Notes under the pieces: model-generated
What the model was told of the DNA's origin: nothing
What the model saw: the letters and a program-made list of their open reading frames with translations, nothing else
Databases searched by the model: none
Program-made: the position numbers and the translations under genes
From: a virus
Lineage: Duplodnaviria > Heunggongvirae > Uroviricota > Caudoviricetes
Strand: one strand, 5' to 3'
Virus record (IMG/VR): IMGVR_UViG_3300002835_005179
Coordinates: 1-64,000 of that record
Length of the DNA stretch: 64,000 bases
Shown: positions 1 to 64,000 of the stretch, one piece after another
How the letters are laid out: each line of letters begins with the position of its first letter
Numbering within the stretch: position 1 is the first letter of the stretch

Positions 1-1059
1 ACTGGTGGAGATTATGGATATGTAATATCCAACAATACTGGCGTAGCCAGTAAACGACTTCTTGTTGGCGGATCTACTGTTGAATTTCTAGTTAGCGGCG
101 CAGAAAAAGGCCGTTTTAACTCTGATGGGAAGTTTGGTATTGGAACGACGAGTCCATTAACCACACTACATGTAGGTGCTGTTGCTGCCCTCGACGGCGA
201 TGTCACTCTTAGTGCTGGCACTAACATGGTGTATGCCACTGCTACTAGTGGGGCGGCGCTGACCTGGAATGCAACCACCAATGGTGGATATGCAAACACC
301 ATCATGGCTAGATTACAGCCTCGCCAGGACACTGGCGCAAACTACTGCTTGGATGTATTCTGCGGTACCTGGAACAACAACAACTCTGCTGGCACTGCTA
401 TTGCTACATTCTCAAGTTCTGGCAATGTCGGTATTGGAACGCAAAGTCCATCTAAGAAAGGTTCCGTAGGGACTGCCGGGACGGACGGCTTTGCGATCCA
501 GTATTCCCCCACCTCGCAAGAAGTTTTTTCAGTTACGGCAAACACAGGGACTGGCGAGACAAAATTCTTTTGCGATACCAATTACTTCCAGACGTTCTAC
601 ACGAATAACTCTGAAAAGATGCGTGTTAATACTGATGGATACCTTCTTGTTGGATACGCTTCTTCAAACGGATCATACAAACTCCAGGTTAACTCTCAGA
701 TATTTGCTACTAACGCAACCATCGCTACCTCTGATGGACAATACAAGCAGAACGTTGTTTCGTTGCAGTCTGGTTTGGACGTGATAGAAAAGCTCAATCC
801 AGTCACTTTTAACTGGAAGGATCACGATATTCACAACTTTGAGAGTGGTACTCAGGTTGGCTTCATCGCTCAGGAAGTTAAGGAGGTTCTTGCGGATACT
901 CCGTACCTGGATTCAGTCATCAAGCGCAACGAGCTAAAGCGAGACGATGGATCTGTTGAAGAATTCTACGGCATGGCGGATGCCAAGCTGATCCCCGTAT
1001 TGGTCAAAGCAATTCAAGAACTGAAGGCAGAGATTGACCTTCTGAAAGCAGGAAATTAA
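1..1059 (+). CDS. tail fibre/tailspike protein, 5'-partial, C-terminal intramolecular-chaperone (peptidase S74-like) domain
   Basis: Frame 1 is open from nt 1. Gly/Thr-rich fibre-like sequence. The C-terminus (SDGQYKQNV...GLDVIEKLNPVTFNWKD...GFIAQEVKEVLADTPYL) matches the autoproteolytic chaperone domain of endosialidase and T5 L-shaped fibre. Confidence 0.7.
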   Translation, partial: TGGDYGYVISNNTGVASKRLLVGGSTVEFLVSGAEKGRFNSDGKFGIGTTSPLTTLHVGAVAALDGDVTLSAGTNMVYATATSGAALTWNATTNGGYANTIMARLQPRQDTGANYCLDVFCGTWNNNNSAGTAIATFSSSGNVGIGTQSPSKKGSVGTAGTDGFAIQYSPTSQEVFSVTANTGTGETKFFCDTNYFQTFYTNNSEKMRVNTDGYLLVGYASSNGSYKLQVNSQIFATNATIATSDGQYKQNVVSLQSGLDVIEKLNPVTFNWKDHDIHNFESGTQVGFIAQEVKEVLADTPYLDSVIKRNELKRDDGSVEEFYGMADAKLIPVLVKAIQELKAEIDLLKAGN

Positions 1060-1182
1060 TGGCTATCACATACGATTGGATCTTCAACCCCTTTGATTCA
1101 AGGATCGACTAGATGGATCAAAGAACTTTCTGAACAAAATAAACAGTTATTAGAAGAGATAAATAAATTAAAAGGGTAATAT

Positions 1183-1512
1183 ATGGCAATTAATTTTACG
1201 TGGCAATTCAGCAACTTCAAAGTCAAACCAAGTTTGGATGAACTAGAAGATGTATTGGTTTCCTATGAATGGCGAAGAGGAGCAAAAGATGGAGAGTATT
1301 TTATAGATTGTTATGGTTTATTATCTCTATCAGATCCTGACCGAGATTCTTTTAAAGATTATGAAACTTTAACAAAAGATGATATAATTAACTGGACTAT
1401 TTCCAAATTAACACAAGAAACTGTTGATAATTATGATTTAAGTTTGGTGTCTCAGATTGAAAATTTGAAGAATCCGCCATTAATAACCAAACCCGTTCCT
1501 TGGAGCGAATAA
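1183..1512 (+). CDS. hypothetical protein
   Basis: 109-aa ORF with RBS, lying between the fibre gene and the terminase genes. Confidence 0.4.
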   Translation: MAINFTWQFSNFKVKPSLDELEDVLVSYEWRRGAKDGEYFIDCYGLLSLSDPDRDSFKDYETLTKDDIINWTISKLTQETVDNYDLSLVSQIENLKNPPLITKPVPWSE

Positions 1513-1513
1513 A

Positions 1514-1900
1514 ATGATCGATGATAAATTGAATGAAATCTTCGATATAGAGTCTACACCAAATCAATCAGATATCATTAAAAACGTCCCACCAGTACGA
1601 GAAGATATTGATGAAGATATTGAAGCAGCAAAAAAGATACATCGTGATCTAATGGAAAAATCACAAGATGCTTTAGATAATCTGATTGAATTTGCAAAAG
1701 CATCTGAATCACCACGTGCATATGAAGTTGTTGCCAATCTTATTAAGACGACTTCAGAAGTTGCAAAAACACTAGTAGAAATCAAGAATAAAGAAACAAA
1801 AGCTAAACCAGAAATTCAGAATAATACACAGAATAATCTTTTCGTCGGTTCAACTGCAGAATTACAGAAGTTCTTGAAAGGACAAAAAGAAGATGTTTAA
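1514..1900 (+). CDS. gp16: terminase small subunit (gp16-like)
   Basis: 128-aa charged ORF immediately upstream of the large terminase and overlapping it. The position is syntenic with T4 gene 16. Confidence 0.45.
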   Translation: MIDDKLNEIFDIESTPNQSDIIKNVPPVREDIDEDIEAAKKIHRDLMEKSQDALDNLIEFAKASESPRAYEVVANLIKTTSEVAKTLVEIKNKETKAKPEIQNNTQNNLFVGSTAELQKFLKGQKEDV

Positions 1901-3482
1901 TACAGGTGATAAGAATTATTATCTAAATCCACAAATAAAAAGATCTGGATTATCGGAAGAATACACCACAGAACAGATTCAAGAGTATGTTAAATGTTCA
2001 CAGGATCCAATATACTTTATAGAAAATTATGTAGAGATTAATTCTCTTGATAAAGGATTCGTGAAATTCAAAACACGTGGTTATCAACAAGATCTAATAG
2101 AAAAATACCATAAAAATAAAAAGAATATTGTACTTTCAAGTAGACAGAGTGGAAAAACGATTACTACTGCATCATTCATTCTTTGGTATATATTCTTTAA
2201 TCCTGATAAGAATGTTGCAATTCTAGCAAATAAAGCTGCAGTAGCAAGAGAAATTCTAGCAAGAATAGTTGCTTCTTTCGAACGAATACCATTCTTCTTA
2301 CAACCTGGTGTTAAAATTCTAAATAAAGGTTCTGTAGAATTGGGTAATTCTTCTAGAATAATTGCATCTGCAACTTCAGCATCCGCAATTCGTGGTTTTT
2401 CAGTTTCGTTACTTTATCTAGATGAATTTGGTTTCGTAGATAATGCGGAAGAATTCTTTAGATCAGTTATTCCAACAATTTCATCGGGCGAAACAACAAA
2501 AGTTATTATTTCATCTACACCAAATGGGTTGAATCTTTTCCATAAATTGTGGAAAGATGCTATAGATGGAAATAATGATTATGTACCGACAGAGATAACT
2601 TGGGATCAAGTTCCAGGAAGAGACGAATCTTGGAAGAATCTACAAATTGCGCAACTCGGAGAACATGGATTTAGACAAGAATTCGGAAATGAATTTCTTG
2701 GATCTTCGAATACTCTAATTTCTGGATATAAATTGCAATCTCTAACTTGGGAAAAACCAAAATTAGATTCTGATTCTTTAATTATTTTGGAAGAACCTAT
2801 TCAAAATCATAATTATGTAATTTCAGTAGATTCTTCTAGAGGAGTCGAAAATGATTATTCAGTTGCAATTGTTATCGATACAACACAAATTCCATATAAA
2901 ATAGTTGCAAGATTTAAAGATAATACAACTAGACCAATACTTCTACCGAATATCATTGTTGATTTGGCAAAGAAATATAATATGGCATTTTTGTTAATAG
3001 AAAGAAATACAGTAGGACAAACAGTTGCAGAATCCTGTTATTGGGATTTAGAATATGAAAATATATTCACAACTATTCCAGGAAAATCTGGACAAGAATT
3101 ACGATCATCATTTTCAAAATCAAATAAAATCGGTGTTGAAATGACTTCACAAGTGAAAAGATTGGGTACTTCTATTCTAAAAACGCTTGTTGAAGAAGAT
3201 AAGTTAATTAATTATACAGAAGATATTGTTAATGAATTATATTCATTTATTAATAAACATGGTTCTTGGGGTGGAGAAGCAGGAAAACATGATGATCTTG
3301 TTATGTCTTTAGTGTTGTTTTCTTGGGCGACAAACCAATCTTTCTTTAAAGAAATAACAAATTCTGATTTAAGAAAATCGTTTTTCGATTCACAGGAAGA
3401 ATCTGTAGAAGAAATCTATTCTTTTGCTGGAATTACTACTGGATCTGAAGAAGAAACTGCAGATAATTCTTGGTTAATTTAG
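1893..3482 (+). CDS. gp17: terminase large subunit
   Basis: Walker A (VLSSRQSGKT), Walker B (LLYLDEFGFV) and a C-terminal RNaseH-like nuclease region. Sits 5' of the sheath gene as in T4. Confidence 0.9.
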   Translation: MFNTGDKNYYLNPQIKRSGLSEEYTTEQIQEYVKCSQDPIYFIENYVEINSLDKGFVKFKTRGYQQDLIEKYHKNKKNIVLSSRQSGKTITTASFILWYIFFNPDKNVAILANKAAVAREILARIVASFERIPFFLQPGVKILNKGSVELGNSSRIIASATSASAIRGFSVSLLYLDEFGFVDNAEEFFRSVIPTISSGETTKVIISSTPNGLNLFHKLWKDAIDGNNDYVPTEITWDQVPGRDESWKNLQIAQLGEHGFRQEFGNEFLGSSNTLISGYKLQSLTWEKPKLDSDSLIILEEPIQNHNYVISVDSSRGVENDYSVAIVIDTTQIPYKIVARFKDNTTRPILLPNIIVDLAKKYNMAFLLIERNTVGQTVAESCYWDLEYENIFTTIPGKSGQELRSSFSKSNKIGVEMTSQVKRLGTSILKTLVEEDKLINYTEDIVNELYSFINKHGSWGGEAGKHDDLVMSLVLFSWATNQSFFKEITNSDLRKSFFDSQEESVEEIYSFAGITTGSEEETADNSWLI

Positions 3483-3495
3483 AAAACCCTTTTTT

Positions 3496-3503
3496 TATAA
3501 ATA
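3496..3503 (+). promoter_or_regulatory. T4-type late promoter TATAAATA upstream of the sheath gene
   Basis: Exact TATAAATA about 55 nt upstream of the gp18 start. A gp55 homologue is encoded in this window. Confidence 0.5.
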
Positions 3504-3557
3504 TAACTAGAAATATATATTCGAAAGAATAAAAACCTCTCAACAAGGAGAAAAATA

Positions 3558-5498
3558 ATGGCTTTTCAGCTTAGTCCAGGCGTAAATGTTTCTGAAATCG
3601 ATTTAACAACTACGGTTCCTGCAGTTGCAACTTCAATTGGAGCAATTGCTGGCGCTTTCCAATGGGGCCCAGTTTTAGAAATAAGAACAATTTCTTCAGA
3701 AATTGAATTAATAGATACTTTCTTTAAACCAAATAACACTGTTGCAGATACTTTCTTTTCTGCAGCAAATTTCTTACAATATTCTAATGCTCTAAGAGTT
3801 GTTAGAAATGTTGGTACTGATGCTAGAAATGCAACAAATGGCGCTTCTGGTATTTCCGGATTGACTATTGCAAATGCTGGTGTGTCAAATAATATGGCAC
3901 CAGGAACTTTTGCATTATCATTTACAGGTGCTACTGGAGCAGGTTCTGGTGCTGCTGGTACTGCAACTATATCTTATGGTGCAACAGGAGCAATTGTTTC
4001 TGCAGTAACTCTGACAAATGCAGGATCAGGATATACTTCTGCTCCAACAGTTGGTATTACAGGTGCTACAGGATTTACTACAAATTTCTCTATCACATCA
4101 TCAACTGCAAATACTTTAATTATTAAGAATGAAACTGATTATCAACAAAATTATATTTCTGGTTCAGCTTCAGCTGCTGGTACTTGGACTGCAAAGTATC
4201 CAGGAATCTTAGGAAATTCTCTGAAAGTTTCAATTTGCGACTCTCAAACTTTTTCCAGTTGGACATATAAGAATGCATTTACAGTAACACCAGGAACTTC
4301 TGATTATGTATCTACTCGTGGTGGTTCTAATGACGAATTGCATGTTATTGTTATTGACGAAGATGGTGCGTTTACTGGAACGCCAGGAACAGTATTAGAA
4401 AAATATGCTTTCTTATCAAAAGCTTCTGATGCTAAGACTGAATCCGGAGAAACTAATTATTATGCAAATGTAATCAATACCAAGTCACAATATATCTGGT
4501 GGACTAATCACCCTTCAGTTGGTGTTGATTGGGGTTCTGCCTCAACTGGTATTGCATTCGATCTATCCGGTCCTCTAACTGCTTCATTATCTGCAGGAGT
4601 TGATGCAAATACATTAACTAATGGCGAAATCCAAGCTGGTTATGATCTATTTGCCGATCCAGAAACTATTGACGTAAATCTAATTATTGGTGGATCTTCA
4701 AATACTACTGTCGGAACTTATCTAGTCCAATCTATTGCAGAAAATAGAAAGGATGCTATTGTGTTCTTATCACCAGCCAAATCAGATGTTGTAGATAATA
4801 AAGGACAAGAAGTAACTGACATAACAACAACCAAAAATGCACTACAATTGTCATCATCTTATGCTGTTTTTGATTCTGGTTGGAAGTATCAATACGATAA
4901 GTACAATGATGTATTCCGCTGGGTTCCTCTAAATGCAGATATTGCTGGTCTATGTGCTAGAACCGATCAAACTAACGATCCATGGTTCTCGCCAGCTGGA
5001 TTTAACAGAGGAAATATCAAAAACGTTGTGAAGTTGGCATTCAATCCAGATAAGGCTGATAGAGATGATCTATATAAGATCGGCGTCAATCCTGTGGTAA
5101 CTTTCCCAGGACAAGGCACTATCTTATATGGAGATAAGACTCTTCTTTCTAAGCCTTCTGCTTTCGATAGAATCAATGTTCGTAGATTATTCATTGTTCT
5201 TGAAAAGGCAATTGCAACTGCTTCTAAATTCTCTCTATTTGAATTGAACGACGAATTTACTAGAGCACAATTTATTGGATTAGTTGAACCTTATCTACGA
5301 GATGTGCAAGGTAGAAGAGGAATTATCGATTTCAAGGTTGTGTGTGACGAAACCAATAATACTCCTCAAGTAATTGATTCTAATTCATTCGTTGGTGATA
5401 TCTATATTAAGCCAGCAAGATCTATCAATTTCATTCAATTGAATTTCGTAGCTGTCAGAACTGGCGTGGAATTTTCTGAGATTGTTGGACAATTCTAA
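3558..5498 (+). CDS. gp18: tail sheath protein
   Basis: N-terminus (LSPGVNVSEIDLT...AGAFQWGP...FLQYSNALRVVRNV) and C-terminus (YQYDKYNDVFRWVPLNADIAGLCARTD...FDRINVRRLF...ARSINFIQLNFVA) closely match T4 gp18. Confidence 0.95.
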   Translation: MAFQLSPGVNVSEIDLTTTVPAVATSIGAIAGAFQWGPVLEIRTISSEIELIDTFFKPNNTVADTFFSAANFLQYSNALRVVRNVGTDARNATNGASGISGLTIANAGVSNNMAPGTFALSFTGATGAGSGAAGTATISYGATGAIVSAVTLTNAGSGYTSAPTVGITGATGFTTNFSITSSTANTLIIKNETDYQQNYISGSASAAGTWTAKYPGILGNSLKVSICDSQTFSSWTYKNAFTVTPGTSDYVSTRGGSNDELHVIVIDEDGAFTGTPGTVLEKYAFLSKASDAKTESGETNYYANVINTKSQYIWWTNHPSVGVDWGSASTGIAFDLSGPLTASLSAGVDANTLTNGEIQAGYDLFADPETIDVNLIIGGSSNTTVGTYLVQSIAENRKDAIVFLSPAKSDVVDNKGQEVTDITTTKNALQLSSSYAVFDSGWKYQYDKYNDVFRWVPLNADIAGLCARTDQTNDPWFSPAGFNRGNIKNVVKLAFNPDKADRDDLYKIGVNPVVTFPGQGTILYGDKTLLSKPSAFDRINVRRLFIVLEKAIATASKFSLFELNDEFTRAQFIGLVEPYLRDVQGRRGIIDFKVVCDETNNTPQVIDSNSFVGDIYIKPARSINFIQLNFVAVRTGVEFSEIVGQF

Positions 5499-5502
5499 TG
5501 AT

Positions 5503-5527
5503 GGGAGGAGAAATCCTCCCATTTCTA
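5503..5527 (+). terminator. rho-independent terminator after gp18
   Basis: GGGAGGAG-aaat-CCTCCC hairpin followed by ATTTCT. Confidence 0.5.
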
Positions 5528-5560
5528 ACGAATAAATAAGAATAAAGGATTTAAACACAT

Positions 5561-6073
5561 ATGCCATTTAACTTAACAAATTTCAAAGGAGCGTTTGCTG
5601 CAGAAGGCGCAAGACCTACTCTGTTTGAAGCAGATGTTTTTGGAGGAGGGATTGGTCCAGACTTCAAATTCCATTGCAAGGCGGCACAATTACCAGGAAA
5701 GACAATAGGAATTGTTGAAGTTCCTTATTTTGGTAGAAAAATTAAGGTAGCTGGTGATCAAACGTTCGCAGAATGGACTGTAACTGTGATGAATGAAGAA
5801 ACATTCAATGTCAGAAACGCATTCGAAAGATGGATGAGTGGAATTAATGCTCATGTTAGAAACGTGAAAACTGATGGTGGTTATAAAACAACTACAGCTC
5901 AAGTTCGTCAATATTCAAAAGAAGGAACTGTATTAAAGAGATATAATTTCGTCGGAATATGGCCTTCTGATATTGCACCAATAGATGTTTCTTGGGAATC
6001 TAATGATACAATTGAAGAATTTACAGTAACTCTTCAATATGATTGGTGGGAATCAGTTCCTAATATTAATTAA
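5561..6073 (+). CDS. gp19: tail tube protein
   Basis: 170-aa ORF directly after the sheath gene. Size and position match T4 gp19. Confidence 0.65.
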   Translation: MPFNLTNFKGAFAAEGARPTLFEADVFGGGIGPDFKFHCKAAQLPGKTIGIVEVPYFGRKIKVAGDQTFAEWTVTVMNEETFNVRNAFERWMSGINAHVRNVKTDGGYKTTTAQVRQYSKEGTVLKRYNFVGIWPSDIAPIDVSWESNDTIEEFTVTLQYDWWESVPNIN

Positions 6074-6084
6074 GGATTCACTGA

Positions 6085-7695
6085 ATGTTTGATTTTTTTG
6101 GTTTTACTATCAAGAGAAAAGGTCCGGAAGAGGAGAAAGAATTACTTTCTCCTGTTCCACCACAATCTGACGACGAAGCTACTATAGTAACTTCTAGTGG
6201 TGGTTTCGTCAACACATCGTTTAATACGGAGTTTTCTTCTTCAGATAAGAGAGTTCTGATAAACAAATATAGAGAACTTTCTCTTATGCCAGAAATCGAA
6301 TCGGCAATTGATGAAATCGTTAACGAAGCAATTGTTACCGGAGACCCAGAATCTCCGGTCGGAGTTATTTTAGACCGTCTTCCTTTTTCAGAAGATATTA
6401 AAGAAGTAATACAAGACGAATTTTCTGCAGTCTTGAATCTACTTGATTTCAATGAAAATGCTTACGAAATATTCAAAAGATGGTATATAGATGGAAGATT
6501 ATTCTTTTCAGTTGTAATTGATTCGAAGAATACAAAAGATGGTATTCAAGAACTAAGATATATTGATCCAAGAGAAATTGAAAAGATCAGAGAAGTGAAA
6601 GAAGAATTTTCTAAGCGTGGTGTGAAGTTACAAAAGACTGTACAAGAATATTATTTTTATAAAAACGATATTAAGTTACCTGCAGATTCAGTAGCATATT
6701 GTAACTCAGGATTGATTGATTATAAAAATAAAGCAACAGTAATTTCGTACTTACACAAATCAATTAAACCGTACAATCAATTGAGAATGTTAGAAGATGC
6801 TACTGTAATCTACAGGTTAGCAAGAGCTCCTGAAAGAAGAGTCTTCAAGATTGGAACTGGTGGGCTTCCAAAAATTAAAGCAGAACAATATGTAAATTCA
6901 TTGATGAATAAGTTCAGAAATAAGATTGTATATGATCAAGCAACAGGAGATCTCAGAGACGATTCAAGAACTCTATCCGTTCTTGAAGATTTCTGGATTC
7001 CAGTTGGAGAAGATGGTAAGACAACAGACATCTCTACTCTACCTGGTGGACAAAATCTCGGTGAAATGGGAGATGTGGAATACTTCCGCAAGAAATTATA
7101 TAATGCCCTACATGTCCCAATCACTAGAATTTCAGAAGGATCTACATTCAATACAGGTAGATCTGCAGAAATAGATAGAGAAGAAGTTAAGTTTAACAAA
7201 TTTATTAAAAGATTAAGAGTGAGATTCTCTTCTATCTTCACAGATCTTCTGAGAACTCAGTTAATTCTAAAGAATATTATAACTACTGAAGAATGGGATA
7301 CTTATGTGAAGAACAATATTTATTATGACTTCAGAAAAGATTCTCACTTCGCAGAATATAATGAAGCTGAAATCATGTCTAGAAGAATGGAATTGGCCTC
7401 ATCTGCAATAAGTTTAGGTGATAATTATTTCTCTGAAGATTATATTAAGAAACACTTCTTGAAGTTATCTGATGAAGAATTGAAGGAAATGGAAACAGAT
7501 AAAGAATCTGTTCCTGATGAAGAGACTCCTGTAGAACCTGAGATGGATCTAGGAATGTCGGACCTTGGTAATCCTTCTCCTGAAGAACTTCCACCATTAG
7601 AAACTCCAGAGATTTCTAACATTGAATTACCTCAACAAAATCCCTCAACAATTATAAATAAGAAAGGGAAAGAAAATGAACCTAGAAAATTTTAA
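6085..7695 (+). CDS. gp20: portal vertex protein
   Basis: 536-aa ORF after the tube gene, with an acidic C-terminal tail. Size and synteny match T4 gp20. Confidence 0.75.
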   Translation: MFDFFGFTIKRKGPEEEKELLSPVPPQSDDEATIVTSSGGFVNTSFNTEFSSSDKRVLINKYRELSLMPEIESAIDEIVNEAIVTGDPESPVGVILDRLPFSEDIKEVIQDEFSAVLNLLDFNENAYEIFKRWYIDGRLFFSVVIDSKNTKDGIQELRYIDPREIEKIREVKEEFSKRGVKLQKTVQEYYFYKNDIKLPADSVAYCNSGLIDYKNKATVISYLHKSIKPYNQLRMLEDATVIYRLARAPERRVFKIGTGGLPKIKAEQYVNSLMNKFRNKIVYDQATGDLRDDSRTLSVLEDFWIPVGEDGKTTDISTLPGGQNLGEMGDVEYFRKKLYNALHVPITRISEGSTFNTGRSAEIDREEVKFNKFIKRLRVRFSSIFTDLLRTQLILKNIITTEEWDTYVKNNIYYDFRKDSHFAEYNEAEIMSRRMELASSAISLGDNYFSEDYIKKHFLKLSDEELKEMETDKESVPDEETPVEPEMDLGMSDLGNPSPEELPPLETPEISNIELPQQNPSTIINKKGKENEPRKF

Positions 7696-8068
7696 GCAAG
7701 CATATGTAAAGACAATATCGGAATCAACAGATGATTCGGATCTCACGAATTATATCAGATCTATTGTAGAAGAAGCGGTAACTGAAGGCAAACTATCTAG
7801 TTTAGCGAAAACGGCGGTCGGACGTTTAGGGAAAATGGCTGGGATTGGATCAAAAAACGAACCAAATTTTGGCTTCAAACCAAAAGACAAAGTTGGTACT
7901 CCAAAAGAACAAGAACAAGCCATGGAACAATTAGATAATATTAGAAATTATTTTATGGAGATAGATGATTTACTAAGAATATTAGATACCAAAATCAAGA
8001 ATGAATACATTGATGACTTTATTGATGAATTCAATGAGTTACTCGTAGATCTTAAATCATTAAAATAA
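7676..8068 (+). CDS. prohead-core/internal protein candidate with capsid-targeting-like N-terminus
   Basis: 130 aa. N-terminus MNLENFKQAYVKTISE is paralogous to the N-terminus of ORF 13070 and contains a (L/I)xE gp21-type cleavage motif. Lies between portal and protease, like T4 gp67/gp68. Confidence 0.4.
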   Translation: MNLENFKQAYVKTISESTDDSDLTNYIRSIVEEAVTEGKLSSLAKTAVGRLGKMAGIGSKNEPNFGFKPKDKVGTPKEQEQAMEQLDNIRNYFMEIDDLLRILDTKIKNEYIDDFIDEFNELLVDLKSLK

Positions 8069-8084
8069 AATAGAGTATAATATT

Positions 8085-8108
8085 GTGAGGCTCCTGCAGG
8101 AGCCTCAC
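8085..8108. promoter_or_regulatory. perfect 24-nt GC-rich palindrome (RNA hairpin/terminator-like)
   Basis: GTGAGGCTCC-TGCA-GGAGCCTCAC sits in an otherwise AT-rich spacer. No U-tract follows. Confidence 0.4.
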
Positions 8109-8126
8109 ACGGAGATCGAGGATTAT

Positions 8127-8282
8127 ATGACACAAACCGAAAGAACAAAAATTGAAACCATTATTAATTATTGCAAAGAAGATAATCCGCAAGCAATAAA
8201 ACCACTAATGAACTCTTTAATTGCTAGTAGAATTTCTCATTTATTAGATCAAAAGAGAGATCAAATTAAGAAAGAGATATAA
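8127..8282 (+). CDS. small hypothetical protein
   Basis: ATG preceded by GAGG. The track ORF 8085..8282 begins inside the palindrome, so the downstream ATG is the more likely start. Confidence 0.3.
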   Translation: MTQTERTKIETIINYCKEDNPQAIKPLMNSLIASRISHLLDQKRDQIKKEI

Positions 8283-8285
8283 TAA

Positions 8286-8705
8286 ATGGCGACAACAACT
8301 ATCTTAAGACAAGACGAAAATTCTGCAGTTGTTACTATTTCTGGTGCTGGAGCAGAAACTCTAGCATTCGTTTTACATCCAGGTGGTGCAACAGGTCCAA
8401 TCGGCGCCACTGGTTTCGCTGGAACAACAGGCGTTGGAATTGTTTCTTTAGAAAAGATAGATTGGTCTATCACAGGAACTAACAAAATCTCATTATATTT
8501 CAACGGATCAACTGATCAATTGATTGGTCATTATGATGGATCTGGTAGAATTGATTATTATAGAGATTATCAAACTAAGATTACTAATATCGCCCCAGCC
8601 ACAGATTCAACAATCTTATTAACTTCTACTACATCCGATCCATATGTTCTTGTTATGAAACTAGAAAAAACATCGGGATTTGTTAAGGTTGGACAATACT
8701 CTTAA
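8286..8705 (+). CDS. hypothetical head-associated protein with GATG collagen-like motifs
   Basis: 139 aa containing GGATGPIGATGFAGTTG, inside the head gene cluster. Confidence 0.35.
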   Translation: MATTTILRQDENSAVVTISGAGAETLAFVLHPGGATGPIGATGFAGTTGVGIVSLEKIDWSITGTNKISLYFNGSTDQLIGHYDGSGRIDYYRDYQTKITNIAPATDSTILLTSTTSDPYVLVMKLEKTSGFVKVGQYS

Positions 8706-8974
8706 TGCTTAACGAAAAAACAGTTAAGATGGGTCAGAAAATCCGCTACGATAGGGTTCGTGGCGGTAAGATTCAACGTAAGAAGATTAAATCTGCTAAA
8801 GCAGGATATAGAGTTTCTGGTAAAAAATTAGTTAGAATGAATCCCGCTGAAAAAAGAAAACGAGCAATATCTGCTAGAAAAGCGTCAAGAAAAAGAGCAG
8901 CAAAATTATCATCAATCTTAAAGAAAAGAAAGATCTCAATTAAAAAAGGTAAAAGAGCAGGAATATACAAATGA
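8705..8974 (+). CDS. highly basic small protein (Lys/Arg-rich, DNA-binding or internal-protein candidate)
   Basis: 89 aa, more than 35% K+R, immediately upstream of the gp21 protease. Confidence 0.45.
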   Translation: MLNEKTVKMGQKIRYDRVRGGKIQRKKIKSAKAGYRVSGKKLVRMNPAEKRKRAISARKASRKRAAKLSSILKKRKISIKKGKRAGIYK

Positions 8975-9612
8975 AACTATTAACAGAAGTAAATGAATTC
9001 ATAAAAATTGTTTCAGAATCTGCTGAAGGTAAACCAAAAGATTATTTTATTGAAGGTATTTTCATCCAATGCGAGAAGCCAAATAGAAATAATAGAGTAT
9101 ATAAGATGGAATATATGCAACCAGAAGTAGATCGTTATGTTGAAGAATACGTCAACAAGAATAGAGCTTTTGGTGAATTAGGTCATCCAGATAATCCTAC
9201 AATTAATCTAGATAGAGTATCGCATCTTATTACTGTTCTAGAACAAAAAGGTAATGATTATATCGGTAAAGCAAAAGTTCTAGATACACCAAACGGAAAG
9301 ATTGTTAAAGCATTTATCGATGGTGGTTGTATGTTAGGTGTTTCTACTAGAGGATTAGGTTCTCTTCAACAAGAAAAGTCTTTTTCTATGGTTCAACCAG
9401 ATTACAAAATTATGACTGCCGCAGATATTGTTGCTGATCCATCTGCGCACGAAGCATTTGTGGAAGCTGTTATGGAATCAAAAGAATGGGTTTGGAATAA
9501 TGGAATTGTGAAGGAAGTAACTATTGATTCATATAAGAAGAAGCTAACAACATCAAAAAGATTACAAGAAGATAAGATTGCCATTTTTACAGACTTTCTT
9601 TCGAGATTGTAA
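8971..9612 (+). CDS. gp21: prohead core protease
   Basis: 213 aa with GELGHPD and GVSTRGLGS motifs of the T4 gp21 (peptidase U9) family. Size and position are as in T4. Confidence 0.85.
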   Translation: MKLLTEVNEFIKIVSESAEGKPKDYFIEGIFIQCEKPNRNNRVYKMEYMQPEVDRYVEEYVNKNRAFGELGHPDNPTINLDRVSHLITVLEQKGNDYIGKAKVLDTPNGKIVKAFIDGGCMLGVSTRGLGSLQQEKSFSMVQPDYKIMTAADIVADPSAHEAFVEAVMESKEWVWNNGIVKEVTIDSYKKKLTTSKRLQEDKIAIFTDFLSRL

Positions 9613-9649
9613 ATTTAATAAATAAATTAAGAATATAGGAGAATAATTA

Positions 9650-10801
9650 ATGGAAAACAAACAAGATCCATTTGATTCAATCTTCGAAGGCATCGATCTT
9701 CCGGAAGATTTTGCTGCTAAGTTGAAGAAAGCATTCGACGATGCAGTTGATGAAAAATTAAAACAAGCAACTAAAGGTGTTATGAAAACTGAAGAGGAAG
9801 AGGAGATTGTTCATCTAGAATCCGAAGGTGAGATGGAAGATGATGAGGAAGAAGTTGTAGAACAAGACGAATCTAAAACATATTCTCTTGAAGATATCAG
9901 AGCACTATTAACTGATATCGATATCGTCAGATTACTACAATCTTCAGACGTAGAAAGAACAAAATTCTTAAATTCTATGCGTGCTGCAGTTACAGATCTA
10001 TCTGGCAACAGTATAGCAGAACCGTTCTTATCTCTAGTCATGAGTATTATACAAGTGATCGCAGATGATTCTAGAATTTCTACTATGATTGCAAGAGAAC
10101 TTAAAGATATGGAAACTGAGAAAAGCTCAGAAGAGCCAGCTGATAACATGAATCAAGTTAAAGTTAATGCTGAACTTGAAGTTTATGAAAATGTTATCGA
10201 ATCAGTAGATAAGTATCTAACTTATGTTGCTGAATCGTGGATCGAAGAAAACGCTCTAGCTGTTGAACAAGGTCTAAAGATTGAGATCATGGAATCTTTC
10301 TGGAATGGATTAAAGACTCTATACGTCGAAAATAATATTGTTCTACCAGAAGAAATTAATGTTGTTGAAGATCTAAATACAAAAATTGCCGATCTAGAAT
10401 CAACTCTTTCTGAGGAAAAGCAAGCATTTGCTGAAGAATTATCTAAGCAAAAGGCTCAATATGAAGAAAAGATAAACGAAGAAATTAATAGATCAATTGT
10501 ATACAAAAACAAAGCAGAAGAATCTACTAAGAAAGCTGTATTTGAATCAGTTTCAAAGGATCTATCTCTTTCACAAAAAGAAAGATTTGCGAAGTTAACA
10601 GAATCTGTAACTTATGAATCAAAGAAATCTTACGAAGAAAAGTTGAAAGATATTGTTAAGAATGCGTTCGATTCTTCTAAACCAAAGAAGAAATTGACCG
10701 AAGAATCAATGATTGAAGTATCTGAAGAAAATACAATTATTTCTGAAGATCCTATCATGAACCTTTATTCTCAAGCAATTTCTAAGAATGTCAAGTTTTA
10801 A
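9650..10801 (+). CDS. gp22: prohead core scaffold protein
   Basis: Acidic, coiled-coil-rich 383-aa ORF between the protease and the major capsid protein. Confidence 0.6.
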   Translation: MENKQDPFDSIFEGIDLPEDFAAKLKKAFDDAVDEKLKQATKGVMKTEEEEEIVHLESEGEMEDDEEEVVEQDESKTYSLEDIRALLTDIDIVRLLQSSDVERTKFLNSMRAAVTDLSGNSIAEPFLSLVMSIIQVIADDSRISTMIARELKDMETEKSSEEPADNMNQVKVNAELEVYENVIESVDKYLTYVAESWIEENALAVEQGLKIEIMESFWNGLKTLYVENNIVLPEEINVVEDLNTKIADLESTLSEEKQAFAEELSKQKAQYEEKINEEINRSIVYKNKAEESTKKAVFESVSKDLSLSQKERFAKLTESVTYESKKSYEEKLKDIVKNAFDSSKPKKKLTEESMIEVSEENTIISEDPIMNLYSQAISKNVKF

Positions 10802-10806
10802 TTTTT

Positions 10807-10814
10807 TATAAATA
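10807..10814 (+). promoter_or_regulatory. late promoter TATAAATA upstream of gp23
   Basis: Exact TATAAATA about 30 nt upstream of the major capsid protein start codon. Confidence 0.5.
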
Positions 10815-10844
10815 CTATTATAAATTTATTTCTTAAGGAGAAAT

Positions 10845-12104
10845 ATGTCTAATCTACAAAACAAATGGAAAGCGATTCTGGAACACCCAGAAGCTGCTCC
10901 AATTAAGGACGCTTACAGAAAGCAAGTAACTGCAGTTCTTTTAGAAAACCAAGAAAAGGCTCTAGCAGAATCAAGAAAGATCATCACTGAATCTGGTGTT
11001 CCATCAAACGTTGCAGGAAACGTTGATAAGTTTGATCCAATTCTAATTGCTCTAGTTCGTAGATCTATGCCAAATCTAATGGCTTATGATATCTGCGGCG
11101 TTCAGCCAATGAACATGCCAACAGGTTTGATCTTCGCAATGAAGTCAAAGTATGGTTCAGGCGCAACTGGTCCTCTATCTTCAACTGAAGCTCTATTCAA
11201 TGAAGCAGATACTGACTTCTCTGGAACTGGTACTCACCAAGATAATATCTTTAGAACTTCTTCAGATACACTATCTACTTATGGTACTGGTATGGCAACT
11301 GCAGACGGCGAAGGTTTCTCACCACTAAACATGGGTTTCTCTATCGAGAAGGTAACAGTTACTGCAAAGACTCGTGCTCTAAAGGCAGAATACTCTCTAG
11401 AATTGGCACAAGACCTAAAGGCTATGCACAATCTAGATGCAGAATCTGAGCTATCTAACATCCTATCAACTGAAATCATGGCAGAAATCAACCGTGAAGT
11501 TATCAGAACTCTATACAAGATTGCAAAGTCTGGTGCATCTTCTGGTACAACTACAGCAGGTTATTTCGATCTTGATACAGATTCTGACGGACGTTGGTCA
11601 GTTGAAAGATTCAAGGGTCTAATGTTCCATGCTGAAAGAGAAGCAAACCAAATTGCAAAGGCAACTCGTAGAGGAAAGGGTAATATCATTATCTGCTCTT
11701 CTGACGTAGCATCTGCTCTAGCAATGGCAGGCAAGCTAGATTATACTCCAGCTCTATCTACTGATCTAAACGTCGACGATACTGGTAATACATTTGCTGG
11801 TGTTCTAAACGGCAAGTACAAGGTCTATGTTGATCCATACTTCGCAGTAGGTTCTGGCGTAACATTCTCTGACGTCATGGTTGTTGGGTACAAGGGATCT
11901 AACGCTTATGACGCTGGTTTATTCTACTGCCCATACGTTCCATTACAAATGGTCAAGGCAGTTGATCCAGATACATTCCAGCCAAAAATAGGTTTCAAGA
12001 CCCGCTACGGCATGGTCGCAAACCCACTATCTGGCGACGGAAACACTCTAGGTGCAGCTTCCAACGATTATTATAGACTCGTCAAAATTAAAAATATTCT
12101 CTAA
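10845..12104 (+). CDS. gp23: major capsid protein
   Basis: 419-aa ORF after the scaffold gene. Strong RBS, high-expression codon usage and a terminator after it. T4-like order 20-21-22-23. Confidence 0.8.
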   Translation: MSNLQNKWKAILEHPEAAPIKDAYRKQVTAVLLENQEKALAESRKIITESGVPSNVAGNVDKFDPILIALVRRSMPNLMAYDICGVQPMNMPTGLIFAMKSKYGSGATGPLSSTEALFNEADTDFSGTGTHQDNIFRTSSDTLSTYGTGMATADGEGFSPLNMGFSIEKVTVTAKTRALKAEYSLELAQDLKAMHNLDAESELSNILSTEIMAEINREVIRTLYKIAKSGASSGTTTAGYFDLDTDSDGRWSVERFKGLMFHAEREANQIAKATRRGKGNIIICSSDVASALAMAGKLDYTPALSTDLNVDDTGNTFAGVLNGKYKVYVDPYFAVGSGVTFSDVMVVGYKGSNAYDAGLFYCPYVPLQMVKAVDPDTFQPKIGFKTRYGMVANPLSGDGNTLGAASNDYYRLVKIKNIL

Positions 12105-12127
12105 ATTAGAGGATAGCAATAAACTAA

Positions 12128-12153
12128 GGGAACCTTCGGGTTCCCTTTTTTTG
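12128..12153 (+). terminator. rho-independent terminator after gp23
   Basis: GGGAACC-ttcg-GGTTCCC stem-loop followed by TTTTTTTT. Confidence 0.8.
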
Positions 12154-12246
12154 TCTCGAAATTTGTATTTTACTAAATAAGAATGAGGATACTAGATGCA
12201 ACTAACATCCAATACCCTCTAAACACATACTAAGGACAATTAGCAT

Positions 12247-13056
12247 ATGCCTAATAATATTTATTGTACATACCTTACAATCTACAAAGGTAACAAACTC
12301 CCTCTATATTATATTGGTTCAACTTCTGTTAATAGAATTAACAAAGGTTATCATGGAACCGTGTCTTCTAAGAAATATAAAGATATCTATAAACAAGAAT
12401 TAATATCTAATCCTCACCTATTCAAAACAAAAATACTTACAACACATGAAACCAGAGAAGAAGCTTATGAGAAAGAATTGTTCTTTCAAATAAAATTATC
12501 TGTAGTTAAATCACCAATGTATTTCAATGAATCATTGGCTGTGACAAATGGTTATTTTGGTCGTGCTCTAAATGGAAAAGATAATCCCCTACACGGTAAG
12601 AATCATTCAGAAGAAACAAGAAGAAAGATGTCTGAGAATAGAAAAGGAAAATATAAAGGAATTCCTAAGTCTGAAGAACATAAAAGAAAAATTGCATTGG
12701 CAAATACAGGTAAGAAACATTCTGAAGAATCTAAACGAAAAATGTCTTTAAATCATATTGGTATTGTTGCTTCTGATGAAACTAAGAAGAAATTATCTGA
12801 TATGAGAAAGGGTGAAAAGCATCCTCTTTATGGAAAGACACATTCTCCAGAATCAATTCAGAAGATGAAAGAGACGCATAGTAATCGTTCAGAAGAAACA
12901 CTAAAGAAGCTGTCTGCTGCCAAGAGTGGTGAAAATAATCCTAGTTATGGAAAGAAATGGTTCCATAATCCCATTACCTTAGAACAAATTAGGATCCATC
13001 CTAACAATCCTCCATCTGGATTCTTTCCTGGTAGAATTCCTAAAATTAATAAATAG
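12247..13056 (+). CDS. GIY-YIG homing endonuclease with NUMOD3 repeats
   Basis: N-terminus YLTIY..LPLYYIGST is a GIY-YIG motif. The C-terminal half has repeated H/E...KMS NUMOD3-like modules. Inserted directly after gp23. Confidence 0.85.
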   Translation: MPNNIYCTYLTIYKGNKLPLYYIGSTSVNRINKGYHGTVSSKKYKDIYKQELISNPHLFKTKILTTHETREEAYEKELFFQIKLSVVKSPMYFNESLAVTNGYFGRALNGKDNPLHGKNHSEETRRKMSENRKGKYKGIPKSEEHKRKIALANTGKKHSEESKRKMSLNHIGIVASDETKKKLSDMRKGEKHPLYGKTHSPESIQKMKETHSNRSEETLKKLSAAKSGENNPSYGKKWFHNPITLEQIRIHPNNPPSGFFPGRIPKINK

Positions 13057-13069
13057 ATGAGAGGAATAT

Positions 13070-13327
13070 ATGAACCTAGAAAATTTTAAAGAAGCTTATT
13101 TAACAGTTATTAATGAAGAAATTGAAGAGACCGAAGTAGTCGAAACAGAAGTAACTGATGTCGATGAAGAAACACCTGAAAACGAATTATCTGCAGCAGA
13201 TCATTTTAAGATGGGTGTTATGGCTTTGATGGGTAAGATGGATGCTTCCGAAGAAGAGAATGAAATGATCAATGATTTGGTTGCATCAATCATTTCAGAT
13301 CTTAACGATTCAATGTCTGGTGATTAA
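13070..13327 (+). CDS. small acidic protein with capsid-targeting-like N-terminus
   Basis: 85 aa. MNLENFKEAYLTVINE... is paralogous to the N-terminus of ORF 7676. Confidence 0.4.
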   Translation: MNLENFKEAYLTVINEEIEETEVVETEVTDVDEETPENELSAADHFKMGVMALMGKMDASEEENEMINDLVASIISDLNDSMSGD

Positions 13328-13938
13328 TACCATTCTACAATCTTATCGGCAATTCCATATCTTACTGCTTCTTCGGCAGAAAGCCACACATCGTGAGACG
13401 GCAAAAGAATTTCTCTTACCTTCTTTTCATTCAATCCTGTACACTTCTTATAATGAGCAAGCATTCTCTGGGTAGTTAATTCAAACTCTTTATTTCTTGC
13501 ATACAATTCATGTTCTTTTCCAAAAGAACCCCAAGAGAATTGATGTGAAAGGATAGAAGTATTCTGTGTAATATATCTCTTTCCTTTCTTTCCAGCCATG
13601 AAAATTGCAAGTCCAGCAGAAGCGATTGTCCCTAACCCAAAAGTAGAGATATCAATCTCGGATCCTTTCATAATATCAATAAGGGCAAATCCAGAACAAA
13701 GATCACCACCAACTGAATTAATCAGCATCCTGATTTCTGTTCGATCTTTTTGATCTTGGAAATTGGAATTTCTCTCAACAATATACTGAATAGCATCAGA
13801 TGTAGATTCTATGTTTATCTCGCCAGAGAGAAGATAATAACCTGCTCCCTCGAAGGAGATATACATCTGAGGAATCTCTGGCTTTGGTTTGATTTTAGAC
13901 ATTTTAGTTCTCATTTCGGTTGAGGAATCGAACTCCAA
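13324..13938 (-). CDS. clpP: ClpP-like serine protease
   Basis: INSVGG, GLGTIASAG (catalytic Ser), SHQFS (His) and a C-terminal Asp region, typical of the S14 family. Confidence 0.85.
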   Translation of the reverse strand: MEFDSSTEMRTKMSKIKPKPEIPQMYISFEGAGYYLLSGEINIESTSDAIQYIVERNSNFQDQKDRTEIRMLINSVGGDLCSGFALIDIMKGSEIDISTFGLGTIASAGLAIFMAGKKGKRYITQNTSILSHQFSWGSFGKEHELYARNKEFELTTQRMLAHYKKCTGLNEKKVREILLPSHDVWLSAEEAVRYGIADKIVEWY

Positions 13939-14076
13939 CGAAAATATTTATCAGATGAATATAAGGACTCAACAATCCTAGAAGCATCAAAGGGATTAGA
14001 GGCTTGCACCTCATAATCCCTCATCATTACGGATCTTTGTTGACCGCAATAAAATGAGCACTTGTATGTTGTCATG

Positions 14077-14868
14077 TTACTTCACATTAACTAGAGGAAC
14101 AGCATTTGTACCAAGAATCATAGTGCAATTCGATTTAGAACAAGCTTCGATTTGTAACATACGAAGATATTGATCTGGAGTTAAGCCTCTAGAATCCTGA
14201 TATGCACGATCTGCTTCAGCACGTTTAATCTCAGCCGACTTACGAGACTCTTCAGCAAGAGCTCTTTGTGTTTCAGTCTTAGATCGTTGTTGTTGAACAC
14301 CCGTTTCATTATATGCCGCAATAATTTCTTTTTGTGGAGAAATCTTACCAAGCGATACATCTAAAACTTTTACAGGAATCTTATGTTTGGTTACATATTC
14401 TTGTAATTGAATTTCTAATTCTCGTTCAACTTTCTCTACAACCTCTTGTTGTAGTGCCAATTCTGGCATTGAATATTGTCGAACTTGATTACGATTCATT
14501 GTTTGGAAAGGTCGTTGAATATTCTTCTGATAGAATTCCGGCCCAAAATTCACTACTAGAGCAACAGAATCTGTAATTTGTAGAAGAACGGAAGCATGAT
14601 AATCAATTGGATTATTATCCTTGGGCATAATATCATCAAATGGCTCGTCATATTTAATTGGCTTCTTATCTACATCATAAGAATCTGTAGATAGAGCCAC
14701 GATAACAGAACCAGGTTTAATTGGTTCCTTGTCAATACCACCATGACCAAACAACCATGGTTTATAGATTAGAACTGCTTCATGTCCAGGTTCAACATTT
14801 ACTCTCGTACAAGAAGTTCCCATTAGAACCAAACATAAACTAAATACAACTGCAATTTTCTTAATCAT
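14077..14868 (-). CDS. SPFH/band-7 (prohibitin-like) protein with signal peptide
   Basis: N-terminal signal/lipoprotein-like sequence, then an SPFH-like core and a C-terminal coiled coil (EIKRAEADRAYQ). Confidence 0.55.
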   Translation of the reverse strand: MIKKIAVVFSLCLVLMGTSCTRVNVEPGHEAVLIYKPWLFGHGGIDKEPIKPGSVIVALSTDSYDVDKKPIKYDEPFDDIMPKDNNPIDYHASVLLQITDSVALVVNFGPEFYQKNIQRPFQTMNRNQVRQYSMPELALQQEVVEKVERELEIQLQEYVTKHKIPVKVLDVSLGKISPQKEIIAAYNETGVQQQRSKTETQRALAEESRKSAEIKRAEADRAYQDSRGLTPDQYLRMLQIEACSKSNCTMILGTNAVPLVNVK

Positions 14869-15029
14869 TATTTCTCCTTAATTATTCAAACCGAATCTTT
14901 CGGGTCTTCTTCTTTTCTTGAGTCGTATCAAAGAAAAGTGATATGATCTCATCAAAAGATTCTTCATTAGTCTTGATTCGAACCGAAGGATTATCGGTTG
15001 TGTAAATCGAAAAACAATCATTAGAGAAC

Positions 15030-15956
15030 TTAACTAGCATAATTACTCTCCTTAAGAATTTTCATTAGAGCCAAATCTTTTGCTTTTGTTTCTAGATCAA
15101 GATAGAAATCTTTTCCATAATCATCAGGAAGCGAATTAATATAATCAGAGTGAGCAGTTCGATTACATACAATTCCTTCATGAATCGCTTTTGATTCTGA
15201 ATAATGGAATAGAGGAACCTCTTTCCAAGTAGAGAAAGCCATATCGAATGCTTCTTCTTCAGTTAATTCATATTCATTACCATTATATAACGAATGATGG
15301 AAGAAGTCAAACGTCAGAGGAATTCCAATCTTCGAGTGAATATCCAAGAATAGATGAGATGTAGAATATGACGATTGTTTATCATCATTCTCCACAACAA
15401 GTCTCTTCTTCATACTATCAGATAATCTTCCAAAGTTTGCACAGAATCGATCGGAAGTCTCTTCGGAATAAGACATTCCAACATGGATATTAATTGGATA
15501 AAATTCACTGGCCTCAAGACCCATATGATTCATGATAGAATTGTGAATCTCTAAATCTTTGATCGAATTTAGAACAACATTCTCTTTCATCGATCCCAAC
15601 TTAACAAATGGACCAGGATGAAATGATAATCTCATATCATAATATTTTGCCAAAGACCCAATATCTTGTAGGATGCTTTTAATTTTCGACCAATCAGGAA
15701 GATCTTCGAATACATATTCTGAAGCCCAAGGAAACATCTCGGAAGACATGCGGAAATTCTTAATCTTATTCTGGCCATTCCAATCTACAATCCTGAGTAG
15801 ATCTGACACGTTCTGAACAATAAGATCCGACGCATAATCTATTCCTTTTGTGAGGAATGTATCTTTGCGCATGGTTCTATTAGAAGTAAGTCCTAATGAT
15901 TTCTGGAGAGTAAGATTAATGCAACAATATCCAGGATAAATCACAATTGATCCCAA
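15030..15956 (-). CDS. uvdE: UV-damage endonuclease
   Basis: Colinear with Bacillus UVDE: NFRMSSEMFPWAS, LSFHPGPF, INIHVG and VVENDDK. Confidence 0.85.
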   Translation of the reverse strand: MGSIVIYPGYCCINLTLQKSLGLTSNRTMRKDTFLTKGIDYASDLIVQNVSDLLRIVDWNGQNKIKNFRMSSEMFPWASEYVFEDLPDWSKIKSILQDIGSLAKYYDMRLSFHPGPFVKLGSMKENVVLNSIKDLEIHNSIMNHMGLEASEFYPINIHVGMSYSEETSDRFCANFGRLSDSMKKRLVVENDDKQSSYSTSHLFLDIHSKIGIPLTFDFFHHSLYNGNEYELTEEEAFDMAFSTWKEVPLFHYSESKAIHEGIVCNRTAHSDYINSLPDDYGKDFYLDLETKAKDLALMKILKESNYAS

Positions 15957-16360
15957 CCTTCTGTTTCAAGAGTATAATATACTTTCTTGATATCAAATTC
16001 AAATATTGCCCGCATACAACCAGAACAAGGTTTCGCCAACCCATAGACTATACTATTAGTCAAAATATCATACTTAACACGACAAACATATAGACTAACT
16101 TTCTTGAAATCTTCTACATCTATTTGTCTCAATGCATTCTTAATTGCAGATATCTCTGCGTGTAGATAGATAGACAGATCTTTGTTTGTTGCATATTTAG
16201 CTTGGAGTGGAGATGATTTCATAGAATTTACTCCAACCGAAACTATCTTGTTTTTGTAAACAATAGCGGCAGCAAGTTTAGCGCCAGAAACTTTCGGATT
16301 AGCTATCGCTATTTGTTTGAGGAGAGAAAAGACTCTAGAGATCTTCAGCTCAGATTCCAT
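15941..16360 (-). CDS. dCMP/cytidine deaminase family protein
   Basis: Zinc-binding HAE...PCSGC motifs. 139 aa. Confidence 0.75.
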   Translation of the reverse strand: MESELKISRVFSLLKQIAIANPKVSGAKLAAAIVYKNKIVSVGVNSMKSSPLQAKYATNKDLSIYLHAEISAIKNALRQIDVEDFKKVSLYVCRVKYDILTNSIVYGLAKPCSGCMRAIFEFDIKKVYYTLETEGWDQL

Positions 16361-16400
16361 ACATTAAGTATACCGTATCCGACGGGTAAAGTCAAGCTCA

Positions 16401-16913
16401 TCAAAAATTAAAATATTTTAATTTTGTTCGGTAGATCGAGTCGTCAATCTCTTTCAAGAATTCGAACCAATTACTCGCAATCTTGACATTTAGATAATCA
16501 CACACCATCTTGACATTACCATATCTCCAAAAATCTTCTGTACAATACACAATCGTTTTTCGACCGGATTTACCGATCGATCTTCCGAATAAGCCTAATT
16601 CTAGTAACGTAATAGGAGATTTAGTATTCGGATCAAAATAATAACAGTTAATATCTGAATTTTCTTGACACCGCAATTCCCACATCACTTGTTCGTGAAA
16701 TCTTGGATCATCCGGATGCTGCCTCCAGGATGAATCCCAGTCATCACGACGGGGATTCATAACAACAACATCTTCATGAAGAGATAGATGTTGGATTACA
16801 CGGTCTTGCCAATTATCAGCGATACCCATCTCAATAGATCCACCAAGAAAGATGGTGATATTTTCAAGGTGCTTTGCAGTCAACTTAGTTGGAGGTTTGA
16901 TTACATTAAACAT
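16401..16913 (-). CDS. nucleoside 2-deoxyribosyltransferase-like protein
   Basis: FLGG N-terminus and PITLLELGLF (TxxExG-like) resemble the NDT superfamily. Start reset to the ATG that overlaps the prs stop, with a GGAGG-less context. The upstream 47 codons of the track ORF overlap prs. Confidence 0.35.
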   Translation of the reverse strand: MFNVIKPPTKLTAKHLENITIFLGGSIEMGIADNWQDRVIQHLSLHEDVVVMNPRRDDWDSSWRQHPDDPRFHEQVMWELRCQENSDINCYYFDPNTKSPITLLELGLFGRSIGKSGRKTIVYCTEDFWRYGNVKMVCDYLNVKIASNWFEFLKEIDDSIYRTKLKYFNF

Positions 16914-17790
16914 ATAAACTATCCAATTCTTCTTTCGCAATTTCAGCCATCCAATCAATAACGTCAATAACTTCGACATTATCAGAAATACCAGACTCTG
17001 TGAAAGAATTTGTTGTGTAGATCTTATCAAAGTATTTCGATAGATCATCGAATCCTTTCGAGAAGATTCCGTGTGTCACAAACAACCGAAGATTTGGGAT
17101 CTGCAACTTTTCAGCAATACCCAAGAAAGTTCCACCACCATCACAGATATCGTCGATGATATAAGAATTTCGTGTCGTGTCTTTGATTACTGGAACTTCG
17201 AAACCAAGAAATCTGCCAGTAACAGGATCACGTTTCTTTTTGCAGTAATATTTCGGATGATTATCGGAAAGCATATCAGCATATCTATTCTTCGCACCTT
17301 CATCCGGAAAGATAATATTTGCTTCAGGATCAGTTACAAGAATTTCTTGAATAATCTTATTAATCGGAATATCTTTATACTCATAATCAAACCTGTTAGA
17401 ATGACAATCTAAAGTATAGATTTTTGCATATGGCCAGACGCAGGTAATGATATTCAAGAAAACTTTCTTACCGAGACAATCTCCTTCTACGAAGCGACGA
17501 TCGGCTCTTGAATATGGAAGATAAGGAATCACAACAGCAATATTATTGGATGGCATAGACAAAGTAATATCGTTGATTGCATCTTGCAACAGAAGCAACT
17601 TCATTACATCATCGGAATTCTTAATTCGATGAATTAAGACAACACCAAAACACGAAGTCAATGCTTTGATAGTTTCGGGTTTGAGGCGAACCTGAAGTTC
17701 GCCTCCTGGATACTTAAACCACTCGTACGAATTTTCGTCGATACGCAATACATTACGATTGGACACGAACACGCTCCTTAATGGTTTCAA
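16906..17790 (-). CDS. prs: ribose-phosphate pyrophosphokinase (PRPP synthetase)
   Basis: VVIPYLPYSRADRR (PRPP synthetase signature) and IIDDICDGGGT (PRPP-binding loop). Confidence 0.8.
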   Translation of the reverse strand: MKPLRSVFVSNRNVLRIDENSYEWFKYPGGELQVRLKPETIKALTSCFGVVLIHRIKNSDDVMKLLLLQDAINDITLSMPSNNIAVVIPYLPYSRADRRFVEGDCLGKKVFLNIITCVWPYAKIYTLDCHSNRFDYEYKDIPINKIIQEILVTDPEANIIFPDEGAKNRYADMLSDNHPKYYCKKKRDPVTGRFLGFEVPVIKDTTRNSYIIDDICDGGGTFLGIAEKLQIPNLRLFVTHGIFSKGFDDLSKYFDKIYTTNSFTESGISDNVEVIDVIDWMAEIAKEELDSLYV

Positions 17791-19276
17791 ACTTCACTTT
17801 ATTCAGTATACCGTCTTTCAAGATGCAAGTCAAGTCGCAATTTTCAAGTTCTTCGAGAGTCGCTTCTTCCTTACAAATCCAGTTGTTATTTTCTGGAGTC
17901 CAATCTGGAGCCTTGTAGACAGCAAGAATACCTTTACGAGATTTCTTCATTCCAGAATCAGTCTTTGGATCCTTAAAGATAGGAATGATTTTTCCATCTT
18001 TTTCGATAGCAGTCGCCTTCATTGCGAATCCGAAAGTGTCTCTTGTGACATACTCATAAGTATATGACCCGACACCAAACACCATATTATATGGTGAGAT
18101 CTTCAATTTCTCAACGATGCCAGATAGAATCTGGCGTGCACGATCCAACGTAATCGAATCACCATAGATACAACCTGCTTTGTTGATCATACGATTATGA
18201 TCCAAACCAAAAACTTCTTTCAGAAGAGCCAAGACACCAAGATCAGCTGGTCCATTACCTCGTTCTTGAATGCTAGAATTATTCTTGCCTAGTACAATCT
18301 CAACAGGATCACCGGAATCAGGACGAATAACAATCTTACCGTTACGAGCAATGATTTTATCTTTCAAACGAGGCATGAAGTCTGTTAGAACAGTCCACAG
18401 ATCCCAAGTATCAGAAACGATCGAAACGATTCCTTCTGGATAGATATCTTCAACTAGACGACGGAAAGTTTCAAATTCGTCTTCTTTACCACCAGCACAC
18501 ATAACAGAGTGCTCTGTAGCAGGAACAGAAGAACCTGTCGTAGCAATGTTTGCATCATAATAATGCTCAGCTGCTAGAATAGCAGGGATAGTATCAGTTC
18601 CATTGAACGATAGAAGGTGACCCATACCAGAAGCTACTGCATCACCTAGAGACGACATACCACGCATGGAGAAATCGTGGAATTGATAATCGATGAAACC
18701 AAAATCAGTCTCTCCTGCTTTTCGTGCCCATTCCATACCAATCTTACGATATTCAAGAGCAGTCGTTGCCGAAGTGTATGGTTTCCAAATAGATAGAGAA
18801 AGAATCGTTTCTAGGAAATTAGGAAGCCAGAAAGCGTGGTCGACTGTATTGTAAATGACAAGAGATGGAATTCCAATATTAACCGAATATCCTTCCGGAA
18901 TTGCGTAGATGTTAATAGGAAGACGTCCTTCATCATGAAGTGCCTTGATGTGGTCTGTTTTGGGATTCTGAATTCCAAGAGTTTTAGAGATTACACGGAC
19001 ATATTCTGCTTCTACTTCGATCCAAGGTACAGAGAAAAAGCTATTATCGAATTCCTTCAGAAGATCAAGTAGAAAATACTGGTGTCCAAAAACAACAATT
19101 TTTTCAATACCAGGGACACGAGATTTTCGTGCAGTCCAATTTGAGTAGACTCGTGTCACTCCTTCTGGATATTGGCGAACGTGATCAATCTTGTAGAAGT
19201 CTGCTAAGAGAACTGGGATGGTGTTCATAATTAACCTTTCTTTATTCATTATACTAAATATAGAATCAGAAAGCAA
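17753..19276 (-). CDS. nadV: nicotinamide phosphoribosyltransferase
   Basis: 507-aa NAMPT-family protein (N-terminus LLADFYKIDH...). Adjacent to prs, as in other NadV-carrying phages. Confidence 0.8.
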   Translation of the reverse strand: MLSDSIFSIMNKERLIMNTIPVLLADFYKIDHVRQYPEGVTRVYSNWTARKSRVPGIEKIVVFGHQYFLLDLLKEFDNSFFSVPWIEVEAEYVRVISKTLGIQNPKTDHIKALHDEGRLPINIYAIPEGYSVNIGIPSLVIYNTVDHAFWLPNFLETILSLSIWKPYTSATTALEYRKIGMEWARKAGETDFGFIDYQFHDFSMRGMSSLGDAVASGMGHLLSFNGTDTIPAILAAEHYYDANIATTGSSVPATEHSVMCAGGKEDEFETFRRLVEDIYPEGIVSIVSDTWDLWTVLTDFMPRLKDKIIARNGKIVIRPDSGDPVEIVLGKNNSSIQERGNGPADLGVLALLKEVFGLDHNRMINKAGCIYGDSITLDRARQILSGIVEKLKISPYNMVFGVGSYTYEYVTRDTFGFAMKATAIEKDGKIIPIFKDPKTDSGMKKSRKGILAVYKAPDWTPENNNWICKEEATLEELENCDLTCILKDGILNKVKFETIKERVRVQS

Positions 19277-19279
19277 GCT

Positions 19280-19480
19280 TTACTTAAAAATAGTTGCCAA
19301 AAACAGGAAGAACCCAGCAAGCAAAAACAAACCAAGGAATATTGCGGCTGGAATCCAAAGAGGAGAGAGTACCCAAAGCCAAGACCAGGTAATGTGACCA
19401 GTTAATTTCAATCCGATGAATAGTAGTCCAAACATCGGATTGAAAGAGAACGAAACATTGAAGTTTTTTTCAGAAGCCAT
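19280..19480 (-). CDS. small membrane protein (2 TM)
   Basis: 66 aa with two hydrophobic helices. Confidence 0.35.
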   Translation of the reverse strand: MASEKNFNVSFSFNPMFGLLFIGLKLTGHITWSWLWVLSPLWIPAAIFLGLFLLAGFFLFLATIFK

Positions 19481-19570
19481 TTCAGTTTAATATTCCTTTC
19501 AATCGGTACATACCCATTATAGCGTACTGAGTCAAGCATGTAAAGGTTTTCTAGAAAAAATAAAAAAAAA

Positions 19571-19637
19571 AAAGAATATCTCCTTTATTTTCAATATCTT
19601 ACTGCAAACTATTGATTCTAAAGAGAATATTCTTTCG
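19571..19637. repeat. palindromic intergenic element, copy 1
   Basis: AAGAATATCTC...GAGAATATTCTT outer inverted arms around a TTTTCAATA core. Related copies at 41061-41188 and 63921-63985. Confidence 0.6.
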
Positions 19638-19645
19638 AAAAAAAC

Positions 19646-19674
19646 TTGCTTCGGTTGAATGGATAAGGTATAAT
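19646..19674 (+). promoter_or_regulatory. sigma70-like promoter TTGCTT-N17-TATAAT (leaderless start)
   Basis: TTGCTT at 19646, TATAAT at 19669 with a 17-bp spacer. The ATG at 19681 lies 6 nt after the -10 box. The same AATAAGGTATAAT block occurs at 33416 and 41218. Confidence 0.5.
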
Positions 19675-19680
19675 GGTTCT

Positions 19681-27941: not shown

Positions 27942-29990
27942 ATGAAAAATTTTTCACAAATACGAAACGAAATCAATATCCAAAATAAATCTTTATTGAC
28001 TGAAGAATCACAGTTATTCGGATTAGATGAAACACATTTAATTGAGTCGATAGATATTCTATCTAAGAATTTAATTCTAGCTTCTCTGATTACAGAACAG
28101 ATTTCTGATTCAGAAATTAAAGAGATTGTCGATTCAATTCCACTAGATGTAGATAAATTAGAAGATTATATGATTCAAACCAAGAACAATATTGTAATTG
28201 TTAATTGGGATGGATCAAAAGCTTCTGTAGAAGTAGACGGAAAGGAAATTGATATTCCTGGTGTTGTAAATAATCCTGAAGCTCTGCGTGGTGCTGTTGA
28301 AGGAATTCTTCAAGATTATCCTATGTCTGAAGAAGTTACACAAGATGATTTGGCAGATGTTCTATATAATATTCCAACAGATACAAAAGAGTTAATTGGT
28401 AAAGAATTTGATATAAATGGCGATAAGTTATCTGTAGACTGGAATTCGGAAACAGGATCTGTAAAAGTTTCTTTGAATGGAAAATCTATTGATATTAATG
28501 ATAAAGCTTATGATTTGGATACATTGGCACAAGCAATTATGAAGGCTGTTGGATCAGATTCTAAAGAAAAAGAAGAACCAAAGAAAGATGATAAGCCTGT
28601 AACTGATCCTGAAACGAAGAAGAAACTGGCAGTACTTAATACAATAATCAAACCAAGATTAATTTACAAATATGCAAATACAAGTACAGATAGAAATAGA
28701 GTAATTGCAGCTCTAACTGATTATATTAAAACTGGTTCAGATGAATCAAAGACAACTGCCGATTTAGATCAAAGAGCTCTAGTTGATCTCTTATTCGATT
28801 TAGTTGATGTATTAGTTACAAATAGAAATCTAGCAACTCTAGTTACAAAGAATGCAACAGCTGCTTCAGTTTCTGAATCTGTTATTCTTGAAGCAAAGAA
28901 GAAATCAAAGAAGAAGCCGCCTACAGAAGAAGGTGTCGATGTTAAGTTAGATATGCTTTTGAAACTTGGTCTTGTTGATCAGAAGTTGTATAATAGAGCA
29001 AAGAAAGCTCTTTCAAATAAGAAAGCAGCTGGAACAGTTCCTTATTTAAGAAATCTTCTATTTGATTTATTGGATAGATTAATTTCTTATATCAAGAAAG
29101 ATCCTACTCTATATAATAGAATTAGAATCAACGTCATGAAAGAAATGAAAGGAATTCTTCCAACAAAGAAAGATCTTGATGAAGCATCATGTGCTGGAAA
29201 GAAAGCTGCCGAAGAAGGTAAGGGAAAAGAAGTCCCTGAATCATATTCAAGACACTACTTCACAAAAGAAGCTTGGTTAGAAGGTTTCGATTCTTGGGAT
29301 GGAACTATAACTAATATTAATTCGGAAGAGGAAGAAATGAAAACATTCAAAGAATTTAATGAAACATTCAAAGAAGAACAAGAAACAAATGAATCGGTAA
29401 AGTTATCTGAATTAAATGTTATTAATGATGTTATAAATGGATTGGAGATCTTATCAACAACTCCTTTTGCAAATCTAGAAGAAGCTGAGAGCGAAATTAA
29501 ATCTCTATTAGGAACTATCGGTTTGTCATTTGATAATCTTGAAGATGGCGAGATTCCTTTAGATTCAATTGACGGCGAAAATGCAGTTCTTTCTGTATTT
29601 TCTGCAGACGAAACGGTAGAAGATGAATTGGAAGGAGATATGGTTTTAAAATGTTCCATTTCTGAAGGAGAATCTGGTGTAACAGTTTCTGCTGAAATTA
29701 TGGTTTACTTCGAAGATGGAGAAGCAGTTGCATTGACTGACGTTGAATTTGAAGTAGAGAAAGAAGATGGCGAGGAAGCCGAAGACGAAATGGAAGATAA
29801 TCTAGAAGAAGAATTTGAAACTGGTAAAGTCTTTAACGTCATCTTATTCAAGCCAACCACAAGAAGATTCTTATCTTCAATTATCCACGCAAACTCAGTA
29901 GAAGAAGTTGAGAAGATTGTTTCAGAAGAAATGCCTTTGTATGTAGTTCACTCAATTAATCCTATTGAAGTAACAGATACAACTAAATAA
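27942..29990 (+). CDS. hypothetical large acidic protein
   Basis: 682 aa with a very acidic C-terminus. N-terminus MKNFSQIRNE. Confidence 0.45.
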   Translation: MKNFSQIRNEINIQNKSLLTEESQLFGLDETHLIESIDILSKNLILASLITEQISDSEIKEIVDSIPLDVDKLEDYMIQTKNNIVIVNWDGSKASVEVDGKEIDIPGVVNNPEALRGAVEGILQDYPMSEEVTQDDLADVLYNIPTDTKELIGKEFDINGDKLSVDWNSETGSVKVSLNGKSIDINDKAYDLDTLAQAIMKAVGSDSKEKEEPKKDDKPVTDPETKKKLAVLNTIIKPRLIYKYANTSTDRNRVIAALTDYIKTGSDESKTTADLDQRALVDLLFDLVDVLVTNRNLATLVTKNATAASVSESVILEAKKKSKKKPPTEEGVDVKLDMLLKLGLVDQKLYNRAKKALSNKKAAGTVPYLRNLLFDLLDRLISYIKKDPTLYNRIRINVMKEMKGILPTKKDLDEASCAGKKAAEEGKGKEVPESYSRHYFTKEAWLEGFDSWDGTITNINSEEEEMKTFKEFNETFKEEQETNESVKLSELNVINDVINGLEILSTTPFANLEEAESEIKSLLGTIGLSFDNLEDGEIPLDSIDGENAVLSVFSADETVEDELEGDMVLKCSISEGESGVTVSAEIMVYFEDGEAVALTDVEFEVEKEDGEEAEDEMEDNLEEEFETGKVFNVILFKPTTRRFLSSIIHANSVEEVEKIVSEEMPLYVVHSINPIEVTDTTK

Positions 29991-29999
29991 GGGAATAAC

Positions 30000-30287
30000 A
30001 TGAATTCATTTACTAAAGCATATATGGAAGTCCTCAACGAAGGTACCTTCTTGATGGGACAAGATACAACTCTTGCAGATATCTTAAAGGAAACTAAGTT
30101 TGAAGATTTTTCTAAATCAGATTTTGATGCATTTGCTGGTGTGGAAACAGATAATCCTGTTATAGGAACATATAAAGATTATCAGATAATCATAGATGGT
30201 AATGACATTATATTGATATCTGATAATGAAGAATCAGCTGGTTTTTCTCAAAAGATCTTTTCGTTGAAGTTACAATCAACCATTTAA
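30000..30287 (+). CDS. small protein with CTS-like N-terminus
   Basis: MNSFTKAYMEVLNEG resembles the N-termini of ORFs 7676 and 13070. Confidence 0.4.
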   Translation: MNSFTKAYMEVLNEGTFLMGQDTTLADILKETKFEDFSKSDFDAFAGVETDNPVIGTYKDYQIIIDGNDIILISDNEESAGFSQKIFSLKLQSTI

Positions 30288-30676
30288 TGATTCTAAATTT
30301 AACAAAAGACAATATTAAATTATATGCAGCCAGTGTTTACCAAAATCCTGGCTGCGCTTCGTCTTTAGAATTTGAAGAGGATTATCTTCGAATCAAATAT
30401 CTGAAGACGATTTTATATAAATATCTAAATAACAAGAGTATAAATATTCGTATTTTGTTAAATCATATTATTTGTATACAGAATGTTTTTCCTGGAGAAG
30501 CAACTGCTAAGATCTTATTCGTTGTGTTTTCTGAATCTTCGTGGAATGCATTAGCAACAATCTTGATCTATTTGTCTTTGATGCCTCCAGAAATTAGAGG
30601 AATAACGGGAAAAACGATTACTCTATCATCAATATCTATAGACAATAATCTATTAGAAAAATTAAAGGAACTATGA
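30287..30676 (+). CDS. hypothetical protein
   Basis: 129-aa ORF, translationally coupled to the upstream ORF (TAATG). Confidence 0.35.
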   Translation: MILNLTKDNIKLYAASVYQNPGCASSLEFEEDYLRIKYLKTILYKYLNNKSINIRILLNHIICIQNVFPGEATAKILFVVFSESSWNALATILIYLSLMPPEIRGITGKTITLSSISIDNNLLEKLKEL

Positions 30677-31584
30677 TGTTACTAGAAGGCGTTTACGGAA
30701 GTTTCAAATTAACTGAAGATTCAGCAAATAAGTTAACTGAATGGATAAAAGATAACAATGTTATAGAACCTGTTGAAGATGAAGATTTACATATCACAAC
30801 AACATACTCAAAGGTAGATCCGAAACAAGAAATAACTCCTTCCGAAAAGAACAATATCAGATTAGATCATAAAGAATTTTCTATAGCAACATATGGTCGG
30901 GCTTTGGTTATTGAAGTGGAATCGAAAGATCTCGAAACAATTCATAAATCAGCAATAGATTCTGGCGCTTCTTATGATTACGAAACTTATAAACCGCACA
31001 TAACCATTTCTTATAATGCAGAAGCAAACGAAAACATAATTCCTCTTCTATTTCCTCCAGATTTTGATATCGTTCTTTCTCATGAAGAAGTAGAACCTCT
31101 AAATTATAATTTTTGGGGTTGGATTAAGCCTGATGGTTCTCTTCTTCTTCCAACAGAAAAGATGAGGTACTCTTATAATGAGTATTCACACATAGATGTA
31201 TTAAAAAAACAACAAAAATCAATTTCTAGTTATGACGCAGCATATAAATTGAATTATATTCGTTTCTATGTAGAAACGGCATTAGATCGCCTTGTTTTTG
31301 ATTGTCCAAACACAGTTCCTGCTTCTATTGTTGAAAAAGGATACAAGAATATTCTATATTATGTCAGAACTAAACAATTCAAATTTTATATAAAAAAGAA
31401 AAAAGGTCGTAACGAAACTCATGATTTTGAAACAATTGATAGTGGCAATTCTTTACAAGAATTGCTTGCCAAATTGGTGAAGCTGCAGGAATCAGATGCA
31501 CCCGCCAATTCAACAGCAAATATTGCTACTTATGCAAAACCAATGACATTTAAGATGTTTAAAAGAAAAATGGATTTGAAATAG
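30673..31584 (+). CDS. hypothetical protein
   Basis: 303-aa ORF. Confidence 0.45.
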   Translation: MMLLEGVYGSFKLTEDSANKLTEWIKDNNVIEPVEDEDLHITTTYSKVDPKQEITPSEKNNIRLDHKEFSIATYGRALVIEVESKDLETIHKSAIDSGASYDYETYKPHITISYNAEANENIIPLLFPPDFDIVLSHEEVEPLNYNFWGWIKPDGSLLLPTEKMRYSYNEYSHIDVLKKQQKSISSYDAAYKLNYIRFYVETALDRLVFDCPNTVPASIVEKGYKNILYYVRTKQFKFYIKKKKGRNETHDFETIDSGNSLQELLAKLVKLQESDAPANSTANIATYAKPMTFKMFKRKMDLK

Positions 31585-31591
31585 GTGTTTT

Positions 31592-31966
31592 ATGGACAAG
31601 GGTTTAGAACAAATGGAAAAAGACGTCCAAGAAATTAAAGTTCAAGTAGAACTTGTCAAGAAAGACATTCAACAATTCCAAAAAGTAGTGGATAAACTAG
31701 ACACAACAAACGATAAAATTCAAGAGTTGATTAATAACATAACAACCATCACAACACAACATCAACAAAAAATAGTTGACTCGGAAACGAATTCTAAGTA
31801 TATCTGGGAAGAAATTGCTGATGTTAAAAAACAAATTGCTTCCGAGAAAAAAACTATAGAAGAAAGATTAACTGATTTAGAAAAATCAAAGTGGATGTTA
31901 ATTGGTGGTGTATCTTTCTTAACTCTATTGATGAATATTGTTTCTACTTTTGTAAAGAGTAATTAA
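31592..31966 (+). CDS. coiled-coil protein with C-terminal transmembrane anchor
   Basis: 124 aa. Heptad-rich N-terminus and a WMLIGGVSFLTLLMNIVSTFV C-terminal helix. Confidence 0.45.
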   Translation: MDKGLEQMEKDVQEIKVQVELVKKDIQQFQKVVDKLDTTNDKIQELINNITTITTQHQQKIVDSETNSKYIWEEIADVKKQIASEKKTIEERLTDLEKSKWMLIGGVSFLTLLMNIVSTFVKSN

Positions 31967-33286
31967 ATGAAATCCTTCAAACAATTTCTTATTGAAAACG
32001 AATTATCTATTGGTAAATGGGAAATTATTGCCTCAACTGAAAGAAGAAGAAAGTATGCTGAAAATCTATTCGATCTAGTTCAAACAGCATATAAGGACAC
32101 ACCATATGGTTCATTTATTAAAACTGTAGATAATGTAATTAATGGTATTAAGAATGAAACAGATCCAACAAAACCACCGACAATTTCAGATTGGCAAGTA
32201 ATTAATCTAGACTCAGATCCATATGCAGAAGCCACAGTATTCTATAGAAAAAATAGATCAGATGAAACTTGGATTGGAAATAAGATACAAGGTATAGGAC
32301 ATGATGGAAGATATCATAATAGAATTAAATCATCTCAGTATGCTGTAGAAAAGATTGTTGAATTGATTAATGAAGAGGGTTGGTGGATAGAAGTTTCAGA
32401 TGCGTTGAAATACATTTTATTTAAAAGATATAATGGAAAATTTCCTGTTGTTTCTGATGTTGTGTTTTTGAGAAAATTATATAATGATCCAACTCTTGAA
32501 ATGATTGATGAAGTTACATACACTAGAGATATTGGTAGTGGAAGAATCCAGGAATCTACCCTGGGAAAACCTGTTCTTAAGATGAAAGAAGAATCTCTAG
32601 ATGAAGGTCTTTCGGATTGGTTGAGGAATATTGTGCTCGCTGCTGGTCTATTCGCTTCGGGGGAGCAGGGTGCAGAAGCAAAAAGAATAACAGTTTATCC
32701 TGATGGTAAGGCAATTTATACTGATACAGGAAAACCAGTAATCAATAAATTACCCAAACTACAATCTACAAAGAATATATTATTAAATGTCAAAGCAGAT
32801 ACTCCTGATGAAAGAAAGAAACTTTTGAATAAGATGGCGATTGCTTCTGGAATAAAAGGAAACGAGTTAGAACATTTTATTGCACAAGCTAGTCATGAAA
32901 CATTAGATTTCTCGAAGCTTGAAGAAATTGGTTCTAATAATAAATTTGAATTAAAATATGGTCCGAATTCTAGAATAGGAAAAAAATTAGGTAACGATAC
33001 CAAAGGTGATGGGGCGAAATTCAAAGGACGTGGTTTCTTACAATTAACAGGTAAGTATAATTATGAGAAGATTGGTAAGATATTAAATCTAGATCTTGTT
33101 TCTAATCCTAATATGATTTCTAAGTATCCTGGTGTTGCAGCTGCTACTGCTATTGCTTATTGGAAATGGAGAGTTAAACCTAATGTTAAATCTTTCGCAA
33201 CAAAAGATACAGTTTCGAAAGTTACTAAGCAAATCTCCGGATCTAGTAAAGAAAAACATATAGATAGAAGAAAACCAAAAAAGTAG
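31967..33286 (+). CDS. putative capsid-internal (ejected) protein with C-terminal GH19 lysozyme-like domain
   Basis: N-terminus MKSFKQFLIENE resembles T4 CTS MKTYQEFIAEA with LIE-N. The C-terminus FKGRGFLQLTGKYNYEKIG matches the GH19 catalytic-core signature also found in the endolysin at 51286-51918. Confidence 0.5.
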   Translation: MKSFKQFLIENELSIGKWEIIASTERRRKYAENLFDLVQTAYKDTPYGSFIKTVDNVINGIKNETDPTKPPTISDWQVINLDSDPYAEATVFYRKNRSDETWIGNKIQGIGHDGRYHNRIKSSQYAVEKIVELINEEGWWIEVSDALKYILFKRYNGKFPVVSDVVFLRKLYNDPTLEMIDEVTYTRDIGSGRIQESTLGKPVLKMKEESLDEGLSDWLRNIVLAAGLFASGEQGAEAKRITVYPDGKAIYTDTGKPVINKLPKLQSTKNILLNVKADTPDERKKLLNKMAIASGIKGNELEHFIAQASHETLDFSKLEEIGSNNKFELKYGPNSRIGKKLGNDTKGDGAKFKGRGFLQLTGKYNYEKIGKILNLDLVSNPNMISKYPGVAAATAIAYWKWRVKPNVKSFATKDTVSKVTKQISGSSKEKHIDRRKPKK

Positions 33287-33306
33287 TTTTATAGGAAATG
33301 GTAAGT

Positions 33307-33390
33307 ATGAAATCATTTAAATCGTTCGTAACGGAAAAGAAATTTGCAGATCTTAAACCAACAAAAGGTAAATGGGCAAACTTATCATAA
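33307..33390 (+). pseudogene. 28-codon remnant copying the N-terminus of the upstream gene (MKSFKSFVTE...GKW)
   Basis: MKSFKSFVTEKKFADLKPTKGKWANLS versus MKSFKQFLIENELSIGKWEII in ORF 31967. Confidence 0.35.
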
Positions 33391-33400
33391 GAATAAGTTA

Positions 33401-33429
33401 TTGCTTTCTTCAACTTAATAAGGTATAAT
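33401..33429 (+). promoter_or_regulatory. TTGCTT-N17-TATAAT promoter upstream of gp55
   Basis: TTGCTT (contains the TGCTT MotA-box core), a 17-nt spacer, then AATAAGGTATAAT identical to the blocks at 19662 and 41218. Confidence 0.5.
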
Positions 33430-33452
33430 ATAGTTATATCATATGATTCATA

Positions 33453-33998
33453 ATGAGGTTTATGTCAAAAGAATACGTCAACAATCAAGAGTTACTACAA
33501 GCACTAGTTAACTATAAACAGTCTGTTGCAGAAGCCGAAAACACTGGATTACCGAAACCCAGGGTTCCTGAATATATTGGAGAATGCATTCTTAAGATTA
33601 CCGAGAATATTGCTAAAAGACCGAATTTTTCAGGTTATACATTTAGAGAAGATATGATAGGTGATGCTGTCGAAAACTGTCTATTATATCTTCATAACTT
33701 TAATGAGGAAGCTTCACAAAATGCATTTGGTTATTTCTCTAAGATTATCTGGTACGCATTCTTAAGAAGAATTGAAAAAGAATCTACAGAAACTTATGTC
33801 AAATTCAAATCTCTTGAAGCTTCTCCTTTATTCACAGATCACAAGATGGAATCTAAAAAATTCGTTAATCTTAATAAGTCTGTTCTGAATGAAAACACAA
33901 TTCATATCATTGAAAAATATGAAGAAAAGATATTGAGAAGAAAGAAGATAAAGGTTCTCGATGAGAGTCTAACTAAATTAGAGGAGTTTATGGAATAA
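33453..33998 (+). CDS. gp55: late-transcription sigma factor
   Basis: YVNNQELLQAL, NFSGYT and LHNF match T4 gp55. 181 aa. Followed by 47 and 46 as in T4. Confidence 0.8.
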   Translation: MRFMSKEYVNNQELLQALVNYKQSVAEAENTGLPKPRVPEYIGECILKITENIAKRPNFSGYTFREDMIGDAVENCLLYLHNFNEEASQNAFGYFSKIIWYAFLRRIEKESTETYVKFKSLEASPLFTDHKMESKKFVNLNKSVLNENTIHIIEKYEEKILRRKKIKVLDESLTKLEEFME

Positions 33999-35056
33999 TG
34001 TTTGTAGCTCTTATCACCGACACACATTTCGGTATCAAAAATGATTCTCCTCTATTCTATGAATATTTCGATTTATTCTTAGATAATGTCTTCTTTCCGA
34101 CCATAGAACAAAAAGGAATAGACAAGATAATTCACTTGGGAGATTGTTTTGATAGAAGGAAATATGTAAATTTCAATACTCTAACATGGGCTAGATCTTC
34201 TTTCTTTGATAGAATTCAGGATATAGCCACAATGGATATTATCATTGGGAATCATGATACATATTTTAAGAATACGAATGATGTCAATTCTCCCAATCTA
34301 TTGCTTAGTGATTATGATAATATTCGCATATTTGATGATGTGTATGAAGAAGACAATTTAATATACGTTCCTTGGATTACAGAAGATAAAAAGAAAGACG
34401 TATTAGAAAAGATTTCGAAATCTTCTGCTAACATTCTTCTTGGTCATCTTGAAGTAAAAGGATATACTATGTTCAAGGGCGCAATCTGCGATCATGGTTT
34501 GTCTTCTGATATTTTCTACAATTATGATCTAGTTCTTTCAGGACATTTTCATTCTAAGAACGATTCGTCAAATATCTATTATCTTGGATGTCCTTGGGAT
34601 TTGATGTTTAATGACGTCGATGATGTTAAAGGTTTCCATATCTTAGATACAGAAACAGCTGAATTGACTTTCATTGAGAACCCATATAAATTATTTAATA
34701 AATTATATTATGATGATTCTTCTGCAAAGAAGGTTCAAGATGTTCTTTATTCTGATAAAAAATACAATTCATTAACAAAGACTTTCATTAAAGTTTATAT
34801 TAAAGCTAAAACAAACCCAGTATTTTTCGATAGATTTTGTGATCGATTAACAGAATCGAATCCTTATTCTGTAGTTTATGCTGAACAATATCTAGACATT
34901 GAAGATTCAGAAGAAGTCGCTTCACTATCAGAAGATACTCTTTCTCTTCTAAAATCTTCTATCGAAGATTATGTAGATTTAATACCTGATGATAGTAAAA
35001 TGCGAGAATTAGAAACATTATTATCAGATTTATATACCGAGGCAATAAAATCATGA
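33998..35056 (+). CDS. gp47: recombination endonuclease subunit (Mre11/SbcD-like)
   Basis: Metallophosphatase motifs DTHFG, GDCFD and GNHD. 352 aa. Confidence 0.8.
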   Translation: MFVALITDTHFGIKNDSPLFYEYFDLFLDNVFFPTIEQKGIDKIIHLGDCFDRRKYVNFNTLTWARSSFFDRIQDIATMDIIIGNHDTYFKNTNDVNSPNLLLSDYDNIRIFDDVYEEDNLIYVPWITEDKKKDVLEKISKSSANILLGHLEVKGYTMFKGAICDHGLSSDIFYNYDLVLSGHFHSKNDSSNIYYLGCPWDLMFNDVDDVKGFHILDTETAELTFIENPYKLFNKLYYDDSSAKKVQDVLYSDKKYNSLTKTFIKVYIKAKTNPVFFDRFCDRLTESNPYSVVYAEQYLDIEDSEEVASLSEDTLSLLKSSIEDYVDLIPDDSKMRELETLLSDLYTEAIKS

Positions 35057-36774
35057 TTATATTTGAAAAAATGAAATATAAAAATATTCTTTCAACCGGA
35101 AATAAATTTAATGAAATAATATTCAATGGTGTGAAAACAAATCTCTGCATCGGAAAAAATGGTGAAGGAAAATCAACTTTTCTTGACGCATTAACTTTCG
35201 TTCTATACGGTAAACCTTTCAGAAAAATCAACAAACCACAACTAATTAATTCTACAAATAACTCAGATTTACTTGTTGAAATTAACTTTAAAATCAATAA
35301 AGATTCATACCTAATACGTCGTGGTATGAAACCAAATATTTTCGAAATCTTTACAAATAACAAGTTAATAGATCAGAATGCAATCTCAAGAGATTATCAA
35401 GAATTACTGGAAAATCATATCTTGAAGATGAATTATAAAACATTCACTCAGATTGTCGTTATTGGAAACGCAACTTACATGCCATTTATGAAGTTGAATC
35501 CAGTAGATAGAAGAAATATCGTTGAAAATCTTTTGGATATTGATATCTTCTCTAAGATGAATTCTCTTCTTAAAACAAAAGTGTCTAAGACAAAAGAAGA
35601 AATAAATGGAACTTCTTATAAACTAGATCTATCTAAAGAAAAGATGAAGATACATAAGAATCTAATTTCGAATTCAACATCAGATATTGACAAATCAATC
35701 ACAGATATCGATGCTGAAATGAGACGAAATGAATTGCAAGTAATTGCAAAAGAATTGGCTATAGATAAATTGAATAAAGAGATTCAAGAGATCATTGTTA
35801 ATGATTCAAAAATCAGTACCCTTACTTCTAAGATATCCAATCTTACACATTATTCTGTAACTTTTAAAGAAAAGATGAAGAATCTGTCGAAAGAAATTAA
35901 ATTCTTCAATACAAATGATTCTTGTCCAACTTGTACACAATCTATTCCAGAAGAATTTAAATCAACTACATTATCATCTAAAGAAAAAGAATTAACCAAA
36001 TATAATGATGCCATATCGTCCTGTAATTCTGAGATTAATAGTATATCTATCGAGATAGAAGAAATTAACAAAAATATAGAAGAGATTAAAGAAAGAAAGA
36101 CAGAAATAACAAAGAGACAATTTGAAATTGATTCTATTACACAATATATCGGTAAGTTATCAAAACAGATTAATGATTTAAGAGTTAAGAAGATTGAAGA
36201 TGTAAAGAAGATCGAAGAAGAAAAGACAATCTTAGAACAGGAATTGGAAACTCTGAATGAAGAACGTGATACTCTTCTAAATCAACAACACCTACAATCC
36301 ATTGCAGCAATTCTTTTGAAAGATGATGGAATCAAAACGAAAATTATTCGTCATTATCTTCCAGTAATGAATAAGATTATCAACAAGTATCTACAATTAA
36401 TGGACTTCTATGTCAACTTTTCACTTGATGAAAACTTCGATGAAGTCATCAAGAATAAATCAAAAGAGAATTTTACTTATCATTCCTTCTCTGAAGGCGA
36501 GAAATTAAGAATCGATCTTGCTATCCTTTTTACTTGGAGAGAAATTTCAAAGATGAAGAATGCTGCAAATACTAATTTGTTGATTCTTGATGAAATTCTT
36601 GATTCATCATTGGATGCTCTGGGTATTGATGATTTCTTGAAAATCTTATCTTCTAGTAAAGAACAAACTAATACCTTTGTTATTTCGCATAGAAGTGATG
36701 GAATTCAAGATAAATTTGAGAGAATCTATAGATTCTCTAAGGTAAATGGTTTCACTAAGATATCTATAGATTAA
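35053..36774 (+). CDS. gp46: recombination endonuclease ATPase subunit (Rad50/SbcC-like)
   Basis: Walker A GKNGEGKST, long coiled coil with a CPTC zinc hook, and C-terminal signature/Walker B LLILDE. Confidence 0.85.
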   Translation: MIIFEKMKYKNILSTGNKFNEIIFNGVKTNLCIGKNGEGKSTFLDALTFVLYGKPFRKINKPQLINSTNNSDLLVEINFKINKDSYLIRRGMKPNIFEIFTNNKLIDQNAISRDYQELLENHILKMNYKTFTQIVVIGNATYMPFMKLNPVDRRNIVENLLDIDIFSKMNSLLKTKVSKTKEEINGTSYKLDLSKEKMKIHKNLISNSTSDIDKSITDIDAEMRRNELQVIAKELAIDKLNKEIQEIIVNDSKISTLTSKISNLTHYSVTFKEKMKNLSKEIKFFNTNDSCPTCTQSIPEEFKSTTLSSKEKELTKYNDAISSCNSEINSISIEIEEINKNIEEIKERKTEITKRQFEIDSITQYIGKLSKQINDLRVKKIEDVKKIEEEKTILEQELETLNEERDTLLNQQHLQSIAAILLKDDGIKTKIIRHYLPVMNKIINKYLQLMDFYVNFSLDENFDEVIKNKSKENFTYHSFSEGEKLRIDLAILFTWREISKMKNAANTNLLILDEILDSSLDALGIDDFLKILSSSKEQTNTFVISHRSDGIQDKFERIYRFSKVNGFTKISID

Positions 36775-37793
36775 ATATTCATAGATATATTATATTTTTT
36801 CATTTTGTTGGTTTTGGTTTTTTCGAAGAGTAAATCTTCCTGATCTTCTACTATCTTTATAAGAACAACATCTCCGGATTGTAATCGTTCGTCAGAAAGA
36901 ACGCAAGATAACGGGATTTCAATTTTGCTAGAAATAACTCTCTTCAAATTTCTTGCACCATATTCTTCGGAAAAACCTTTTTCTATCAACCAGTCTTTTG
37001 TCTTATCTTCCATAACAAAAAAGATTTTCTTTAGATTCATCTTAGACGATAATATTCTATATTGGATATCAGATAACTGTAGTTCCAGAATCTTTTTCAT
37101 ATGTTCTGGTGTTAATGTTTCGAATTTAATTGTCACATCAATTCTATTCAAGAATTCTGGTCTAAATTTTGATCTCATCGATTTATCTAGTAGAGACAAT
37201 TCTTCTTCTTCGTCGACCTCTTTGTTAACAAATCCTATCGTTTTAGATCTTTGCACATACTCCTCAACACCAATATTTGATGTGAATATAATGAAACAAT
37301 TTCTGAAATTCACAGAATCATTATTTCCCAATCTAATTTCTCCCTTATCTAATATAGAAAGAAGTAGATTAAATAGAGAATCTGTAGCTTTCTCAATCTC
37401 ATCGAATAGAATGACATTCGGAACAACTCCTTCTACATCTTTTTTGTTGAAGAATGCTTTGGTTTCCGAGTGTCCTATATAACCAGGAGGAGCTCCAATT
37501 AATTTGGCAAGCTCATGAGATTGTTGATACTCACCACAATTTACTTTAAGAAACCTATCAACACCAAAAAACTTAGCCAATTCTTCTGCTACTTTCGTTT
37601 TCCCGCAACCAGTTTTACCAGCAAAGAAGAAAGAAGATATAGGTCGAGTTGGATCAGATAAACCATTATAGAACTTTTGTGTAGATATCGCCAATTCTCT
37701 TATGGCTTTTTCTTGACCAACAACAACATTATTCAATTTATCTTCTAATTCTTTTGCTGGTCCAGACAGATTTCTAGAGTTTAAGATCATCAT
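36771..37793 (-). CDS. ClpA/ClpB D2-type AAA+ unfoldase (single AAA module) with IGF ClpP-docking loop
   Basis: VVGQEKAIRELAIST...FFFAGKTGCGKT (Walker A), NVILFDEIEKA...SVNFRNCFIIFTSNIG (Walker B/sensor 1), then KTIGFVNKE in the position of the ClpA IGL loop. Confidence 0.8.
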   Translation of the reverse strand: MMILNSRNLSGPAKELEDKLNNVVVGQEKAIRELAISTQKFYNGLSDPTRPISSFFFAGKTGCGKTKVAEELAKFFGVDRFLKVNCGEYQQSHELAKLIGAPPGYIGHSETKAFFNKKDVEGVVPNVILFDEIEKATDSLFNLLLSILDKGEIRLGNNDSVNFRNCFIIFTSNIGVEEYVQRSKTIGFVNKEVDEEEELSLLDKSMRSKFRPEFLNRIDVTIKFETLTPEHMKKILELQLSDIQYRILSSKMNLKKIFFVMEDKTKDWLIEKGFSEEYGARNLKRVISSKIEIPLSCVLSDERLQSGDVVLIKIVEDQEDLLFEKTKTNKMKKYNISMNI

Positions 37794-37829
37794 GATCCTC
37801 CTGAAACTATTTATTGGTATATGTGAAAA

Positions 37830-38140
37830 TGCCGCCTTCTGTTTCCAGGTGGCGGCGAACCCAGTCTTATGCTGTTTAAGCAGCAGCAGACATTACTAAT
37901 ACGTTAGTATTTGCGTTTATAGTTTACGCTGTTATGGTAGTCGTCTACCAGAAATCTACTCTCATCTATTCCTGCCAATCGATACTGATTCAGGCCCACC
38001 AAAGTATACTCTTTGTCAATATCCCCGCAGATATCATACGTTTGGTGTAGGACTCAACTTCATAGGTCGAGCGAGTATACTTTGGTGGACCTGCTGGGTT
38101 CCGCCCCCAGGTCTTGCACAGTTGTTGAATCGGATCAACG
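37830..38140 (-). ncRNA. GC-rich structured non-coding island (candidate ncRNA, minus strand)
   Basis: About 300 nt at roughly 50% GC in a 30%-GC genome, with no ORF. It contains long complementary segments (GGCCCACCAAAGTATACTC ... GAGTATACTTTGGTGGACC; GCCGCC..GGCGGC). Read on the minus strand it ends in a GC hairpin followed by ATTTTC. Confidence 0.3.
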
Positions 38141-38449
38141 ATTTCAATTTTTATTTATTAGTCTTCCTCTCACCAATCCAAAAGATTCAGTCTCAAATAT
38201 CAAATAATTATTTGTGCCATCATTATACCAATGTCTTGTGTTTCCCAAACCATCTCTTCTGCCGTTTCACTGAAAATGCCCATAGTCTTTTCTAATTCCT
38301 CAATAGCAATATTCTTATTTGTAATTCTATTTTTGGTAGAAAACGAATCTATAACAAGACCCGTTGTTAAATGTATTAACCTGACACCAGCTGGATTCTC
38401 ATTCAATTTTTGATCTGGTGTCAGGAAATATTCAAATGTACACTGTGTG

Positions 38450-38923
38450 TTAATCGTGTGAATATTCATCCACATCAATTTGACCATTACGATATACATT
38501 AATCTCTGCATGATCACCAAACATTTGACGAAGATCTTCATCTTCAAACATAGATAGAAGTTCGTCTACTTCATTATATGCCTTCTTTATTGAATCGATC
38601 GAATCGAAAGAAAGATCTTCAAGATCAATCTCTTTACTATATTGTTCGTTATTCAAAGTCCAGTTATCAACATGATCACAAGAGTTATTGAATCTATAAT
38701 AATCTCGATTAACACCAAATACACAAGTGTCACCATCATTGAAATAAGGTGTATATTGATTCCAAGAAAATGAATTCAATTGTGGATTGTCATTGAAGAT
38801 ATCTTTTGTGATATCACCAAATACACTCTTTGCGTTATCTCGTAACATCTTCATATGTTCGTCACGAATTACCTTAAATTCATTAATCTTTGCAATAAAT
38901 TCATTCTTAGTCATATTAATCAA
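38450..38923 (-). CDS. hypothetical protein
   Basis: 157-aa ORF. Confidence 0.45.
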   Translation of the reverse strand: MINMTKNEFIAKINEFKVIRDEHMKMLRDNAKSVFGDITKDIFNDNPQLNSFSWNQYTPYFNDGDTCVFGVNRDYYRFNNSCDHVDNWTLNNEQYSKEIDLEDLSFDSIDSIKKAYNEVDELLSMFEDEDLRQMFGDHAEINVYRNGQIDVDEYSHD

Positions 38924-39311
38924 TCCTCATTTTATTAGTTACAGTTTTTGCAATTTTCTTGTGAGAAGAAGGAACAGTGTCTTTACCAGCATTCATCCAA
39001 GATCTATATTCCATTTCTTCCAAATAATCAGAAGCATTTGGAATATATCGATTACCAAAATCCTCTAGGATATGTTGCTCACCAATATCCCTGACAGATA
39101 CATTCCGACCATCAGAATTTTTGATATTCACCCCAAATATTTTTTCTAAGATAGTTGAAAGAAACCAAGAATTATGAGTTAATGCACGATGACGATTATC
39201 TGACATCGCACCCTTCGACGAATCCATCAGATTATGGATATCAAAATAATCTTCTGGAACACCACCAAACTTCTTAGCAGAAGATACTGCGTGAATCCAA
39301 GGTTTTGCCAT
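38916..39311 (-). CDS. hypothetical protein
   Basis: 131-aa ORF. Confidence 0.45.
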   Translation of the reverse strand: MAKPWIHAVSSAKKFGGVPEDYFDIHNLMDSSKGAMSDNRHRALTHNSWFLSTILEKIFGVNIKNSDGRNVSVRDIGEQHILEDFGNRYIPNASDYLEEMEYRSWMNAGKDTVPSSHKKIAKTVTNKMRID

Positions 39312-39324
39312 AATTTATTATACC

Positions 39325-39870
39325 TTATTCAATTGTTCTAGTCAACTTGAACCCGACAGTTCCGCCTTCTGATTTAATTTTAGCACAGACTTCTTCGAAA
39401 AGAATCGGTGCATACTCAGTGTGTTCGACGCAGACATTATGATATCTAATATCTGGAATATTATTGACGTGGAGATGGCCATGAATATTACATCCAAATC
39501 TACCAAGCGATTCATTATGAACTGGAATATGACTCAAGATCATACCATTCATCACATGATACGAACGAATGTCACGAAAATATTCTGTGTAATCCGACAA
39601 CTTGAAGATATCATGATTGCCACGAATCAAGATCTTATCTCCATTCAGTCTAGATAAAATTTTAAGGTTCTTTCTAGAAATGACAACATCGCCTAGATGA
39701 TAGATCTTATCATTTGGTTTGACTCTTGCATTCCAAGCTTCAACCATATATTCATCCATTTCTCCGGCCGAAGAGAACGGTCGCATCGGCGACCCGTCTT
39801 CCCTCTTAAATACTGTACATGTTTTCTCGTGACCAAAGTGGGTGTCACTAATTAACCAAACTGAAGGCAT
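39325..39870 (-). CDS. calcineurin-like metallophosphoesterase
   Basis: DTHFGH, GDVV and GNHD motifs. Confidence 0.7.
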   Translation of the reverse strand: MPSVWLISDTHFGHEKTCTVFKREDGSPMRPFSSAGEMDEYMVEAWNARVKPNDKIYHLGDVVISRKNLKILSRLNGDKILIRGNHDIFKLSDYTEYFRDIRSYHVMNGMILSHIPVHNESLGRFGCNIHGHLHVNNIPDIRYHNVCVEHTEYAPILFEEVCAKIKSEGGTVGFKLTRTIE

Positions 39871-39878
39871 AATTTTCT

Positions 39879-40253
39879 CTATAGATCCTTTTCTAAATTC
39901 TGATTAACATGATTCCACGTTCCACATCCAAATGCATTTCGTGTTTCTTTAAGAATACAACTGTATAAAGAATCGTATTCGTTTCCCCTATAAACATACT
40001 TATCTGTTTCTTTGTTGAACGTAATCGATTCTTTAAATTTATCTGCTTCTATGAGCATATTTAATAAGATGTTATATTTTTCAAGTAAGTTTGCAGCATT
40101 CTTTTGTTCATCTTCAGTTGCGCAACCAGATTTCAATTCAAAATATACATCCCAAACACCCGCAGATGTGATAGAATCAATTGTATGTTGTTCTTTGTTG
40201 AGAACAACAATCATTCTTTGTTTTAATGCTTCTATTCGTTTAGATTGTGACAT
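39879..40253 (-). CDS. hypothetical protein
   Basis: 124-aa ORF. Confidence 0.4.
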   Translation of the reverse strand: MSQSKRIEALKQRMIVVLNKEQHTIDSITSAGVWDVYFELKSGCATEDEQKNAANLLEKYNILLNMLIEADKFKESITFNKETDKYVYRGNEYDSLYSCILKETRNAFGCGTWNHVNQNLEKDL

Positions 40254-41017
40254 TATCGATTCGCTTCCGGATTAATACGATTGATATAATCAAGAGCATC
40301 GTCTACAGAGTTGAAGACTGGACGCCCATAAGCATCAATCTGGCACTTGCCAAGAATAAACTTCGGACCATAGACATCAAGACTCAGATCACAAGAGCCA
40401 TTTTTGAACGACAACCGAACGAACTCTTTTCCGGAACCAGAAACCTTATTCAAAGTCGAATAGAGTTGGAGCTTTTCTGACTTATTCTGAAGGATATACT
40501 CAACAACTTCATCACGAGTCATGTTCTGACGCATTTCACGAGGATATCCGCCATCCGTACGATAGACGATAACCCAAGCAGAACCTGAAAGACCATAACC
40601 AGAACCAGTGATCTTGGCATAAGCTGGAGCCATTTCTTGTTTTTCTACGAAACCAAGCTGCTTCTGTTTCCTAGAATTTTCACCAACAGGCAGGAAAATA
40701 CCAGTAAATTTATCGGTCTTAGGATCAACAATCGCCCAAACTGAACGGAACGACTTCCCGAAACCACGATATCGATCACGAACTTGAATGATCTTAGCAG
40801 GAACTCGTTCACCAGTCTTGGCATTGAACAGACCAGGAAACGAAGAAACCCAACCAGCATCCGCCAATTCAGCTAAAGTTTGATTCAGATTCGAGCTGAT
40901 ACCAGAAGCCCATTGTGAAAGAAACCCATCGGTATCGCACCGATCGAAAGAATCTTCACGATCCTGGATATTGCGAGCAGCCATTTGGCGATACTCATCA
41001 GCAGTAAGCTTTTCCAT
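40253..41017 (-). CDS. hypothetical protein (locally elevated GC)
   Basis: 254-aa ORF, noticeably more GC-rich than its neighbours. Confidence 0.45.
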   Translation of the reverse strand: MEKLTADEYRQMAARNIQDREDSFDRCDTDGFLSQWASGISSNLNQTLAELADAGWVSSFPGLFNAKTGERVPAKIIQVRDRYRGFGKSFRSVWAIVDPKTDKFTGIFLPVGENSRKQKQLGFVEKQEMAPAYAKITGSGYGLSGSAWVIVYRTDGGYPREMRQNMTRDEVVEYILQNKSEKLQLYSTLNKVSGSGKEFVRLSFKNGSCDLSLDVYGPKFILGKCQIDAYGRPVFNSVDDALDYINRINPEANR

Positions 41018-41060
41018 ACATTCAGTATACCGTATCCTTCGTCTGAATCAAAGTTTTTTC

Positions 41061-41188
41061 AGAACTATATTCTCTTTATTTTCAATAACTTACGGTAAAT
41101 CGTTGATTCTAAACGAGATATTCTTCCGAAGAATATTCTCTTTGTTTTCAATGACTTGTTGCAAGTCATTCATTTTAAACGGAATATA
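41061..41188. repeat. palindromic intergenic element, tandem copies 2 and 3
   Basis: AGAACTATATTCTCTTTATTTTCAATAACTTACGGTAA...GAGATATTCTTC then GAATATTCTCTTTGTTTTCAATGACTTGTTGCAAGTCATTCA (10-bp perfect inner palindrome). Confidence 0.6.
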
Positions 41189-41202
41189 ATTTACAAAAAA
41201 CT

Positions 41203-41230
41203 TTGATTCGGATCTCCAATAAGGTATAAT
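41203..41230 (+). promoter_or_regulatory. TTGATT-N16-TATAAT promoter (leaderless start)
   Basis: AATAAGGTATAAT ends 6 nt before the ATG at 41237. Confidence 0.5.
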
Positions 41231-41236
41231 GGTTAT

Positions 41237-41626
41237 ATGAAGAAGAGAGAAACCGCTAAAGAAAAACGTGAACGATTGGCTCTTGAAGAGCAAATTCGAA
41301 ATGATAATGAATGGCTTGAATTGAAGAATCAGTATCCAACCATCCTTTTGGATTTCGTGTTCGTCTTCTCGAAGCTTCCTAATTACGAAGTAAACAAGCA
41401 CGAAGCAGTATATTCCTTCACTGATCTTGTATATGATTCTCCATTCTTTCTTCCGATTGTCTTACCCAATGATTATGATTTTGATGTGATCTTCGAAATC
41501 CAAAGAATGAATGATTATCTCGAAGAAATTCGCCTGAAAGAAGAGTACGAGAAAGAGAAGAATCGAAAGATCTATGCTGCTCTTGCTAAGTTAACCAAAG
41601 AAGAAAAAGAACTGTTGGGTCTGTAG
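41237..41626 (+). CDS. hypothetical protein
   Basis: 129-aa ORF that ends with TAG. Confidence 0.5.
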   Translation: MKKRETAKEKRERLALEEQIRNDNEWLELKNQYPTILLDFVFVFSKLPNYEVNKHEAVYSFTDLVYDSPFFLPIVLPNDYDFDVIFEIQRMNDYLEEIRLKEEYEKEKNRKIYAALAKLTKEEKELLGL

Positions 41627-41704
41627 AATCGACATCGTCTTCGGAGAAAGAAATGAAACAAACAATCAATATTAAATATCGTGTTGATTTAATCGAATCT
41701 GAAC

Positions 41705-42154
41705 GTGGCTGGGCCAAACATTATTTTTGACCAAATACTTCGAAATATGATCTGGGAATCGATCTTTCTCAAATATTGTGATTATGCAAAAACCAAATTG
41801 AATGTATCGGATATTACTATATTTGTAAATGAAGAACAAGAATCATTATTTGAGAAGATCGATTTCTTCGTTGATGGGTGTGTATTTATTGAAGATGATT
41901 GGACAATAATAGATTTATACACCGAATCATATGATCGTTACGATTTACTATTATGTGTGTTGATTCACGAAATTGGTCATGTTATCTGTTGGAATAAATA
42001 TGGTTACGATCATACTGAAGAAGATGCTTGGGATAATGGTGGATCTATCTTAGAACAAAACGAAATTCCGGAATGTTTTGATCTGGTGAAAGTTGAGGCT
42101 TTGAGTAGTTATGCTAGAATTGCAAAAATTTCTGAACACGAATTTTGGCGATAG
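41705..42154 (+). CDS. small HExxH (zincin-like) protein
   Basis: LIHEIGHVICWNKYGYDHTEEDAWDNG. A paralogue is at 57777-58172. Confidence 0.4.
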   Translation: MAGPNIIFDQILRNMIWESIFLKYCDYAKTKLNVSDITIFVNEEQESLFEKIDFFVDGCVFIEDDWTIIDLYTESYDRYDLLLCVLIHEIGHVICWNKYGYDHTEEDAWDNGGSILEQNEIPECFDLVKVEALSSYARIAKISEHEFWR

Positions 42155-43208
42155 GCTTCGTCTGTCAAGCGAATATGGTGTGTATTCTAAACAACACAAT
42201 CAATATCCAAATCTGTACCAATTCACTTATGATCAGATTGAATCTTCGAAGATCAAAGATCATCCGATCGTGCGAGAATCTCGTGGTATTATCCTGGATC
42301 GTGATGCCTCTTGGTCGGTAGTTGCTCGTCCTTTCGATCGATTCTTTAATTGGGGCGAGAATGTCACTGAAGTTAACTTTGATTGGTCTTCCTTTGTAGC
42401 ACAAGAAAAGATTGACGGATCATTAATGATCCTATACAATTATCTTGGTAAATGGAATGTTGCCACCAAAGGTTCTCCTGATGCGAATGGTACTATCGGT
42501 GATAATTCGTTCACATTCGCTGAGTTATTCTGGGAAACCTTCAAACAACAAATGTATTCTGTTTCTGATCTAGATCCTAGAAATACATATATGTTTGAAT
42601 TGACTTCAAAGTATAATCGTGTAGTTACTTCTCAGTTGAATAACGAAGGCAAGTTAACTCTAATTGGTGTTCGTGATAATAATACTGGTCAAGAGTTTCC
42701 AGTTTCTTTGTACAAAGATATCTTCGATGTGGTTCGATCATATGATATGAATACTATCGATGAGATCTTAATTGCAGCAAAAGAACTCGATCCTTCTAAA
42801 CAAGAAGGCTTCGTTCTAGTTGATAAGAACTATAATAGAATCAAAGTTAAGTCAGAGAAGTATGTTTTGATTCATCATCTGAATTCTGGTAACGTTCGCC
42901 GCAGCTTACTAAATCTTTGGAAATCAGGAGATTCGGAAGAGCTATTATCATATCATACGGAATTTCGAAATGAATTTAATAATTTAGATGCGTCTATTCA
43001 TTTATTATGCCAAGAAATAGACAATGGATGGTCGATGACAAAACACATCATTGATAGGAAAGAATTTGCTTTAACTGTTAATCAATACTACAAACATATT
43101 TCATCTGCCCTTTTTATGAAAAAAGATAATAAATTGAAAAATACAATAGATTATTTTAAAAATATGGATATTAAAAAATTAGAAAAAATATTAGACTTTG
43201 TTATCTGA
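42111..43208 (+). CDS. RNA ligase (Rnl1-like, KxDG nucleotidyltransferase)
   Basis: Motif I EKIDGSLM. Size of 365 aa. Co-occurs with polynucleotide kinase (pseT) in the window. Confidence 0.55.
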   Translation: MLELQKFLNTNFGDRLRLSSEYGVYSKQHNQYPNLYQFTYDQIESSKIKDHPIVRESRGIILDRDASWSVVARPFDRFFNWGENVTEVNFDWSSFVAQEKIDGSLMILYNYLGKWNVATKGSPDANGTIGDNSFTFAELFWETFKQQMYSVSDLDPRNTYMFELTSKYNRVVTSQLNNEGKLTLIGVRDNNTGQEFPVSLYKDIFDVVRSYDMNTIDEILIAAKELDPSKQEGFVLVDKNYNRIKVKSEKYVLIHHLNSGNVRRSLLNLWKSGDSEELLSYHTEFRNEFNNLDASIHLLCQEIDNGWSMTKHIIDRKEFALTVNQYYKHISSALFMKKDNKLKNTIDYFKNMDIKKLEKILDFVI

Positions 43209-44012
43209 AATACGAGAAAGACGATTATTTTTTCTAGTTTCTACCATTTGAGATTTTTGTTTCAAACTAATAATTCGTCCTGGAATAAGTAAATGATTTG
43301 TATCGTCGATATGTTCTAGATCCTTTACTTTAATAAATATATTTTTTGTCCCATCATTATACCACTTCCCTCCCTTATTATTTTTCTTATTTTTATTTTC
43401 TATCAAAGAGGCGGACCGTTTTTTCTTCGTTTCTTCAGATTGTTTTTTATTAAAAGAAGGATTTTTAGAACCCAATTTAGATTCAGACATATTTTTTTTC
43501 TGTTTATCGGTTCTTTTTTGTCCGACGACATATGTATTGCCCAATTTAGATAAACCCATTTTCTTACGGTGAATTTCAGATTTTCTTTTACCTAGTAGTG
43601 CAGCAGATATTTCGGCTTTGGTTTCTGGAGTGTGGTTCTTTCCATACCTAGGAGACTTTTCTCCAGTTTTTCCATACATAGGAGACTTTTCTCCAGACCT
43701 TTTGTCTAGTGCTTCCGGAGTGTATTTATAACCAGACACCCCTTCCCCGCCATCGGTCTTATTTCTCAGGATTCCTGTTCCTAGATCTTTTCGACCATAA
43801 AACTGTATTAGTCTTATTTCTTCGTCGAAGGCTTCTGATTCTGACAGATTTTCGAAGAGAATAGATATTCTAGAAGATTCAACAGGACGAAATCGTCTCT
43901 TACACCAGGCTCTGTTACCCTGACCTTTTCCAATATAATATGGAGTCCCATCTTCTCTTAGAAAAGCATAGACATAGAATCTGGCTGGGTCTTTATAAAT
44001 AGTTTTAGACAT
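43191..44012 (-). CDS. GIY-YIG homing endonuclease with NUMOD3 repeats
   Basis: FYVYAFL..GTPYYIGKGQGNRAW GIY-YIG motif and repeated GEKSPxYGK/NHTPETK NUMOD3-like modules. Start reset to the ATG preceded by GGGAGG. Confidence 0.8.
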   Translation of the reverse strand: MSKTIYKDPARFYVYAFLREDGTPYYIGKGQGNRAWCKRRFRPVESSRISILFENLSESEAFDEEIRLIQFYGRKDLGTGILRNKTDGGEGVSGYKYTPEALDKRSGEKSPMYGKTGEKSPRYGKNHTPETKAEISAALLGKRKSEIHRKKMGLSKLGNTYVVGQKRTDKQKKNMSESKLGSKNPSFNKKQSEETKKKRSASLIENKNKKNNKGGKWYNDGTKNIFIKVKDLEHIDDTNHLLIPGRIISLKQKSQMVETRKNNRLSRISDNKV

Positions 44013-44212
44013 ATAAGCTACCTCCCAAGTAGTTTGTGTGTTCAGATGGGAGAAAGCGAACACTTTCTCCCCATAATTATTTATAAAAATATATTCTTGA
44101 CTATTTTATCAGAATTTGAAATTATCAAAGTTCTTCTTATATGAAGATCCTCACCGTACTTGCGAATTGTATGAAAGTTCTAATTGGTATAAGTTTAAGA
44201 AATTCATTCGCT

Positions 44213-44241
44213 TAGAAAAATAAAGGGGCCGCTGGCCCCTA
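44213..44241 (-). terminator. rho-independent terminator (minus strand)
   Basis: AGGGGCC-gctg-GCCCCT hairpin with a T-run on the minus strand. Confidence 0.6.
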
Positions 44242-45051
44242 TTTCTTTATTTGTAATAACATTTTCTGAAGTGCGTTAAATAGATTCTTCTCATTAGAGA
44301 ATTGTTCATAATTCATCATTAATTCTAAATCGTTATCTAACTTGGAATTAGTATTTGTCATAATCAATAAAGACTCATATTCTTCATATCCTTCCGTGTC
44401 AACATAAACAGATTCGACGGATTCAACTCCATCTGGAGTCATAAACACTGCAGACAATTCATCAGGATTTTCTGGAATAGAAGTAAGTTTATCTGACAAA
44501 GAAATAGATTCTATAAAATCATCTTTTGTTCTTTGTAACTCTTTGGATACAAATAATCTGACGCCAAGTATTGCCCAAATCTTGATTCCTTCTCTTCCAT
44601 ATAAATTCTTCCACATCTTTCTTGCACCAGCAGATTGAGTATCTAATGCTGCAAGATTGATTCCCCTCTTTATCAATCCCATATATGTTGTAGGCATAAT
44701 TCCTTTTCCAATATATTCTGTTTTCAAATATGAATTGATGATCTCATAAAAATCATATCCGTACCGATTATATATTGGTCTCTTGTATAGATGCAACATA
44801 CCAATACATCTTGGGGTCTTGTTGACCATAACCCAATTAGTTATGTATGTTACTGGCCCCTTTGTAAAATATCTGACTTCTATAATAATATCATCTTTTG
44901 TTTTAAACAAAAGAGGCTTATCAAATTCACTATATATTGTTGCATATTCTTGTGAACTTGGAAAATCTCGTGTTGATTTAGCGAAATCTTTCGTGATTGA
45001 AAGATTTCGCTGTAATTCTACTATATGATTAGAAAATTCTTTAAATAACAT
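44239..45051 (-). CDS. hypothetical protein inside an inserted cassette
   Basis: 270-aa ORF flanked by a 36-nt direct repeat of the gp41 3' end. Confidence 0.5.
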   Translation of the reverse strand: MLFKEFSNHIVELQRNLSITKDFAKSTRDFPSSQEYATIYSEFDKPLLFKTKDDIIIEVRYFTKGPVTYITNWVMVNKTPRCIGMLHLYKRPIYNRYGYDFYEIINSYLKTEYIGKGIMPTTYMGLIKRGINLAALDTQSAGARKMWKNLYGREGIKIWAILGVRLFVSKELQRTKDDFIESISLSDKLTSIPENPDELSAVFMTPDGVESVESVYVDTEGYEEYESLLIMTNTNSKLDNDLELMMNYEQFSNEKNLFNALQKMLLQIKK

Positions 45052-45062
45052 ACATATATTTA

Positions 45063-46463
45063 TTAGAATTTGAAATTATCGAAGTTCTTCTTATATTTCG
45101 AAGAACCATATCCTGAATCAAATTCACCATAATTATTATCCTGATAAGGATCTTGAATACCACCTTCTCCATCAATCTGAATATCACCGATATCAAATAA
45201 TCTCATCTTAGATCTATCAATACCAACCAAGAATTTCTTATTCTTAGTCACATCATTATATCTATTCTTCAACTGTTTAATCATCAACTGACCAAGTTTT
45301 TCTAATTCTTCTGTATTAATTAGAGCAATCATGAAATCGCAAGTGGCGGCGACGCCGAAACTTTCTGCAATATCACCCATACCAGCATCAGAATCAGACG
45401 CTCCAGATCTCGTAAATTGTGATGCGGATACGATCGGAAGATTAGCTTCTACAGCAAGACCACGAACTTCTTCAGCAATAGACTTAACCAACATATAAGA
45501 ATTTACTTGACCGTTATTCTTAATTCTTGAAGAAGCACAAATATTCAAATAATCAATATAGATAATATCTGGAATAAACTTCTTCTTTAGAGCAAGTTCA
45601 TGTAGAAGATATCTGAAGTGTGATACGTTGGCTGAACCAGTTGGATATTCCTTGATAACCAACTTGCCTGGTGTTCGACTTTCTAACTTATTAATTAGTG
45701 ATAAGAATTGTTTCTTAGAAATTTGTTTTAGAGTATCTAAGGTAATATCCAATAGATTCGCATCAATTCTCTCGGCGATTCTTTCTTCAGCCATTTCACA
45801 TGTAATATACAAAACATTCTTACCATCAAGAACATTAGAAGCTGCCATATGACACATCGCCAAAGTTTTTCCAGCATTAACACCACCAAGAATTAAGTTT
45901 AGCGTTTTTCTCGGAAGTCCTCCACCAGTAATAAGATTTAAATTCTGGATATCAAAACGAATTCTCTCTTCTTTCTTATGATAAAATTCAAATCTTGTTT
46001 CTGCATCAGAAACAAAATCATGACCAACTGATGGATCGAATGTAATTGCAAGAGCTTCTTTAAGAATTTCAGGAATAGAACCTTTATCTCTAGTATCTTT
46101 TTCATCAGATATAATCTTAATAGAATCTAAGATTGCATTATGCAATGATTTTTCTTTACAAAATGATTCAGTCTGTTTGATCAAGAATTTTAAATCAGTT
46201 TGCTCATTCTTCGACCAAGAATCTAATAGATTAGATATTACTTCTGAGTCTTCAATTTTAATCTTCTTAGATTCAGAAGTCATAATCTTAATAGCTTCTA
46301 CGGAAGCTTGTTTATTATATTCTGTGACAAACGAATTAATGAATTTAAATATACTTCTATCATTATGATCCGAAAAATATTCAGACTTTAGAAAGGGTAA
46401 TACTGATCTAGTATATTCTTCGTTATGTAAGAGATTCTTTAAAACCAAATGTTCAATTTTCAT
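45063..46463 (-). CDS. gp41: replicative DNA helicase (DnaB-like)
   Basis: Walker A GGVNAGKT and the DnaB-family C-terminal domain. Start reset to ATG at 46463 (GGAGAAAACTAATTATG), because the upstream 48 codons of the track ORF lie in the repeat locus. Confidence 0.85.
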   Translation of the reverse strand: MKIEHLVLKNLLHNEEYTRSVLPFLKSEYFSDHNDRSIFKFINSFVTEYNKQASVEAIKIMTSESKKIKIEDSEVISNLLDSWSKNEQTDLKFLIKQTESFCKEKSLHNAILDSIKIISDEKDTRDKGSIPEILKEALAITFDPSVGHDFVSDAETRFEFYHKKEERIRFDIQNLNLITGGGLPRKTLNLILGGVNAGKTLAMCHMAASNVLDGKNVLYITCEMAEERIAERIDANLLDITLDTLKQISKKQFLSLINKLESRTPGKLVIKEYPTGSANVSHFRYLLHELALKKKFIPDIIYIDYLNICASSRIKNNGQVNSYMLVKSIAEEVRGLAVEANLPIVSASQFTRSGASDSDAGMGDIAESFGVAATCDFMIALINTEELEKLGQLMIKQLKNRYNDVTKNKKFLVGIDRSKMRLFDIGDIQIDGEGGIQDPYQDNNYGEFDSGYGSSKYKKNFDNFKF

Positions 46464-46896
46464 AATTAGTTTTCTCCTGTGATAACGACCAAGAATTAGA
46501 GTCTGAACCTGAGCCTGAAGAAGATAAATTTGCAGACCAAGATTCTGATTTGGGTATCTCTCCGGACCAAGACCAGGATCCCGATCTGCGTGAATTTCCA
46601 ATTCCACTCCATGATCCAGAAAATAAACGAGTCCAATATATATATTCTGATTTCTTTCTTAATTTGTGAATCATAAATTGGATGTCCCGGATTTAGAACC
46701 ATATCGATATCTACTGTCGGTAATCCATGATAGATAATGATTAGATTGGCCAGACTTAGAAGATAAGAAGATACTCGAAGAGGTTCCGCATCTATGGAGA
46801 CCGGAGAAGAACCTCTTCTTGGAATTAAATCTCAATCTAATAGATTTTCTTTTTGTTGTTAACATATTTCCATTTATCTTGAATAATCTAGAATAA

Positions 46897-47064
46897 TTAA
46901 TTTCCAGACCTAGACCAAGACCTAGACCTAGACCTAGACCAAGACTCAGACCTAGACTCAGACCTAGACCAAGACCCAGACCTAGACCTAGACCTAGACC
47001 AAGACCAAGACCAAGACCCAGACCTAGACCAAATAATTCTTTTGTAAATTGATTTCTTTATCAT
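46897..47064 (-). CDS. micro-gene B1: MIKKSIYKRIIW + (X-Ser)n
   Basis: Header ATG at 47064, open Ser-X frame, ends SGN-TAA. Confidence 0.45.
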   Translation of the reverse strand: MIKKSIYKRIIWSRSGSWSWSWSRSRSRSGSWSRSESRSESWSRSRSRSWSRSGN

Positions 47065-47068
47065 ATTT

Positions 47069-47275
47069 TTAGTTAGACCTAGACCCAGACCTAGACCTAG
47101 ACCAAGACTCAGACCTAGACCCAGACCAAGACCAAGACCCAGACCCAGACCAAGACCTAGACCTAGACCCAGACCAAGACCCAGACCCAGACCCAGACCC
47201 AGACCAAGACCAAGACCCAGACTCAGACCTAGACCTAGACCCAATATTTTTTTTGTAAATTGATTTCTTTATCAT
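47069..47275 (-). CDS. micro-gene B2: MIKKSIYKKNIG + (X-Ser)n
   Basis: 68-aa ORF from the track with the same header. Confidence 0.45.
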   Translation of the reverse strand: MIKKSIYKKNIGSRSRSESGSWSWSGSGSGSGSWSGSRSRSWSGSGSWSWSGSRSESWSRSRSGSRSN

Positions 47276-47289
47276 ATTACAATTATAAC

Positions 47290-47628
47290 TTATTTTGTAA
47301 TATTAGTCAACTGGGAATCATTTGCATGCAAAATAGCATATTCTAATATCTTCTTAATTAATTTCTTGACAATTTGAATCAGAGTTTTATCATTACTGGA
47401 TACATTATTGGGAGAGTACACAACTGTCATATCAAACGTCAATATAGAAGAATCTTCTTCTTCACAAGTTATATCTGTTATTTCTATAATAGTTTCTTTA
47501 TGTTTTCCTTCATCTAATCTCAATAATATCTTTTCGTTATTGTTGTGTTCTGTAATAAAGAACGATGCTTTCATATCTGAAAATGGTACTATCTTATATG
47601 ATTCTTCTTTTTGTTTAGTATTTTTCAT
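47290..47628 (-). CDS. hypothetical protein
   Basis: 112-aa ORF between uvsX and the repeat locus. Confidence 0.45.
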   Translation of the reverse strand: MKNTKQKEESYKIVPFSDMKASFFITEHNNNEKILLRLDEGKHKETIIEITDITCEEEDSSILTFDMTVVYSPNNVSSNDKTLIQIVKKLIKKILEYAILHANDSQLTNITK

Positions 47629-47652
47629 TTATATCTCCAAAAGAAAGAGGAC

Positions 47653-48693
47653 TTAGTCCTCTTCTGCATATTCTTCCGTTGTTTCATCTTCTACAATCTT
47701 ATTAGATAACTTAAATTTATAGATAACATAATCTTGAAAAGTTTTATCTTGCATAATAGATTCCCAAAAATCTTCAGTATTTGTGGCATCTAATCGATAA
47801 TTCTTATCTTCTCCTACTTTTTGGTACCATCCATTTTTTGGCTTGATTACATGTCCCGATTCCAAAGCGAGATCCATCAATCCAGAATATTTACTAATTC
47901 CGTCATTGAATTTAACTTGAAATGTTAATTTACTCTTCTCTTTTACGAATCTAGATTTCTCAATGTTGATAGTAAAATTATAACCCACTAGATCGGTACC
48001 ATCTTTTTCTTGTGTGCGTGTTACAATAAAAATCTGATTTGCAGAATATGTCACTGATGTACCACCACCAACGACGGCTTTAGAGTAGAGCTCCATTGTA
48101 GCATAAACGTGATTTATTACAAGACAAGGAATATCTTTCATAGTAAGATGGGGAGTAATGATTCTCAACAATGATCGAATCGATTTTGCTCTGGTCATAT
48201 CTGCAACTGATTTTTCATCAACAGCATCATCTACTTCTTTCTTAGAAGAAAGCGATCCTAATGAATCAATCATGACGAATACTTTATCACCACGTTGTAT
48301 TTCATTCAATCGTTTGACTATATCAAATTTAAGTTGTTCGATATGTTCGATTGGAATATGAATGATTCTAGAAGCGTCGATTCCATACATCTCAAGATAT
48401 TCTGGTGTAATACCAAACTCAGAATCATAGAGAAGTGCTACGGAATCTTCATACTTATCAAAGTAAGCCTTCATACAATAAAGAGAAAGAAGTGTCTTGT
48501 ATGACTTTGATTGTCCGGCAACTACAGTTAAACCTGGAACTAGACCACCATTCAGATCTCCAGAAAATGCAATATTTAAGATAGGAAGTTCGGTGCTAAT
48601 GCAATCTTTAATATTGAAGAACGATGATTCGGATAAGATCTCTGCGTTTTTTACAGATCCTGCTTTTTGTAATTTGTCTAATAGTTTACTCAT
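47653..48693 (-). CDS. uvsX: RecA-like recombinase
   Basis: Walker A VVAGQSKSYKT and the RecA core. 346 aa. Confidence 0.85.
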   Translation of the reverse strand: MSKLLDKLQKAGSVKNAEILSESSFFNIKDCISTELPILNIAFSGDLNGGLVPGLTVVAGQSKSYKTLLSLYCMKAYFDKYEDSVALLYDSEFGITPEYLEMYGIDASRIIHIPIEHIEQLKFDIVKRLNEIQRGDKVFVMIDSLGSLSSKKEVDDAVDEKSVADMTRAKSIRSLLRIITPHLTMKDIPCLVINHVYATMELYSKAVVGGGTSVTYSANQIFIVTRTQEKDGTDLVGYNFTINIEKSRFVKEKSKLTFQVKFNDGISKYSGLMDLALESGHVIKPKNGWYQKVGEDKNYRLDATNTEDFWESIMQDKTFQDYVIYKFKLSNKIVEDETTEEYAEED

Positions 48694-48739
48694 TTGTTTC
48701 CTTTTGCTGTTTGATACAGGAGCTACCTGTGTTTAATAT

Positions 48740-51253
48740 TTAGTCGAAAAACGAATCAAGAGTTGATTTGTTTTCTAATGACCAAGAAATTGCATCTAAA
48801 ATAGTAGAAATAGGTTCTATAAAAGTCTTTTGAAATTGTAAATTGTAATCTATAAATTCATGTAATTTAAGTTCCGGAGGAAGAATTGAATTGAAAGAAA
48901 TTATATTCTCTCGAATCATATTCGGTTCTTTAAGATACAAGAATTTAATCTTTTCTCCTTCGTGGATCTCAGTATACTTCTTTAGAAGATCATTCTTTTT
49001 CAAGAGATTGTTGTAAACAAGTGAACCTCTTACATGTATTGGAGTTCCTTTTGTATAGATAGAAATATTAGATGAATATGTTTTTAGATTATTAACACCT
49101 CTGGGAAATGCAATATCTTCTGGAGAAAGCGAAAGAAATTCTTTTTTTACATTATCAATATATTCACGCAAATCAGACTCATTCGATTTCATGATAATTT
49201 TAATTGCTTCTTTAATTTTACCACGACAAAATTTTGGAGTTGAAGATTTAACAGCTTCAATACCCATGATTTTCATTTTTGGTTCTGAATATCTTACTCC
49301 TTCTGAATCATAAACATTTAACATATATCTTTTCTTTGCCGTCCAAATACCACGATCGGCGATCGATTCTCTCTTCATAATCATTTTCTGTGAGTATGAA
49401 TTTAGATAATCAGCTAGATCTTCATAAGAATCATTAATTATTTTCTGAAGTTGTTCTTTGCATATTTTATCTAGAAGATCAACTGTCTGTTCGTTAGTCT
49501 TATTGGGAAAGAATTTGTTTACTAGATCTTGAAGATCTAAATATGCCGAGTCCGTATCTATTGCGATAACATAATCTTTATTCGTTTTTAATATATTTCT
49601 TAGATATCCATTCAATCTATTAGAAACCCAACGAATAGCCAATTGGCCAGATACAGTAATTGATTCTGCAATTCTCTTATCTGAGAATCTAAAATATCTA
49701 TTGGCAATTGCACCATAAGCTGAATTCAATGCAATCTTCTTAGCCATCTGCAGATTCTTATACTTTGAGATATCATTCAGAATTTGCTTAGTATCTTCAC
49801 CAGTCTTATTTGCGGATTCTAAATCTTTTTCCGCTTGAATCATTTTTGACTTATAAATCTTACGTTGTTCGAACATCCAGGACATGAGCTGTGTCAAAAA
49901 TCCATCCTTATCTCTACGATACAATTGTCCTGTCGCAGACATTGAGAAATTATTTTTCTTTAAATCTGATAGATCTATCTCCTTAGATAACAATTTATCT
50001 ACAGAAATACCAGGAATAATCTTATCTATAATTGTGTCCGGAGAAAAATTCCCGCCCATAATAAGATGAGGGTACAGCGATTGTAAATCGAAAGAAACTA
50101 CCCAATTATAGAATCCAGGTCTGGGTTCTTTTACATAAGCTCCTTCAATTTCTTCTTTAATTGATTCTTGTCTTTCAGGAATAACATAACCTCTTGAAAG
50201 TAGATGATTGTAAATAATAACATCCCACATTCTAATTTGAGAGAATACGTCATCGAAATTGACTTTTGCGTCATAAGCCATAGTCATAGCCAACTCGATT
50301 AATTTCATCTTATTTTCAAGAGAAACAACTAAATCCACATCTTTCGCATTGTATTCGAGAAATTTATTATAATCTTCTTTATAAAGAAGGTGAAGAGAAC
50401 CATACTCAGAATAATCTAATTTATTTTCACCAAGTTCAACAGAAGCAATATAATCTAATTTATAAGATTCCTGAGCAGAGTAAGTGAATTTCTTATAGAG
50501 ATCTAGATAATCAAGAACAGAGATACCGAACATATCATATGTCTGGACTTTCTTACCCATAATTTCAATAGTCTCTTCACGTAAGATTTTCCATGGCGAA
50601 AGATTCTTTGCCTTGGCTTCACCAAATACACGTGTAATTCTATTGATTAGATAGGGAATATCGAAGAATTTAACGTGCCATCCCGAAACAACATCAGGAT
50701 AATTCGATTTCCAAACCTTCAAGAATTTCTCTAGTAATATCTCTTCAGATTCACAAGGAAGATATATCGCATCGGTCAAATTTCCTGTGAAATGATCAAA
50801 TCCCAATACAATCTTTTTCTCTAGATTAGAAAATTTAATTGTAATGGCATTAATTTCTTCAATGGCATTTGAAATAGAAGGAAATCCATTCTCACAAGTA
50901 CATTCGATATCTATATATGCAACCACAATATCTTCGGTTTTCCATTGTATATCACTGTTAGTGTTTTGTGATATCCATTGATATTGTGGTTGTATATTAC
51001 CATATACTGAGAAATTACCAACATCCTTATTGCGTGCGATAAATTCTCTTGTTTCTTTTACATTCCCAGCATCAAATTCAATAACAGGATATTCATCTAA
51101 GTTCTTAAATTCCGATACTGTATTTGGTGAAGAGGCAGGAATCCAGATTCTAGGATGAAAATCATTTATCCTATCTTGTTCTCGCTTCCTGTCCTCAACA
51201 TAACGAACATATAAAGTATTTCCCCAAGATTGAACATTAGTATAATATTTCAT
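48740..51253 (-). CDS. gp43: family B DNA polymerase
   Basis: Exo I YIDIE, pol motif C IAIDTDS, and motif A/B regions. 837 aa. Confidence 0.9.
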   Translation of the reverse strand: MKYYTNVQSWGNTLYVRYVEDRKREQDRINDFHPRIWIPASSPNTVSEFKNLDEYPVIEFDAGNVKETREFIARNKDVGNFSVYGNIQPQYQWISQNTNSDIQWKTEDIVVAYIDIECTCENGFPSISNAIEEINAITIKFSNLEKKIVLGFDHFTGNLTDAIYLPCESEEILLEKFLKVWKSNYPDVVSGWHVKFFDIPYLINRITRVFGEAKAKNLSPWKILREETIEIMGKKVQTYDMFGISVLDYLDLYKKFTYSAQESYKLDYIASVELGENKLDYSEYGSLHLLYKEDYNKFLEYNAKDVDLVVSLENKMKLIELAMTMAYDAKVNFDDVFSQIRMWDVIIYNHLLSRGYVIPERQESIKEEIEGAYVKEPRPGFYNWVVSFDLQSLYPHLIMGGNFSPDTIIDKIIPGISVDKLLSKEIDLSDLKKNNFSMSATGQLYRRDKDGFLTQLMSWMFEQRKIYKSKMIQAEKDLESANKTGEDTKQILNDISKYKNLQMAKKIALNSAYGAIANRYFRFSDKRIAESITVSGQLAIRWVSNRLNGYLRNILKTNKDYVIAIDTDSAYLDLQDLVNKFFPNKTNEQTVDLLDKICKEQLQKIINDSYEDLADYLNSYSQKMIMKRESIADRGIWTAKKRYMLNVYDSEGVRYSEPKMKIMGIEAVKSSTPKFCRGKIKEAIKIIMKSNESDLREYIDNVKKEFLSLSPEDIAFPRGVNNLKTYSSNISIYTKGTPIHVRGSLVYNNLLKKNDLLKKYTEIHEGEKIKFLYLKEPNMIRENIISFNSILPPELKLHEFIDYNLQFQKTFIEPISTILDAISWSLENKSTLDSFFD

Positions 51254-51285
51254 ATTACTAATTATACTATATTATTTGTTATTTG

Positions 51286-51918
51286 TCAAGTAATTTGTAT
51301 CTTAGATGAGAAGTCATTTACTTTTGCAAGCAGAGACGCACCATATCCGGAATCTAGATTAAGTCCTCTGCCACCAATTACTTGTGTTACTGCTCTATCT
51401 GCATCGGCTTGATTTGTGAATTGTATTTTTCCAGATAATCCAACCAATACAAATTTAACAGAAATAATTGCAGAAATATTTCTATCAGTTACCAACAGAT
51501 CTGGATCTTGGATAATATTGAATCCACATAGATCACCATACGTTTTATAATTTGATCTACCAGTTAATTGGATGTATCCTCTCCCACGATAAGTCCAACC
51601 ATCTCCTGGATTAACATTACCCATTCCCCTACCAATAACATTGGTATTTCCATAAATCAATTCAGCAAATTCTTGTGGATTGCATTTTATTCTTGACAAT
51701 TCTGAATCTGACAATCGATAAACCCTAGAACCAAATATAGATTTGATTCTAGAATTATCTGTTTTACAATAATTTAGATTTTCTTCTTTTGGGATTAAAC
51801 CACACTCTTTATATGCATTGGATATTATCGCTTTTTTTAAAAAATCACATTTAATACCGCAAGCTACACATGCATCTAATATTGGTTGTATAAGTTGTTT
51901 ATCCATATCTATGTCCAA
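51286..51918 (-). CDS. endolysin, glycoside hydrolase family 19 (lysozyme/chitinase-like)
   Basis: GRGYIQLTGRSNYKTYGD is the GH19 catalytic-core signature. Confidence 0.7.
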   Translation of the reverse strand: MDIDMDKQLIQPILDACVACGIKCDFLKKAIISNAYKECGLIPKEENLNYCKTDNSRIKSIFGSRVYRLSDSELSRIKCNPQEFAELIYGNTNVIGRGMGNVNPGDGWTYRGRGYIQLTGRSNYKTYGDLCGFNIIQDPDLLVTDRNISAIISVKFVLVGLSGKIQFTNQADADRAVTQVIGGRGLNLDSGYGASLLAKVNDFSSKIQIT

Positions 51919-52559
51919 AGAAATCGTCTAATCTTAATAAGACGAATTAACATTTGTTCGTCTTCTTTATCATATTTAGCTTCAATCTTTGTGATTGTTT
52001 TAAACACTTGTCTTTCTTGTTTGGTTGACCGTTTTAAAGTATAATATGTTTCTCCATCACGTTGGACTTCAACAAGATCATCTCTGAGAGTTTTGCCTTT
52101 AAATACTTCATAATAATTAGCTTCAACATATGGATCTGGTCTATTTGGTCGTGTTTCTTTCCACCAAGTATAAAGATCTAGAACTTCTTTTGCTGCTTTA
52201 GCTTGATGCACTAATTCAGTTTGATTAATCTTCCAATTCAAATATTCGATACCATCTTCTGGAGAACGAAATCTTCGAAATTTCTTGTCGAACCAAGATA
52301 ATTTTGAATACTTAGATCTATCAGTCCATGTATTCATCCATGCTTTTTCGATCTCAACGAAATCAACAAGAAGATTAAAATTAACATGTAACATACGAGT
52401 GTCGGTGTCATAATAACCTGGCTCCAACCCAGTATTTACGATATGATATCTTCTACATGTTCTGAAACGAACCCAATCCAATACCAGAATATACTTATCT
52501 TTAAGCATATAAAGAATATCTTCAATCTGTTCTTTCCAATAGTTTTTGTATTTCATCAT
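51909..52559 (-). CDS. hypothetical protein
   Basis: 216-aa ORF. Confidence 0.45.
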   Translation of the reverse strand: MMKYKNYWKEQIEDILYMLKDKYILVLDWVRFRTCRRYHIVNTGLEPGYYDTDTRMLHVNFNLLVDFVEIEKAWMNTWTDRSKYSKLSWFDKKFRRFRSPEDGIEYLNWKINQTELVHQAKAAKEVLDLYTWWKETRPNRPDPYVEANYYEVFKGKTLRDDLVEVQRDGETYYTLKRSTKQERQVFKTITKIEAKYDKEDEQMLIRLIKIRRFLWT

Positions 52560-52607
52560 GAATTCCTTCTTGTGGTTTTTAGTGAATGTATTCTATAACC
52601 ACTAAAA

Positions 52608-55600
52608 TTAAAAATTTAGTCTTAGACTTAACTGTAGTTGTCTTGAAGTTCCTAGACCAACAGTTTTATCAAGTGTTGATTGTATCGTTCCAAATACAGC
52701 TCCCTTTGTTACATCATTGTAAGATTGACCGGGTTGTAGTGTATTAGACTGACCAATTCTGGATGGAATTGCATTTGGTAATTGTGCTGGAGGATTTGTA
52801 AAATTTACATTATTAAAGATGTTATATAATTCTGTTCTGAAAATTAAATTGTATTTGTCTTTAGCATAAATCTTTTTCTGAAGAGTTAGATCTGCTTGGA
52901 AAAGCATTGGACCTCTCAACGAGTATCTAGAAGCGTTTCCAAAATATCCAGGCAACGGAACTGAGAAAGCAGCAGGATTCAAGAAAATTGTTTTATCAGT
53001 ATTTTTGATATATGACGAAACTCCTAATACATAATCAGGTCTGCGGATTTGTCTTGTTTGTCCACCACCAGGAACATTAATAACAGCTACAGAATTAGAC
53101 CCTACAGAACTATTATAGTACAATCCAGATGATTTGTCAAGAAAGATTATGTCGTTTCTTACGATTAATGGATCAAGAGGAAGACCTGATCTGGTATTGA
53201 TAACAGAACCAATCTGCCACGTTTTCCATTCATACAATCCAACAATATTTAAATTGTGACGAATATCCGCTGCATTATTACCATAATCGGTTCTCCAATT
53301 GAAAGGATTTGCAACAGTTACAGTTTCATTTGAACCACCAGATGAACCGATTGATCTTCCCCATGTATATGATACACCATAAATTAGGCCGCTCTTCGTT
53401 TTTCTGTTTAGAGTTGCCTGTAAAGCATTATAATGATCATTACCACCTGATGTTTTTACATCAACTTCAGCAAATCTATCACCAAATTGTCTCTTTACAG
53501 TTCCAGTAGGAGTTACATCTGTGATTAGATTTCCAAGTGTTCTAATGAACAAATTTCTACCAAGAGAACCAACATACGCAACAGTTAAAACATTATCTTT
53601 AATTTGTTGTTGAACTGATGCTGTATATGAATAAACAGTTTCCGGAATATTATAACCCGAAGAATAAGCTCTTGGTTGAAAACGAAGATTTGGGTCATTG
53701 ATATTGTAAGAAGCAATAATAGAAGTTGGATTAATCGGATAAGTTGTATTAGTTAGAGTCTTACTAACACGATCAGATTCAAATGGTTGGATAAGATCTT
53801 CTGGTTGTCCTGGTCCAAAATAAACACCAGTTCCTACACGAAATACAGTCTTACCATTTAGAGAATTTGGACTCCATGTTCCAGATAATCTTGGCGAAAA
53901 ATTATCTTTATTTGAACGATAGACAGGAAGATTATTTGGTAAAATGTTTCCTGTTTCTGGTGACCAATTAACTAATAGATTTCTCTTTTCCTTGAAAACT
54001 GAATAGAATTCATATCTAATTCCATAATTAACAGTAAAGTTAGAAGATGCTTTCCATTCATCTTGTATATAACCAATTAAATAATTCTGAGTAATTTCTC
54101 TTTCTCCAGTTGCTCTATTATTAAATGGAGAAGGTGCAGAAAGATCACCCAAGAATTGTATTTGAAGTGGTCGATTATTAATTAGATCTTCTACGTTTGA
54201 GAAACTATAAGTTGTTCCACCAAGACGATCTGTAAATAAACGGATAAATCTTAATTCTCCACCAAACTTAAAATTATGAGAAGAATTAATCCATGAAAAA
54301 TTATCAATCAAAGTAATTGAAGTATTAGTATAAGGTTGTCCACGACCATTTGTAGCAGAATTTGATCTTACTAGACCACCAGCAGTAGCAAATCCTGTGC
54401 TTGAACCTTGTGTTGTAATACCAGATAAAGCAACGCCACCAGTTAGATTAATTGAAATATCTGCTGGATTAAAGTTATTTACAATTGGTGCAGTTCCCCA
54501 TGCTCTTGTTTTATAAGCATTTAATCCAATCTTGGTTTCATTAATCTTCTGTGGTGTGATAATCCATTGAACATTTGCTACAGCATTTTGTGGAACCGCA
54601 GTAACATCAATAGAATTTCCAGTAACACCTAGTGGTTGAATTGACTTACCACTATCTCTGAAGTAACGGAAATATCCAGAAAGATTATCTGAAATTTTTG
54701 AATCTAATCTTAGACCAAACGAATTTTCATCTACAGTCTGTTTTCTATCAATAGCAACAATAGAAGCATTCGGATCTGTTGTTGGAATATTTCCAACTGG
54801 ATAAAGTGCTAGAAGATTTCTAACTTGTGGAACTGCTCTTGCTTTTGCTGTTTCTGATGGAACAGCTTCTCTAAACGGAACCGATTGTCTCTGTCTTAGA
54901 CCTTCATATGATGCAAACCAAAAAGTCTTATCTTGCTTTACTGGACCACCAACAGAGCCACCAAATTGATTTAGACGTAAAGGATTCTTAGCAGCATCAA
55001 AGAAATTTCTAGAATCTAATACATTATTTCTAAGATATTCAAAAACACCACCATGAATCTTATTACCACCAGACTTAGTTACAATTGTGATTTGACCACC
55101 AGTTCCTGTACCATATTCTGCTGGATAATTATTAGATTCAACACGAAATTCTTGAACATTTTCCATTGAAGATTGTAATCTAAAGAATGAAGAAATCTGC
55201 CCATTTAGATTACCCGGAGAAGCATCAATAATAGAAGATCCTTCAATTCCATCATATTTAATAGCATTTTGTTGATTAGATCTACCACTAAACTTAATAT
55301 TATCAAATGTACCACCGCCAGCAGTTGAAGCACCAGGAGCTAATAGATATAACTGTGAAATTTGTCTACCATTTAGCGGAAGATTTGAAACTTCTCTTTC
55401 AGAAACATTAACACCAATCTTCGCTGAAGATGTATCGATAGTCGTAACTTCACCACCTTCAACAATAATTTCAGTCTTAATAATTTGAGGTACTAAGATG
55501 AAATTGATACCAATAGATTCATTAACCAATAATTTAATTCCTGTTTTCTGTGTATTTGCAAAACCGGGAGCAGAAGCTTTTACATTATAAGATGAAGCAG

Positions 55601-55793
55601 GTAGATTTGTGATAATGTATTCACCAACTTCATTTGTTACCACTTCTCTTACAGATCCAGTTTTTTCATTCTGAATCTTAACAGTTGCACCAATAATTAC
55701 TTCTTCATTCTTGTCAAAAATCTTTCCTCTAATCGAAGCTTCTTGACAAAATAAGCTAGTCGTTAATAAAAATAAACTTAATAAATATTTCAT
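52608..55793 (-). CDS. TonB-dependent outer-membrane receptor with N-terminal carboxypeptidase-regulatory-like domain
   Basis: Signal peptide, then a CarbopepD_reg-like beta-sandwich (IRGKIFDKNEEVIIGATVKI...), a plug and a long beta-barrel ending in the terminal aromatic residue (...LRLNF). Phage-like AT-rich composition. Confidence 0.75.
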   Translation of the reverse strand: MKYLLSLFLLTTSLFCQEASIRGKIFDKNEEVIIGATVKIQNEKTGSVREVVTNEVGEYIITNLPASSYNVKASAPGFANTQKTGIKLLVNESIGINFILVPQIIKTEIIVEGGEVTTIDTSSAKIGVNVSEREVSNLPLNGRQISQLYLLAPGASTAGGGTFDNIKFSGRSNQQNAIKYDGIEGSSIIDASPGNLNGQISSFFRLQSSMENVQEFRVESNNYPAEYGTGTGGQITIVTKSGGNKIHGGVFEYLRNNVLDSRNFFDAAKNPLRLNQFGGSVGGPVKQDKTFWFASYEGLRQRQSVPFREAVPSETAKARAVPQVRNLLALYPVGNIPTTDPNASIVAIDRKQTVDENSFGLRLDSKISDNLSGYFRYFRDSGKSIQPLGVTGNSIDVTAVPQNAVANVQWIITPQKINETKIGLNAYKTRAWGTAPIVNNFNPADISINLTGGVALSGITTQGSSTGFATAGGLVRSNSATNGRGQPYTNTSITLIDNFSWINSSHNFKFGGELRFIRLFTDRLGGTTYSFSNVEDLINNRPLQIQFLGDLSAPSPFNNRATGEREITQNYLIGYIQDEWKASSNFTVNYGIRYEFYSVFKEKRNLLVNWSPETGNILPNNLPVYRSNKDNFSPRLSGTWSPNSLNGKTVFRVGTGVYFGPGQPEDLIQPFESDRVSKTLTNTTYPINPTSIIASYNINDPNLRFQPRAYSSGYNIPETVYSYTASVQQQIKDNVLTVAYVGSLGRNLFIRTLGNLITDVTPTGTVKRQFGDRFAEVDVKTSGGNDHYNALQATLNRKTKSGLIYGVSYTWGRSIGSSGGSNETVTVANPFNWRTDYGNNAADIRHNLNIVGLYEWKTWQIGSVINTRSGLPLDPLIVRNDIIFLDKSSGLYYNSSVGSNSVAVINVPGGGQTRQIRRPDYVLGVSSYIKNTDKTIFLNPAAFSVPLPGYFGNASRYSLRGPMLFQADLTLQKKIYAKDKYNLIFRTELYNIFNNVNFTNPPAQLPNAIPSRIGQSNTLQPGQSYNDVTKGAVFGTIQSTLDKTVGLGTSRQLQLSLRLNF

Positions 55794-55909
55794 ACATTCC
55801 TTTATTACTATTTGGTTACTTTTCTTTCATTTAAAACACGTGAACGGCAATTAATTGCCGTTCATTTTATTTATGTAATTCGTACAACATCTGATATTTC
55901 TAACATCAT

Positions 55910-56176
55910 CTAAGACAACTCATCAATTACATCTTGAATATATTTCTTAGTCTTAGAACCAACAAATCTGAAGATCTCTTCGTTACGATGATTCACGAAT
56001 ACCACTGTTGGTAGTGATTTAATCTTATATTCGATAGCAGCATTCCCATCTTCTTCAGAATCTACATCCTTCACAACAAATTCATGACTAGGATTCGATA
56101 CCTTCAATTCTTCTATGATTGGCTCTAGAGCCACACAAGCGGAACACCATTCTGCCCCAAATTTAATTATTTGCAT
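55910..56176 (-). CDS. thioredoxin/glutaredoxin-fold protein
   Basis: WCSAC active-site motif. 88 aa. Confidence 0.6.
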   Translation of the reverse strand: MQIIKFGAEWCSACVALEPIIEELKVSNPSHEFVVKDVDSEEDGNAAIEYKIKSLPTVVFVNHRNEEIFRFVGSKTKKYIQDVIDELS

Positions 56177-56213
56177 ATTAACCTTTCAAGATTAGGGGAG
56201 TTTCCTCCCCTCA

Positions 56214-56642
56214 TTATAATTCTTTGATATTGAATTTCTTCGGCTTCTTCGATTCAGGAAGAACCAATTCAAGATCAATACTCAACATACCATTTTTATA
56301 ATCAACATCTGTTACTTCGACATATTCACCTAGAGTGAATGATCTAATAAATTCTCTTTCAGCAATTCCCTTATGAACATAAGTCACACCTTCAGGAAGA
56401 GGCTTTGGTTCTGCCTTTCCTTTAACGTGCAATTGATTGTCTTCTACTGTTACTTCCAAATCTTCTGGCGCAAATCCAGCTACAGCAAAAGTGATATTGA
56501 ACTTAGAATCTTCACTCTTTGTTAGATTGTATGGAGGATAAGTGCCTGATTGTTTGGCTTGTTCATTCCAGAAAGAAGTCACGTTATCATAATTGAATAG
56601 TGGAAAAGATAGTGGATCTAATGTAATGCGTCTGTAAGTCAT
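56214..56642 (-). CDS. small heat-shock protein (Hsp20/alpha-crystallin)
   Basis: Alpha-crystallin domain (FNITFAVAGFAPEDLEVTVEDNQLHVKGK...GIAEREFIRSF). Confidence 0.8.
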   Translation of the reverse strand: MTYRRITLDPLSFPLFNYDNVTSFWNEQAKQSGTYPPYNLTKSEDSKFNITFAVAGFAPEDLEVTVEDNQLHVKGKAEPKPLPEGVTYVHKGIAEREFIRSFTLGEYVEVTDVDYKNGMLSIDLELVLPESKKPKKFNIKEL

Positions 56643-56721
56643 TGTTTTTCTCCTAGTTAAAGCGAGTAAGTTGTGAGAATCCGATAGGCATTCTCAATAC
56701 TATTTATTATACTAAAAATTT

Positions 56722-56931
56722 CTATCCATTCAAAATCCGTTTATCGGAGAAATATTGAATATTTGGTGTTGTTTGTGGGTATGTATTTGTAATTGTTGGA
56801 TATTGATTTGGATAATAATTCCAATAGTTTTTTTGTTTAGTAGAAATCTTTATCGTTCCTTCTGATTCTAATGTAACTTCTACTCCATCATCAATATGAA
56901 GTTCTATGTCATTTATCTTGATTTTTTTCAT
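56722..56931 (-). CDS. hypothetical protein
   Basis: 69-aa ORF. Confidence 0.35.
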   Translation of the reverse strand: MKKIKINDIELHIDDGVEVTLESEGTIKISTKQKNYWNYYPNQYPTITNTYPQTTPNIQYFSDKRILNG

Positions 56932-56940
56932 AATACTCCT

Positions 56941-56970
56941 ATAATGAAAATGGGAGGAACGAGTCCTCCC
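56941..56970 (-). terminator. rho-independent terminator (minus strand)
   Basis: GGGAGGA-acgag-TCCTCCC hairpin with a T-run on the minus strand. Confidence 0.55.
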
Positions 56971-56991
56971 ACCATTTTAATTGTTTTTGTT

Positions 56992-57711
56992 TTAAGCGTC
57001 TGGGAAGATAGTATCTTCTGCGTCGCCCATTGTTGCAGCAGGAACACTCATAGCAACTAGAGTTTCATATAACTTGCGATTATATCTTCCACCCATAATA
57101 ACAGTTCCAACTACACCAGTTGCTCCAGTAGAACCAATGGTAACAGTTGGGGCGGAAGTTGTATAAGACCCTCCGTTAGTTACTGTTACACTAGTTACTG
57201 CTCCAGCAGCTGAAACAACTGCAACACCAGATGCTCCACCTGTAGAGAAAACGACTGGTGGAGGTGCAGCAGGATTATATCCAGTCGCTCCTGTTGTATT
57301 TAAATTAATTTCTTTAACATAACCAGCACCTTGTACTACTTTAACCCAACCAGCATGTGCTGGACCTGGATTAATTAGAGCTCCTGTTGGACCAGTAGCA
57401 CCCATTTCTTTTGTATCTACACCAAAAGTTTGAGTTTTCTTTTCTGTTTCAGAAAGATATTTTGGCATCTCAGAAACGAAGAATCCTGTTGATCCTGATG
57501 CTAGATAGATTGAACTTTCTAATGTGATTGATGTATTGGAATTAACTGTAACGACTGCAGCTTTCTGTGTTCCTGATGCAAATAGATCGCCATTCTCAAC
57601 TTCTGTTAAGAATGTTGTATCAACACCAGTAACAGTTACTCCAGTTGCGCCGCCAGTATTTACTGATGTTCCAGACAGGAATTTAACTTCTTTATTTCCC
57701 CAAAGTGACAT
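56992..57711 (-). CDS. Gly/Thr-rich structural protein sharing a repeat motif with the sheath insertion
   Basis: SVTVTNGGSYTTSAPTVTIGSTGATG versus gp18 AVTLTNAGSGYTSAPTVGITGATG. Confidence 0.45.
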   Translation of the reverse strand: MSLWGNKEVKFLSGTSVNTGGATGVTVTGVDTTFLTEVENGDLFASGTQKAAVVTVNSNTSITLESSIYLASGSTGFFVSEMPKYLSETEKKTQTFGVDTKEMGATGPTGALINPGPAHAGWVKVVQGAGYVKEINLNTTGATGYNPAAPPPVVFSTGGASGVAVVSAAGAVTSVTVTNGGSYTTSAPTVTIGSTGATGVVGTVIMGGRYNRKLYETLVAMSVPAATMGDAEDTIFPDA

Positions 57712-57776
57712 GTATTTCTCCTTGATCCTTATAGCTATAATTGTAGGATATATATCTATTTATTAAAATTTGATAT

Positions 57777-58172
57777 TCAACCAAGGAGTTTCTTAATCCA
57801 TCCAAATCTCTTATAATCGTATGTTTTTAGACATTCCATACAATGTCGTCCTAATAATTTGGGATGAAATTTCTTTGGAACAGTTTGAATTCCACATATC
57901 CAAGCATCTTTCTCAGTATGCCAACATTTTCCTTCTTGAAAGAGAATTACGTGACCTATCTCATGTATTAACATGGACGTCATCTTTTCCCAATCCATAT
58001 TAGATTTATCTGCATAAAGAATAATATATCCATCCGAACCAGCTACACCATTTACGATTCTATCTTCTGTTTTTGTTTTTGCGTGTTCGTAATATGATGT
58101 GTCTATCTGGATAGATATATCTTCTTTATCGGTTATCCAATCAACTAATTCCTGGAATATCTTTTTCTTCAT
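57777..58172 (-). CDS. small HExxH (zincin-like) protein, paralogue of 41705
   Basis: MLIHEIGHVILFQEGKCWHTEKDAWICG. Confidence 0.4.
   Translation of the reverse strand: MKKKIFQELVDWITDKEDISIQIDTSYYEHAKTKTEDRIVNGVAGSDGYIILYADKSNMDWEKMTSMLIHEIGHVILFQEGKCWHTEKDAWICGIQTVPKKFHPKLLGRHCMECLKTYDYKRFGWIKKLLG

Positions 58173-64000: not shown

Follow-up and report, generated by a model that had tools for sequence, protein, structure and literature searches.

A single-ring Clp ATPase next to a two-piece tmRNA gene in a T4-like phage: a possible unfoldase for trans-translation products

To our knowledge, all the well-studied bacterial partners of ClpP are either ClpX or the two-ring ATPases ClpA, ClpC and ClpE, with N-terminal domains. 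The window analysed here, a stretch of 64,000 nucleotides of phage DNA, encodes a Clp ATPase reduced to one ring and, at a distance, a ClpP homolog (Table 1), which raises the question of what such a motor is for and which peptidase, if any, it serves. So far, only metagenomes have yielded this phage. None of 50,697 phage records was matched by 20 kb of the window in a megablast search, and an identical ATPase is present in freshwater assemblies. When bacterial genomes were searched with the ATPase alignment, the best matches reached ~40% identity and belonged mostly to Acidobacteriota, with no pointer to the host or to the origin of the gene.

Table 1. Location of the features of the ATPase locus and of related genes in the window
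Feature	Coordinates	Strand	Residues, basis or remark
T4 gp21-type prohead protease	8971-9612		head module; phrog_207, 1.8e-75
Divergent ClpP-family (S14) serine peptidase, 196 aa	13324..13914	-	Pfam, family alignment, AF2 model
Triad Asp175	13390-13392		
Triad His124	13543-13545		
Triad Ser99	13618-13620		
gp55 late sigma factor	33453-33998		
Single-ring Clp/Hsp100 D2-type AAA+ ATPase, 340 aa	36771..37793	-	Pfam, structure-relative matches, alignments, AF2 model
IGF docking tripeptide (by alignment)	37230-37238	-	residues 186-188
Walker B DE	37398-37403	-	residues 131-132
Pore loop GAPPGYIGH	37470-37496	-	residues 100-108
Walker A GKTGCGKT	37596-37619	-	residues 59-66
Sensor-1, Arg finger, sensor-2			N173, R217, R281
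Late-promoter-like motif AATAAATA	37808..37815	-	T4 late consensus TATAAATA; ~10 nt upstream of the ATPase AGGAGG ribosome-binding site
Two-piece (circularly permuted) tmRNA gene	37828..38207	-	Rfam covariance models
tmRNA tag frame	37876..37914	-	GCA AAU ACU AAC GUA UUA GUA AUG UCU GCU GCU GCU UAA, ANTNVLVMSAAA and stop
Start of tmRNA coding piece, GGGCCUG	37997-37991		
CCA end of tmRNA acceptor piece	38085-38083		
Late-promoter-like motif AATAAATA	38152..38159	-	just upstream of the tmRNA
Small ORF, weak similarity to RF-1/ArfB-like release-factor catalytic domain	38200..38475	-	Pfam RF-1 7.7e-6, below gathering score

On the evidence of its sequence, the ATPase is confirmed as a stand-alone D2 module of the ClpA/ClpC type with all its catalytic motifs intact. 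Both Pfam domains of the Clp/Hsp100 D2 module were found above their gathering scores, AAA_2 with 127.6 bits (6e-37; gathering score 27) and ClpB_D2-small with 62.9 bits (3e-17; gathering score 21.9). The nearest solved structures are the D2 halves of ClpC, ClpB and ClpA (E 1e-58 to 1e-47, over residues 14-320), and the alignment covers only residues 500-792 of ClpC and 449-745 of ClpA. Walker A and B, the pore-loop Tyr, sensor-1, the Arg finger and sensor-2 are invariant in alignments of 20 family members and 75 wider homologs. The AF2 model (pLDDT 87.7) has as its top structural matches ClpC chains from ClpC/ClpP complexes (TM 0.81). With the D2 of ClpC and ClpA the phage protein shares ~32-40% identity in the large and small subdomains, the same GAPPGY(I/V)G pore loop, Arg finger and sensor-2, and a hydrophobic-G-F/L tripeptide in the same loop. 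Unlike those proteins, it is devoid of N-domain, D1 and middle domain, with 340 aa against 758-818 aa.

The protein belongs to none of the established full-length classes. It does not have the N-domain, D1 and D2 in one chain of the ClpA/ClpC class I, and its NCBIfam ClpA score of 238 bits is far under the curated cut-off of 993. It is of a different AAA+ subfamily from ClpX, without the ClpX-type module or the zinc-binding N-domain; the NCBIfam ClpX score is 50 bits against a cut-off of 359, the match being limited to residues 13-78, the first ~65 residues. Finally, it differs from ClpB/Hsp104 in having one ring, no M-domain and IGF where ClpB has GEL. A search of all 64 kb detected no D1 module, N-domain or further Clp ATPase. 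The possibility that the gene is split, or that a separate gene supplies D1, was rejected, as the window contains no D1-like match and the length of 335-345 aa is kept in ~22 clusters.

The ClpP-binding Clp ATPases (ClpA, ClpC, ClpE and ClpX) carry the tripeptide (L/I/V/A)-G-(F/L) at the tip of the P-loop (PMC8745299, PMC12521514), and mutation of the AGF motif of S. aureus ClpC leads to the loss of ClpP binding (PMC12521514). The IGF of the phage ATPase conforms to this tripeptide and aligns column for column with that AGF (residues 671-673), as well as with the IGL of E. coli ClpA (residues 617-619). F188 is invariant among the 20 family members within an otherwise variable loop, and hydrophobic-G-[F/L/Y] is also found at the docking position of ~70 other viral single-D2 ATPases. 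These alignments suggest that the ATPase docks on a ClpP ring through its IGF loops. A previous sequence-only reading of this DNA had described a 340-aa ATPase colinear with the D2 of ClpA/ClpB, without N-domain and D1, and with IGF at the place of the docking IGL of ClpA; all of this has been borne out, and the motifs that it quoted were all found where it had placed them.

Immediately upstream of the ATPase, and on the same strand, lies a two-piece tmRNA gene, which that reading had overlooked. Two Rfam models, RF04321 (99.9 bits, gathering 47) and RF01849 (92.9 bits, gathering 50), match it over their full length, and ARAGORN missed it when run on the window. Besides the covariance matches, the gene exhibits the CCA end, the start of the coding piece (GGGCCUG), which pairs with the acceptor 3' strand CAGGUCC to give the G3-U wobble of alanine charging, and a short tag frame of 12 codons with an Ala codon first and a stop last. 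No SmpB homolog was found in the window, and the tmRNA would use that of the host. When 185,579 bacterial species genomes were searched for the tag with a degenerate pattern, there were 0 matches, and no host is indicated.

The same order, with the two-piece tmRNA directly upstream of the ATPase on the same strand, was found in the window and in the loci L002-L006, L010-L013, L083-L088, L097-L100 and L112, which span 39-100% ATPase identity; it is kept in nearly all the T4-like relatives, whose loci were examined over 10 kb. An exception is L008/L009, where the tmRNA lies 5 kb from the ATPase and on the other strand. The many loci are not independent events, because gene order is inherited among related phages. 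In the wider phage group it is the ClpP homolog that has a tmRNA 1-2.7 kb upstream on the same strand (34 of the 120 further viral loci listed), with a gap of 87 nt in L077; this was counted as a juxtaposition independent of that with the ATPase. The tags of the two groups differ. Those of the ATPase-adjoining tmRNAs never end in LAA, their ends being SAAA, MSA, ASA, ARG, YAA, MAA and FAA (the frames in L083, L084 and L088 were picked by ORF length and are less certain), whereas, of 31 ARAGORN calls next to ClpP, 30 have a tag with ALAA at its end.

Regarding expression, the motif [AC]TAAATA stands before the ATPase at the same place in 12/12 relatives' loci despite diverged surroundings, and [ACT]TAAATA starts 11-15 nt ahead of the tmRNA model start in 12/12 loci of the ATPase clade. 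The phage also encodes the late sigma factor gp55, and both motifs would act as promoters, with late timing. A scan of the locus for sigma-70 promoters and intrinsic terminators gave no excess over chance. A late promoter kept before the ClpP gene was likewise considered and is unsupported, the motif being present in 18/66 loci and lying inside conserved coding sequence in the close relatives. Furthermore, the small ORF beyond the tmRNA, in which P-D-Q replaces the GGQ of the release-factor domain, is matched in relatives by three divergent homologs, which occupy the corresponding position and each score ~1e-6. It can tentatively be assigned to the tmRNA-ATPase module.

The ClpP homolog scores 110.9 bits with Pfam CLP_protease (8.5e-32; gathering score 20.2), and the catalytic Ser, His and Asp do not vary across 44 members of the family. 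The AF2 model (pLDDT 90.1) is matched by solved ClpPs at TM 0.80-0.83 and places the handle at helix 134-159; as modelled, the protein shows the complete ClpP fold, including the handle helix on which a two-ring barrel depends. Fold, triad and handle are those of MEROPS family S14. The sequence-only reading had given an ORF of 13324-13938 with an intact triad; the triad has been confirmed, and translation more probably begins at the ATG at 13914 than at the TTG at 13938, because the former makes an ATGA overlap with the stop of an upstream 54-aa ORF and a 100%-identical database protein has 196 aa. That reading also assigned head maturation to a separate T4-type gp21 protease, which was indeed found, and named as a threat to its proposal that ClpP might be a prohead protease. 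This was ruled out: the gp21-type enzyme holds that place in the head module, the ClpP gene lies in an auxiliary block on the opposite strand, and the NCBIfam Clp_rel_HeadMat score is 70.7 bits against a cut-off of 120. None of the matches of the ATPase, the ClpP homolog and the gp21-type protease can be due to chance. An SPFH (Band-7) gene adjoins the ClpP gene, which brought an NfeD/stomatin-like pair to mind; the idea was dropped, as this adjacency occurs in the closest relatives only and the protease is ClpP-like.

The aromatic docking patch of E. coli ClpP is formed by Y74, Y76 and F96 (PMC4416901). In all 44 members of the phage family these positions hold R/T/K, L/I/V and G, respectively. 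The N-terminal 25 residues are modelled with low confidence and without helix A, unlike the canonical hairpin plus helix A, and every NCBIfam ClpP equivalog score is under its cut-off. Because the three aromatic residues of the pocket are lost and the N-terminus is unlike the canonical one, the phage protein is not a canonical ATPase-docking ClpP, and docking of the phage ATPase on it is doubtful. A precedent is ClpP1 of M. tuberculosis, the ring that does not bind ATPases, which is likewise a ClpP competent for catalysis whose aromatic patch is incomplete (PMC4416901); unlike it, the phage protein has lost all three aromatics and has no known partner ring.

The sequence-only reading had proposed to check the co-occurrence of both genes in relatives, and the outcome is divided. 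On the positive side, they share a contig in the window and in two IMG/VR contigs, ~21-23 kb apart, and probably in three more cases, to judge by longest contigs of identical length, and they are found together in every checkable long contig of the close clade. On the negative side, ClpP is far more widespread: the complete genome of phage BUCT-ZZ01 carries the ClpP homolog and a tmRNA without any Clp ATPase, and the ClpP family exceeds the ATPase family in diversity by a factor of at least five. Therefore, the ATPase is an accessory, not an obligate partner, of ClpP.

The explanation preferred here, with a probability of roughly 0.45, is a late-expressed single-ring unfoldase module coupled to trans-translation through the phage tmRNA. 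The conserved tmRNA just upstream is the strongest functional clue; it points to the degradation of trans-translation products instead of the regulatory or host-takeover role presumed from the sequence alone. The ATPase would descend from the second ring, D2, of Hsp100 proteins of the ClpA/ClpC type and would have arrived at the design of ClpX, the classical degrader of tmRNA-tagged proteins, namely one AAA+ ring with IGF loops for feeding ClpP, without an N-terminal substrate or adaptor domain. As a putative hexamer, it would engage substrates directly by its GYIG pore loops and thread them into the ClpP barrel on which it is docked. Late in infection, the alanine-charged phage tmRNA and host SmpB would rescue stalled ribosomes and append ANTNVLVMSAAA; the unfoldase would recognise the chains so tagged and have them degraded, with the recycling of ribosomes and amino acids. 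All this suggests that incomplete proteins are tagged and destroyed by machinery that the phage itself supplies. The chains may be cut by the divergent phage ClpP, by that of the host or by a particle mixed from both, a choice left wide because the pocket is lost, the ClpP family is wider spread and BUCT-ZZ01 does without the ATPase.

A bolder form of this coupling, considered rather unlikely, is an orthogonal tag-and-destroy system, in which a drifted, non-ALAA tag would be poorly handled by host ClpXP and the unfoldase without N-domain would have co-evolved to recognise it, providing private control, late in infection, over what becomes of rescued translation products. In this form, the GGQ-less protein encoded beyond the tmRNA may control ribosome rescue at one more level. 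As for phage tmRNAs elsewhere, the pelagimyophages and the OM43 phage Melnitz are also T4-like aquatic phages with an alphaproteobacterial-type permuted tmRNA (PMC9004378). In Melnitz it is described as lying downstream of an early promoter and a glutamine riboswitch, and upstream of gp33, whereas here a late-type motif precedes it and the Clp ATPase gene comes next; the Melnitz paper makes no mention of a Clp or protease gene (PMC9004378).

The first of the rival explanations, to which a minor share of the probability is given, is that the ATPase docks on host ClpP only, in competition with the ClpX and ClpA of the host, and diverts that peptidase to its own use, and that the phage ClpP works apart from it, for instance by serving host ATPases, by forming rings together with host ClpP or simply as a peptidase. 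A canonical IGF in the ATPase facing a phage ClpP without a canonical pocket is what would then be expected, and so is a ClpP without ATPase in BUCT-ZZ01; the constant company of both genes in the long contigs of the close clade argues against it. This explanation fits the tmRNA-coupled one, the partner being the sole difference.

The original proposal, an autonomous minimal Clp protease made of the phage ATPase and the phage ClpP, acting on host or phage regulators and unrelated to tmRNA, is unlikely. The IGF at the docking position, the complete and potentially barrel-forming ClpP, the linkage of both genes and the existence of a separate prohead protease are all in its favour. Yet the pair as such is not supported, given the loss of the docking patch throughout the phage ClpP family, the much wider spread of ClpP and its occurrence alone in BUCT-ZZ01; moreover, the proposal offers no explanation for the conserved placement of the tmRNA beside the ATPase and, in other phages, beside ClpP, and an adaptor or N-domain able to select regulators is absent. 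Jumbo phages such as G, Phosso and Atu_ph07 also possess Clp components of their own, annotated as ClpXP or as a full-length Clp ATPase plus ClpP, and the ClpP of Phosso is 45% identical to that of the window and of the same family. Unlike here, their ATPases are ClpX or full two-ring proteins (778 aa in Phosso), in genomes of ~470-500 kb, and we know of no described link of these components to tmRNA.

Finally, the ATPase might need no peptidase and act by itself as an unfoldase or disaggregase which remodels aggregates, assembly intermediates or stalled ribosomes late in infection, its IGF being a relic. Single D2-type rings can indeed work in this way, and human CLPB/Skd3, which like isolated ClpB NBD2 has a single D2-type nucleotide-binding domain as its entire motor, is among the matches of the phage protein (1e-33; TM ~0.8 with ClpB NBD2 constructs). 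The sequence scores with the D2 of ClpB are as high as those with ClpC or ClpA, and the non-canonical pocket of the phage ClpP and the 23 kb between the genes are also compatible with this idea. Skd3, unlike the phage ATPase, has ankyrin repeats, lacks the hydrophobic-G-F loop and is peptidase-free. The invariance of F188 and the maintenance of hydrophobic-G-F/L in ~70 independent viral single-D2 ATPases, when ClpB is without it, make this reading improbable, because a relic would not persist so widely.

A D2 ring that occurs naturally by itself and bears a docking loop would be the smallest partner of ClpP derived from Hsp100, and D2 would be shown to be sufficient for substrate selection and threading. 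The non-canonical tags found with the ATPase, as opposed to the ALAA tags found without it, provide a natural experiment on degron-unfoldase specificity, and the two types of tag are possible parts for orthogonal protein-degradation tools. The role of phage-encoded tmRNAs is still speculative (PMC9004378), and the conserved pairing with an ATPase gives them a concrete, testable function. It suggests that abundant aquatic T4-like phages handle ribosome rescue and amino-acid recycling themselves.

The window, with 34% G+C, belongs to a T4-like myovirus; its features are collected in the table. Megablast of 20 kb of it against 50,697 phage records revealed no cultured phage close at the DNA level; freshwater metagenome contigs carry proteins identical to its ATPase. 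The 1061-aa ORF has a signal-peptide-like N-terminus, and the tandem small ORFs, present at two sites in opposite orientation, start with MIKKSIYKRNIG and continue with long SG, SW and SR dipeptide runs.

Features of the window, with strand where assigned
Feature	Position	Remark
Terminase	1893-3482	
Sheath and portal genes		identified
gp21-type prohead protease	8971-9612	phrog_207, 1.8e-75
Scaffold gene		identified
Major capsid protein	10845-12104	
NUMOD3 gene, homing-endonuclease-like	12247-13056 (+)	separates capsid gene from ClpP block
ClpP-like ORF	13324-13914 (-)	start most likely 13914
SPFH/Band-7 lipoprotein-like gene, 54-aa ORF	13911-14868 (-)	SPFH: Pfam 1.8e-19
Tandem small ORFs	20422-21083 (+)	
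tRNA, anticodon CUA	24146-24220 (+)	Rfam tRNA, 64 bits
rIIA		identified
gp55 late sigma factor	33453-33998	
gp47/gp46	33998-36774	
Clp ATPase	36771-37793 (-)	340 aa
Two-piece tmRNA	37828-38207 (-)	
Release-factor-like ORF	38200-38475 (-)	
Candidate second homing-endonuclease-like ORF	43191-44012 (-)	273 aa
Tandem small ORFs	46453-47275 (-)	
1061-aa ORF	52608-55793 (-)	flanked by DNA polymerase region and small ORFs
DnaB-like helicase, UvsX, DNA polymerase		identified

The ATPase contains the Pfam domains AAA_2 and ClpB_D2-small and nothing else, and in a search of solved relatives its matches were confined to the D2 halves of ClpC (1e-58), ClpB and ClpA. The full set of active-motor motifs is present and unchanged in alignments of 20 family members and 75 wider homologs. 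Since a length of 335-345 aa is kept across about 22 database clusters (42-100% identity), and the 64-kb window was searched for a D1, an N-domain or another Clp ATPase and holds none, the single-ring architecture proposed by the sequence-only reading is real and a gene fragment is ruled out. The IGF which that reading had placed at the ClpP-docking position (residues 186-188) indeed shares alignment columns with AGF 671-673 of S. aureus ClpC and IGL 617-619 of E. coli ClpA, ClpB holding GEL there; F188 is invariant in the 20 family members, within a variable loop. The S. aureus tripeptide enters a ClpP pocket, and its mutation abolishes ClpP binding (PMC12521514). AF2 predicts the structure with confidence (pLDDT 87.7), the lower values at the pore and IGF loops being expected for flexible elements, and the model is matched best by ClpC chains out of ClpC/ClpP complexes. 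The ATPase is a minimal unfoldase, probably coupled to ClpP.

Most ORFs among the best 80 viral relatives are likewise single D2 modules (309-450 aa), and nearly all of these relatives retain hydrophobic-G-[F/L/Y] in the docking loop, so that one-ring ClpA/C-D2-type ATPases form a class widespread among large phages. In public annotation they are recorded merely as ClpA, ClpB or ClpC subunits, and a literature search found no description of one-ring D2-type phage ATPases or their tmRNA link; the ClpXP of phage G is known from annotation only.

The ATPase is preceded, on its own strand, by about 400 bases that encode a two-piece (circularly permuted) tmRNA, scoring 99.9 bits with RF04321 and 92.9 bits with RF01849 (Rfam). 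The acceptor piece, as read from the sequence, terminates in CCA, the coding-piece 5' end GGGCCUG base-pairs with the 3' strand of the acceptor to give the G3-U pair required for alanine charging, and the tag frame is ANTNVLVMSAAA, then stop. A two-piece tmRNA has been described in phage Melnitz, with Clp genes unmentioned (PMC9004378). ARAGORN missed the permuted tmRNAs of the window and several relatives, which both Rfam models detected; surveys based on ARAGORN alone undercount this class. Directly upstream of the tmRNA lies a small ORF with weak likeness to the class-I release-factor/ArfB catalytic domain, all Pfam scores of such ORFs being below the gathering score. In the window GGQ is replaced by P-D-Q, and across the window and its relatives by P-D-Q, S-R-Q or P-R-Q; divergent copies occupy the equivalent position in the viral contig loci L013 (7025-7444; 139 aa, ArfB-length), L010 (7578-7775) and L002 (7692-7892), and that of the window is C-terminally truncated.

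The gene order is DUF6915, orf154, (RF-1-like ORF), tmRNA, ATPase and then convergent gp46. Among T4-like relatives with sufficient flanking sequence, this order is kept over 39-100% ATPase identity (L002-L006, L010-L013, L083-L088, L097-L100, L112) in all but L008/L009, where the tmRNA lies 5 kb off on the opposite strand. A T4-late-promoter-like [ACT]TAAATA stands 11-15 nt ahead of the tmRNA, and a similar TAAATA motif immediately ahead of the ATPase ribosome-binding site, each in 12/12 loci; given this conservation, the T4 consensus and the presence of gp55, both are probably late genes. The locus is also a hot spot for mobile insertions. In relatives (L013 7580-8239, L011 8291-9403), a weak HNH-like ORF (E 0.0015, below the Pfam gathering score) is inserted beside the tmRNA, and a DUF559/MTES_1575 gene adjoins or splits gp46. 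Elsewhere in the window, the candidate second homing-endonuclease-like ORF resembles the NUMOD3 gene in length and N-terminal sequence.

The ClpP was correctly credited with an intact triad: Ser99, His124 and Asp175 are invariant in the family, and the predicted structure shows the complete fold, handle helix included. Nor is it the prohead protease, a separate gp21-type gene being present. Directly upstream of ClpP come the SPFH gene and the 54-aa ORF. The stop of the latter overlaps the ClpP start as ATGA, a sign of possible translational coupling; only the closest relatives, L014-L016, retain the SPFH gene there. Besides the window, two IMG/VR contigs carry both ATPase and ClpP, about 21-23 kb apart, and three further co-occurrences are inferred because the longest contigs of both proteins have matching lengths.

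The ClpP family is much bigger than that of the ATPase, with at least 120 loci in a motif scan of viral contigs and over 120 clusters sharing at least 55% identity in a protein search. Of the 120 loci listed, 34 carry a two-piece tmRNA upstream of ClpP, at a distance of 1-2.7 kb and in the same orientation; the interval contains a SleB-like cell-wall hydrolase along with small ORFs, and no ATPase. In L077 the gap is just 87 nt. A conserved cluster in other, uncultured viral contigs (L186 472-2419, L212 4358-6287, L191 2070-5329 and about 30 similar loci) runs on one strand from a two-piece tmRNA through the genes for a small secreted peptide rich in Lys and Pro, for a 91-aa protein (MSNMTPFEIRLELLKMAK...) and for the hydrolase to ClpP. 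Thus, at least three differing arrangements unite tmRNA with Clp components, which is the chief argument for a functional link.

The sequence-only view of the phage ATPase and phage ClpP as a pair is unproven and partly contradicted. The positions of the aromatic docking residues Y74, Y76 and F96 of E. coli ClpP are R/T/K, L/I/V and G in 44/44 aligned phage family members, and their N-terminal region shows no canonical hairpin or helix A; in M. tuberculosis ClpP2, mutating the corresponding patch abolished chaperone-dependent degradation (PMC4416901). The canonical IGF loop would suit a canonical pocket, such as that of host ClpP, no less well than the phage one. Moreover, BUCT-ZZ01, a cultured Synechococcus phage (Kyanoviridae) whose genome is complete, encodes a same-family ClpP (51% identical) alongside a two-piece tmRNA with the tag ANDETFSMALAA; nothing in that genome matches the window ATPase or any of E. 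coli ClpX, ClpA and ClpB. ClpP with tmRNA is thus the more general pair, to which one sub-lineage has added the ATPase. In BUCT-ZZ01 a tRNA(CUA) also lies near the tmRNA; that of the window is of amber-suppressor type and labelled tRNA-Pyl by ARAGORN.

The tags differ as well. Those of ATPase-adjacent tmRNAs are ANTNVLVMSAAA, ANTNVLAMSAAA, VNTNVMAMSAAA, GNAKAMSMSA, ANNNVAYAYAA, ADTKVFAMAA, NVNTMSMAFAA and, in less certain frames, AKSNKMKSFAASA and AKAKAKTMSARG, none of which ends in LAA; ANDxx[YF]ALAA-type tags occur in 30/31 ARAGORN calls of ClpP-adjacent tmRNAs, at most of which loci the absence of the ATPase is established only locally. A degenerate search of 185,579 genomes found the window pattern in 0 bacterial species genomes. 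Since the determinant for ClpX in E. coli is LAA at the C-terminus, this split, taken without regard to phylogeny, is compatible with the idea that the phage ATPase recognises a degron specific to the phage.

Instead of the generic regulatory role first presumed, in a reading which overlooked the conserved upstream tmRNA, the likely role is degradation tied to phage trans-translation. Clp proteases and phage tmRNAs are known kinds; their association here is testable and fairly surprising.

Follow-up and report, generated by a model that had tools for sequence, protein, structure and literature searches.

The closest described counterpart of the gene reported here is the two-piece tmRNA of Methylophilales phage Melnitz and related pelagimyophages, published by Buchholz et al. 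2022 (PMC9004378). Two-piece tmRNAs are found in 17 of 47 Melnitz-like contigs, and they make up 53 of the 133 unique phage tmRNAs in the published census, with 50 of the 53 coming from marine or aquatic phages (PMC9004378). In this census, both the finding and the typing of tmRNAs were done with ARAGORN (PMC9004378). A tmRNA database from 2025 contains only 79 phage sequences, and the family RF04321 was introduced there (PMC11915505).

The window analyzed here is a stretch of 64,000 nucleotides (positions 1 to 64,000 of IMG/VR record IMGVR_UViG_3300002835_005179) from a T4-like myophage. It carries structural and packaging genes (terminase, sheath, tube, portal, scaffold, a gp23-type capsid protein and a T4-type, or gp21-type, prohead protease at 8971-9612) together with other T4-type genes (rIIA/B, a gp46/47-like nuclease, UvsX, a gp41-like helicase, a gp43-like polymerase and an RNA ligase). 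In the major capsid protein, identity is 62.9% to Pelagibacter phage HTVC008M and 61.9% to Melnitz, and by this measure these two are the closest cultured relatives. Within this genome, a GC-rich island at 37830-38140 very probably represents a functional, circularly permuted (two-piece) tmRNA (ssrA) gene encoded on the minus strand.

Composition and identity of the island

The island has a GC content of 46.6% compared to 34.2% window-wide, which places it in the top 1.1% of all 311-nt windows. The preliminary description of this DNA had put the value at about 50%, which is slightly too high, while the rise itself is real. That description had also called the island free of open reading frames. 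This holds for the minus strand, where the interval 37794-38199, between the flanking minus-strand ORFs at 36771-37793 and 38200-38547, contains no ORF of 40 or more amino acids. On the plus strand, two TTG-started ORFs (38013-38207, and 38122-38295, which extends beyond the island) overlap it.

The minus-strand RNA has a minimum free energy of -117.4 kcal/mol compared to -81.6 +/- 5.4 kcal/mol for dinucleotide shuffles (z = -6.7), and none of 100 shuffles folds as well. The predicted minimum free energy fold contains an 8-nt alternative pairing, GAACCCAG with CUGGGUUC, which is in competition with the T-arm described below.

A search of the whole window with Rfam models gives two full-length tmRNA matches above the gathering score, both on the minus strand. 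The tmRNA_permuted model (RF04321) matches 38145-37876 with 99.9 bits (gathering score 47, E 2.9e-18, model positions 1-213 of 213), and the alpha_tmRNA model (RF01849) matches 38207-37828 with 92.9 bits (gathering score 50, E 5.6e-24, model positions 1-355 of 355). The island had earlier been proposed to encode a structured non-coding RNA read on the minus strand and ending in a hairpin with a U-run, and all of this is right. It is, however, a complete circularly permuted tmRNA gene in place of the regulatory sRNA, ribozyme or intron-like element then suggested. The further idea of a horizontally acquired fragment survives at most as a remote origin, since the gene is complete and covaries among related phages including Melnitz.

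With its default settings, ARAGORN does not call a tmRNA gene in the window. At -ps80 the program finds one of the permuted type with ANTNVLVMSAAA as its tag, labelled 'tmRNAp*', where the 'p' denotes a low score. Among the six versions of the gene considered below, default ARAGORN calls those of contig L003 and Melnitz and misses those of the window, L088, L001 and L002, while RF04321 detects every version scanned. Because four of the six versions escape default ARAGORN, the ARAGORN-based census of phage tmRNAs probably undercounts them.

Anatomy of the gene and its predicted maturation

All features of the gene lie on the minus strand. From 5′ to 3′, their permuted order is T-arm, acceptor 3′ strand with CCA, spacer, acceptor 5′ strand, tag frame and pseudoknot. 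The acceptor piece (38083..38147, about 65 nt) is delimited by the Rfam alignments, the coordinates and covariation, with its putative 5′ end taken from the promoter-like box upstream. It contains the 5′ strand GAAAU of an outer helix (38145-38141) and a T-arm with a 5-bp stem and a 7-nt loop (CUGGG / GGCGGAA / CCCAG, 38110-38094). Beside the T-arm lies the acceptor 3′ strand CAGGUCC (38093-38087), followed by the discriminator A (A73) and an encoded CCA (38086-38083). A spacer of 85 nt (37998..38082), which would be removed on maturation, separates the acceptor piece from the coding piece (37826..37997, about 170 nt), whose limits likewise come from Rfam, the coordinates and covariation.

The coding piece begins with the acceptor 5′ strand GGGCCUG (37997-37991), which forms a 7-bp stem with CAGGUCC and includes a G3:U70 pair, the alanine identity pair. 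It also contains the 3′ strand of the outer helix and a hairpin, UGGUAG-ACGA-CUACCA (37950-37935). Of the region just upstream of the resume codon, where a pseudoknot (PK1) is expected, this hairpin is the only structure supported. The acceptor stem accounts for part of the long complementary segments seen earlier, which had been estimated at about 19 bp and prove to be somewhat longer, with arms of 21 nt each (37991-38011 and 38073-38093) that are 95% complementary. They are the acceptor stem together with a 14-bp precursor stem made of the ACCA end and both ends of the spacer. A continuation of this kind is the precursor helix type expected for a permuted tmRNA gene with an excised spacer.

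A conserved, A-rich leader, UAAACUAUAAAC (37926-37915), precedes the resume codon. The tag frame itself (37876..37914), read manually and by ARAGORN at -ps80, is GCA AAU ACU AAC GUA UUA GUA AUG UCU GCU GCU GCU UAA. It has the features by which a tmRNA tag is recognized, namely the resume codon GCA, the stop codon UAA and a C-terminus of small hydrophobic residues, here ...AANTNVLVMSAAA. The stop codon sits in the loop of a small GCUG/CAGC hairpin at 37871-37884, which is the GCTGTTTAAGCAGC palindrome of the preliminary description.

The gene ends in an H-type pseudoknot (37831..37864) identified by covariation. Its stem 1 pairs CUGGGU (37864-37859) with ACCUGG, and its stem 2 pairs GCCGCC (37856-37851) with GGCGGC (37836-37831), after which AUUUU follows. 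Relatives retain the loop AAACAGAA. Stem 2 corresponds to the GCCGCC/GGCGGC complement noticed before, which was recovered at 37831-37841 / 37846-37856, and it appears to double as the terminator hairpin in this phage. The terminal hairpin and U-run that had been read here are thus present as GCCGCC-14 nt-GGCGGC-AUUUU, but there are only four U residues, and a loop of 14 nt is found where a Rho-independent terminator has a short loop and at least five U residues; a consensus terminator scan gives no call. In L001 and L003, a separate canonical terminator hairpin lies past the pseudoknot.

Upstream of the gene, the box AATAAATA (38159-38152) ends 6 nt ahead of the first RNA helix. It is conserved in all relatives as TATAAATA, with an exact match in L001, L002, L003 and Melnitz. 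A promoter-like region overlaps the box (38152..38181), with TTGGAT (38181-38176) and ATAAAT separated by 17 nt, although a promoter consensus scan does not call it. The equivalent place in Melnitz has TTGACA-17-TATAAA, and an early promoter was described for this phage by Buchholz et al. (PMC9004378). The box is also similar to the T4 late consensus TATAAATA, of which the window has 10 occurrences compared to 8.5 expected, and thus no enrichment. Judged by sequence, a sigma-70-like reading (TTGGAT-17-ATAAAT) and a T4-late reading of the box would fit equally well.

From this anatomy, and from the workings of two-piece tmRNAs in the literature (Keiler et al. 2000 and Sharkady and Williams 2004, as cited in PMC9004378; also PMC11915505), we infer how the RNA would be processed and charged, how it would act in trans-translation, and what would become of the tagged proteins. 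Transcription would start just past the conserved (T/A)ATAAATA box and yield a precursor of about 320 nt with the GCCGCC/GGCGGC hairpin and UUUU at its 3′ end. As this precursor folds, the acceptor 3′ strand with CCA, which comes first in the gene, would pair with the later 5′ acceptor strand, and the acceptor helix would be lengthened by 14 bp through the ACCA end and both ends of the 85-nt spacer. Host tRNA-processing enzymes would then excise the spacer, with RNase P cutting at G1 of GGGCCUG and 3′ trimming proceeding to the encoded CCA. The two products, an acceptor piece (about 65 nt) and a coding piece (about 170 nt), would be joined by the acceptor stem and the outer helices.

Host AlaRS would charge the molecule with alanine by means of G3:U70 and A73, and together with SmpB, presumably that of the host, the RNA would enter stalled ribosomes. 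Translation would resume at GCA and append (A)ANTNVLVMSAAA to the nascent protein, the ribosome would be released at UAA, and the tagged protein would be passed to Clp-type proteases.

Relatives, covariation and rival explanations

Relatives of the gene were found largely through its neighbors. The 340-residue ATPase encoded downstream has homologues of 72-74% identity in six contigs, five from IMG/VR and one from a JGI metagenome, and in each of them a permuted tmRNA precedes the ATPase gene on the same strand. Near-identical contigs and one further variant, L088, were reached through exact matches to the small protein encoded upstream. Moreover, the annotated Melnitz SsrA (MZ577097.1 45984-46436) aligns along the whole length of the window RNA. 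Against 50,697 deposited phage records, neither blastn of the locus nor megablast of a 25-kb stretch gave a match. Scanning IMG/VR with the pattern TAACN{0,1}AGCRTAAACTATAA returned the five contigs already known via the ATPase and six chance matches in coding sequence without a tmRNA. In 185,579 bacterial and archaeal genomes, the same pattern has 53 matches in unrelated taxa, which is about the estimated chance level and gives no clue to the host.

Covariation was assessed for six helices in six versions of the gene (window, L088, L001, L002, L003 and Melnitz), with the helix strands extracted by hand and their order confirmed in each real sequence. Across these only six related rows, every helix is kept through compensatory changes: 96.1% of cells are standard pairs, and both sides have changed in 29 of 47 pairs. 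None of 500 shuffles matches these values. The alignment was hand-fitted to the structure, and the result measures consistency and not a probability. When partners are shifted by 1-3 columns as a control, pairing drops to 41-45%.

G3:U70 is invariant in all six versions, while acceptor positions 4-6 covary, as do the 12 pairs of the precursor extension scored beside the acceptor stem. The T-arm occurs in relatives as GUGGG/CCCAC, GGGAG/CUCCC and AUGGG/CCCAU, with changes on both sides in three of its five pairs. In the pseudoknot, both sides change in six of six pairs of stem 2 and in three of six pairs of stem 1. The spacer, 85 nt in the window, has a length between about 20 and about 130 nt in relatives and is unrelated in sequence, and such hypervariability is as expected of a segment that is discarded.

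As evidence independent of this alignment, the tag is conserved at the peptide level. In addition to ANTNVLVMSAAA in the window, the tags, each followed by a stop codon, are ANTNVLAMAA in L088, GNAKAMSMSA in L001 and L002, VNTNVMAMSAAA in L003 and ANDNYVPVDYALAA in Melnitz, and ARAGORN reads the same peptides for the latter two. Their length varies from 10 to 14 codons, and all length differences are multiples of three, which corresponds to in-frame indels. The ends of the tags differ among relatives, with SAAA, AMAA and SMSA represented.

These features bear on three other explanations of the island. It could be what remains of a host ssrA gene, for instance an attP-type fragment acquired through imprecise excision or recombination, and have no function in the phage. 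tmRNA genes are often integration sites and prophages carry ssrA fragments (PMC9004378; PMC11915505), and this reading would also suit a GC content well above the phage background and the lack of a default ARAGORN call. High GC is, however, expected of any structured RNA in an AT-rich genome, and the gene is complete, with both Rfam models matched end to end. At least five diverged phage versions keep the helices by compensatory change and retain the tag frame. In addition, no integrase was found among the ORFs scanned in the window, and the genome is T4-like. A functionless remnant is thus very improbable. The RNA could also regulate in cis, as a riboswitch, attenuator or RNA thermometer in the leader of the downstream Clp-type ATPase gene, given that it lies directly upstream of this gene on the same strand and that a terminator-like hairpin stands about 30 nt ahead of the ATPase start codon. 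This is extremely unlikely, because a 370-residue gene separates the RNA from the ATPase gene in L003, L004 and L071, the homologous RNA of Melnitz has no adjoining ATPase gene, no riboswitch family reaches its Rfam gathering score anywhere in the window, and the defining features of a tmRNA are present in the sequence.

A third explanation accepts the tmRNA-like fold but not its use in tagging. The RNA would act as a decoy, binding SmpB, AlaRS or ribosomes so that host trans-translation is blocked or diverted. A precedent is the tmRNA-like RNA of mycobacteriophage DS6A, which has no CDS and is reported to inhibit the endogenous tmRNA in E. coli (PMC11915505); the variable tag ends among relatives and the fact that no phage smpB was seen in the window with an approximate query point in the same direction. 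A pure decoy would need neither a conserved frame of 10-14 codons nor a resume leader, a stop codon held in a hairpin loop, or indels that stay in frame, and we consider this explanation improbable. A functional two-piece tmRNA gene is the most probable reading.

Neighboring genes and comparison with known systems

The tmRNA gene is flanked by two genes on the same strand that may be relevant to its role. Its upstream neighbor (38200..38487, minus strand) encodes a mini-protein of 95 residues with an RF-1 domain (Pfam RF-1 at 25.5 bits, below the cut-off; phrog_20323). The GGQ motif is absent, with TPDQ in its stead, and it is also absent from the small RF-1-domain relatives examined. This protein family is tiny, with eight matches in 1.84 billion representatives in an exhaustive HMMER search. 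An AlphaFold model of one member (P0003) has a pLDDT of 53, too poor for a fold search. The relatives' proteins are longer (131-139 residues, P0001-P0003), and in close relatives HNH-like or other small genes lie between the RF-1-domain protein and the tmRNA. The window copy is therefore a truncated or deletion variant, and its adjacency to the tmRNA is not strict.

A prfB-like +1 frameshift from the ORF at 38450-38923 into the RF-1-like ORF was considered and rejected, as the overlap lacks a prfB-type slippery or stop-codon site and gene callers keep the two genes apart on related contigs. Recoding of TAG tied to the tRNA with a CUA anticodon was likewise dismissed, since the long ORFs of the window show no trace of it.

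The downstream neighbor (36771..37793, minus strand) encodes a single-ring AAA+ unfoldase of 340 residues that is of the ClpA/ClpB/ClpC D2 type (Pfam AAA_2 and ClpB_D2-small) and aligns with a ClpC D2 structure in the PDB with an E value of 1e-58. Its Walker A and B motifs are intact and a GYIG pore loop is present. An IGF tripeptide aligns with the AGF of Staphylococcus aureus ClpC, at a position that we take to be the ClpP-docking loop of ClpC. The tmRNA and the ATPase gene are linked in every close relative, with the 370-residue gene mentioned above lying between them in three contigs. Within 3 kb of the more distant ATPase homologues L072-L083 (26-39% identity) there is no tmRNA, and the linkage is thus limited to the close clade.

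A third gene, at a distance from the island (13324..13938, minus strand), encodes a ClpP-like peptidase of 204 residues that is distinct from the prohead protease. The residues that presumably form its catalytic triad, Ser, His and Asp, align with positions conserved in ClpP. This peptidase is a possible proteolytic partner and may be functionally linked to the tmRNA. smpB was not found by tblastn in the 64-kb window (best E 2.2, with an approximate E. coli SmpB sequence as query), which means that the phage must use host SmpB or encode one elsewhere.

This neighborhood suggests a phage-owned unit for tagging and degradation. In its full form, the idea is that in this phage clade the tmRNA, instead of standing alone as an auxiliary gene, belongs to a 'tag and destroy' system in which the phage-specific tag (...MSAAA or ...AMAA) is read by the linked unfoldase and the phage ClpP, and in which the GGQ-less RF-1 protein steers rescue. 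The single-ring ClpA/C-D2-like ATPase, with its IGF docking loop, would work with the ClpP homologue at 13324-13938. The GGQ-less RF-1-domain protein would fill the A site of stalled ribosomes without peptide hydrolysis, and rescue would thereby be diverted from host pathways of the release-factor type to tagging. We consider this full scheme rather unlikely. The linkage to a Clp-type unfoldase, the ClpP homologue and the RF-1-like mini-protein in one genome nevertheless make it a concrete, testable hypothesis. It bears on the question of why lytic phages carry tmRNA, whether only to recycle ribosomes or to direct proteolysis by machinery of their own.

Compared to other phage tmRNAs, those of mycobacteriophage cluster C, which are one-piece, and the CDS-less RNA of DS6A (PMC11915505) resemble the window gene in being phage-encoded members of the tmRNA family. 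They have the standard non-permuted order or no tag frame, whereas the window gene combines a permuted order with a conserved tag frame. Among bacterial forms, the two-piece tmRNA of alphaproteobacteria (RF01849; Caulobacter, Keiler et al. 2000 as cited in PMC9004378) provides the best clade-specific model for the window gene, at the 92.9 bits given above. The two share the two-piece architecture, an unusual T-loop and the conserved 3′ region GGGUUCG...ACCUGG(A/C)AACAGAA, and differ in that one is bacterial while the other is from a lytic-type phage. However, the closest phage relatives, L001 and L003, score higher with the beta_tmRNA model while the window scores higher with the alpha model, and the T-loop of L003 is the canonical UUCGACU while the other versions have the alpha-type loop. 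These mixed scores and the L003 T-loop indicate that the lineage does not fall cleanly within one bacterial clade.

The likeness to Melnitz is the most extensive. Both genes have the permuted order, an upstream (T)ATAAATA box, G3:U70 and an acceptor stem prolonged by a precursor stem, and both have an alpha-type T-loop (GGCGGAA in the window, GGCAGUA in Melnitz). In each, the leader AAACUAUAA precedes the resume codon, the tag starts with AN(D/T)N and the 3′ pseudoknot contains the loop AAACAGAA, and the two reside in related T4-like genomes (major capsid proteins 62% identical). In contrast, the window sequence is too diverged for blastn, and of the two genes only that of Melnitz is found by default ARAGORN. 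The Melnitz gene carries a glutamine (glnA) riboswitch in its 3′ domain while the window gene is without one, and in the alignment the window has no counterpart of the Melnitz 3′ extension. The window tag is shorter and ends in SAAA, compared to ALAA in Melnitz. The neighbors differ as well, with the RF-1-like mini-protein and the ClpA/C-D2-like ATPase in the window and small ORFs and a gp33-type late-transcription coactivator in Melnitz.

The window gene is a diverged member of the published phage two-piece tmRNA lineage, and in this respect it is mostly an ordinary find. What had been an unexplained GC-rich island is now a complete RNA gene, and a diverged lineage is added to the few phage two-piece tmRNAs.

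Pairing within the tmRNA and the motif before the ATPase gene

Within the minus-strand RNA, GAACCCAG (window 38094-38101) and CUGGGUUC (window 37857-37864) are perfect 8-nt complements, and their pairing joins the 3′ half of the T-arm with stem 1 of the 3′ pseudoknot. In the minimum free energy (MFE) fold of the tmRNA, this pairing forms in place of the T-arm. By eye, L001 and L003, two contigs of related phages, could form a comparable alternative T-arm/pseudoknot pairing. In both the window (37800-37826, minus strand) and L001 (3970-4000), the start codon of the ATPase gene is immediately preceded by a conserved motif, CAATAAATAG followed by AGGAGGA, which may represent a second late-promoter-like box and a Shine-Dalgarno sequence.

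The RF-1-domain family and variable neighbors of the tmRNA

The small RF-1-domain protein (window 38200-38487, minus strand) belongs to a family that lacks the catalytic GGQ and carries TPDQ, TPEQ, TPTQ, or SPEEK in its place. The family, whose members in related phages include P0002, P0003, P0010, and P0011, is rare, with only 8 relatives among 1.84 billion representative proteins. Fuller forms span 131–139 amino acids, and the copy in the window is a truncated version of these. The AlphaFold model of P0003 has a pLDDT of 53, below what a fold search needs. In another related protein, P0006, the RF-1-like ORF extends into an unrelated C-terminal region that looked endonuclease-like by eye.

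The presence of homing-endonuclease-like genes varies across the phage clade of the window. The window contains such ORFs at 12247-13056 (plus strand) and 43191-44063 (minus strand), and in the related contig L087 the RF-1-like gene is separated from the tmRNA by an HNH-like gene (3556-4215). In the variant of the locus found in L003, L004, and L071, a 370-aa gene separates the tmRNA from the ATPase gene, and the position immediately upstream of the tmRNA is held not by the RF-1-like gene but by a gene (L004 1912-2349, plus strand) for a 145-aa protein with a metalloprotease-like HExxH motif (IHEMGH).

A CUA-anticodon tRNA, a ClpP homologue, and NAD salvage

The tRNA with a CUA anticodon at window 24146-24220 (plus strand; Rfam tRNA, 64 bits), labeled “tRNA-Pyl” by ARAGORN, is an amber suppressor. 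No TAG recoding was seen in the long ORFs of the window, which end in TAA (34), TAG (7), or TGA (7). The tmRNA tag ends in UAA in the window, while in the relatives L001, L003, and L088 it ends in UAG.

The window also encodes a 204-aa ClpP homologue (13324-13938, minus strand) with Ser, His, and Asp at conserved ClpP positions, which we take to be those of the catalytic triad. A T4 gp21-type prohead protease is present separately at 8971-9612, so head maturation is probably not the role of this homologue. Finally, an NAD-salvage pair occupies 16906-19276 on the minus strand, consisting of nicotinamide phosphoribosyltransferase (17753-19276) and a ribose-phosphate pyrophosphokinase-like gene (16906-17790). 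Pairs of this kind are found in large aquatic T4-like phages.

Follow-up and report, generated by a model that had tools for sequence, protein, structure and literature searches.

Genes and Features at the Locus

The window, by which we mean the whole 64,000-nucleotide stretch of phage DNA analysed here, carries on its minus strand an array of NGGTCT hexamers, hereafter locus B, that is situated between the conserved gene orf112 on its upstream side and the gene of a gp41-type replicative helicase on its downstream side (Table 1). The hexamer pattern was matched 124 times in the 64-kb window and not once in shuffled sequences, and its N position is occupied by A, G or T, never by C, in the window. 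Two open reading frames of the array, B1 and B2, are intact micro-genes, both made up of a basic leader followed by (TCT-NGG)n, which is read as serine alternating with a variable residue X. The ATG of B2 lies 4 nt past the stop codon of B1, and strain L138 lacks this second unit. As the preliminary description had stated, the two intact units share the design of the plus-strand micro-genes at locus A, and they share exactly the same leader, ATGATAAAGAAATCAATTTACAAAA, with the locus A units starting at 20612, 20859 and 21088. The −10 element of the promoter-like site upstream of B1 ends 7 nt ahead of the B1 ATG, so that a transcript starting from it would be leaderless or nearly so.

Between B2 and the helicase gene, two further open reading frames had been described as decayed units that retain the Ser-X alternation in spite of a lost hexamer periodicity, of which one stands up to statistical assessment. 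Unit B4 contains 21 serines, which fall 19 to 2 between the two phases and form 14 S-x-S pairs (p=5e-5 in an amino-acid shuffle, with the observed count reached by 0 of 20,000 DNA shuffles). Its serine codons are mixed (TCA 8, TCT 8, TCG 2, TCC 2, AGT 1), its glycines are encoded by GGA, GGC and GGT with GGG absent, and its first codons have AAGAAAGAAATCA in common with the intact leader. The 3' end of B4 extends 11 nt into gp41 and includes the Shine-Dalgarno motif of that gene (AGGAG). BLAST matches that initially suggested relatives of B4 vanished under composition-based statistics. The frame at 46671–46865 is Ser-rich and aperiodic, with its 15 serines distributed 9 versus 6 over the two phases and only 3 S-x-S pairs (p=0.67), and no relatives were found beyond near-identical strains; since only its position and its basic N-terminus speak for a decayed unit, this assignment is doubtful. 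The 460 nt covering both frames are identical in all six close contigs, and the whole locus B block is missing from the next relatives L032, L139 and L140, where the orf112 homologue directly adjoins gp41 with no micro-genes in between, which makes a dN/dS analysis of the diverged units impossible.

At locus A, the stop codon of the decayed unit 0 overlaps the ATG of the first intact unit (ATGA), and the truncated fourth unit is located 42 nt upstream of rIIA, with rIIA and rIIB directly downstream of the locus. The preliminary description contained neither unit 0, nor the 88-aa gene upstream of locus A, nor the promoter-like site ahead of B1. Rfam models detected no RNA family at locus A or locus B.

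Table 1. Features of locus A, locus B and their surroundings (window coordinates).
Feature	Position	Strand	Description
Promoter-like site of the Sm-like gene	19968-19996
Sm/LSm-fold protein gene	20017-20283	+	88 aa; usual first gene of the cassette
Intrinsic-terminator-like hairpin	20286-20310	+	11-bp stem, then T run; between Sm-like gene and array
Unit 0, locus A	20318-20425	+	Decayed; ..KYVYKRTCKNIASRSGSNSSGWS..; DNA-level homology to leader
Three intact micro-genes, locus A	20422-20607, 20612-20854, 20859-21083	+
Truncated fourth unit, locus A	21088-21123	+	Leader only, MIKKSIYKRII*
rIIA	21166 (start)
gp41-type DnaB-like replicative helicase	45063-46463	-	DnaB_C 7e-18, DnaB N-terminal domain
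Unit B4	46453-46674	-	Diverged S-X micro-gene, 73 aa; mixed Ser and Gly codons
ORF 46671-46865	46671-46865	-	64 aa (MLTTKRKSIRLRF...); Ser-rich, not Ser-periodic
Unit B2	46897-47064	-	Intact micro-gene, 55 aa; MIKKSIYKRIIW + (S-X)n
Hexamer array, locus B	46906-47241	-	TRF: period 6, 55.8 copies
Unit B1	47069-47275	-	Intact micro-gene, 68 aa; MIKKSIYKKNIG + (S-[R/G/W/E])n + N
Promoter-like site, sigma-70-type	47282-47310	-	TTGACT-17-TATAAT, 11/12 matches
orf112	47290-47628	-	Conserved gene upstream of locus B

A Probable Family of Translated Ser-X Peptides

The reading frame of such arrays was assessed on 72 non-redundant examples from loci that had been retrieved through the Sm-like protein alone. 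An in-frame ATG is found at most 63 nt upstream of the array for the S-X frame in 47 of the 72, compared to 0 and 10 for the other frames, and arrays read in the S-X frame reach the next stop after a median of 1 codon past their end, compared to about 15 codons for the other frames. Two alternative products were dismissed, namely the Gly-Leu frame and the reverse Arg-Pro frame with N as wobble base, both of which turn into GR, GA or GP with other serine codons and lack frame-specific starts and stops. Across phages, (S-[G/W/R])n is written with five different serine codons; in the 23 arrays devoid of GGTCT, serine is encoded by TCG (435), AGC (127), TCC (38) and TCA (27), and X is NGG in 611 of 619 codons. 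Over 85 loci the X position is shared by Gly (0.38), Trp (0.32) and Arg (0.30), and these shares do not track genome GC (Trp rho −0.04, Arg rho −0.13). The codons themselves follow it: AGG and CGG replace each other with genome GC (rho −0.55 and +0.57, p ~1e-8), and the main serine codon moves from TCT to TCG.

Within the arrays TCT occupies 88 % of the serine positions, departures from the serine codon are about equally frequent at codon positions 1, 2 and 3 (71, 103 and 69), and synonymous variants of the X codons are rare. As no classical dN/dS signal is thus available inside the arrays, it is the comparison of different lineages that provides evidence for the peptide. Together with the five serine codons, the GC-independent X shares and the starts and stops confined to the S-X frame support the earlier claim that the peptide, and not the DNA repeat alone, appears to be under selection, and we are highly confident that the arrays encode a translated S-X peptide family. 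X remains NGG in approximately 87–99 % of cases even where synonymous Gly or Arg codons would suit the genome GC better, Gly being almost never GGC, GGT or GGA in GC-rich phages either, and an RNA-level constraint may thus be at work.

The peptides contain 12 % Trp and 12 % Arg at a median net charge of +10, and inspection of the listed sequences revealed neither a signal peptide nor a hydrophobic segment. For B1, AF2 returned a pLDDT of 55 without secondary structure, which is weak evidence as the prediction started from a single sequence. A Shine-Dalgarno-like motif precedes just 37 of 169 units. Searches of the micro-proteins against Pfam and PHROGs gave no match, and a phmmer search of 5.8 billion proteins produced 2643 word candidates, none of which passed, probably due to the composition filter. 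Literature searches with peptide strings, the hexamer and general terms retrieved nothing relevant. Two further candidates were set aside: T7-type primase sites (GGGTC, TGGTC) or 2-tetrad G-quadruplexes, given that lineages with NGGAGC hexamers contain no GTC, and long repeat regions of the Campylobacter-phage type, with no DNA match of the window in 50,697 phage records and a window polymerase only ~50 % identical to cyanomyophage polymerases.

The Sm-like Partner and the Two-Gene Cassette

S-X arrays are present in many uncultured phages, usually immediately beside an Sm-like gene. This association was recovered from both directions. Among 117 loci retrieved by the hexamer pattern alone, at least 31 contain the Sm-like gene, which usually ends 20–260 nt upstream of the array, and an S-X reading frame is present in 68 of 80 viral loci and 12 of 16 MAG loci retrieved by the Sm-like protein alone. 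The S-X frame mostly starts within ~30 nt of the Sm-like stop codon; elsewhere further units or a gap intervene. A distant branch has the two genes in the opposite order, still adjacent to each other. Clustering of all open reading frames within 3 kb at 97 loci revealed no third conserved gene, and the Sm-like protein is the sole conserved neighbour, with no LanM-type, YcaO or radical SAM partner that would point to a RiPP precursor array. About half of the arrays with upstream sequence, locus B included, have no Sm-like gene immediately upstream. Taken together, the S-X arrays and the Sm-like gene are very probably functionally linked.

The 88-aa protein displays the Sm fold, in which a helix at the N-terminus precedes a strongly bent antiparallel beta-sheet of five strands. 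It has no match in Pfam at E <= 0.1, LSM and Hfq included, none of its 120 listed homologues carries a precomputed Pfam domain, and a PDB sequence search gave no match. Since the Pfam match and an obvious Sm2 Arg-Gly motif are both lacking, RNA binding by this protein stays putative. The family falls into 516 clusters at 50 % identity and generally consists of single domains of ~85–92 aa; tandem fusions of two Sm-like domains occur in some members (P0121, P0127, P0153) and are the sole hint at ring assembly. The carriers of the cassette range in GC from 0.3 to 0.65 and in length from contigs of ~10 kb to T4-like genomes of ~150 kb, and the conserved pair occurs in hundreds of uncultured phage lineages. 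It is without a Pfam or PHROG family, a named product or a mention in the searchable literature. A conserved cassette with an Sm-fold gene, which alters what the arrays are, was not part of the preliminary description.

These data bear on two other ways of explaining the arrays. The hexamers might be a selfish or neutral microsatellite expansion in short reading frames, or a mere sink for ribosomes and rare-codon tRNAs; they are indeed extremely homogeneous, the number of units differs among close strains, the window phage encodes both a tmRNA and a suppressor tRNA, and NGG codons are rare in AT-rich hosts. However, leader, S-X core and immediate stop recur between GC 0.3 and 0.65 with different codons and stable amino-acid shares, and the adjacency to one protein family is kept even where the gene order is reversed, making this explanation highly unlikely.

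Alternatively, the RNA could be the functional product, in which case (NGG-NNN)n with its GG every 6 nt would act as a multivalent ligand, sponge or autoregulatory site for a ring-forming Sm-like protein and translation would be secondary. GG at hexamer positions 2–3 is the only nucleotide feature invariant across the serine-codon lineages, consistent with the near-exclusive use of NGG described above, Sm-fold proteins typically bind repeated single-stranded RNA motifs, and the array RNA forms much more stable structures than shuffled controls do (z = −10.4). On the other hand, the three-base spacers are always serine codons (TCN or AGC) without a common nucleotide pattern, start, basic leader and stop go with the S-X frame alone, and amino-acid shares stay fixed while synonymous codons track GC. 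Moreover, B4 lost NGG and kept the serine periodicity, and in the window a terminator hairpin parts the Sm-like gene from the array. We therefore regard an RNA product as improbable.

The Inverted Arrangement of Loci A and B

Loci A (20422–21123, plus strand) and B are mutually inverted and bracket the segment from rIIA to gp41, in agreement with the preliminary description, which had gone on to propose that the arrays act as DNA inverted repeats through which recombination flips the 26-kb segment into isomers. The arrays are exactly identical over up to 66 nt and share ~85–89 % identity across 160–400 nt, the window phage encodes a UvsX recombinase, and the downstream genes would remain co-oriented with an array after inversion. 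One contig, L118 from the freshwater sample ERZ27247984, even contains a predicted junction, leading from the Sm-like gene via a hybrid unit and units 3 and 4 to gp41. Its hybrid unit, however, comprises just 6 hexamers compared to ~25–35 in real units, as is typical of de Bruijn-graph collapse, and L118 looks like a repeat-collapsed chimera. Every other informative contig shows the window order, approximately 15 independent ones in all, about 10 of them reading Sm-like gene, array, rIIA and 5 reading orf112, array, gp41, and a 29-kb contig that starts within the locus A array extends past locus B in this order. The reciprocal junction from orf112 through an array to rIIA was not present among the contigs shown for the orf112 and rIIA look-ups. 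The locus thus has the inverted homologous flanks of an invertible segment, but both orientations with both junctions were not found in this comparison of short-read assemblies, in which rare isomers may escape detection. As most cassette phages have single or direct-orientation arrays, inversion cannot be the function of the family, and we consider it very unlikely to be the role of the arrays here.

Proposed Function and Comparison with Known Systems

The explanation we favour, and to which we assign a moderate probability, is that of a widespread two-gene cassette composed of translated S-X micro-genes and an Sm-fold protein, with locus B as an orphan array. Locus B would accordingly be an extra micro-gene array that entered this phage lineage by insertion between orf112 and the helicase gene and that is served by its own near-consensus early promoter, while locus A would supply the Sm/LSm-fold member of the cassette in this window. 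Each unit would yield a peptide of ~55–75 aa with a Lys/Arg-rich leader of 9–12 residues, followed by serine at every second position and roughly equal parts of Gly, Trp and Arg at the others; such peptides would be strongly cationic and are predicted to be disordered. The arrays probably evolve by hexamer slippage and by whole units being duplicated or lost, and the unit number varies between strains. All hexamers of an array would have one serine codon plus xGG in common, and as NGG is the only codon box in which a single base switches between Gly, Trp and Arg, N is left as the single free position. As a side effect, gp41 may draw transcription and translation from the promoter gained here and from the overlap between its start and the last unit.

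What the cassette does is addressed here by analogy. Early in infection, the peptides may possibly cooperate with the Sm-like protein as multivalent cofactors that bind or coat RNA, an RNA-binding or condensing role that we put forward tentatively and that recalls the Arg/Gly-rich tails of eukaryotic Sm proteins as well as Arg/Ser domains. More speculative still is a minimal phage ribonucleoprotein or condensate system, in which an Sm-fold ring and separately encoded sticker-and-spacer peptides would coat, protect or sequester RNA in the early phase of infection. Trp and Arg would be the stickers and Ser and Gly the spacers, and the NGG hexamers would allow the sticker density to be retuned by single-base changes and slippage. 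If true, the cassette would represent a bacterial-virus counterpart of RG-tailed Sm proteins and SR proteins, and its micro-proteins a new class of hyper-evolvable viral products.

Runs of SRSRS recall the RS domains found in SR proteins, and in their abundance of Trp and Arg and their high positive charge the peptides are similar to Trp/Arg antimicrobial peptides. The S-X peptides nevertheless differ from both in having no RRM domain, secretion signal or amphipathic helix, and the strict alternation of serine with Gly, Trp and Arg at ~1:1:1 is a feature of neither. Charge and Trp content fit an antimicrobial peptide, but inspection of the listed sequences gave no sign of a secreted or exported product. 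By the same properties, the peptides might act on membranes and modulate envelope integrity, lysis timing or superinfection exclusion, all the more as the serine alternation would place all Trp and Arg residues on one face of an extended chain and rIIA and rIIB follow directly on locus A. This is very unlikely in view of the missing signal peptide and hydrophobic segment, of a conserved partner that has an Sm fold and is no membrane protein, and of the fact that rII genes are not nearby in most cassette phages.

Among known systems, the Sm/LSm/Hfq superfamily, including archaeal SmAP1 (PDB 1loj), AF-Sm2 (PDB 1ljo), eukaryotic LSm/Sm proteins and bacterial Hfq, is closest to the 88-aa protein, which differs from it by the absence of a Pfam LSM/Hfq match and of an Sm2-type Arg-Gly motif and by a long insert between strands. 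In addition, the low-complexity partner has a gene of its own here, often in several copies, and is Trp/Ser-rich rather than RG/RGG. PDB 3by7, an Sm-like protein of putative cyanophage origin, shares only 8 % identity with the 88-aa protein and comes far behind the Sm proteins of archaea and eukaryotes in the ranking; we know of no repeat-peptide partner described for it.

[quoted passage not shown] In T4 itself, GoF is encoded a few kb upstream of rIIA. The window offers a parallel in its Sm-like gene upstream of rIIA and its orphan array directly upstream of gene 41, which is positional only. A homologous relationship between the Sm-like protein and T4 GoF or MotB.1 was dismissed, as hhalign gave a probability of 0.2 % against both and aligned 3–11 columns. 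The GoF family has two domains, an LSm-like N-terminal one and a C-terminal one joined by a linker, in 119–141 aa and comes without repeat micro-genes, whereas the single-domain proteins of the cassette do not show this architecture.

Near-perfect repeats with fast turnover and a unit length divisible by 3, located within reading frames and giving rise to disorder-prone segments, have been described for Borg elements, where they are reported to be of diverse kinds and to have originated separately, each within a larger protein of these archaeal elements (PMC9879509). The arrays of the window likewise consist of a near-perfect repeat in a reading frame with a unit length divisible by 3 and a product predicted to be disordered. 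Unlike in the Borg elements, one specific repeat (serine codon plus NGG) makes up nearly the whole of a dedicated micro-protein, which recurs in numerous phages together with a single partner gene.

The cassette is a candidate phage RNA-handling system and suggests the testable idea that Sm-type proteins may work together with low-complexity Arg/Trp peptides in organisms other than eukaryotes, and its arrays provide a clear natural example of selection on peptide composition atop microsatellite dynamics. Gene callers often annotate the arrays in the wrong (Gly-Leu) frame. For annotation, the cassette shows that ‘simple repeats’ of this sort are genes, at which phage contigs frequently break.

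Architecture and conservation of the micro-genes

The array ahead of rIIA on the plus strand (locus A, 20422–21123) and that ahead of gp41, the DnaB-like helicase gene, on the minus strand (locus B) are built of hexamers, each a serine codon plus NGG, whose micro-genes encode serine alternating with glycine, tryptophan or arginine (S-X). At locus B a period-6 repeat of 55.8 copies covers 46906–47241 (−). Allowing one mismatch, the window contains 124 matches to GGTCTNGGTCTNGGTCT, all of them within 20453–21077 (+) or 46906–47241 (−), compared to none in 100 shuffles. A 25-nt leader, ATGATAAAGAAATCAATTTACAAAA, opens both locus B reading frames as well as the locus A units at 20612, 20859 and 21088, which bears out the preliminary description of two intact locus B units of locus A design. 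A promoter-like TTGACT-17-TATAAT (11/12 matches) ends 7 nt ahead of the first locus B ATG.

Neighboring units are separated by TAA-AAAT-ATG, a spacing that shifts the frame by +1 at every unit, so that the Gly-Leu frame of one unit reads into the leader of the next. Public gene calls often report this frame run together with the following unit, as ORFs of 115 aa and 146 aa, in place of the S-X micro-genes, for example at 10385–10732 of contig L128 and equivalent loci and at 46897–47244 (−) of the window. Many contigs terminate within arrays, showing that the arrays break assemblies.

Micro-genes and the Sm-like gene at the two loci
Feature	Position	Strand	Remarks
Intact ORF (B1)	47069–47275	−	68 aa
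Intact ORF (B2)	46897–47064	−	55 aa
Doubtful unit	46671–46865	−	Ser-rich, no periodicity
Diverged S-X ORF (B4)	46453–46674	−	Ser periodicity, partial leader match
Sm-like gene	20017–20283	+	88 aa, just upstream of locus A
Decayed micro-gene (MFYEKYVYKRTCKNIASRSGSNSSGWSVATWTPTS)	20318–20425	+	between Sm-like gene terminator and first intact locus A unit

Serine alternation had also been read in two decayed units of locus B, a claim that holds for B4 and fails for the doubtful unit. The 21 serines of B4 divide 19 versus 2 between the phases and form 14 S-x-S pairs (p=5e-5 by amino-acid shuffle; observed count reached in 0 of 20,000 DNA shuffles). They are encoded by TCA (8), TCT (8), TCG (2), TCC (2) and AGT (1), next to the Gly codons GGA, GGC and GGT, and the intact leader has AAGAAAGAAATCA in common with the 5′ end of B4. 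B4 overlaps the start of gp41 and harbors that gene's Shine-Dalgarno sequence; we regard it as an S-X gene that has genuinely diverged. The 15 serines of the doubtful unit divide 9 versus 6 with 3 S-x-S pairs (p=0.67), and no relatives were found outside near-identical strains. A decayed unit at locus A, whose stop overlaps the ATG of the first intact unit there, had been overlooked.

An exact five-hexamer pattern scan of IMG/VR matched more than 117 contigs; among the matches listed, GC content ranges from 0.27 to 0.73 and about half are arrays with mixed N. In the S-X frame the latter open with an ATG and a short basic leader, continue as (S-[R/G/W])n and close with a stop, often forming tandem micro-genes. 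Many other matches are unrelated simple repeats, for example pure (SW)n in membrane-protein-like ORFs, (SR)n or (SG)n, and L005, L048, L097 and other single-N matches, including some giant-virus contigs, lie outside the family.

Within arrays the serine codon is uniform: TCT fills 88 % of Ser positions, and the exceptions are spread about evenly over the three codon positions, identifying the arrays as homogenized DNA repeats devoid of an internal synonymous signal. What decides the matter is comparison across lineages. At loci obtained via the neighboring protein rather than via the repeat, 23 arrays lack any GGTCT and consist of NGGTCG, NGGAGC, NGGTCC or NGGTCA hexamers (TCG 435, AGC 127, TCC 38, TCA 27), while their X codons are still GGG, TGG, CGG and AGG. 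The predicted product is the same everywhere, in the S-X frame only. An in-frame ATG precedes the array in 47/72 cases in this frame versus 0/72 and 10/72 in the others, and the next stop follows after a median of 1 codon versus ~15. Across 85 loci, Trp, Gly and Arg account for 0.32, 0.38 and 0.30 of X positions; the Trp and Arg shares are uncorrelated with genome GC (rho −0.04 and −0.13), whereas the choice of AGG (rho −0.55) or CGG (+0.57) tracks it (p ~1e-8) and the main Ser codon moves from TCT to TCG. Comparison between lineages shows the conserved object to be the predicted peptide and its composition. The proposal that selection acts on the peptide and not just on the DNA repeat is thus sustained by varying Ser codons, GC-independent X shares and frame-specific starts and stops. 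Median length is 66 aa among the 169 distinct units, whose leaders have 9–12 residues and whose cores consist of 43 % Ser, 15 % Gly, 12 % Arg and 12 % Trp; the median net charge is +10. AF2 predicted no structure for B1 (pLDDT 55).

NGG occupies ~87–99 % of X positions even where GGC or CGC suits the genome better, a retention that speaks for the main rival explanation, an additional RNA-level constraint on NGG. We consider such a constraint less likely and infer that NGG is the outcome of homogenization plus a need for Trp. Homogenization would make all hexamers of one array share their last five bases and, TGG being the sole Trp codon, an array needing Trp must then be xGG, in which single changes at N switch between Gly, Trp and Arg. 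B4, which escaped homogenization, lost NGG and kept its Ser periodicity, fits the homogenization reading.

The Sm-like partner gene

Genomic neighborhoods show S-X arrays to be linked to a gene of predicted Sm fold. Homologues of the Sm-like protein are present at ≥31 of the 117 loci obtained by the hexamer pattern alone, usually ending 20–260 nt ahead of the first unit. The protein by itself retrieved 80 viral loci; an S-X ORF lies downstream in 68 of them and 3 further loci are borderline, with contig ends accounting for most of the rest. The S-X ORF mostly starts within ~30 nt of the Sm-like stop; elsewhere the two are separated by further units or by a gap. MAG contigs obtained by the protein carry an S-X ORF in 12 of 16 cases. 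One distant branch has its S-X units, which bear a 35-aa N-terminal domain, upstream of the Sm-like gene, the genes still being adjacent. This reversed cassette is seen at ~2500–3000 in the Myxococcales MAG contigs L311 and L313, where the domain (MTDTIIALREQAQTDPDARAVLEDACLEAGVRV...) replaces the short basic leader. No other conserved neighbor family was found around the cassette loci.

All 287 homologues (65–99 % identity) are named 'hypothetical' and none has a Pfam domain; among 1.84 billion representative library proteins, the family amounts to 516 clusters at 50 % identity. Deposited phage records gave a single match, in an uncultured genome where the gene is unannotated. Some family members (P0121, P0127 and P0153) are tandem fusions with two Sm-like domains per polypeptide, which would fit assembly into rings. 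T4 GoF and MotB.1, described as the first phage LSm-like family (Kim et al. 2025, PMC12152347), were rejected as relatives as they show no sequence relationship.

Locus B and the rIIA–gp41 segment

The homologue of orf112, the gene upstream of locus B, directly abuts gp41 in the relatives L032, L139 and L140 (gp41 54–77 % identical), which marks the block 46464–47289 as a lineage-specific insertion. It holds no Sm-like gene, that of the window being 26 kb away at locus A; in other phages, roughly every second array is an orphan of this kind. The repeats evidently turn over rapidly. Locus B has two units in the window, L128–L130 and L135 and one in L138. The length of locus A is 883 nt in most strains and in the window, but 654–665 nt in L316 and L119.

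The suggested 26-kb inversion by recombination between the loci found no backing. Exact identity between the inverted arrays is at most 66 nt, and the window order recurs at both junctions: Sm-like gene, array, rIIA in L119, L121, L124, L316–L319, L322, L323 and L325, and orf112, array, gp41 in L128, L129, L130, L135 and L138. One 29,366-bp contig (L130 = L320) runs from inside the locus A array via rIIA, gp41 and locus B to orf112 and uvsX. Only in L118 is the Sm-like side linked to that of gp41, by a unit of 6 hexamers compared to ~25–35 in real units; this contig looks like a repeat-collapsed chimera. No reciprocal junction was found among the contigs listed for orf112 and rIIA. We conclude that inversion isomers are unproven and would be rare if existing, the contigs being short-read assemblies unable to settle the question.

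Sequence comparison establishes the coding architecture, the conserved peptide composition and the locus B insertion with its promoter-like site. RNA may be the joint target of the S-X peptides and the Sm-like protein, as suggested by the peptides' cationic charge and aromatic 'stickers' and by a partner fold typical of RNA chaperones. The promoter-like site and the overlap of B4 with the gp41 start might also feed expression into the helicase gene. In T4, a GoF mutant stabilizes gene 41 mRNA (Kim et al. 2025, PMC12152347), which is a suggestive parallel to the orphan array before gp41, not evidence. No Pfam or PHROG family was found for the S-X micro-proteins or the Sm-like protein, and the searchable literature gave no paper on the former or on their coupling to an Sm-fold protein; within these limits the cassette appears undescribed.

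Source phage

The window stems from a distant T4-like myophage with a GC content of ~0.33 and a DNA polymerase ~50 % identical to those of cyanomyophages; none of 50,697 phage records matched the window at the nucleotide level. The tmRNA of this phage at 37828–38207 (−) is of the permuted, two-piece alphaproteobacterial type (Rfam 93–100 bits), which suggests an alphaproteobacterial host; several related contigs originate from freshwater samples. For the adjacent ORF 38200–38547 (−), the counterpart product in related contigs has a weak RF-1-domain match. A tRNA with anticodon CUA (amber-suppressor type) at 24146–24220 (+) is labeled tRNA-Pyl by ARAGORN and is likewise a tRNA in Rfam. A NUMOD3-type homing-endonuclease gene at 43191–44012 (−) separates orf270 from the RNA ligase gene, as in L128–L135; strain L118 lacks it and carries different sequence at that place (8689–9249). 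In the relative L140 (452–3461), an intein-like insert splits the DNA polymerase gene at the DTDS motif (..DTDSVVGDTKIY.. ..ILVHNSCYLNL..).
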